From: Kineococcus radiotolerans SRS30216 = ATCC BAA-149
GTDB taxonomy: Bacteria > Actinomycetota > Actinomycetes > Actinomycetales > Kineococcaceae
Reading direction: 5' to 3'
Assembly (NCBI RefSeq): GCF_000017305.1
Contig: NC_009664.2
Location: 2,430,001-2,462,000 of the forward strand
Length of the DNA stretch: 32,000 nt
A program made the translations under genes and the position numbers. The notes under the pieces are model-generated. The model ran no database searches. It saw only the letters and a list, made by a program, of their open reading frames with translations, and was not told the origin of the DNA. The first letter of the stretch is position 1, and the number at the start of each line of letters is the position of its first letter. Positions 1 to 32,000 of this stretch are shown here, piece after piece.

Positions 1-38
1 CCGCCCCACCGCCGTCGAACCCCAACGCGTCCGCGATC

Positions 39-434
39 ATGCGCCGCACCGGCCGGAAGGACACCCGCCCGGAACTCGCCCTGCGCCGGGAACTGCACCG
101 CCGCGGCCTGCGCTACCTCGTCGACGCCACCCCGCCGGGCACGAACCGCCGCCGGCGCGCGGACCTCGTCTTCCGCGGCGCCCGGGTCGCGGTGTTCGTC
201 GACGGCTGCTTCTGGCACTCCTGTCCCGTCCACGTGCACCGGCCGAAGGCGAACGCGGGGTGGTGGCGGGTGAAGCTGGCCAGCATCACCGCCCGCGACC
301 GCGACACCGACGCGGTGCTCGCGGCCGCGGGGTGGTGCGTGGTGCGGGTGTGGGAGCACGAACGCCCCGTCGCGGCGGCCGACCGGGTGCACGGTCTCGT
401 GCACGCGCGTCGCGGGCGGCACCGGCGACCCTGA
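39..434 (+). CDS. vsr: Very short patch repair endonuclease (Vsr). The true start may lie upstream of the window.
   Basis: Carries 'RKDTRPELALRRELHRRGLRY', 'DLVF...VAVFVDGCFWHSCP' and 'GWCVVRVWEHE', the Vsr family signature. The frame stays open back to nt 3. E. coli Vsr has about 15 residues before its equivalent 'RDT' motif, so the M at 39 may be internal. Confidence 0.85.
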   Translation: MRRTGRKDTRPELALRRELHRRGLRYLVDATPPGTNRRRRADLVFRGARVAVFVDGCFWHSCPVHVHRPKANAGWWRVKLASITARDRDTDAVLAAAGWCVVRVWEHERPVAAADRVHGLVHARRGRHRRP

Positions 435-436
435 GG

Positions 437-458
437 CCGCCGGCGCCACCCCCGGCGG
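437..458. terminator. GC-rich hairpin between the convergent vsr and amidase stops (possible bidirectional terminator, no U-tract)
   Basis: CCGCCGG (437-443) and CCGGCGG (452-458) are exact reverse complements separated by an 8-nt loop. They sit in the 27-nt gap between the two convergent stop codons. Confidence 0.3.
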
Positions 459-461
459 GGT

Positions 462-2141
462 TCAGCCGTCCTCGCGCGACGGGCCGGTGGCGATCACCGC
501 CTTCGGGATCACGCCGTTGCGCGGGAGTTCCGGCGTGCTGGCCGGGGGCAGGCGGTGCTCGGTGGCCTGCTCGTAGTCGTAGGCCATCGCGAGCAGGGTC
601 GCGTCGGTGGAGCGGGGCGCGGCGAGTTCCAGCCCGACGGGCAGACCCGCGGCGGTGAACCCGGCGGGCAGGGAGATCGTCGGGATCCCGGTGTTCGCGC
701 CGACGTCGCAGAACGTCGTGCCCGCCCAGTCCGGGTTCGCGGGCGCCTCGGAGGTGGGCATGGCCAGCGCGTCCAGGTCGTGCTCCACGAAGAACGCATC
801 CATCGCCACCTTCCCGGCCTCCTGCGCCGCGACGGCGGCGTCGTAGTCGGGGTTGGGGACGTCGGCCAGGGCCAGCCAGGAGTCGATGGTCGCCTGGTCC
901 AGGGAGGACTTCCCGTCGGCGACGACGTCGGAGAACGTCAGCCGGTCGGTGGGGGCGGTGAGCTCGGCCAGACCCGCGGGCCACTGCGCCTCCGTCGCGG
1001 CGAAGAACGCGTCGACGCTGGGGCGCATGTCGATCCAGCCCCCGCTGGCGAGCTGCTGCTGCACGAACTCGCGGGTGAACGGGACGTCGACGATCTCCGC
1101 GCCCTGGGCGGCGAGGTCGTCCACGGCGCGGTCGACGATCGCGGTGACCTCCTCGGTGCCCGGCCGCGGCCCCTCGGGGGTGGCGGTCGAGTAGTCCCAG
1201 TGGAAGGTGCCGATCCGCTTGCCCTGCAACGCGGTGTCGCTGAGCCCGGGGACGAAGGTGGCCGGGTCCTGCTCGGCGGCGATCGCGGTCTGCGGGTCGG
1301 CGGGGTCGACCCCGGCGAGGACGCTGCCGAGCAGGGCGGCGTCTTCCACTGTCGTGGTCATCGGCCCGGACACGTCCTGGCGCACCGACAGCGGCACGAT
1401 CCCGGCGACGCTGGTCAGGCCCATCGTGGGGCGGTAGCCGACGAGGCTCTGGTGGGCGCTGGGCCCGATGATCGATCCGCAGGAGTCCGTCCCGAGGCCC
1501 GCGGCGGCGAAGCCCGCGGCGATCGCCGCGCCGGTGCCGCCGCTGGAGCCGGACGCGCTGACGTCCTGGTCGTAGGGGTTGTGGGTCTCCCCGCGCACCG
1601 AGGACAGCGTGTACGTGCCGTGCCAGGCGAACTCGGCCATGTTCGTCTTGCCGACGATGATCGCTCCGGCGTCGCGCAGGCGTTCCACCGCGGTGGAGTC
1701 CTCGGTGGTCTGGTAGTCGGCGAGCGCCTCGCTGCCCGCCGACGTCGGCATGTCGTAGGTGGCGTAGTTGTCCTTCACCAGCACCGGCACCCCGTGCAGG
1801 GGCCCGCGGGAGATCCCGGCGGCGCGTTCGGCGTCGAGCAGGCGCGCGTTCTCCAGGGCGGTGGGGCTGACGGTGACGACGGCCTGCAGACCGGGCTGGT
1901 CGGCGTAGGCGTCGTCGTAGGCGGCGATGCGGTCCAGGTAGGCCTGGACCAGGTCCACCGAGGAGGTCTCCCCCGCGGCGAGGAGGCCCAGCTGGTCGGT
2001 GACGCTGAGACCGACGACGCGGGGGAGCTCGTCGTGCGGGGTGGGGGCGGCGCTCGCGGGGGCGAGGGCCGGGGCGAGGCAGAGCGCGGTCGCCGCCAGC
2101 AGGGCTGCGGAACGGCGGCGGACGCGGGACGGGACGGGCAC
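462..2141 (-). CDS. Secreted amidase (amidase-signature family)
   Basis: Has the AS-family Gly/Ser-rich core 'SASGSSGGTGAAIAAGFAAAGLGTDSCGSI'. The N-terminus 'RVRRRSAALLAATALCLAPALAPASA' looks like a signal peptide. GTG start at 2141 is preceded by GGAGG with a 4-nt spacer. Confidence 0.9.
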   Translation of the reverse strand: MPVPSRVRRRSAALLAATALCLAPALAPASAAPTPHDELPRVVGLSVTDQLGLLAAGETSSVDLVQAYLDRIAAYDDAYADQPGLQAVVTVSPTALENARLLDAERAAGISRGPLHGVPVLVKDNYATYDMPTSAGSEALADYQTTEDSTAVERLRDAGAIIVGKTNMAEFAWHGTYTLSSVRGETHNPYDQDVSASGSSGGTGAAIAAGFAAAGLGTDSCGSIIGPSAHQSLVGYRPTMGLTSVAGIVPLSVRQDVSGPMTTTVEDAALLGSVLAGVDPADPQTAIAAEQDPATFVPGLSDTALQGKRIGTFHWDYSTATPEGPRPGTEEVTAIVDRAVDDLAAQGAEIVDVPFTREFVQQQLASGGWIDMRPSVDAFFAATEAQWPAGLAELTAPTDRLTFSDVVADGKSSLDQATIDSWLALADVPNPDYDAAVAAQEAGKVAMDAFFVEHDLDALAMPTSEAPANPDWAGTTFCDVGANTGIPTISLPAGFTAAGLPVGLELAAPRSTDATLLAMAYDYEQATEHRLPPASTPELPRNGVIPKAVIATGPSREDG

Positions 2142-2365
2142 AGAACCTCCGAGGACGGTGGGGTGTCGGCTCGGACCGTAGGGGGGCTCGGAGTCGCCTG
2201 CGCGTCGAACCGGTGACGGCTGTGTTACGCCTGAGGCGGGTGGGGTGGGGGTGGGCTGCGCGGGGACGGCTGCCGCCGGCGGCTCTCCCGCGCGGAAATC
2301 CCCCGCCGCGAACGGCGCCGGATCCGTAGGCTCGCCCTCCTCGTCGCCGGTGAAGGGCCTCCGTC

Positions 2366-3169
2366 ATGTCCGCCTCCCGCCCGGTGGTGCGCCGCGCCGC
2401 CGCGCTCCTCGCCGTCACCGCCGTCGGCCTCACGGCCTGCGGTGCCGATCGCACGACTCCCGCCGCCGCGGGGGACGCCACCGTCCCGTCGGCGAGCAGC
2501 TCGCCCCCGGCGACCCCGGTCGCGACGTTCCCGGGGTCGACCGCGTCCCCGGCGTCGGCGGCCCTCCCGTGGACCGAGACCCGCCTCACCGGCACCGCCG
2601 GATCCCTCACGTGGGACGTGGTGCTGCCGCGCTTCGCCGGTGCCCCGGTGGCGGACGAGGTGAACCGGCGCGTCGTCGCCTCCGCGGAGGACGTCGTCGA
2701 ACGGGCTCGCACCACCGTGCAGGACGGTGACCCGCCGCGCACGATCACCGGCCGGGGCGTCGTCACCACGAACGACGGGCGCACCGCGCAGGTGCTGCTG
2801 GAGGTCGTCGACGGCACCGAGGGCACCGCCCACCCCACGACCACCCTGGCCTCGACCGTCGTCGACGTCCGCCGCGGACGGCCGGTGACCCTCGACGTCC
2901 TCTTCACCGACCCGCCGGCGGCGCTCGCGGACCTCGCCCCCGTCGTCGAGGACCTCGCCGCCGCGCGGGGCGAACCCGTCACCGCGCCGGAGGGGCTCAC
3001 CCCCGAGGTGGGGAACTGGGCGACCTGGCAGTCCGGGCCCGACGGGCTCGCGTTCTCCTTCCAGGACTTCCAGCTCGGCGGGCACGGGACCCGGAGCTAC
3101 GTGGTGCCGTGGGCGGAGGCCGAGGCTCTGCTGACCGACGAGGCCCGGGAACTGCTGGTGCCGCGCTAG
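2366..3169 (+). CDS. Lipoprotein of unknown function (possibly DUF3298/RsiV-like)
   Basis: Signal peptide plus lipobox 'LLAVTAVGLTAC'. The C-terminal part resembles the DUF3298 pattern ('GTAHPTTTLASTVVDVRRGRPVTLDVLF', 'LAFSFQDFQLGGHGTRSYVVPW'). The family assignment is from memory only. Confidence 0.65.
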   Translation: MSASRPVVRRAAALLAVTAVGLTACGADRTTPAAAGDATVPSASSSPPATPVATFPGSTASPASAALPWTETRLTGTAGSLTWDVVLPRFAGAPVADEVNRRVVASAEDVVERARTTVQDGDPPRTITGRGVVTTNDGRTAQVLLEVVDGTEGTAHPTTTLASTVVDVRRGRPVTLDVLFTDPPAALADLAPVVEDLAAARGEPVTAPEGLTPEVGNWATWQSGPDGLAFSFQDFQLGGHGTRSYVVPWAEAEALLTDEARELLVPR

Positions 3170-3624
3170 CCGCGGTCCCTGTGCACCCGGCCGACGACGA
3201 CGAGCTCCACCGGCGACCCCGCCCCGGCGTCCTCCAGCAGCTTCCACACGTCCGGCCACCGCAGCCCGCCGATGCCCGAACCCAGGTGCGGCACCCCCAG
3301 TCGGTCGATGCCGCGGGCTGCGGCGTCCGCGAGGGCGGCCCGCACCGTCGCATCGATCGCCTCCAGCCGCGCGTCCGCACCCCGTTCCACCTGGGTGGCG
3401 AGGTTATAGACCACCACTCCCTCCGGCGTTTCCCACGGCATCACGTCGCCGAGCCGGAACTCCCCGGCCAGGCAGCGGCGCTCGTACTCGCGCACCAGCG
3501 CGGGCCAGCGCTCCCGGACTTGTCGTGCGATCCCGCCGGCCATCGATCCGCGGCAGTTGCAGCCGTGGGCGAGGGCGGGCAGGCCGAGGGTGAGCAGATC
3601 TCCGGTGGTGTGCGTGGTGGGCAT
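3166..3624 (-). CDS. Macrodomain protein (ADP-ribose binding/hydrolase), paralog 1
   Basis: 'GDLLTLGLPALAHGCNCRGSMAGGIA' and 'LGVPHLGSGIGGL' are typical macrodomain motifs. About 60% identical by eye to the ORF at 22591-23031. Its stop overlaps the convergent lipoprotein stop in a shared CTAG (3166-3169). Confidence 0.85.
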   Translation of the reverse strand: MPTTHTTGDLLTLGLPALAHGCNCRGSMAGGIARQVRERWPALVREYERRCLAGEFRLGDVMPWETPEGVVVYNLATQVERGADARLEAIDATVRAALADAAARGIDRLGVPHLGSGIGGLRWPDVWKLLEDAGAGSPVELVVVGRVHRDRG

Positions 3625-3655
3625 CGATCTCCTCGGGCGGTCGGGGCCGGTGGTC

Positions 3656-4009
3656 TCAGGCGGCGAGGGCGTGCGCGGCCTGCGTGGCCAGCTCGTCGAT
3701 CCACGCCTGCTGCTCCGGCGTCAGGTCGGTCGCGGATCGCGTCGGCCGGGTCGCAACCGGCTTCGGGGTGCGGTGGCGGGAGTCGTCGAGCTCGCGCGTC
3801 CAGTGCCAGCCGCCGAACGTGCACGCGTAGTAGCGCACCGGCTCTTGGTGGTCGCCGTTCCAGGCGAGCGCCAGGGCGTGCTTGCGGACCGCGTCCTCGC
3901 GGTCCTGGCAGTGGATCTTCCCGCAGCGGCACCGCCGCATCTGGCTGACGTAGGCGCGGACCTGCGCCCGTCGCCGCTCCGCCCGCTTCACCCGACGCTT
4001 GCTGCTCAT
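3656..4009 (-). CDS. Small basic Cys-rich protein (putative zinc ribbon), hypothetical
   Basis: The 219-aa track ORF is trimmed to the ATG at 4009, which is preceded by AGGAGG (revcomp of 4011-4019). Product is 117 aa: 'MSSKRRVKRAERRR...CRCGKIHC...YYACTFGGWHWT'. Lies 31 nt upstream of macrodomain gene 1. Confidence 0.55.
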   Translation of the reverse strand: MSSKRRVKRAERRRAQVRAYVSQMRRCRCGKIHCQDREDAVRKHALALAWNGDHQEPVRYYACTFGGWHWTRELDDSRHRTPKPVATRPTRSATDLTPEQQAWIDELATQAAHALAA

Positions 4010-4271
4010 GCCGCCTCCTGACCGGTGCACTGCTCCGACGACGGGAGAGTGCCGGGAGGGTCCGACACGAAGTGCTGCCCACCGGTGGATCCGGTCTGGT
4101 GAGTGGCCCTCTGCTGCAACCATTCCGACTGCACACGCCCTCGGATCGTGGTGACTCCGACCCGTGCAGGACCACCCGGTCGGACGCCGGCGGGGTGCCA
4201 CGAACCGCGAGCGGGTCGTGAGCCGCCCGACGCCCGGTGTCGATCCAGCCCGGCTCGCGGTCCGCGCCGGA

Positions 4272-5477
4272 TCACGCCCCCGAGGTGGGAGAAGGGATGC
4301 CGCCGTCCGCGACACGCAGGGCGTCGAGCGCGCGGAAGATGGCGTCGACCGCGGCGGCGTCGCCGACGACCTCGGGCAGGTGGACGGCGGGCTCAGCCTG
4401 CCAGTTCCTCCGTCTGGCGTCCCGGATGCGCTCGGCGAGCACCGGCACGCCCTCGAGCAGGCTCGCGGTGCGTTCGACCTGCTCGGCGCTCAGCCGGGAC
4501 GACAGGGCGTCGAAGTGGAACTTCAACCAAGGCCGCGTGCTGCTCTTGCCGGTGTTGACGTTCAGCACCCAGACGCGAGCCTGCTGCTCCCCGAAGGCGT
4601 ACCAGGCGTTGAGCCGGGGCGTTGCTCCCTTGCCCCAGGCGACCCGCGAGCCGTGGGACTCCGCCTCGTCGAGCAGCCGGTGGACGAGCGCGACCTCGGC
4701 AGGAGTGCACCGCTCCTGGGCCGCCGCCAGGAAGCTCTCCCGGTCCCACTGCTGCCCCTCCAGCGGAGCCCGGGTCTTCGCCGACTCCGCTGCCGCTGTC
4801 CGGCCGAGCACGCGCGGCACGTACACGGTGTGCTCTCCGCCGGCGTAGCGGCGCAGTTCGACGCCGAGCACCTCGGCGGGGTTCATCTGCTCGTTGAGGA
4901 ACTCGATGATCCGCACCAGGGAGTCGGGGAGGCGGTCGGCGACGATGAGCATGCGGATCCGTCCCGCCCGCAGGTTGGCCTCGACATCGCGCCAGAGCTC
5001 TTCGGCGCTCTGCTCGGGGCTGAGCCTGGCGAGCAGGTCGTCGATGTCCTCCTCGCCGTGTGCCGCCGTCTCCTCGAGCCGGTCGTGCAGCCACTGCAAC
5101 GGCAGGTGCTTCACGGCGTTGGCGGCGTAGTCGAGCATCTGGGCGACCACCTCGCGGCGGGTTCGGGTGTCGGACGCACGCTTGACCTCCACGAGCACGG
5201 GAACGCCCTGCGCGTCGAGGAAGAGGTGGTCGATGCGCAGGTTGCCGCTGCCGTCCTCCTCGACGGGGATGCGGACCTCGCGGCCGATCAGCAGCAGGCG
5301 AGCCGCACCTCCTGCCGTGCTGGAGCCGGCGAGGACACCGGGGTGGGTCGCGAGCACCCGCTGCAGCACGTCCTCGGTGGCGTAGTCGTGCTGCTCGAGC
5401 ACGATCAGCTCACCCCCCGCCTCCAGGAAGATCCCGTCGTCGAGCACGTCTCCTCCTCGGTCCGGCACGTCGGTCAT
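4272..5477 (-). CDS. NucS/DUF91-like PD-(D/E)XK nuclease-domain protein with an uncharacterised C-terminal domain
   Basis: The 821-aa track ORF is trimmed to the ATG at 5477 (MTDVPDRGG...), giving 401 aa. Contains 'EDVLQRVLATHPGVL...GREVRI...GNLRIDHLFLDAQGVPVLVEVKR...QMLDYA', the D...E-x-K core and layout of NucS-type nucleases. Its ATG overlaps the upstream TGA (ATGA at 5474-5477). Confidence 0.7.
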   Translation of the reverse strand: MTDVPDRGGDVLDDGIFLEAGGELIVLEQHDYATEDVLQRVLATHPGVLAGSSTAGGAARLLLIGREVRIPVEEDGSGNLRIDHLFLDAQGVPVLVEVKRASDTRTRREVVAQMLDYAANAVKHLPLQWLHDRLEETAAHGEEDIDDLLARLSPEQSAEELWRDVEANLRAGRIRMLIVADRLPDSLVRIIEFLNEQMNPAEVLGVELRRYAGGEHTVYVPRVLGRTAAAESAKTRAPLEGQQWDRESFLAAAQERCTPAEVALVHRLLDEAESHGSRVAWGKGATPRLNAWYAFGEQQARVWVLNVNTGKSSTRPWLKFHFDALSSRLSAEQVERTASLLEGVPVLAERIRDARRRNWQAEPAVHLPEVVGDAAAVDAIFRALDALRVADGGIPSPTSGA

Positions 5478-8400
5478 GTCGTGGTCCCGGCGTGGCCGTG
5501 CACCCACTGCTCCCCGGGCTGGGCGAACACCAGCCGGGTGTCGTCCGGCCGCCGGCCCAGCACCCGGGCCAGGGCGTCGGCGTAGGCGTCGAGCTGGCCG
5601 GCGTAGTGCTGCTCCTTGGCCGCCACGTCGGCGGCGCTGCGCACCCGGTCCGTCTTGTAGTCCACGACGACCAGTTCGCCGGTGCTCGTCTCGGCGAGCA
5701 GGTCGACGTACCCCTCCAGGTAGCGCTGCCCGTCGTCGACGACGAGGTACACCTCCCGCCAGGTGCGCCCGCCGTCGGCGGCGTCCCGCACGACGGGCGC
5801 GGTCAGCGCCGACCACGCGCGCTGCTCGACCTCGCCGGTGGAGTCGGGGACCTGCTCGGCGGCGCAGACCGCCTCCGCGAGCCGGCGCACCTCCTCGCGG
5901 GAGGGGGAGCGCAGGTCGGCGAGTTCCAGCACCCGGTGCACGGCCGTGCCGACGGCGGCGCCGCGACGGCGGGTGGTGCGCCGCGGTGGCCGGACCCCGG
6001 CCTCGTCCCCAGCGGTGGTGTCCGGTGCGTCGTGCTCCTTCGCGGGTTCCTCCTCGCGGCTCGGCCCGCTGGTGGGGACCGCGGTCGCCTGACGCACTGC
6101 GGTGGCGCTGGTGGCGACGGCGGCGTGCAGGGCCGCGAGGAGAGCGGCGCGCTGCTCGAGGAACTCCGCGCGGTCGGGCAGATCGCGCGCTGTCCTCCCC
6201 TCGTCCTCCGGAACGAGCACCTGGAAGGGCGTTGCCGGAGCCGTTCCCTGCGCCGCGCGCTGAGCTCGGGGTTCGCTCTCGCAGCGCGCCAGACCGCTGT
6301 CGGCGAGCAGTTCCCACAGCTTCTGCGCCCGGCTGCCGCCGGTCCTGGACGGCTTGTGGTAGCAGCCGACGACGAGGTGGTCCTGCGCGCGGGTGAGCGC
6401 GACGTACAGCAGGCGGATCGCCTCCTGCTCGGACTCCGCCTTCTCGTCCTGGGACGCCTGCCGCCAGCCGGGCATCTCCAGGACGTCGGCGCGGAAGCGC
6501 ACGAGCGGGCCGTCCGGTGCCCACAGCACGGTGGCGTCGTCGCGGCCGGAACCGTTGAGACCGGCGACCACGGTGACGGGGAACTCCAGCCCCTTGGAAC
6601 CGTGGACGGTGAGGATCCGCACCGCGTCGTCGTCGGGTTCGGGAACGACGGTCTCCACGAGGTCGGCGCTGTCCTGCTGCTGCCGCACCGTCCAGCTGAG
6701 GAACCCGGTGAGCCCGGAGCCCCCTCGGTCGCACCACTCGCGCGCCTGGTCGACGACGAAGCGCAACCGGCGCCAGTGGTCACGGGGACGGCGCTGGGAG
6801 GCGGTCAGCTCCACCAGGCGCAGCTCCCGCACGACCTCCTCGACGAGCTGGTTGACGGGCACCCACCAGCGCTGCTCGTGCCAACGCCGCAGGGTGCGCA
6901 GCGCGGCGGCGACGGGGTGCTGCTCGTCGATGCCCTCCGGCACGGCGGCGTGGATCGACCAACGGCCGCCGGCGGCCCGCCAGCCGACGAGGTCGACGTC
7001 GGAGCACGCCAGACCCGGCTGGCGCAGCGCGGCCAGCAGGGCGACCTGGTCGGCGGGGGAGTCCACCGCCTGCAGCAGCGCCAGCACGGCGCGCACCGCG
7101 TCGGTCGACCACACCAGCGAGCGGCTCTCGACGCGGTAGGGGATGTCGCGGCCCTCCAGCGCCCGTTCGATGCTGGCCAGCGGGGTGCGGGTGGGCAGCA
7201 GGACCGTCACGTCGCGGTACTGCGCGGGGCGCTGCCCGCGGGTGCTGGTGCCGTCGGGGTGGCGGGTGCTGGCCTCCACCGGCCAGCCCTCCGCCTTGGC
7301 GCGGGCGATGACGTCGGCGACGTGCTCGGCCTCGAGGTCGCGCAGCGCGCCGGCGGGGACGTCCCGGTCCCCGCCCAGCAGCAGCACCGGGACGTCAACC
7401 CCGTCCGCACCGCCGTCCCGGGCCGGGTGCAGGTCGGCGTAGGCGATGCCCGCGGCAGGGTCGGCGCCGATGAGCGTGCGGAAGGCGTGGTTGGCGGCCT
7501 CCAGGACACCGGGCACGCTGCGGAAGTTCACCGCCAGTCCCGTGCGGCCACGTTCGTGCAGGTCGCCGACGGCGGTGAACGTCGCCACGTCCGCGCCGCG
7601 GAAGCGGTAGATCGACTGCTTGGCATCACCCACGAAGAACAGCCGGCCGGGGGCGACGGGGATCTCCTGCCACTGCTCAGGAGGTTCCTCCCCGCAGTCG
7701 CCGGCGAGCAGGCAGGCGATCTCCACCTGCAGCGGGTCGGTGTCCTGGAACTCGTCGATGAGCAGGACGGGCCACTGCGCGTGCAGGCGCTCACGCACGT
7801 CCCGGTTCCGGCGCAACAGGTCGCGGGCCAGGACGAGCAGGTCGTGGAAGCTCAGGGCACCGAGCTCCCGGCGGCGGTCGGCCTCGGCGAGCAGCCAGTC
7901 CTGCACCCGCGCCGTCAGCGTCTTGGTGGTGGCGGCTCCCACCGCCGAGCGCAGGTCCTCGACGGCCCGCTGGGCGTGGGCGAGCGCGTCGACGACCTCG
8001 GCCTTGTCCAGCCCCGCCTGCTGCCACGCGGGTTTCCTGCCACCGCTGGAGGACAGCTTCACGTCCCCGAGCAGGGCGAGGACGTCCCAGCGGTCCGTGG
8101 CGGCGGACACCGCCTGCGCGAAGGGGTGCACGACCTCTCGCAGGTGGGTGGTGAGCTTGTCGCCCTCGGGCCAGCGGTCCGCGGCGGCCAGCACGGCGCG
8201 CAGCGGAGCCAGCACGTCACCGGCCTCGACGGGAGGCAGCGGGCGCTCGCGCAGCGGCTGGGAGCGCAACCGGTCCCAGGCGCCGGCGAGCGTCGCGGCG
8301 GTGCCGCGCAGGGCCGAGGTGCTGAGGCCGAGGGTGAAGGCGGCGGTGACGTGGTCGGCGACGGCGGGGTCGGCGAGCAGGTCCGCGAGGAAGTCCTCCC

Positions 8401-8845
8401 AGGCGTCGTCGTCGAGCTCGTCGCCACCCGTCGCTGACGCCACGGCGAACCCGGGCGGCAGGCCCGCTTCCAGGGGCGCCTCCTGCAGGATGCGGATCGC
8501 CGTGCCGTGCAGGGTGCCGATGGCGGCGTCGTCGAGGGCGGCGGCGGCCGTGCGGCAGCAGTCCCGTTCCTGCGGCTCGTAGGTGGTGCCGCGGTGCTCT
8601 CCCCGTGCGGCGTCCTCCAAACCTTCCCGGATGCGGCTGCGCAGTTCCGAGGCGGCGTTCTCGGTGAAGGTGATGGCGGCGAGCTCGCCGACGTGCTGCA
8701 GGTGGCCGGTGGCGACCATGTGCACGACACGCGCCACGAGTGCGGTCGTCTTCCCGGTGCCCGCACCGGCTTCGACGAACAGCGTCTCGGCGTGGCTGGT
8801 GCGGACCCGGTCACGGGCGCTCTGGTCCTGCGGTGCGGAGTTCAC
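5474..8845 (-). CDS. AddA/AdnB-like UvrD-family helicase with a C-terminal RecB-type nuclease
   Basis: Walker A 'FVEAGAGTGKTTALVARV'. UvrD motifs 'LLIDEFQDTDPLQ', 'FFVGDAKQSIYRFRGA', 'TVHGSKGLEFP' and 'LLYVALTRA'. C-terminal nuclease motif 'GYVDLLAE...LVVVDYKTD'. The GTG start at 8845 overlaps the upstream stop (GTGA). 1123 aa. Confidence 0.9.
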   Translation of the reverse strand: MNSAPQDQSARDRVRTSHAETLFVEAGAGTGKTTALVARVVHMVATGHLQHVGELAAITFTENAASELRSRIREGLEDAARGEHRGTTYEPQERDCCRTAAAALDDAAIGTLHGTAIRILQEAPLEAGLPPGFAVASATGGDELDDDAWEDFLADLLADPAVADHVTAAFTLGLSTSALRGTAATLAGAWDRLRSQPLRERPLPPVEAGDVLAPLRAVLAAADRWPEGDKLTTHLREVVHPFAQAVSAATDRWDVLALLGDVKLSSSGGRKPAWQQAGLDKAEVVDALAHAQRAVEDLRSAVGAATTKTLTARVQDWLLAEADRRRELGALSFHDLLVLARDLLRRNRDVRERLHAQWPVLLIDEFQDTDPLQVEIACLLAGDCGEEPPEQWQEIPVAPGRLFFVGDAKQSIYRFRGADVATFTAVGDLHERGRTGLAVNFRSVPGVLEAANHAFRTLIGADPAAGIAYADLHPARDGGADGVDVPVLLLGGDRDVPAGALRDLEAEHVADVIARAKAEGWPVEASTRHPDGTSTRGQRPAQYRDVTVLLPTRTPLASIERALEGRDIPYRVESRSLVWSTDAVRAVLALLQAVDSPADQVALLAALRQPGLACSDVDLVGWRAAGGRWSIHAAVPEGIDEQHPVAAALRTLRRWHEQRWWVPVNQLVEEVVRELRLVELTASQRRPRDHWRRLRFVVDQAREWCDRGGSGLTGFLSWTVRQQQDSADLVETVVPEPDDDAVRILTVHGSKGLEFPVTVVAGLNGSGRDDATVLWAPDGPLVRFRADVLEMPGWRQASQDEKAESEQEAIRLLYVALTRAQDHLVVGCYHKPSRTGGSRAQKLWELLADSGLARCESEPRAQRAAQGTAPATPFQVLVPEDEGRTARDLPDRAEFLEQRAALLAALHAAVATSATAVRQATAVPTSGPSREEEPAKEHDAPDTTAGDEAGVRPPRRTTRRRGAAVGTAVHRVLELADLRSPSREEVRRLAEAVCAAEQVPDSTGEVEQRAWSALTAPVVRDAADGGRTWREVYLVVDDGQRYLEGYVDLLAETSTGELVVVDYKTDRVRSAADVAAKEQHYAGQLDAYADALARVLGRRPDDTRLVFAQPGEQWVHGHAGTTT

Positions 8846-11800
8846 TGCCCGTCCTCCGGAGGCTCGGGGGGACCGGGGTCGGCCAGTCGGGCGTAGGCGC
8901 GGACGGCCTCGTCGGTGCGCACCTGCTCCCACTGCTCGCCGCGCGTCGTGGGGCAGACCCGGTCGTAGTCGCAGTACCGGCACGACTGCCAGCCACCGTA
9001 CGTCTCCGCGCCGGGATTGGCGGGGTAGGTGCCGGCGCGGATGCCGCCGACGGTGACGTCGAGGACGTCGAGGAAGCGCCGCTCCTGCTGCGGGCCCACC
9101 GCGGCACCACGCTGGGAGGAGTCGGGGGTGAACGTGTAGTACGCCTCCACCGCAGCGGCGGGGTTCCCCGTGAGGGAGCGGGCGGCCAGCGCGTACAGCG
9201 GCAACTGCAGGCGCCGGCCGCGGTCGGTGAGGTCGGTGTCGTCGGCGGCGGCCCCCCGCTTCGGGAACTCGCCGTAGCTGCTGGACTTCCCGCTCTTGTA
9301 GTCCTGCACCACGAGCCCGCCAGCCGCGGTGGCGTCGATCCGGTCGATGCGACCGCTCAACCGCAGCGCACCCTGCGTCGGCAGGTCGAGGACGAGGGCG
9401 TCCTCGTCGCCGAACGCTGCTTCCACAGCGATCGGCCAAGAACGCTCGGCTGCCCTCCGCGCGCTGTCAGCGGCCAGCAGGTCGGCCACCTGGCGGCGCA
9501 GCTCCCGCAGCTGCACCGGCCACAGCGCCGGGTGGCGGCCCAGCCCACCGCGCCGCTCCAGCCGGGCGACGTGGGTGTCGAGCAGGTCCAGCGCCGCCTG
9601 CACCTCCTCCGGCGTCCAAGCGGCGTCGGGAGAGCGGCCGGGTTGCTCGGGCGTGCCCAGGTGGGGTCGCAGGAACTCTTCGAGGACGTCGTGCAGCAGG
9701 GAACCCCGATCGGCGGGGCTGACGCTGTCGTGCTCGGCCGCCTCCTCCAGCCGCCCCACCCGCAGCACGTCCCGGAACAGGTGCCGCGCCGGGCAGGTCG
9801 CCCAGCGCTCCAGCGAGGTGGCCGAGTGCCCGCGGTCCACCCGTTCCCGCAGCCCCTCCGGCAGCTCCTCCGTCCCGCCCGTCCACGGCCCGAACTCCCC
9901 ACGCGCCCGCGCCCGCGCGGCGACCAGCCCCCGCTGCAACCGCGGGTCCGCAGCGGCCAGCTCGTCCACGGCCCCGGCCAGCACCGTGCGGGCCGCGTCG
10001 AGCTCGTGCACGGAGGTGAACTCCCCGCCGCGGTCCAGGGCGTCGACGAACGAGTCGTAGCTGCGCAGCCCCGGCAGGGCGCTGCCGGGGCTGTCCACCT
10101 CACCGGCGCCGACGGGGCGGCCGGCGCGCAGCGACGCCTGCTCCAGGAACCACGGGGAGGCGAACTGCCGCCGCTGGGTGCGGGAGTTCGCCCGCGCGCA
10201 GGACAGCACGATCTGCGGTGCGGTGCGCAGCGCCGCGCGCCAGGCGCGCTGCTCGTCGGCGCGGCGCGAGGCGAGCGTGGCCAGGTCGGGGGAGAGGAGC
10301 TCCCGGTCGGCGTCGCGCAGTACCGGGTGCTCGCGCTGGCGGGCCGGAGCGGCGTCCTCGCTCAGGCCGAGCACGAGCAGCAGGTCCAGGTCGGCGCCGG
10401 CGAACTCCCGCACCGGCCCGACGAGGATGCCGCGGCCCAGCACGGTGGCGCTGGGCGCCGCGGTCCCGAGCGCGTCGGTCACGGCATCGCGCACCGCGGC
10501 GGCGTCGGGTCCCTGACCAGTGGCGTCGAGCTGCGCCAGCGCTCCAAGGGCGGTGTCCACGGCGTCGTGGGCCTGCTGCTCCAGCTCCACGGCCCGCTGG
10601 AGGTCGGCCTCCGCGCGCAGCGTCCAGCCGTCGACGCTGCGGCGGTCACCCAGGCAGACCCGCAGCGCCACCCGCAGCGCCTCCGCCGCGTGCGCCCACG
10701 TCGGCGCGCCCAGCGCTGCTTCGGCCGCGGCGGCCAGCCCATCGAGCGTCAACCGCAGCGAGCGGGCCGCCGCGACCTGCCGGATGCTCTCCTCGTCGCC
10801 GGTGTGCCGCGGGCCCTGCTGCTCGAAGCGGTCCAGCCGCTGCCGCCAGGTGCTCAGGCCCCGGGTGGCGCCGGCGGTGCGGGAGACGCGTTCCCAGGTG
10901 GAGGCCGGCACGTACGTCCCGTCGGCGGTGAGCAGCGGCCCGCTGGCGAAGAACGCGGAGACGTCGGCGCGCGGGTAGCCGCGGCGGTGCAGCTCCAGCA
11001 AGCCGATCAGCGTGCGCCCGGCCACCGTCTGCGCCAGCGTCCGCTGCCCGGGGACGTGGTGCGGCAGACCGGCGGTGGACAGCTGCTCCGCCAGCAGCCG
11101 TGCGAAGGGCCGGGAGCTGGTGAAGGCGATGCCGATGCGGTCCGGGCGCGCCGGGTTCTCCTGCAGGTGCGCCAGCACCGACCGCACCGCCAGCCGCACC
11201 TCCTCCTCCGGGTCCGGGGCCACGACGAGGTCGACGTACGCGGTGGCGGCTCCTTCAGCCGGCGGTGCGACCTGCTGGCCGAGCAGTTCCGCGGCCCACG
11301 CGGTGTCCTGCGCGTCGCAGCACAGCACGCTGAGCCGGCCGGCGGCGTGCAGGGCCGCCAGCAGCCGGTCCTCCGCCCGGGTGCGCCGGCCGGGGGCCAC
11401 GAGAACGACGTGGGTGTCCGGTGCGCTGCCTGCGGCCAGCGCCTCGACGGCCACCTCCAGCAGCCGCGCCTCCGGTAGCGCGGCACCGAGGTGCCCGCGG
11501 TAGGCGCGGTGCAGCTCCAGCACCTCCTGCCCGCGCGCGCTCAGCGGTGCCCCGGTGTGCCCGTCCACCCCGGCGTCGTCGAGCTCGGCGGCCAGCCCCT
11601 CCAGCAGCTCGGCGGTGGCGCGGTGCCGGCCCGCGGCGGCCAGCGACCCCGGCGTCGGGTCCAGCCCGGCGATCGCGGCCCGCACGGCGATGGACCGGGC
11701 GGTGGAGGTGAGCACCGTGCGGGCCTCCTCCGCGCCCACGGCGAGGTGCCGGGCGCTCAGGCGCTCGGCGAGCTGCGGCAGGCTGGGGAAGCGGACGTTG

Positions 11801-11979
11801 GCCAGCCCGCCGCCAGCGGCCACCGCCCGGCGCAGGGTGACCCCGGCGAAGCTCGTCGGCACGACGACGTCGACGGGGGCCAGCGGGTCGTCGCGCTGGG
11901 CCTCGGCGATGAGCGTGCGCAGAGCGGTCACCGTCGGGGCGTCGCCGCCACGCACGACCACGCGTCCGGACGGAGCCAT
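8842..11979 (-). CDS. AddB/AdnA-like helicase-nuclease subunit (degenerate motor, Fe-S 'iron staple' nuclease)
   Basis: 1045 aa with no Walker A in the N-terminal half. C-terminus has the nuclease motif 'GRIDRIDATAAGGLVVQDYKSGK' plus the Cys pattern 'WATCPARHLF ... CRYCDYDRVCP' (C...CxxCx5C), as in AddB-type subunits. Confidence 0.85.
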   Translation of the reverse strand: MAPSGRVVVRGGDAPTVTALRTLIAEAQRDDPLAPVDVVVPTSFAGVTLRRAVAAGGGLANVRFPSLPQLAERLSARHLAVGAEEARTVLTSTARSIAVRAAIAGLDPTPGSLAAAGRHRATAELLEGLAAELDDAGVDGHTGAPLSARGQEVLELHRAYRGHLGAALPEARLLEVAVEALAAGSAPDTHVVLVAPGRRTRAEDRLLAALHAAGRLSVLCCDAQDTAWAAELLGQQVAPPAEGAATAYVDLVVAPDPEEEVRLAVRSVLAHLQENPARPDRIGIAFTSSRPFARLLAEQLSTAGLPHHVPGQRTLAQTVAGRTLIGLLELHRRGYPRADVSAFFASGPLLTADGTYVPASTWERVSRTAGATRGLSTWRQRLDRFEQQGPRHTGDEESIRQVAAARSLRLTLDGLAAAAEAALGAPTWAHAAEALRVALRVCLGDRRSVDGWTLRAEADLQRAVELEQQAHDAVDTALGALAQLDATGQGPDAAAVRDAVTDALGTAAPSATVLGRGILVGPVREFAGADLDLLLVLGLSEDAAPARQREHPVLRDADRELLSPDLATLASRRADEQRAWRAALRTAPQIVLSCARANSRTQRRQFASPWFLEQASLRAGRPVGAGEVDSPGSALPGLRSYDSFVDALDRGGEFTSVHELDAARTVLAGAVDELAAADPRLQRGLVAARARARGEFGPWTGGTEELPEGLRERVDRGHSATSLERWATCPARHLFRDVLRVGRLEEAAEHDSVSPADRGSLLHDVLEEFLRPHLGTPEQPGRSPDAAWTPEEVQAALDLLDTHVARLERRGGLGRHPALWPVQLRELRRQVADLLAADSARRAAERSWPIAVEAAFGDEDALVLDLPTQGALRLSGRIDRIDATAAGGLVVQDYKSGKSSSYGEFPKRGAAADDTDLTDRGRRLQLPLYALAARSLTGNPAAAVEAYYTFTPDSSQRGAAVGPQQERRFLDVLDVTVGGIRAGTYPANPGAETYGGWQSCRYCDYDRVCPTTRGEQWEQVRTDEAVRAYARLADPGPPEPPEDGQ

Positions 11980-12015
11980 GTACCGAAAGTAATCAGCGAT
12001 GAGCGCGCTGTCGAC

Positions 12016-13407
12016 TCACCGGGTGCCGCGGGCCAGCTCCTGCAGCGCCGCCGTGAAGGTGCCGTTCCAGGTGCTGAGGTGCGGCCACGCCGCCGCTACC
12101 CGCTGCGTCGCCTCCCGCGCCGACAACCCCTCCGAGCGCACCAGCCACGCCCGCAGCACCAGCCCGGTGCGGGAGGCGCCGGCGTGGCAGTGCACGAGGA
12201 CCGGTTTCCCCTCGGCGCGCAACGCGGCGACGTCGTCGAGCACGTCGTCGAGGACGGTGGCGATCTCGGAGTTGCTGTCGTCGTCGGTGAAGTAGGCGAA
12301 GCGCTGCACGTCGTGGCCGAACCGCCCCCCGGTGCGGCACAACGACACCACCGCGAAGTCGCGGTCGCTGCGGCGCGCGCCGTCGAGGTCGGACGCCCAC
12401 ACCCCGGGCGCGACCTCCCGGGGTTCCAGTCCCCGGGTGGGGGGCGGTTCGTGCAGGCGGGCGTGCCGGGTGCCGTCGAGGCGCACGGCGAGGAGCTGCA
12501 GGTCGCGCAGTTCCCACCTCCCCGGGAACCCGGGGACCCGCCCGTGCACGACGGACGTCCACCGGATCGGGATGCCGGTGATGCCCGCCCGCGCCCCGGC
12601 GAGCGCGCCGGTGACGCAGGCGACGGTGTCGGTGTCCCCGCCGAGGTCCACGACGAGACGCAGCGCCTCCTCGAACGTCGTGGAACCCCGCAGCGCCCAC
12701 AGCGCCGACCCCAGCGTCGGCCACACCGCCCCGTTGGCCTCGGTGGCGTCCGCCGGGGTCCAGGCCGGGTCGCAGACCTGCGCCCACTTCGCGCGGTGCG
12801 GTTCGGCCACCAGGGGGAGGGCGTCAGCGACGGCGTCGTCGGCGTCCCCGCCGTCGAGCAGCACCCGCAGCACCTCGTAGAAGATCGCGCACCCCTCCCC
12901 GGCCGCGGGGTCGCCGTGGGTGAGGGCGCTGATCCGCCGCGCCGCGTCCGTGCTCGCCGCCCGACCCCGCGGGGCGAAGAACACCGCGGCCGGGGTGGTG
13001 CGCATGAGCGAGCCGTTGCCCGCCGCGCGGTGCCCGGCGCGGACGTGCTCCGCGGCGGCGGTGTCCCACGGGTGGCCGGAGCGCAGCACCGCGGAGGTCT
13101 GGATCCCGATGTCGGGCGGGTCGGCCTGCGCCCACCGCTGGAACCGCGCGAAGACGTCGGCTTCGTCCAGCCCGTCGTGCTCCACCAGCGACTGCCCGAG
13201 CAGCAGGGCCATCTGCGTGTCGTCGGTGAACTCCCCGGGCGCCCAGCCCAGCGTCCCGCCGCCGCACATCTCGGTGTCGACCCCGCGGGCGGGGCTGGGG
13301 AAGCGGGTGCTGAACGCGCCCGGTGGGCCGAACTCGAAGGGGGCGCCAAGGGCGTCGCCGACGGCGGAACCCACGATCGCGCCCATCACCCGGTGCTGCC
13401 GGTCCAC
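12016..13407 (-). CDS. ADP-ribosylglycohydrolase (ARH/DraG family) fused to a dual-specificity/Cys-based phosphatase domain
   Basis: Only the last 463 aa of the 965-aa track ORF are credible. GTG at 13407 is preceded by GAGGAGG. ARH motifs: 'GAIVGSAVGDALGAPFEF' and 'DLGGDTDTVACVTGALAGARAG'. C-terminal CX5R P-loop: 'VLVHCHAGASRTG'. Confidence 0.85.
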   Translation of the reverse strand: MDRQHRVMGAIVGSAVGDALGAPFEFGPPGAFSTRFPSPARGVDTEMCGGGTLGWAPGEFTDDTQMALLLGQSLVEHDGLDEADVFARFQRWAQADPPDIGIQTSAVLRSGHPWDTAAAEHVRAGHRAAGNGSLMRTTPAAVFFAPRGRAASTDAARRISALTHGDPAAGEGCAIFYEVLRVLLDGGDADDAVADALPLVAEPHRAKWAQVCDPAWTPADATEANGAVWPTLGSALWALRGSTTFEEALRLVVDLGGDTDTVACVTGALAGARAGITGIPIRWTSVVHGRVPGFPGRWELRDLQLLAVRLDGTRHARLHEPPPTRGLEPREVAPGVWASDLDGARRSDRDFAVVSLCRTGGRFGHDVQRFAYFTDDDSNSEIATVLDDVLDDVAALRAEGKPVLVHCHAGASRTGLVLRAWLVRSEGLSAREATQRVAAAWPHLSTWNGTFTAALQELARGTR

Positions 13408-13588
13408 GGGACCTCCTCGATCGGCGGGACACGTCCACCCCAGGTTGCCGCACGTCGTGCGGGGGTGGCCCAGCGGGCGCCGGGTACAGCCAGCACCACC
13501 TCGTTCGGGTAGCCGAGGGGATGGGACGGACCGGCCGCGAGAACCACGATGGATCACGTCAACCACCCCGCCGTTCCCAGGAGTCGTC

Positions 13589-13822
13589 GTGAAGGACCCG
13601 TACGCGATCGAGAACCCCGCGGACCGCCGTGGAGCCGTCCCGCCGCCCCCCGCCCCGACCCGTTCCCGCCCGCTCTGGGCGTGGGTCCTGCTGGTCGTCG
13701 GTCTGCTCGTCAACGTCGCCGGATCGGCCGGGACGCTGCCGCTGGCCGTCGGGGTGACCGGCGGGGTGACCGCCCTCGGCGGCATCGTCGGCCTGGTCAC
13801 CGCCCGCCGGTCCCGCCGGTGA
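13589..13822 (+). CDS. Small membrane protein (two predicted TM helices), hypothetical
   Basis: GTG at 13589 follows AGGAG. 77 aa with hydrophobic segments 'LWAWVLLVVGLLVNVAG' and 'LAVGVTGGVTALGGIVGLV'. Its stop overlaps the GTG of the ABC ATPase (GTGA at 13819-13822). Confidence 0.45.
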   Translation: MKDPYAIENPADRRGAVPPPPAPTRSRPLWAWVLLVVGLLVNVAGSAGTLPLAVGVTGGVTALGGIVGLVTARRSRR

Positions 13823-14565
13823 ACGCGCTCCCGCAGCAGCTCCGGCGGTCCGCCCCGGCCCTGGATCCGGTCGGGGCGGAACCTCTCGCGGTGGAACTGG
13901 ACCACGTCACCCGCGCCCACCCCGGGGGGATCGTCGCCCTGCGCGACGTCTCGCTGCGGGTGCCGCGCGGGCAGTTCCTGGCCGTCACCGGGTCCTCCGG
14001 TTCCGGCAAGAGCACGCTGCTGCAGTGCGCCGCGGGCCTCGACGTCCCCACCAGCGGCCGCGTCCGCCTCGCCGGCACCGACCTGACCGGGCTCGGCGAG
14101 ACCGCCCGCACCCGGTTGCGCCGCGACCGCGTCGGGTTCGTGTTCCAGGCCTACAACCTGCTGCCCGCGCTCACCGTCGCCGACAACATCACCCTGCCGC
14201 TGCGACTCGCCGGGCGCGCCCCGGACGTCGAGCGGGTCCGCCGGCTCGTCGACCGCGTCGGGCTGGGCGACCGGCTCGGGCACCACCCGGCGGAACTGTC
14301 CGGCGGTCAGCAGCAGCGGGCGGCCATCGTCCGCGCCCTGGTCACCGACCCCGCCGTGGTCTTCGCCGACGAACCCACCGGGGCGCTGGACCCGCGCACG
14401 GGCGCCGCGGTGCTGGACCTGCTGCGCGACCTGGTCACCGAGCTCGGGCAGACCGTCGTCATGGTCACCCACGACCCCGCCGCCGCCTCCCGCGCCCACC
14501 GCACGCTCGTGGTCGAGGACGGCCGCATCACCGACGACCGCACCACCGACGACGAGGGGAACTGA
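13819..14565 (+). CDS. ABC transporter ATP-binding protein (MacB/LolD-like)
   Basis: Walker A 'GSSGSGKST', Q-loop 'GFVFQ', signature 'LSGGQQQR', Walker B 'VVFADEPTGALD' and H-loop 'VMVTHD'. Confidence 0.9.
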   Translation: MNALPQQLRRSAPALDPVGAEPLAVELDHVTRAHPGGIVALRDVSLRVPRGQFLAVTGSSGSGKSTLLQCAAGLDVPTSGRVRLAGTDLTGLGETARTRLRRDRVGFVFQAYNLLPALTVADNITLPLRLAGRAPDVERVRRLVDRVGLGDRLGHHPAELSGGQQQRAAIVRALVTDPAVVFADEPTGALDPRTGAAVLDLLRDLVTELGQTVVMVTHDPAAASRAHRTLVVEDGRITDDRTTDDEGN

Positions 14566-14566
14566 C

Positions 14567-17035
14567 GTGCTGCGCCTGTGCCTGACCCTGCTGCGCCACC
14601 GGATCCCCGCCATGGTGGCCGTTGCCTGCGCCCTGTTCGGCGCGGCGCTGCTGCTGACCGCCACCGGGGTCCTGGCCGAGACCGGGGTCCGCTCGCACCT
14701 GCCCGTCGGCCGGCTCGCCGCCGCCGACGTGGTCGTCTCCGCCGAGCAGTCCCTGCCCACGGCCGAGGACGTCGACGTCGCCCTGCCCGAACGGGTGGGT
14801 GTCCCCGCCGCTCTCGCGGACCGGCTGGCGCAGGTCCCCGGCGTCCGGGCCGCGGTGGCGGACGTGTCCTTCCCGCTCGCGGTGGTCGGCCCCGGCGGAC
14901 GGGTCGTCGCCACCTCCGGTCACGGGGAGTCCTCCGCCGCCCGCAGCGGGGACGCGCTCCCCGCCCTCGACGGTGACCGGGTCGCGCTCGCCGCCGACGT
15001 CGCCGCGGCGGCCGGGGTGCGGGTGGGGGACGAGGTGACGTTGCGCGTCGCCGGCCGGGACCGCCCCGCGCGGGTCGCCGCCCTCGCCGCCGCCCCCGCC
15101 ACCGGGGTCCTCCTCGACGACGCCGCCGTCGAGGCCGTCGCTGGTCCCGGGCGCGCCGACCTCGTCGGGGTGCGGGTCGAGGACGGCCGGGCCGATGAGG
15201 TCGCGGCCGCCGTCCGCACCCTGCTCGCCCGCGAGGACGCCGGGTCGAGGTTCGTCGTGGCCACCGGCGCCGCCCGCGGCGACGCGACCCTGCCCTCCGC
15301 GGGGGCGCAGCGGGGCACGCTGGTGGTCCTGGCCTCCTCGATGGGCGGGGTCCCGCTGGTCGTCGTCGGTCTCGTCGTCGCCGGCGCGCTGGGCACCGTC
15401 GTCGCGACCCAGCGGCGCGACCTGGCGCTGCTGCGCGCGGTCGGCACCACCCCGCGGCAGGTGCGGTCCCTGGTCGCCGGGCAGGCCACCCTGGTCGGGA
15501 CCGCCGCCGCGCTGCCCGGGATCCTGCTGGGGTACCTCCTCGCCGGGCGTTCGCTGGACCTGCTCGCCGCCGGTGGTCTCGTCCCGCCCGACCTGCCGCT
15601 CGCCCTCAGCCCGCTCCCGGCGCTGGCGGCCCTGCTCGTCGTGGCCCTGATCGCCCAGGGCGCCGGCCGGTGGGCGGCGCGGGGCACCTCCCGCGCCCCG
15701 CTGGCCGAGGTCCTCGCCGAGTCCACCTCCGGTCCCCGGACGCCCTCGCGCCCGAGGACGCTCGTCGGCCTGGTCCTCGTCGCGGCCTCGATCCCCCTGG
15801 CCGCGCCGCCGCTGTTCTCCGGCACGCTCGACGCCGCGGCCGGCACGGCGCTCGCGGGCATGGTCGCGGCCGTCGGGATCGCGCTGGCCGGGCCGGACCT
15901 GCTGCGCCGCGGCAGCGAGCTCCTCGTCCGTCGCGGCGGTTTCCGCCGGGGCAGCGCCCACCGCTCGGTGACGTCGTGGCTGGCGGTGCAGAACCTGCGC
16001 GGGAACCTCGTCCGCTCGGCGGGCACGACGACCGCGCTGACGGCCACGGTGGTGTTCGCCCTGACGTACACCCTGACCCAGACGACCGTCCTGGCCGCCG
16101 CGACCCGCGACACCGCGGCGGCGACCGCCGGCACCCGGACCGTCACCGCCGTCGGCGGGGTGGGGGACGACCTGCTCGACGCCGTCACCGCCGTCCCGGG
16201 GGTCCGCGCAGCCGCCGTCGGCGACACGAGCGTGGTGCTGGGCCGGACGGTGCTGGGCGAGCCCGAGGTGGAGGCCGAACCCGCGCTCGTCCTGGGCCCG
16301 GGCGCCGGGAGGGTCCTCGACCTCGGTGTCACCGACGGAACCCTCGACGACCTCACGGGGAGCACCGCCGCGCTGGGCGAGGCGGCCGCCCGGTTCCTGC
16401 GCGTCGGGGTGGGGAGCTCGGTGCCGCTGCGGTTGGGCGACGGGACGGAGACCACGGTCCGCGTCGTCGCCGTCCACTCCCGCGGCGGGGGGCTCGGCGA
16501 GGTCGCGCTGCCGGCCGACCTGGTGCGGGACCACACGTCCGGGCGCCTCCCCGACCGGCTGCTGGTGCGCACCGACGGCGCGGCGGCCGACCGGGCGCTG
16601 GCCGCGGTCCTGCGGAACCGCCCGGGGGTGGAACTGGCGGGAACCACCACGTCGATCGCCGTCCCGGCCAACACCGTGCTGAACTTCGCCGTTCTCGGGA
16701 TCCTCGTCGCGTACCTGCTGCTCGGAGTGGTCAACACCCTCGTCGCCTCCACCACGGCCCGGCGCGGCGAGTTCGAGGCCCTGCGCCACGCCGGTGCCAC
16801 CCCCGGGCAGGTCCGGGTCGCGGTGCGGCGGGAGAACGTGTGGCTCGCCGCGGCCGCGGTGCTCGCCGGGATCGCCGTCTCGGTGGTCCCGCTGGCGCTG
16901 CTGGGGGTCGGTTTCCTCGGTCGCCCGTGGGCGGCGGGGCCCTGGTGGTTCCCGGTGGCCACCGTCGCCGTCGTGGTGGCGGTCGCGCTGCCGGCGGTGG
17001 AGCTGTCGGCCCGGCGCACGCTGCGCCGGGCCTGA
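14567..17035 (+). CDS. ABC transporter permease, double FtsX/MacB-type
   Basis: 822 aa, starting 1 nt after the ATPase stop. Contains multiple hydrophobic helices and two FtsX-like blocks (e.g. 'RRDLALLRAVGTTPRQVRSLV' and 'RRGEFEALRHAGATPGQVRVAV'). Confidence 0.85.
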   Translation: MLRLCLTLLRHRIPAMVAVACALFGAALLLTATGVLAETGVRSHLPVGRLAAADVVVSAEQSLPTAEDVDVALPERVGVPAALADRLAQVPGVRAAVADVSFPLAVVGPGGRVVATSGHGESSAARSGDALPALDGDRVALAADVAAAAGVRVGDEVTLRVAGRDRPARVAALAAAPATGVLLDDAAVEAVAGPGRADLVGVRVEDGRADEVAAAVRTLLAREDAGSRFVVATGAARGDATLPSAGAQRGTLVVLASSMGGVPLVVVGLVVAGALGTVVATQRRDLALLRAVGTTPRQVRSLVAGQATLVGTAAALPGILLGYLLAGRSLDLLAAGGLVPPDLPLALSPLPALAALLVVALIAQGAGRWAARGTSRAPLAEVLAESTSGPRTPSRPRTLVGLVLVAASIPLAAPPLFSGTLDAAAGTALAGMVAAVGIALAGPDLLRRGSELLVRRGGFRRGSAHRSVTSWLAVQNLRGNLVRSAGTTTALTATVVFALTYTLTQTTVLAAATRDTAAATAGTRTVTAVGGVGDDLLDAVTAVPGVRAAAVGDTSVVLGRTVLGEPEVEAEPALVLGPGAGRVLDLGVTDGTLDDLTGSTAALGEAAARFLRVGVGSSVPLRLGDGTETTVRVVAVHSRGGGLGEVALPADLVRDHTSGRLPDRLLVRTDGAAADRALAAVLRNRPGVELAGTTTSIAVPANTVLNFAVLGILVAYLLLGVVNTLVASTTARRGEFEALRHAGATPGQVRVAVRRENVWLAAAAVLAGIAVSVVPLALLGVGFLGRPWAAGPWWFPVATVAVVVAVALPAVELSARRTLRRA

Positions 17036-17038
17036 GGC

Positions 17039-18259
17039 TCACCAGTCGTGCACGGTCCCGTCCGCCAGCCGGTTCACCGGCAGGTACGCCGGGTCGTAGG
17101 GGTGGGCCGCGGCGAGCTCCTCGTCGTAGTCCACGCCGATCCCCGGCGCCTCACCCGGGTGCAGGTGGCCGTCGGTGAACGTGTAGGCGTGCCGGAACAC
17201 CTCGTTCGTGGCGTCGGTGTGCCCGGAGTACTCCTGGATCCCGAAGTTGTGCACGGCGAGGTCGAGGTGGATCGCGGCGGCCATGCCGACGGGGGAGATG
17301 TCCTCCGGTCCGTGGATGGCGCTCTTGACCTGGTGCTGGGCGGCGAAGTCGAACAGCTTCCGCAGCGCGGAGACGCCGCCGAAGTGGGTCACCGCGGAGC
17401 GGGCGTAGTCGATGAGCTGCTCGGCGATGAGGGTCTGGTAGTCGAAGACGGTGTTGAACACCTCGCCCACGGCCAGCGGGGTGGTGGTGTGGTGGCGGAC
17501 GAGGCGGAACGCCTCCTGGTTCTCCGCCGGGGTGCAGTCCTCCAGCCAGAACAGGTCGTAGCGCTCGACGTCCTTGCCCAGCTTCGCGGCCTGCAGCGGG
17601 GTGAGGCGGTGGTGGGCGTCGTGCAGCAGGGGCAGTTCCGGGCCGAACTCGTTCCGGACCGCTTCCAGCACGGTCGGCAGGTGGCGCAGGTAGGCGGGGG
17701 TGTCCCAGTCCTCCACGACGGGCACGGCCCGCTGGTCCAAGCGGGTGGGGTTGTGGGCGATGGCCTCGCCGGTGTGCACGCCGTAGACCTTCCGCAGCCC
17801 GGGGACGCCGGTCTGGACCCGGATCGCCTGGTACCCCTCGGCCTGCCGGGCGCGGACGGAGTCGAGGAGTTCGGGGATGTCGCGGCCGTTGGCGTGCCCG
17901 TAGGTGCGGACCCGCTCGCGCGAGGCGCCGCCGAGCAACTGGTACAGCGGGAGGTTGGCGACCTTGGCCTTGATGTCCCACAGGGCGACGTCGACGGCGG
18001 CGATCGCGGCCATCGTCACCGGCCCGCGCCGCCAGTACGCCCCCCGGTACAGCGACTGCCAGGTGTCCTCGATGCGGTGCGGGTCGGTGCCCAGCAGCAG
18101 GGGGACGACGTGCTCGCGCAGGTAGGCGACGACGGCCTGCTCACGGCCGTTGAGGGTCGCGTCGCCGAGGCCGGTGACCCCCTCGTCGGTGGTGATCCTC
18201 AGGGTGACGAAGTTGCGGCCGGGGCAGGTGACGAGGACGGTCGCGTCGACGATCTTCAC
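17039..18259 (-). CDS. manD: Enolase-superfamily D-mannonate dehydratase (ManD/GalD-like subgroup)
   Basis: The track ORF is trimmed to the GTG at 18259 (AGGAG upstream). '[39 protein letters not shown]' and '[25 protein letters not shown]' match the ManD subgroup closely. Confidence 0.9.
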
Positions 18260-18288
18260 GGTTCTCCTGGAGCTCGGGGTTGCGGGCC

Positions 18289-19155
18289 TCAGCCCTTGGT
18301 GGCGCCGGCGGTCAGACCCGCGACGAGGTACTTCTGGCCGAACACGGCGGCCAGCAGCACGGGGACGGTCATGAGGGTGGCGGCGGCCATGAGACCGCCC
18401 CAGTCGGTGCTGGCGTAGGAGATGAAGGTGAACAACGTCACCGGCATCGTCTGGGTGTCCTCGTCGGAGAGGATGAGGGCGAACATGAAGTTGTTCCAGC
18501 TCGCGATGAACGCCAGCAGCGCCGCGGTCGCCGTACCGGGCGCGGCCAGCGGCAGCGCGATCCGCAGGAACGCCCCGAACGGGGACAACCCGTCGGTGCG
18601 GGCGGCCTCCTCCAGCTCGACGGGCAGGCCCTCGAAGAACCCGATCATGATCCACAGGATGAGCGGGACGGCGACGAACATGTGGCTGAGCACCAGGACG
18701 GTGTAGCTGCCGACGAGGCCCACCTGGGCGAAGAGGTAGTACCAGGGCACGAGCAGCGAGATCGCCGGCACGATGCGCGCCACGAGGACGAGGGACCCGG
18801 TGCGCTGCATCGCGAACCGTCCCACCGCCCACGCGGCGGGGACGGCGATGACCGCGGCCAGCACCGTGGACACGACGCCGACGATCGCGGAGTTCCCCAG
18901 CGAGCGGAGGATCTCCCCGTCGGCGAGGACGTTGCGGAAGTTGTCCAGCGTGGGGGAGAAGACCAGCCCCACGGTGGGGTCGGTCACCTGGACGTTGGTC
19001 TTGAACGCCGCGGCGATCATCCACACCACGGGCGCGACGATGACGAGGCAGACCAGCGTGATGGCGATCGCCCGCAGCGCTCCCCACGGGGAGCGCCGGA
19101 CCACGGGGCGCGGAGCGGGGCGGGGGTCGAGGCGGGTGGCGGTCGCGGTGCTCAC
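18289..19155 (-). CDS. Carbohydrate ABC transporter permease (MalG-like)
   Basis: Has the EAA loop '[27 protein letters not shown]' and six hydrophobic segments. The GTG start at 19155 overlaps the upstream stop (GTGA). Confidence 0.9.
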
Positions 19156-20102
19156 GAGCGGGTCCTTCCGGAGCGGGCGCGCAGGACGAGGACGACGCCG
19201 ATGATGAGGAGGGTGAACAGGACGAGGACGGCCGCGGCGAGCCCGTATTCCTGGTAGTCGAAGGTGAGGCCGTAGGCGTAGACGTTGAGGGTCTCGACCT
19301 CGAAGTCGGACCCGCCTCCGGCGCCCTTGGTGGCGTAGAGGATGTCGAACGTCTTCAGCGCGTCCACGGCCCGCAGGATGAGCGCGGTGAACAGGGTCGT
19401 CGACAGCATGGGCAGGACGACGAACCGGAACCGCTGCCACGCGTTGGCCCCGTCGACGACGGCCGCCTCCTCCGGTTCCTCCGGCAGGGTCGAGAGCCCG
19501 GCGAGTAGCAGGATCGTCATCATCGGCGTCCACTGCCACACGTCGAGCAGCATCAGCACGCCGAGGGACTGCGAGACCGAGCCGAGGAACTCCTGGCGGG
19601 GCAGGCCGACGCCTTCCAGCAGGTGGTTGGCGATGCCGTTGGTGGGGTCGAGGATGAGCAGCCAGAGGATGCCGATGGCGACGGGGGTCGCCAGCAGCGG
19701 CACCATGAGGATCGTCCGGACGACGCGGGCCCCGGTGAACGCCTTGCGCATGAGCATCGCGATGGCCAGGCCGAGGATCGTCTCCAGGACGACGGCGCCG
19801 ACGGTGAAGACGGCGGTGCGGCCCAGCGCGGGCCAGAAGCGGCGGCCGTCGCCGAGGGCGTCGGCGAAGTTCTGCAGACCCAGGTAACGGCGCCCGGAGT
19901 TCACCGCCCCGAACGCGTCGGTGAGGCTGAGGTTCAGCGTGAACAGCAGTGGGAAGACGATCATCAGCCCGACGAACGCGAGCGCGGGGCCGAGCATGAG
20001 CCACTTCAGGCGCCGGTTCTGCTGCTCGAACGTCCGCGGCCGCTTCCCGCCGGGGGTGACGGTGAGCCGGCCGGAGGTGAGGTGGGGGGAGGTCGTCGAC
20101 AT
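19152..20102 (-). CDS. Carbohydrate ABC transporter permease (MalF-like)
   Basis: Has the EAA loop '[23 protein letters not shown]' and is hydrophobic throughout. The ATG at 20102 shares one nt with the upstream TGA. Confidence 0.9.
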
Positions 20103-21409
20103 CAGAACTCCTGCTGGCGGTTGTCGCGGACGAGGAAGTCGGCGAACTCGGCGTCGGCGTCGTCGGCGGCGAGGTCGACGTCCTCGCCGAGGATCCCGGC
20201 GACCAGCGGCCGCCCGACGATGTCGCGGGCCCGGCCGACCTGGATGACCTCGGGGCGGTCGTGGCCGGTGCCGTTCTCGGTGTTGACCCGCATCGCCTCG
20301 GCCAGTTCCGGCGGGAACGCCGCCGTCGTGGCGGGGTCGGCCCAGACCGACGTGCGCGCGCCGGGGATGCCGGCGGACTGGATCTCGGAGACCCGCTCGG
20401 GGCCGGCGGCCCACTGCAGGAACGTCCACGCCTCGTCCTGCAGCCGGGAGAACCCGTTCACCGCCAGCGCCCACGAGGGGACGTTGTAGGGGACGGCCCC
20501 GGCCGGTCCGGCGGGGAAGGGCGCGAACCCGACGGTGTCCATGACGGTGGAGATCGTGGGGTCGAGGAAATTGGTGTAGATGGCGTCGGCGTCGACGTAG
20601 AACGCGGCCTTGCCCTGGGCGAAGATCGGCATGGCCTGCTCCAGGCTCATGTTCGTCGCCCCGGGTGGGCCGGCCTCGTGCAGCAGTCGCCCGTAGTACG
20701 CGTATGCCGCGCGCGCCTGTTCGCTGCCGATGCCGGAGCGGCCGTCGTCGGTGGTGAAGTCGCCGCCGAAGGAGAACAGGAAGCTGGACCACTGGCTGAC
20801 CGCCCCGGCGCGCTGCCCGCGACCGACGTAGCCGAACGTCCCGGCGTCGCGGTCGGTGAGGGTGAGGGCCTGCTCGAGGAGGTCGTCGAGGGTCTGCGGC
20901 GGCGCGGCCACCAGGTCCTTGCGGTAGTACAGCGCGGGCCGTTCGGTGACGACGGGGACGCTGTAGACCGAGCCGCGGGTGGTGGAGCGTTCGCGCACGG
21001 CCGCCTGGACGTCGTCCCAGGCGAAGGCGGGGTCGGTGACCCGGTCGCTGAGGTCGGCCAGCCACCCGTTGCGGGCGAAGAGGAGCTGGTCCTGCAGGGG
21101 GCGGAGCATCATGACGTCGATGTCCGTGGCGGAGGCGTTGAGCTTGACGTTGTAGCTGCTGCCGAGCTGGTCGGCGGTGAGCATCTGCATGCTGACCCGC
21201 CGCCCGGACAGCGCCTCGAACTCGGGCAGCCGCTCGGCGATGGCCTGCGACCAGACGTGGTTGACCGCGGCGATGCGCAGCGGGGTGTCGGGGCCGACGG
21301 CGCCGCTGCCGGAACCGCACGCGGCCAGCGCCGCGGTGGTCCCCGCTCCGGCCGTCGCGGTCAGCAGGGCGCGCCGGGTCAGCGCGGGTGGTGTCGACGT
21401 CATCGTCAT
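20102..21409 (-). CDS. Carbohydrate ABC transporter substrate-binding lipoprotein (CUT1 family)
   Basis: Tat-like signal plus lipobox 'LTRRALLTATAGAGTTAALAACGSG'. The length and position ahead of two permeases fit an SBP. Start chosen at MTMTS (21409); the ATG at 21487 is an alternative. Confidence 0.85.
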   Translation of the reverse strand: MTMTSTPPALTRRALLTATAGAGTTAALAACGSGSGAVGPDTPLRIAAVNHVWSQAIAERLPEFEALSGRRVSMQMLTADQLGSSYNVKLNASATDIDVMMLRPLQDQLLFARNGWLADLSDRVTDPAFAWDDVQAAVRERSTTRGSVYSVPVVTERPALYYRKDLVAAPPQTLDDLLEQALTLTDRDAGTFGYVGRGQRAGAVSQWSSFLFSFGGDFTTDDGRSGIGSEQARAAYAYYGRLLHEAGPPGATNMSLEQAMPIFAQGKAAFYVDADAIYTNFLDPTISTVMDTVGFAPFPAGPAGAVPYNVPSWALAVNGFSRLQDEAWTFLQWAAGPERVSEIQSAGIPGARTSVWADPATTAAFPPELAEAMRVNTENGTGHDRPEVIQVGRARDIVGRPLVAGILGEDVDLAADDADAEFADFLVRDNRQQEF

Positions 21410-21433
21410 CCTCGGGTCAGGCCGGAGACCACT

Positions 21434-21460
21434 GGTCCAACTGGTCCTACCAGTTGGACC
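21434..21460. promoter_or_regulatory. Perfect 11-bp inverted repeat, candidate GntR/FadR-type operator
   Basis: GGTCCAACTGG-TCCTA-CCAGTTGGACC. Its centre, TGGTCCTACCA, fits the (T)GGT-n3-ACC(A) GntR-family half-site logic. It lies between the GntR gene stop (21491) and the SBP start (21409). Confidence 0.55.
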
Positions 21461-21490
21461 GTAGCTGGGCGCCGTCGGCGAGGTCAACCC

Positions 21491-22243
21491 TCAGAACGGG
21501 TGCTGCAGCAGGTGCTCCAGGTGCCGGTTGGCCATGACCTCCAGCGGCTCGTCCAGGTCCGGGCCGTACGTCCGCAGCCCCAGGGCCAGGTGCTCGCGCA
21601 TGTTCTCCCGCGCCAGCTCCACGTCGTGCGCGGTGATCGCGGCGAGGATCTCCGCGTGGTGCGGCACCCCCGGCTCCGCGATCGAGGGGTCCGAGTTGGA
21701 GCGCAGCATCATCTCGAACATCATCGGCCCGATCGACAGCAGCATGATCCGCAGCACCGGGTTCCCGCTCGTCACCGCGATCGCCTCGTGGAAGCCCAGG
21801 TCCGCGCGTGCCATCGCCACCGCGTCCGGCGCCTCCAGCACCGCCCGGTGCGCCGCCGCCAGCGTCGCCAGGTCCTCCTCCGTGGCCAGCTCCGCCGCCA
21901 GCCCCGCGCTCTCCACCTCCAGCGGCAACCGCGCCCGGATGAGCTGGCGCACCGTCGGCCGGCTCGCCCGGTACACCGCGTCGAAGCCCCGCGACTCCGC
22001 CAGCCCCGGCGAGCTCACGAACGACCCCCGCCCCGCCGCGACCTCGATGAGGTGCTGCGCCTCCAGCCGCCGCAGCACCTCTCGCACCACGCCCCGGCTC
22101 GCCGCGAAGCGCGCCGACAGCTCCCGCTCCGAGGGCAGCTTGTCGCCCACCGCGAGAGCACCGGTGCGGATCTCGTGCTCCAGCTCGCGGGCGATGCGCT
22201 CGGTGAGGAGGCCGCGGTGGGGGGAGACCGGGGCGGGAGGCAT
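21491..22243 (-). CDS. GntR family transcriptional regulator (FadR/FCD subfamily)
   Basis: The track ORF is trimmed to the ATG at 22243. Winged-HTH 'GDKLPSERELSARFAASRGVVREVLRRLEAQHLIEV' is followed by an all-helical FCD-like C-terminus. Confidence 0.9.
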   Translation of the reverse strand: MPPAPVSPHRGLLTERIARELEHEIRTGALAVGDKLPSERELSARFAASRGVVREVLRRLEAQHLIEVAAGRGSFVSSPGLAESRGFDAVYRASRPTVRQLIRARLPLEVESAGLAAELATEEDLATLAAAHRAVLEAPDAVAMARADLGFHEAIAVTSGNPVLRIMLLSIGPMMFEMMLRSNSDPSIAEPGVPHHAEILAAITAHDVELARENMREHLALGLRTYGPDLDEPLEVMANRHLEHLLQHPF

Positions 22244-22401
22244 GGGCGTCAGCGTAGGGCGCCGCCGAGCCCGCGTCCGCCCGCCTCGGCGACGCGCAGC
22301 GGTGGAACGGGGCGAGCTGATCTGCTTCGCTGACCGGAGTGGCTCGGGCCGGTCCACCGTGCCCCGGGTGGCGAGGGACGGCCCTCGACGGAGGAGGCGG
22401 G

Positions 22402-22581
22402 ATGCCGCAGTGGAGGTCCGTGCTGCAGCAGGCGCGGTTGGAACGGGTCGCGGCGGAGACCGCGCTGCAGGAGGCGATAGTCGCGGGCGACCTGGAGGCT
22501 GCGGACTTCGCGCGGATCTGGCTCGCCGACGCGCAGGCTTCCGTCGACGAGCTGGAGACGCGCTACCGCGACCAGCTGTGA
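22402..22581 (+). CDS. Small helical hypothetical protein (59 aa)
   Basis: ATG at 22402 is preceded by GGAGGAGG. The sequence is amphipathic and helical ('LQQARLERVAAETALQEAIVAGDLEAADFARIWLADAQASVDELETRYRDQL'). Convergent with macrodomain gene 2. No recognisable family. Confidence 0.35.
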   Translation: MPQWRSVLQQARLERVAAETALQEAIVAGDLEAADFARIWLADAQASVDELETRYRDQL

Positions 22582-22590
22582 TGCGGCCCG

Positions 22591-23031
22591 TCAGCCCCGA
22601 GTGACGACCACCAGCTCGACGGGGGAGTCCGCGACGGCCGCGGTCAGGACGTCGAGGACCTCCGCCCACACCAGCCCGCCGATGCCCGCACCGAGTCGCG
22701 GCACCCCGAGCGCACCGAGCCGCCGCGTCTCCGCGTCGACGAGTGCCGCGCGGACGCTGCGCTCCACGGCGTCGAGGCGGGCGTCCGCACCGGACTGCTG
22801 CTGGGTGGCGAGGTTGTAGACCACGACGTCCTCGGCCACCCACGGGAACACCTCGCCGGGCTGCAGGTCCCCGGCCGCGCACAGCGCCTGGTACGCCGCG
22901 TGCATCTCCGGCCAACGACGACGGAACTCGACCGCGATGCCACCGCGCATCGACCCGACGCAGTTGCAGCCGTGCCCCAGGGCGGGCAGCCCCAGGTCGA
23001 ACAAGTCGCCGATCACGGGTTTCAGCGCCAT
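22591..23031 (-). CDS. Macrodomain protein, paralog 2
   Basis: 'GDLFDLGLPALGHGCNCVGSMRGGIA', 'VVVYNLATQ' and 'LGVPRLGAGIGGL'. Collinear with the 3166-3624 product over its whole length. Confidence 0.85.
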   Translation of the reverse strand: MALKPVIGDLFDLGLPALGHGCNCVGSMRGGIAVEFRRRWPEMHAAYQALCAAGDLQPGEVFPWVAEDVVVYNLATQQQSGADARLDAVERSVRAALVDAETRRLGALGVPRLGAGIGGLVWAEVLDVLTAAVADSPVELVVVTRG

Positions 23032-23044
23032 CGTCCGCCTCCTC

Positions 23045-23905
23045 TCAGGTCGTCACGGAGACGGTTCCGACGTGCCGGTGCCGCGTCGCCCCCGTGCCGG
23101 GGTGGAGGTGGGCGTAAGCGACCTGGACGGGAGCCTCGACGCGGGCGATGAACTTCTCCACCTCCGCGACCCTGGCCGTGCTCGCGCGAGCCAGGTGGAC
23201 GAGGTACGGGTGCCGCACCCGGCTGTTCCGGAACTTCTCGTCGTCCCCACGGAGGTGCGTCAGCCCGTAGTCGAGTCCGAGCTCGACGACGATGGGCGCC
23301 TCGATCCGCCCGTCCCGGAACTGCTGCCGGCTGGCCCGGGCGAGCTGCGTCGGCGCCAGCACCACCAGGTCGAACAGACCCCGACCGCCGCCCTTGTGCG
23401 GCTGCGGACGGGTCTCGGGCCACTCCTTGTGGACCAGTTGCGTTGTCAGCCCGTCGCGGAGGGCCTGCCGGGCGGCGAGCAGCTCGTGCTCCTTGAGGAG
23501 GGAGAACAGCTCCGCGTGCAGGGAGTGCTCGACCCGGTGCAGGTAGGGGTTCGCCAGGAACCCGTCGACGAGAGCGCGGATCGCGAGCTCCACTCTGGGA
23601 ACGGCGTCAGCGATCCACCCCTCGTCCTCGGGGAGCACCTCGACCAACGGCTCCACCGCCGACCCGCTCGCGGCCGGGTCGTCCAGCAACGTCCCGCCGC
23701 GCTCGACGAGCCAGTCCCGCAGGGCGTCGACGTCGGTGAACTCGGCCATGAGCCCGACGCTGACCTCGGCGGTGACGGGGAGGCGGTACCCGACCTCGAC
23801 CCCGGCGCGGGGGGCGGCGTGGTGGATGCGGACCGTCTGCGTCTTCTGGCCGACGGCGTGCACCACCGTCCGGCCTGCGACGAGCGTCTTCTCTCGGGAG
23901 GCCAC
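23045..23905 (-). CDS. Hypothetical protein with no recognised domain (start uncertain: GTG 23905 or ATG 23749)
   Basis: High third-position GC is maintained from GTG 23905 to the stop at 23045. Ends 13 nt before macrodomain gene 2. Contains 'QLVHKEWPE...GRGLFDLVVL...APIVVELGLDY', which faintly resembles an E/D...E-x-K nuclease core but lacks the Lys. Confidence 0.5.
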   Translation of the reverse strand: MASREKTLVAGRTVVHAVGQKTQTVRIHHAAPRAGVEVGYRLPVTAEVSVGLMAEFTDVDALRDWLVERGGTLLDDPAASGSAVEPLVEVLPEDEGWIADAVPRVELAIRALVDGFLANPYLHRVEHSLHAELFSLLKEHELLAARQALRDGLTTQLVHKEWPETRPQPHKGGGRGLFDLVVLAPTQLARASRQQFRDGRIEAPIVVELGLDYGLTHLRGDDEKFRNSRVRHPYLVHLARASTARVAEVEKFIARVEAPVQVAYAHLHPGTGATRHRHVGTVSVTT

Positions 23906-23994
23906 TCGTCGACGGTAGGTCGACGGAACGGGCGCGGTCCGGATGCGGCGTGTCGGCGGCACCGTTCGTCCCCACCGCGCGGCGGCCGCAGCCT

Positions 23995-24372
23995 TCACGG
24001 GCCCTCGACGGCCACCAGGTCGCGGATCGCAGCGTAGTCGTCGAGGTTGGACGTCCAGACCGTCAAGTCGTGGGCGCGCGCCGTCGCCGCGATCAGCAGG
24101 TCGACGCGACGGCGCCGGGGCTTCCGCCCAGCCGCGACTTCCGCGGCGTCGATGTCCGCGTAGGCGCCCAGGACGCTTGCGGTGACGGGCAGCGGGTCGA
24201 ACGCCGACCGGAGGCGCTCGAACCGCACCCGCCGGACCGTGCGGACGGGACCCTCGGGCGCGGCGTGGACGCCGGTGAGCAGCTCGGCGAAGGTGAGGAC
24301 GGAGACCGCCACCTCCCCGTCCGGCCAGACGCCGTCGATGAGGGCGTTGGTGTCGACCAGGTAGGTGGTCAC
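23995..24372 (-). CDS. vapC: PIN-domain ribonuclease toxin (VapC)
   Basis: N-terminal 'YLVDTNALI', central 'TFAELL', and C-terminal 'DLLIAATARAHDLTVWTSNLDDY', the PIN acidic-residue pattern. The GTG start overlaps the antitoxin stop (GTGA at 24369-24372). Confidence 0.85.
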   Translation of the reverse strand: MTTYLVDTNALIDGVWPDGEVAVSVLTFAELLTGVHAAPEGPVRTVRRVRFERLRSAFDPLPVTASVLGAYADIDAAEVAAGRKPRRRRVDLLIAATARAHDLTVWTSNLDDYAAIRDLVAVEGP

Positions 24373-24680
24373 CCGGCGGTCGGTCCCTCGCTCCGCTGGG
24401 CGGCGCGGCCATACGGGTTGTCGAGCTCGTCGTCGAAGGTGTCCTGGACGTCCCGCTTCCACGCCCCTCGGTCTTCCGGGGAGAGCGGGGCGAGGTCGTC
24501 GAAGAGGTGCCGCAACGTCTCGGCGGGGACGAAGCGGTGTGGTTCCGTCGGAGGTGGGTCCATCCGCAGCACGCCGACGGGAGCGCCGTTGCTCGTCACC
24601 AGCAGGTGCTCACCGTCGCGGAGGGCGCGCAGGATCTGACCGGAGTCGTTCCGCAGCTCGCGCTGGCTGATGGTCCGCAC
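24369..24680 (-). CDS. Phd/YefM-type antitoxin
   Basis: 'MRTISQRELRNDSGQILRALRDGEHLLVTSNGAPVGVL' is the typical Phd/YefM N-terminal fold signature. It sits immediately upstream of, and translationally coupled to, the PIN toxin. Confidence 0.8.
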   Translation of the reverse strand: MRTISQRELRNDSGQILRALRDGEHLLVTSNGAPVGVLRMDPPPTEPHRFVPAETLRHLFDDLAPLSPEDRGAWKRDVQDTFDDELDNPYGRAAQRSEGPTAG

Positions 24681-24688
24681 GTAGTGGA

Positions 24689-24710
24689 GTGTAGCGCCGC
24701 CGTGCTACAC
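24689..24710. promoter_or_regulatory. Inverted repeat upstream of the antitoxin gene (candidate TA autoregulation operator)
   Basis: GTGTAGC-n8-GCTACAC, located 9-30 nt upstream of the GTG start at 24680. Confidence 0.35.
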
Positions 24711-24739
24711 CTGTCTGCACGTACTGGTGGGTCGCCCCC

Positions 24740-26477
24740 TCAGCCGGCGCTCACAAGCGAGGCTTGGGTGAAGAAGTCCGTCGGCATCGCGTGGCGCAAC
24801 CGCCAGGTGATGCCGATGGGCCGCTCGCCCTCGTGGGAGACGTAGTGGGCCGGCCCCAGGAACAGGTACGGCTCGACCCCGAAGTCCCCTGCTTGCGCTG
24901 ACGCGCGAACAGCAGGACGTGCGTCCCCATCGCCCGGTGGTTCAGGTAGCGCTCGCCTGTGGGGGAGGTGACCGTCGTCCGCGACTGCGACTCCCAGTGG
25001 AAGAGGTGCGGCGTCAGCGGGTAGTCCCGGTACATCGTCGAGGGTGAGTAGTCGGCCTCGGACTTGGTCAGCGTGATGAGCAGCGCGTCTGTGCGCCGCT
25101 TGGGTGCCCAGACGACCCCCTCGCGGAAGGACATCGGCGGTCGGGTGGCCGTGGCGACGCCGAGCGCGCTGACGATCTCGTCACGGGAGTAGCGGGCGTG
25201 GACGCTGAGGGGCAGGTCGGCGATCTCCCCGTCGAGCTCGCTCGTGGGGTGGCGGGCGGAGTCGAAGGTGAGGTCGACGAGCTGCGTCAGTTCGTCCCGG
25301 GCCGCGGGTTCCTGCCGCAGCAGGTCGAGGACCGCGGCCAGGTCGCCGGGAGCGCCGGACGGCCAGAGGGACGCGGTGAGCATCCCGGCGAGGTGGCGTT
25401 CGACGGGGGACAGCGTGTCGGCGGTGACGTCGTCGCCGAGCAACCGGGAGTACGCATCGCGACGCAGCCGGTCGTCGACGTGGGTGACGGCACGCACCCG
25501 CTTCAACAGCGCGGTCTCCGCGGGGCCGGCCGGTCGCGTCTCCGTCCCGGCGCGGCGGCGCAGGTCCGTCCACGAGCGGTTGCTGCCGAGCAGTTCCCGC
25601 ACACTGAGTCCGCTGACGGTGAGGAAGTCCGCGATGCTGTTCGTCGCCTGCGCCCGGACCTTGTTGACGAGCGCGGGGGTGCGCGGGCTGAGTTGCGCTT
25701 GATGCTCGTGACAACGCGTTCCTGCACCACCTCGTCGAGGACGATGGAGCACCCCGCCGGCAGGAACGGGAACCCCTGCTCGGCCTGGTGCTGCGGCGCA
25801 CCGCGGCTGACCCCGGTGAGCGCGCGGAAGCGGGTGTCGAAGCGGAAGTTGGCGTTCTGGTGGCTCACGAAGCCCAGCGTGGTCAGCACCGCCTTGCCGG
25901 GGGAGGTGCGCAGACCACGGCCGAGCTGCTGCAGGAAGACGGCTGAGGATTCCGTGGGCCGCAGGAAGAGGACGGTGTCCACCTGCGGTACGTCGACGCC
26001 CTCGTTGTAGAGGTCGACGGCGAAGAGGATGCGCACGTCGCCCTCCTTCAACCGCCGCAGCGCCGTTGCACGCTCCTCCGGGGTGCTGCTACCGCTGACG
26101 GCGAGCGCGTCGACGCCCGCCTCGCGGAAGACGCGCGCCATGTAGTGCGCGTGCTCGACGCTGACGCAGAAACCGATCGCCCGCATCGAGGTCACGTCGC
26201 CCACCCGGCGGCGCAGCTCCCTCAGCACCAGGCGCGCTCGGGCGTCGTCCCCGGTGTAGAGGTTGGTCAAGCCTTTGACGTCGTAACCACCGCGCTGCCA
26301 GGCCAAGTCGCTCAGGTCCGTGCCGTCGTCCACGGCGAAGTAGTGCAACGGCACGAGCAGATTGTCGGCGAGTGCGTACCACAGCCTCAGCTCTGCCGCG
26401 GTGCGCCCGTCGAAGAGCGCGCGGACGTCCTGCCCGTCGGCACGTTCCGGCGTCGCCGTGAGTCCCAGCAGCTCTAG
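24740..26477 (-). pseudogene. SF2 (DEAD/DEAH-type) helicase with a C-terminal DUF3427-like domain. It is 5'-truncated and carries two 1-nt frameshifts.
   Basis: Helicase motif III onward is present ('LGLTATPER', 'VDLYNEGVDVPQVDTVLFLRPTES', 'QQLGRGLR'). The reading frame breaks near 25693-25698 and again at the C4 run at 24886-24889. Restoring one G at the latter gives '...KQGDFGVEPYLFLGPAHYVSHEGERPIGITWRLRHAMPTDFFTQASLVSAG*', which I recall as the typical DUF3427 tail. Motifs I-II are missing upstream, where the IS begins. Confidence 0.8.
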
Positions 26478-27944
26478 TAGTACGTTGTTAGGTCTTGCCA
26501 AGGATGGTCGTCGCGTGGTGCGCTGTCGCGGTGACTCCTGAGGACCTCGAGGGCGTGCGCGAGCAGCTGGAGGACTTCGCCGCGGACGTCTTCGCGCCGC
26601 TGACCCGAGCCGATCAGCGAGCCAAAGGCCAAACCTACCTGCGCGGGCTGCTGCTGGACGGAACCCGCAAGTCGATGCAGCCGAAGGCCGAACGCCTCGG
26701 GGTGGACCACCAGGACCTGCAGCAGTTCGTGTCCTCCTCGACCTGGGACGTCAGCGCGGTGCGTTCTCGCATCGCAGGCAAGGCGGTAGAGGTGATCGAA
26801 CCGGTCGCGTGGGTCATCGACGACACTGGCTTCCCCAAGGACGGCAAAGCCTCGCCCGGGTCGCCCGGCAGTACTCCGGAACCCTCGGCAAGGTAGGCAA
26901 CTGCCAGATCGGCGTCAGCGTCCACGCCGTCACCCACACCGCCTCTTGCCCGCTGGACTGGCAGCTGTTCCTGCCCGGCAGCTAGGATACCGCCGCAGTC
27001 GAGAGCACTCTGGACGAGAGCTTGGATGGGGCAGAGACCAACGCAGGCTCGACACCGTGCGGTTGCAGCGCAAACGGGCGGGGATCCCCGACGAGCTGGG
27101 TCATCAGCCGAAGTGGCGCCTGGCGCTGGAGATGCTCGACGAACTCGCCGAGTGGGGTCTGTGTCCACCGGTGATCGCCACTGACGCCGGCTACGGCAAC
27201 AACGCTCACTTCCGCGACGCCCTCACTGAGTGGGGACTGTCCTGGATCGTGCAGGTCGAATCCGACCTGAGTGCGCACCCCGCCGACGCTGTTCCTGAGC
27301 TGCGCGAGTACCTCGGCGCCGGCCCGCGCGGCAAGCCGCGCTACCGCGACGCGCCGATGAGTTTGTGCCAGCACGCCCTAACAGCAGGTAGGGAGAACGC
27401 GCAGGAGGTCACCTGGCGGGCCGGTTCCCGCGACCAGCTCACCTCGCGGTTCCTCGCAATCCGCATTCGTCCGGCCGGGCGCAAGCACACCGCCCGACTG
27501 ACCGAGGACGGGTCCCTGCCCGAGCAGTGGCTGATCGCGGACTGGCCGCAGGAAGCGGACGAGCCGGAGGGGGCACCTCCCGCGTGCGGGGGAAAATACT
27601 GGCTCTCCAACCTGCCCGCCGACACCGCCCCGCCCGAACTGGTCCGCCTGGGCAAGATCCGCTGGCGCATCGAGCGCGACTACCGCGAACTCAAGACCGG
27701 CCTTGGCCTGGACCACTTCGAGGGCCGCAGCTTTACCGGCTAGCACCGCCACGTCACCCTCGTCACCGCCGCACACCTCTTCTGCACCCTGCTGCGCGCC
27801 GACCCGAAAGCGCGTGGCGCAGCTTGAGCACCTACGCCGTGCTGCGCCTGCTCCAGCAGTTGCTGGCCGCCTGGACCGGCACCTGCACCGTCTGCAGACA
27901 ACCCGTTCGGGACCGACCCCTCGTGCCGACCTAACGAAGTACTA
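26478..27944 (+). mobile_element. IS701-family insertion sequence, degenerate (non-autonomous)
   Basis: Terminal inverted repeats TAGTACGTTGTTAGGTC (26478-26494) and GACCTAACGAAGTACTA (27928-27944) match at 15/17 positions. Both ends are flanked by CTAG (26474-26477 and 27945-27948). The interior encodes a broken IS701-type DDE transposase. Confidence 0.8.
26495..27934 (+). pseudogene. IS701-family DDE transposase, inactivated
   Basis: 'YLRGLLLDGTRKSMQPKAERLG...QQFVSSSTWD...WVIDDTGFPKDGKASPG' continues after a 1-nt shift at the G run 26858-26860 as 'VARQYSGTLGKVGNCQIGVSVHAV'. There are in-frame TAG codons at 26983-26985 and 27741-27743, the latter where 'GWHRH' is expected. Further frame changes occur near 27000-27050 and about 27815. 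Confidence 0.8.
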
Positions 27945-27948
27945 CTAG

Positions 27949-28089
27949 GCCTGCCTCGATGGCGCCGGCAGGTCCGAGGTCGCACAGGCACCGAACAAGT
28001 GTGAGGCGGCCAGGAACAGTATTGAGGAAATTCGAGCAGTGCTTCACCGCGCCGTGGCCGGCATTGACACCTACAGTGCGTCACTCTGA
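27949..28089 (+). pseudogene. Possible 3' remnant of a gene cut by the IS
   Basis: An open frame runs from the IS edge to the TGA at 28087-28089 ('...EVAQAPNKCEAARNSIEEIRAVLHRAVAGIDTYSASL*'). It reads as protein-like helical sequence but has no start codon or upstream part. Confidence 0.25.
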
Positions 28090-28810
28090 CTTGGTGAGGC
28101 TGTCGGTCGTCGACCGACGAAAACGTTGACCCCGCTCGCCTCTCGGCAAGGTGAAGATGATCGGCGCTTCAACTGCGCCAAGCACGAACGGCGGTGACGC
28201 GCGGCGATTCGTCAGGTCCATCCTGACTGCGTCGTGAATTGTTCGTGTTCAACTGGGACGCTGCGGGCGGTTTAGAGGCGATGGCAAAACCTTCGCCGCG
28301 ATGGCTTGCCCTTCATGAGTGGCCCGGCACCCCATCCACCGGCTTTTTCAGGTTTTGCCTATTTCTAAGTGGCGCATCCGTTGGGGGGCGGTTCGACGTC
28401 TACGCTTAGGTCCTCATTGCCCTCCGATTTGAGCCCGCTGCACCATCCTCAGTAAGCGGCACCCGCTACTTAGGAAGGCTCGCTGACGCCCTAGCCCTGC
28501 GTCGGAGCCCTCACGCCCTTCACCGTGTCGGCCGGGGGCCATCAGTGGCAACTCGCCACGCCTGGCAGGCTCGCGCATCCCAGATGAGCACCGGATGAGA
28601 GTGCGACCTGTCCGACAGGACGCGTCCTAGCGAGCCATCCCTTAGGCTGCGGATGACTGCCGCTAACGGTGGCGCAGTCGCGCTGCAATGCGCAGTTGCA
28701 GGGTGTGTGAGGAAGGACGCCGTGGTTCGGTTGTCTGCGGCGACGGGGAGGCGAGTCGCGACCTTGGCGTGCTGCCGGCAAGACTCTTTTTCGGTTGTGG
28801 GGGATCCCCC

Positions 28811-31800
28811 ATGCCGCTTGCAGAACCGTGGGGCATGATGGGTAACGCCGTGAGCGGTCGCCCATCGTACGTGGGCCAACTTGTTTGGTGTGGTCAACCC
28901 TATGGCTGGGGTCGCGTGCGCGCCTTGACGGACTCCTCCGTCGAGGTCACATTTTTTGAATCGCCGGCACAACCGCATGTTCATACTGTTGACATGGCAT
29001 TATCCGATGCCGTCGCTGCAGCACTTCCCAAGCAGATCCGGGTGTATTGGGAGGATGGCGAACGGTGGCGCGTCGGGCGAGTTGTCGGCGCCGCCCCTCA
29101 GGGCGGGTATGCGGTCAAACCGCCTAATTCTCGGTATGCCTTACCTCTTCCCATTGAGCGTCTTCATGTCCGCTGGTCTCAACCGGTGGTCGACCCACTT
29201 GAAGTGCTCTTGGCGGGGGGGAATGAAAGCCCGCACTTCAGCGAAACGCGCCTTCCTTTCATCCGCGCTGTGACGACTCACCGGGCGGCCTGCTCCAGCA
29301 TTCCAGCCATTCTATCGAGTGCCGTGGAGTTGTACCCGCACCAGATCGAGACGGTGTTGCAAGTAATGCGTGATCCAATCCAGCGCTATCTCCTTGCCGA
29401 TGAGGTTGGATTGGGGAAAACAATTGAGGCAGGTCTGCTGCTTCGGCAATACCTGCTGGACAACCCCACCGGTTCCGTGGTTGTCATAGCCCCTGATGTC
29501 CTGCGGCGCCAGTGGCAGGATGAACTTCGAGCGAAGTTCTTCGTTGATGACTTTCCTCGTTCACGCCTGCGCATCGTGGCGCACGAGTCGCCACAACGCT
29601 GGTTCAGCGACACCCCGGAAGACTTTGTAATTATTGATGAGGCGCATCGCCTTGTGGGGCAACGGCGGTCGCTACAGGAGGTGGAAAACCTCCGCCGCCT
29701 CTGTCATGGGACTCCCAGGCTGCTGCTCCTCTCGGCGACGCCTGCCTTAAACAACGAACGAGCCTTTCTCGAGCTGCTAAATCTGCTCGACCCCAAGATT
29801 TATGACGTGGCCGATCTGGCCGGGTTCACCGCTCGAGTGCGTGCGAGACACGAGATTGCCAAGGCGTTCTATGCGCTTGATCCAGAGTTCCCCGAAACCG
29901 CCCCCTTCTACTTGGGGACGATTCTGCATGCCTTCCCAGGGGATGAGGAACTCGCGGCATTGGTTGGCTCTGTAGGGGATTCGGCCTACTCTGGATCCGC
30001 CGATTTCATCGACAATATCGGCCGGTTGCGCCGCTACGTTAACGAGACGTACCGACTGAACCGTCGAGTGGTGAGGCATCGCCGTGAGCGCGTTCTGACG
30101 GGAGTGCCGTGCGGACCCAACAGTCCTGAGTTCGAGGTCACCGGGCGCAGCGAACCGCAACTGCTTGTCCCCAACGATCCGGTAGGGGACCAAGCAGAAC
30201 TGTTCTTGGAAGAGTGGCGTCAGGACGTTGTCGATCACCTCAATGTCAGTGGCGCGCAGTTCACCGATGACTACGAAAACCTGTACGGGCTCTTCCTGGC
30301 GTCAGCGCGCAGTCCACAACACCTGAGTCAACTCATGCACGTGCGCCTATCCGCCATCGATCGCGAGGCTATGGTCTCGCAACTTAGTGACGCGGAGTGG
30401 GCAATGCTTACAGAGGCGCCCCCACTCCCCGCAGACCAACGGCTCCTCACGCAGTTGGCCTCACTCTCGCACGGGGATCACATCAGTGCTTTGATCCACG
30501 CCGTTCGTCCCGCATGCAAAAAGCATCAACAGATCGTCATGTTCGTGGACTCGACGCTTGTTGGACACCAGTTGGCTGCCGCGCTGCGCGCAAAGTTCCG
30601 CGGCCTCCAGGTGGCTGAGCACTTCACCGATCAGTCGCCTACGGAGCGCGAGGAGTCCGTGGCGCAGTGGAGACGTGGCAGTAGCCGCGTACTCATCTGT
30701 GATAGCAGCGCTGAGGAGGGCAGGAACTTCCAAGACGCGGACGCCATGGTGCACGTGAACCTCCCCTCCTCGGTCAACCGTCTCGAACAACGCATTGGAC
30801 GTGTGGACCGGCACGGCAGCGAAGGGGCAGCAGAGCAGTACGTGGTCGCCCCGGACTCCATTGAGTCTCTCACCGGAGCTTGGTTAGAACTGCTCCGTGA
30901 CGGCTTCGGCGTGTGGCGGACATCCCTAGCGAGCCTGCAGTACACCATCGAGGCTTTGCACCCGCAAATTCGCCATTCCGTCTTCACTCGCGGCGGGGAA
31001 GGCCTCGTGGACCTGGTGGAAGTCGTATGTGCGGAACTGACACGCAGTGCAACGGACATCACCGCAGAGGACCAGCTTGAGGCATCATTCCTTAGTGGCG
31101 GCGGCATCCATTCTCTCGTTGCCTTGGATCAAATCGAGACCGACTGGCCGCAGTTCGACGCAGCACTGAACGACTTGGCCTATAAAGCGGATGGAAGCCT
31201 TCAACTCCATCCACTGCCCGGCGGTGACCGCTTCACCCGCCGTTTCGAGCCAGGGGAGCGGCCCTTGCTTACCAGCCACCAGGTGCAAACAGCCCTTCCA
31301 GGGACCTGGGACACGCCGGGCAGTTGCAATCGCACCGCAGCGCTACGGCGGCCCGGACACCGAGTGCTTCGGTATGGATCGCCCCTGATCGACAGCCTCG
31401 CCACGTGGGTCGAACAAGACGACCGAGGACAAGCCAGCGCTCTGTGGCGACTGGCGCCCGGCCTGCCAGACGAGCAGGTCTACCTGGCCTTCGACTACCT
31501 CGTCGAAGGCGACGTCGGCGGCATTGCCCCGAACCTGGACCCCGACGAGAGCAGAGCACTGCGTCGCCGCCTCGACGGCTGGCTGGCGCCTTTCATGCAC
31601 CGGGTATGGCTGGATGCATGGAAGCAGGAGCCACCACTTCCGGGTCTCCTGCCCCTGCTCGAGCGCCGCTATGACCCACGCCCCCACATCGGCGACGTCA
31701 ACCTGAACCCCGACCGCATCGCGGCACTTCACCACCTGTTCGGCGGCGAGCGAGCATTTGGCCAGGCAGTGCGGCTTACCCACGCCGCCGCTCCGGGCAA

Positions 31801-32000
31801 CCTTCGCAGCCAACGCCGCGTCGATGCCCTCATCGAAGATGCCTGCGCCCGAGCACGCATAGACCTCCATGATGAGCTCGCCGTGCTCACTGCCCGAGAG
31901 GTAGCCGGTCTTGCTGACTCAACCGCCGGTCTCACCGAGGAACGCGTCGAGGCTCTCCTCAACGCGTGCCGGAATCCGCGTATCCGACTCCGCTCCGTGA
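28811..32000 (+). CDS. RapA/HepA-like SNF2-family helicase, 3'-partial (continues beyond the window)
   Basis: Not in the supplied track. Manual codon-by-codon reading of the frame (pos mod 3 = 2) finds no stop from the TAA at 28664-28666 to nt 32000. Motif I 'LLADEVGLGKTIEAG' (from 29390), motif II 'VIIDEAHRL' (DEAH at 29636-29647), motif III 'LLLLSATPALNN', motif VI 'LEQRIGRVDRHG' (30782-30817). The N-terminal 'YVGQLVW...GWGRVRAL...VEVTFF' and 'IRVYWEDGERWRVGRVVG' repeats resemble the RapA N-terminal Tudor/SH3-like pair. The start is uncertain: ATG 28811 (GGGGGA upstream), with 28688, 28835 and 28838 as alternatives. Confidence 0.85.
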   Translation, partial: MPLAEPWGMMGNAVSGRPSYVGQLVWCGQPYGWGRVRALTDSSVEVTFFESPAQPHVHTVDMALSDAVAAALPKQIRVYWEDGERWRVGRVVGAAPQGGYAVKPPNSRYALPLPIERLHVRWSQPVVDPLEVLLAGGNESPHFSETRLPFIRAVTTHRAACSSIPAILSSAVELYPHQIETVLQVMRDPIQRYLLADEVGLGKTIEAGLLLRQYLLDNPTGSVVVIAPDVLRRQWQDELRAKFFVDDFPRSRLRIVAHESPQRWFSDTPEDFVIIDEAHRLVGQRRSLQEVENLRRLCHGTPRLLLLSATPALNNERAFLELLNLLDPKIYDVADLAGFTARVRARHEIAKAFYALDPEFPETAPFYLGTILHAFPGDEELAALVGSVGDSAYSGSADFIDNIGRLRRYVNETYRLNRRVVRHRRERVLTGVPCGPNSPEFEVTGRSEPQLLVPNDPVGDQAELFLEEWRQDVVDHLNVSGAQFTDDYENLYGLFLASARSPQHLSQLMHVRLSAIDREAMVSQLSDAEWAMLTEAPPLPADQRLLTQLASLSHGDHISALIHAVRPACKKHQQIVMFVDSTLVGHQLAAALRAKFRGLQVAEHFTDQSPTEREESVAQWRRGSSRVLICDSSAEEGRNFQDADAMVHVNLPSSVNRLEQRIGRVDRHGSEGAAEQYVVAPDSIESLTGAWLELLRDGFGVWRTSLASLQYTIEALHPQIRHSVFTRGGEGLVDLVEVVCAELTRSATDITAEDQLEASFLSGGGIHSLVALDQIETDWPQFDAALNDLAYKADGSLQLHPLPGGDRFTRRFEPGERPLLTSHQVQTALPGTWDTPGSCNRTAALRRPGHRVLRYGSPLIDSLATWVEQDDRGQASALWRLAPGLPDEQVYLAFDYLVEGDVGGIAPNLDPDESRALRRRLDGWLAPFMHRVWLDAWKQEPPLPGLLPLLERRYDPRPHIGDVNLNPDRIAALHHLFGGERAFGQAVRLTHAAAPGNLRSQRRVDALIEDACARARIDLHDELAVLTAREVAGLADSTAGLTEERVEALLNACRNPRIRLRSV

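Follow-up and report, generated by a model that had tools for sequence, protein, structure and literature searches.

The window analysed here is a stretch of 32,000 nucleotides from Kineococcus radiotolerans SRS30216. Its right end contains an insertion sequence (IS), a gene-poor stretch, and a large open frame on the forward strand, which encodes the SNF2-type protein DpdE and is cut by the window edge. The features of this region are as follows.

26468–27954, + strand: IS701-family (DDE_5) IS of 1487 bp, with 27-nt terminal inverted repeats and DDE_5 in two ORFs
27955–28810, no strand: gene-poor stretch of 856 nt from the IS to dpdE, GC 0.63, with no recognisable gene
28811–32000, + strand, cut by the window edge: dpdE coding sequence (open frame, NCBIfam, PADLOC, and a 100% identical full-length product)
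28838 (ATG) and 28850 (GTG), + strand: alternative dpdE starts used by RefSeq (1073 aa) and GenBank (1069 aa), respectively
28874–29176, + strand: predicted tandem Tudor/Agenet/SH3-like N-terminal domain, aa ~22–122 (AlphaFold2 and Foldseek)
29336–30817, + strand: SNF2-type ATPase core (Pfam and motif positions)
29408–29422, + strand: motif I, GLGKT, aa 200
29636–29647, + strand: motif II, DEAH, aa 276
29732–29743, + strand: motif III, SATP, aa 308
30485–30817, + strand: Helicase_C, aa 559–669 (Pfam)
30788–30811, + strand: motif VI, QRIGRVDR, aa 660, inside Helicase_C
30818–32000, + strand: C-terminal α/β region of DpdE, aligned with the RapA C-terminal domains in the whole-protein fold comparison

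Translation of the forward strand gave 1111 stop-free codons from 28667 to 32000, and the closest in-frame stop on the 5′ side is a TAA at 28664. The possible starts are ATG 28811, ATG 28838, and GTG 28850. From the first of these, 1063 codons are read up to the window edge, in agreement with the original prediction that the frame is free of stops from 28811 to 32000 and already exceeds Escherichia coli RapA in length (968 residues in PDB ID: 6bog_A). The prediction had also pointed out that this large right-end ORF was missing from the ORF list, and it was missing because the frame runs off the end of the window. ORFs that leave a window edge call for a separate track. The Logan contig L084 matches window positions 18811–32000 with 0 mismatches over 13,190 nt, and the dpdE stop codon was read on it at the window-equivalent position 32057–32059. 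The gene closes normally 59 nt beyond the edge, with 19 further codons in the product; a breaking stop or frameshift just past the window, which might have made it another pseudogene, is absent. The full product from ATG 28811 has 1082 aa, and the Logan run-assembly collection contains the identical product in 26 of its blocks. dpdE is a real, intact SNF2-type helicase gene.

The DpdE equivalog model of NCBIfam (NF041062) matched with 929 bits (cutoff, 500) over profile positions 1–1041 of 1048, the rest of the profile falling beyond the window. Five DpdE models of PADLOC also matched, the best being PDLC02843 (1389.8 bits). The K. radiotolerans SRS30216 product in the databases (ABS05853.1/WP_275263104.1) differs from the window ORF solely in the start call. 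Its RefSeq name is "protein DpdE," which homologues across Actinomycetota also bear. The description of DpdE as the dpd cluster's member of the SNF2 superfamily dates from 2016 (PMC5699537). In the Dpd literature, the island of K. radiotolerans appears with DpdA as ABS05840, 13 accession numbers from DpdE (ABS05853). Dpd had been named among the candidate systems for the gene, correctly as it turned out, but the further suggestion that the gene encodes an undescribed defence component did not hold. dpdE is the SNF2-type helicase of the published K. radiotolerans Dpd island and is therefore an ordinary known defence gene; its identity was already known, and it is not a new kind of defence component. 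The giant unlisted ORF, the most striking one of the window, is thus already annotated and belongs to a published system, which is a clean negative.

The genes downstream of dpdE were read on contig L084, which is identical to the window over 18811–32000, and on contig L086. The original prediction had placed any partner genes downstream, outside the window, and extension past 32000 brought in further genes of the dpd island. The order after dpdE is dpdF, dpdG, dpdH, dpdI, dpdJ, dpdK, dpdD, an IS3 remnant (between dpdD and the que genes), yhhQ-queD-queE-queC, a 372-aa ORF, dpdB, and dpdA. The products assigned by NCBIfam are as follows.

Downstream, DpdF: 717 bits, cutoff 550
Downstream, DpdG: 109.5 bits, cutoff 80
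Downstream, DpdH: 921 bits, cutoff 450
Downstream, DpdJ: 1226 bits, cutoff 800
Downstream, DpdK (PLD family): 200 bits, cutoff 100
Downstream, DpdD: 553 bits, cutoff 300
Downstream, DpdB: 408 bits, cutoff 300
Downstream, DpdA: 462 bits, cutoff 200
Downstream, QueE: 337 bits, cutoff 240

QueC, QueD (PTPS), and the YhhQ-like transporter (Vut_1) were found by Pfam. The 231-aa ORF at the DpdI position and the 372-aa ORF before dpdB had no NCBIfam or Pfam match; they are putative DpdI and putative DpdC by position only. dpdE overlaps dpdF by 8 nt and is translationally coupled to it. All eight ORFs of the restriction operon from dpdE to dpdD reach their full reference lengths without a frameshift, and their stop and start codons overlap. 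The ORF is almost certainly dpdE, which heads the dpdE-F-G-H-I-J-K-D restriction operon of a Dpd (7-deazapurine-in-DNA) island with all the named dpd genes, dpdC being a candidate by position only.

The SNF2/RapA motifs I, II, III, and VI claimed for the product were all located. Their residues sit in invariant or nearly invariant columns among 56 homologues, and Pfam assigned SNF2-rel_dom, DEAD (aa 176–315), ResIII, and Helicase_C to DpdE. No solved DpdE structure was found in the PDB by sequence search, the closest entry being RapA (E = 1e-27). In the AlphaFold2 model of residues 1–173 (pLDDT 82; >90 over aa 21–120), two small β-barrels are predicted. The best PDB matches of this model in Foldseek were paired Agenet, Tudor, KOW, and SH3-like domains, among them tandem Agenet domains, the tandem Tudor domain of 53BP1, and KOW of Spt5; the N-terminal domain of RapA also matches (4s20_K, rmsd 4.6 Å over 112 columns). 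These models are consistent with the proposed RapA-like double Tudor/SH3-type N-terminus. The model of full-length DpdE has a pLDDT of 86.6 and a pTM of 0.87, and a search with it gave RapA as the best PDB match over the whole length (6bog_A, E = 9.6e-36; 8t0l_F, TM 0.55/0.63), the alignment covering 1104–1123 columns. Some DpdE homologues also match Pfam PF12137, which we take to be the RapA C-terminal family.

From ~27500 rightward, the GC content drops from 0.70–0.80 to 0.59–0.65. As predicted, dpdE is a lower-GC gene (~0.61, versus ~0.74 in neighboring genes) with many A/T-ending codons (32.4%, versus 5.8% in host genes). The codons singled out in the original prediction are 3- to 45-fold enriched in dpdE, and two of them, ATT and TAT, occur 0 times in 3819 host codons. 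The GC3 of dpdE is 0.68, compared with 0.92–0.98 in neighboring host genes, and the downstream genes of the island have GC values of 0.61–0.72 and GC3 values of 0.69–0.93. The closest relative of DpdE, from Pseudonocardia, shares 60% identity; for the flanking SBP gene, by contrast, Kineococcus sp. DK006 has a counterpart with 91% identity. dpdE and the whole dpd island are compositionally foreign, and a GC3 shift of this size (0.68 versus ~0.95) reliably marks defence islands that high-GC actinobacteria have acquired. The order dpdE-F-G-H-I-J also occurs in Kineococcus sp. DK005 and Micromonospora chersina; in Dactylosporangium roseum, dpdE-F-G-H is followed directly by a DpdJ-like helicase. 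Synteny with the nearest relative, Kineococcus sp. SYSU DK006, breaks at 22266; the 9.2 kb read past the break in that genome carry defence genes of other kinds and lack dpd genes. The dpd island, with an IS beside it, occupies a variable defence hotspot.

The IS701-family element forms the left boundary of the dpd island. Its transposase is split across two frames, a target-site duplication is absent, and contig L085 starts inside its right end. The decayed IS, decayed helicase, toxin–antitoxin pair, and ORF-poor stretch reported as the surroundings of dpdE are all present. Because its GC content is 0.63, the stretch 27955–28810 is already of island composition, and it presumably forms the island's left edge and the region upstream of dpdE. 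Its ORFs have no Pfam or PADLOC match, it shows no similarity to the genes upstream of dpdE in relatives, and a scan for σ70-like promoters, which does not cover actinobacterial promoter types, found none upstream of dpdE. Rfam matched neither the window nor L086; thus, a preQ1 riboswitch close to the que genes is absent. An N-terminal half of the type IV restriction enzyme, which is broken, was sought beyond the IS, and the ORFs of 27527–28984 had no PADLOC or Pfam match. Modification genes or dpdD upstream of dpdE within the window were likewise rejected: tblastn with DpdA/B, Que proteins, two unassigned ORFs of the Dactylosporangium modification block, and a small Micromonospora ORF 5′ of dpdE gave no match, and such genes sit downstream. 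The 317-aa ORF beside the DarG-like macro protein had no family match and no meaningful PDB match.

K. radiotolerans is one of the cases in which 7-deazapurines in DNA (dPreQ0/dADG) have been experimentally validated, according to PMC12235509, which cites Thiaville 2016. In the literature, preQ0 is inserted into DNA by DpdA/B and turned into dADG by DpdC, and DNA without the mark is restricted by DpdD–K together. In Salmonella Montevideo, the restriction phenotype stems from dpdD–K collectively, the roles of the individual proteins being unknown (PMC10164549), and the literature searched assigns no biochemical role to DpdE or the other Dpd restriction proteins. Here, we propose a role for DpdE based on its family and fold. 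DpdE may be an ATP-driven SNF2-type translocase or remodeller of double-stranded DNA rather than a strand-separating helicase. Acting with DpdF (RecQ-like), DpdJ (YprA/Lhr-like), DpdH/I (BrxC-like ATPase), and DpdG, it would scan or track along incoming DNA, and it would then open unmodified DNA to the PLD-family nuclease DpdK. The tandem Tudor-like N-terminus would be a docking or reader module. In RapA–RNA polymerase structures, the N-terminal domain of RapA contacts RNA polymerase. It is conceivable but quite unlikely that DpdE works through its tandem Tudor-like domain in an undescribed way, either as a reader of 7-deazaguanine or by docking on RNA polymerase and thereby coupling restriction to transcription. 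The Tudor-domain reading concerns the whole DpdE family, not the K. radiotolerans locus alone.

With RapA as the top solved-structure match by both sequence and whole-length fold, and with many DpdE homologues labeled "ATP-dependent helicase HepA" by JGI, the gene might be taken for RapA/HepA, the housekeeping factor that recycles RNA polymerase in the actinobacterial host. However, the RapA equivalog NF003426 reached 145.3 bits (cutoff, 576), spread over three partial matches and far below the DpdE score; the codon usage is foreign, the gene stands at the head of the dpd operon, and it is absent at the syntenic DK006 site over the 9.2 kb read. A syntenic housekeeping rapA, which the original prediction had considered, is not what lies here, and we give this reading virtually no credence. 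An SNF2 helicase of another system, namely DISARM DrmD, type 3 BREX BrxHII, or Zorya ZorD, is just as improbable. Weaker PADLOC matches (BrxHI|BrxHII, 126 bits; DrmD, 109 bits) point in that direction, and DpdE has been equated with BrxHII, the two being treated as homologous factors, in a preprint (10.1101/2025.09.15.676423). Nevertheless, the equivalog scores stayed below their cutoffs for DrmD (135.6 versus 610 and 109.9 versus 950) and ZorD (26.3 versus 1500). Within 25 kb downstream, no DrmA/B/C/MTase, PglX/BrxXI, or ZorA/B was found, and the neighbors are all dpd or que genes.

The gene may also be dpdE by descent but belong to a restriction arm that is silenced or decaying, cut off from its promoter by the IS, with the modification arm alone at work. 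The IS701-like element, which lacks a target-site duplication, borders the island on the upstream side, 856 nt from dpdE, the IS3 remnant interrupts the downstream genes, the adjoining type IV restriction gene is already destroyed, and the K. radiotolerans literature searched (PMC12235509) documents modification and not restriction. On the other hand, the unbroken state of the eight ORFs from dpdE to dpdD and the recurrence of the identical product in the 26 Logan blocks argue against decay, and a silenced arm seems rather unlikely. An intact dpdE heading the restriction operon of the Dpd island is the reading that we adopt.

As for other known systems, DpdE lies far under the ZorD cutoff of Zorya, and no Zorya genes follow dpdE in the 25 kb downstream. 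DISARM likewise has an SNF2-family ATPase, DrmD, in a multi-helicase defence system with a YprA-like helicase (DrmA/B versus DpdJ), but DpdE is far under the DrmD equivalog cutoffs and there are no DISARM partner genes at the dpd locus. E. coli RapA (PDB IDs: 6BOG, 4S20, and 8T0L) shares with DpdE the N-terminus of tandem small β-barrels, the Swi2/Snf2 core, the C-terminal α/β domains, and the motif I context ADEVGLGKT. The identity in the structural alignment is only 19%, and the resemblance is in fold only; DpdE is ~110 residues longer and belongs to a defence operon rather than a housekeeping context. The RapA-like, Tudor-bearing architecture has been published for a related defence helicase, BrxHII of type 3 BREX and BREX-related systems (PMC12839542), a Swi2/Snf2 helicase regarded as the counterpart of DpdE. 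A BrxC-like ATPase accompanies each of them, DpdH/I being the one in Dpd. BrxHII reportedly has a single Tudor domain and ~940 residues, whereas DpdE has a predicted tandem pair, as in RapA, and ~1080 residues. For modification, BREX relies on a methyltransferase as the partner enzyme and Dpd on a transglycosylase.

The closest counterpart is the Dpd 7-deazaguanine restriction–modification system (dpdA–K) of S. Montevideo, reportedly the subject of Thiaville et al. 2016. Compared with the alphabetical naming of the S. Montevideo genes, dpdD of K. radiotolerans comes after dpdK and the modification genes come after the que genes, and the K. radiotolerans island, unlike that of S. Montevideo, is flanked and interrupted by IS elements. 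The two share an equivalog-level, full-length DpdE with its SNF2 core, the dpdE-F-G-H-I-J-K operon with dpdD, dpdB, dpdA, and the preQ0 genes nearby, and the nature of a horizontally mobile island; nothing essential differs between them.

The ORF starting near 28811 on the forward strand and cut by the window edge is dpdE, an annotated gene of the published 7-deazaguanine DNA restriction–modification system Dpd, and is thus already known. The SNF2/RapA motifs noted in the original prediction are all in place (GLGKT at residue 200, DEAH at 276, SATP at 308, and QRIGRVDR at 660), and the Pfam domains SNF2-rel_dom, DEAD, ResIII, and Helicase_C were detected. The scores against the family models were as follows.

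Family model scores of the ORF product
NCBIfam DpdE equivalog (NF041062): 929 bits, cutoff 500
NCBIfam RapA: 145 bits, cutoff 576
NCBIfam DrmD: 136 bits, cutoff 610
NCBIfam ZorD: 26 bits, cutoff 1500
PADLOC best DpdE model: 1389.8 bits, no curated cutoff

The NF041062 match spans profile positions 1–1041 of 1048. Besides one 100% identical protein, a homology search with the window ORF returned hundreds of "protein DpdE" entries from actinobacteria. The identical cluster includes ABS05853.1 and WP_275263104.1 ("protein DpdE [Kineococcus radiotolerans]"), and the start call alone distinguishes its records (1069, 1073, 1082, or 1118 aa). A 2016 review (PMC5699537) gives ABS05840, 13 accession numbers away from DpdE, as the DpdA of K. 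radiotolerans SRS30216 and names DpdE as the protein of the dpd cluster that belongs to the SNF-II superfamily. The proposal of an undescribed defense component therefore fails; the rest of that interpretation (a defense-associated, horizontally acquired gene with partners downstream) stands.

The reading frame contains no stop in 1111 in-frame codons (28667–32000), the preceding in-frame stop being the TAA at 28664. Candidate start codons are ATG at 28811, ATG at 28838, and GTG at 28850. Because the similarity to relatives starts at 28868 and the 46 residues upstream of ~28841 are disordered in the full-length AlphaFold2 model, the start was placed between 28811 and 28850. With 1063 codons between 28811 and the window edge, the gene already exceeds E. 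coli RapA (968) as anticipated, and it is missing from the ORF list only because its frame runs off the window. On an identical contig, it ends at 32059 (coordinates continued past 32000), 19 codons beyond the edge. The expected compositional shift was also observed: GC content falls from 0.70–0.80 to ~0.60 from ~27500 onward, and A/T third positions make up 32.4% of dpdE codons versus 5.8% in 3819 codons of adjacent host genes, with each of the A/T-ending codons originally named being strongly enriched.

The full-length model of DpdE (pLDDT 86.6, pTM 0.87) found RapA as its best whole-length PDB match (6bog_A, E = 9.6e-36; 8t0l_F, TM 0.55/0.63), and the match to eukaryotic remodelers was restricted to the ATPase core. 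When residues 1–173 were modeled on their own (pLDDT 82), two small β-barrels were seen; the matches were to the RapA N-terminal domain and to tandem Agenet, 53BP1 tandem Tudor, Spt5 KOW, and kin17 SH3-like pairs, in agreement with the predicted double Tudor/SH3-type N-terminus. The resemblance to RapA is real, but it is a family trait already described; with the RapA profile score far below its cutoff, it is extremely improbable that the ORF is a housekeeping RapA. Equally remote is an assignment to the SNF2 helicases DrmD, BrxHII, or ZorD: the DrmD and ZorD scores likewise fall below their cutoffs. A 2025 preprint equated DpdE with BrxHII.

Extension of the contig and a partner search, the check proposed with the original prediction, gave a canonical Dpd island in which dpdC alone is unconfirmed. 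Logan contig SRR5887161_144 (loci L084 and L086) aligns to window 18811–32000 over 13,190 nt without a single mismatch, and the partners expected outside the window are encoded there.

Features downstream of dpdE (NCBIfam score versus cutoff)
DpdF: 717 versus 550 (equivalog)
DpdG: 109.5 versus 80 (equivalog)
DpdH: 921 versus 450 (equivalog)
L086 9309–10004 (window-equivalent 38516–39211): 231-aa ORF, putative DpdI by position only
DpdJ: 1226 versus 800 (equivalog)
DpdK, PLD-like: 200 versus 100 (equivalog)
DpdD: 553 versus 300 (equivalog)
L086 17743–18599 (window-equivalent 46950–47806): IS3-family remnant (HTH_21 and rve fragments) inside the island
YhhQ-like preQ0 transporter, QueD, QueE, and QueC: after the remnant, opposite strand
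L086 21258–22376 (window-equivalent 50465–51583): 372-aa ORF before dpdB, possible dpdC counterpart by position only
DpdB: 408 versus 300, after the 372-aa ORF
DpdA: 462 versus 200, after DpdB and cut by the locus end

The end of dpdE and the beginning of dpdF share 8 nt, and the IS3-family remnant separates dpdD from the yhhQ-queD-queE-queC block. No NCBIfam or Pfam model matched the 231-aa and 372-aa ORFs. All island genes downstream of dpdE have a GC content of 0.61–0.72. The order dpdE-F-G-H-I-J is common to this locus, Kineococcus sp. DK005, and Micromonospora chersina. Dactylosporangium roseum has the gene for a DpdJ-like helicase straight after dpdE-F-G-H, with the que genes and the modification genes that include dpdB immediately preceding dpdE.

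The site is a variable defense hotspot. Window 17038–22266 (enolase-superfamily gene, transporter genes, and GntR regulator) is collinear with Kineococcus sp. SYSU DK006 at 93% nucleotide identity, the flanking solute-binding protein being 91% identical, and synteny breaks at 22266, just past the GntR regulator. This protein identity and the identical DpdE records identify the host as K. radiotolerans SRS30216 or a near-identical strain. What follows the break in DK006 (L004 1–9222) is a different set of defense genes, with an Mrr-helicase restriction enzyme, a HATPase_c_3 protein, a C5 DNA methylase, and IS481 and IS5 transposases. The K. radiotolerans hotspot runs from a DarG-like macro protein through a 317-aa ORF, a PIN/Phd toxin–antitoxin pair, a SauUSI-like type IV remnant, an IS701-family element, and 856 gene-free nt to dpdE, so that the decayed IS and helicase, toxin–antitoxin pair, and ORF-poor stretch noted beside the gene were all recovered.

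Hotspot features and a related gene
22591–23031, minus strand: stand-alone macro-domain protein, matching PADLOC DarG
23045–23998, minus strand: 317-aa ORF, host-like GC3 (0.92), macro gene immediately downstream
24751–26474, minus strand: SauUSI-like type IV methyl-directed restriction enzyme remnant (helicase C-lobe and DUF3427)
26468–27954: IS701-family (DDE_5) element, 1487 bp, 27-nt terminal inverted repeats
3166–3624, minus strand: second stand-alone macro-domain protein, paralog (58% identical) of that in the hotspot

The 317-aa ORF had no Pfam, NCBIfam, PADLOC, or meaningful PDB match; it could be an uncharacterized toxin with the macro-domain protein as its putative antitoxin. The second macro protein lies in an ~8.9-kb segment (3163–12029) missing from the collinear DK006 locus. 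This segment also contains an AddAB/AdnAB-like pair (UvrD-helicase with PD-(D/E)XK nuclease, 5474–9439; PD-(D/E)XK protein, 8842–11979) and adjoins a large ADP-ribosylglycohydrolase fused to a DSP-phosphatase (12016–14913).

The type IV remnant is frameshifted over two frames and covers positions 363–904 of 945 of the PADLOC mREase_IV profile. Its homology ends at the left end of the IS, and the window lacks the N-terminal third, which presumably held the nuclease and first helicase lobe. The IS701-family transposase is also frameshifted and split over two frames. The element lacks a flanking target-site duplication, which suggests that it sits at a junction left by a rearrangement or deletion. 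Because another assembly contig (L085) begins inside its right end, the IS is probably multicopy in the genome. With this element upstream, the dpd operon might be a silenced passenger, which would bear on activity in this strain and not on identity; we consider this rather unlikely. DpdE itself is an intact family member of foreign origin with its operon partners.

According to the literature, DpdA/B replace guanine with preQ0 at specific sites, dADG is the product of DpdC, and DNA without the 7-deazaguanine mark is restricted by DpdD-K. The operon is split into synthesis (dpdA-C) and restriction (dpdD-K) parts (PMC12235509). Gedara et al. 2023 (PMC10164549) attribute restriction to DpdD-K and describe the individual roles as unknown, and no paper giving DpdE an activity was found in the literature searched. 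We propose that DpdE works as an ATP-driven translocase or remodeler of dsDNA: together with the other Dpd ATPases it would scan DNA and allow the PLD nuclease DpdK to reach unmodified DNA, and the tandem Tudor-like domain may serve as a docking or reader module. A single Tudor domain was reported for BrxHII, compared with the tandem pair in RapA (PMC12839542). The DpdE studied here appears, from the predicted structure, to retain the tandem pair as in RapA, the sole small nuance over the described trait.
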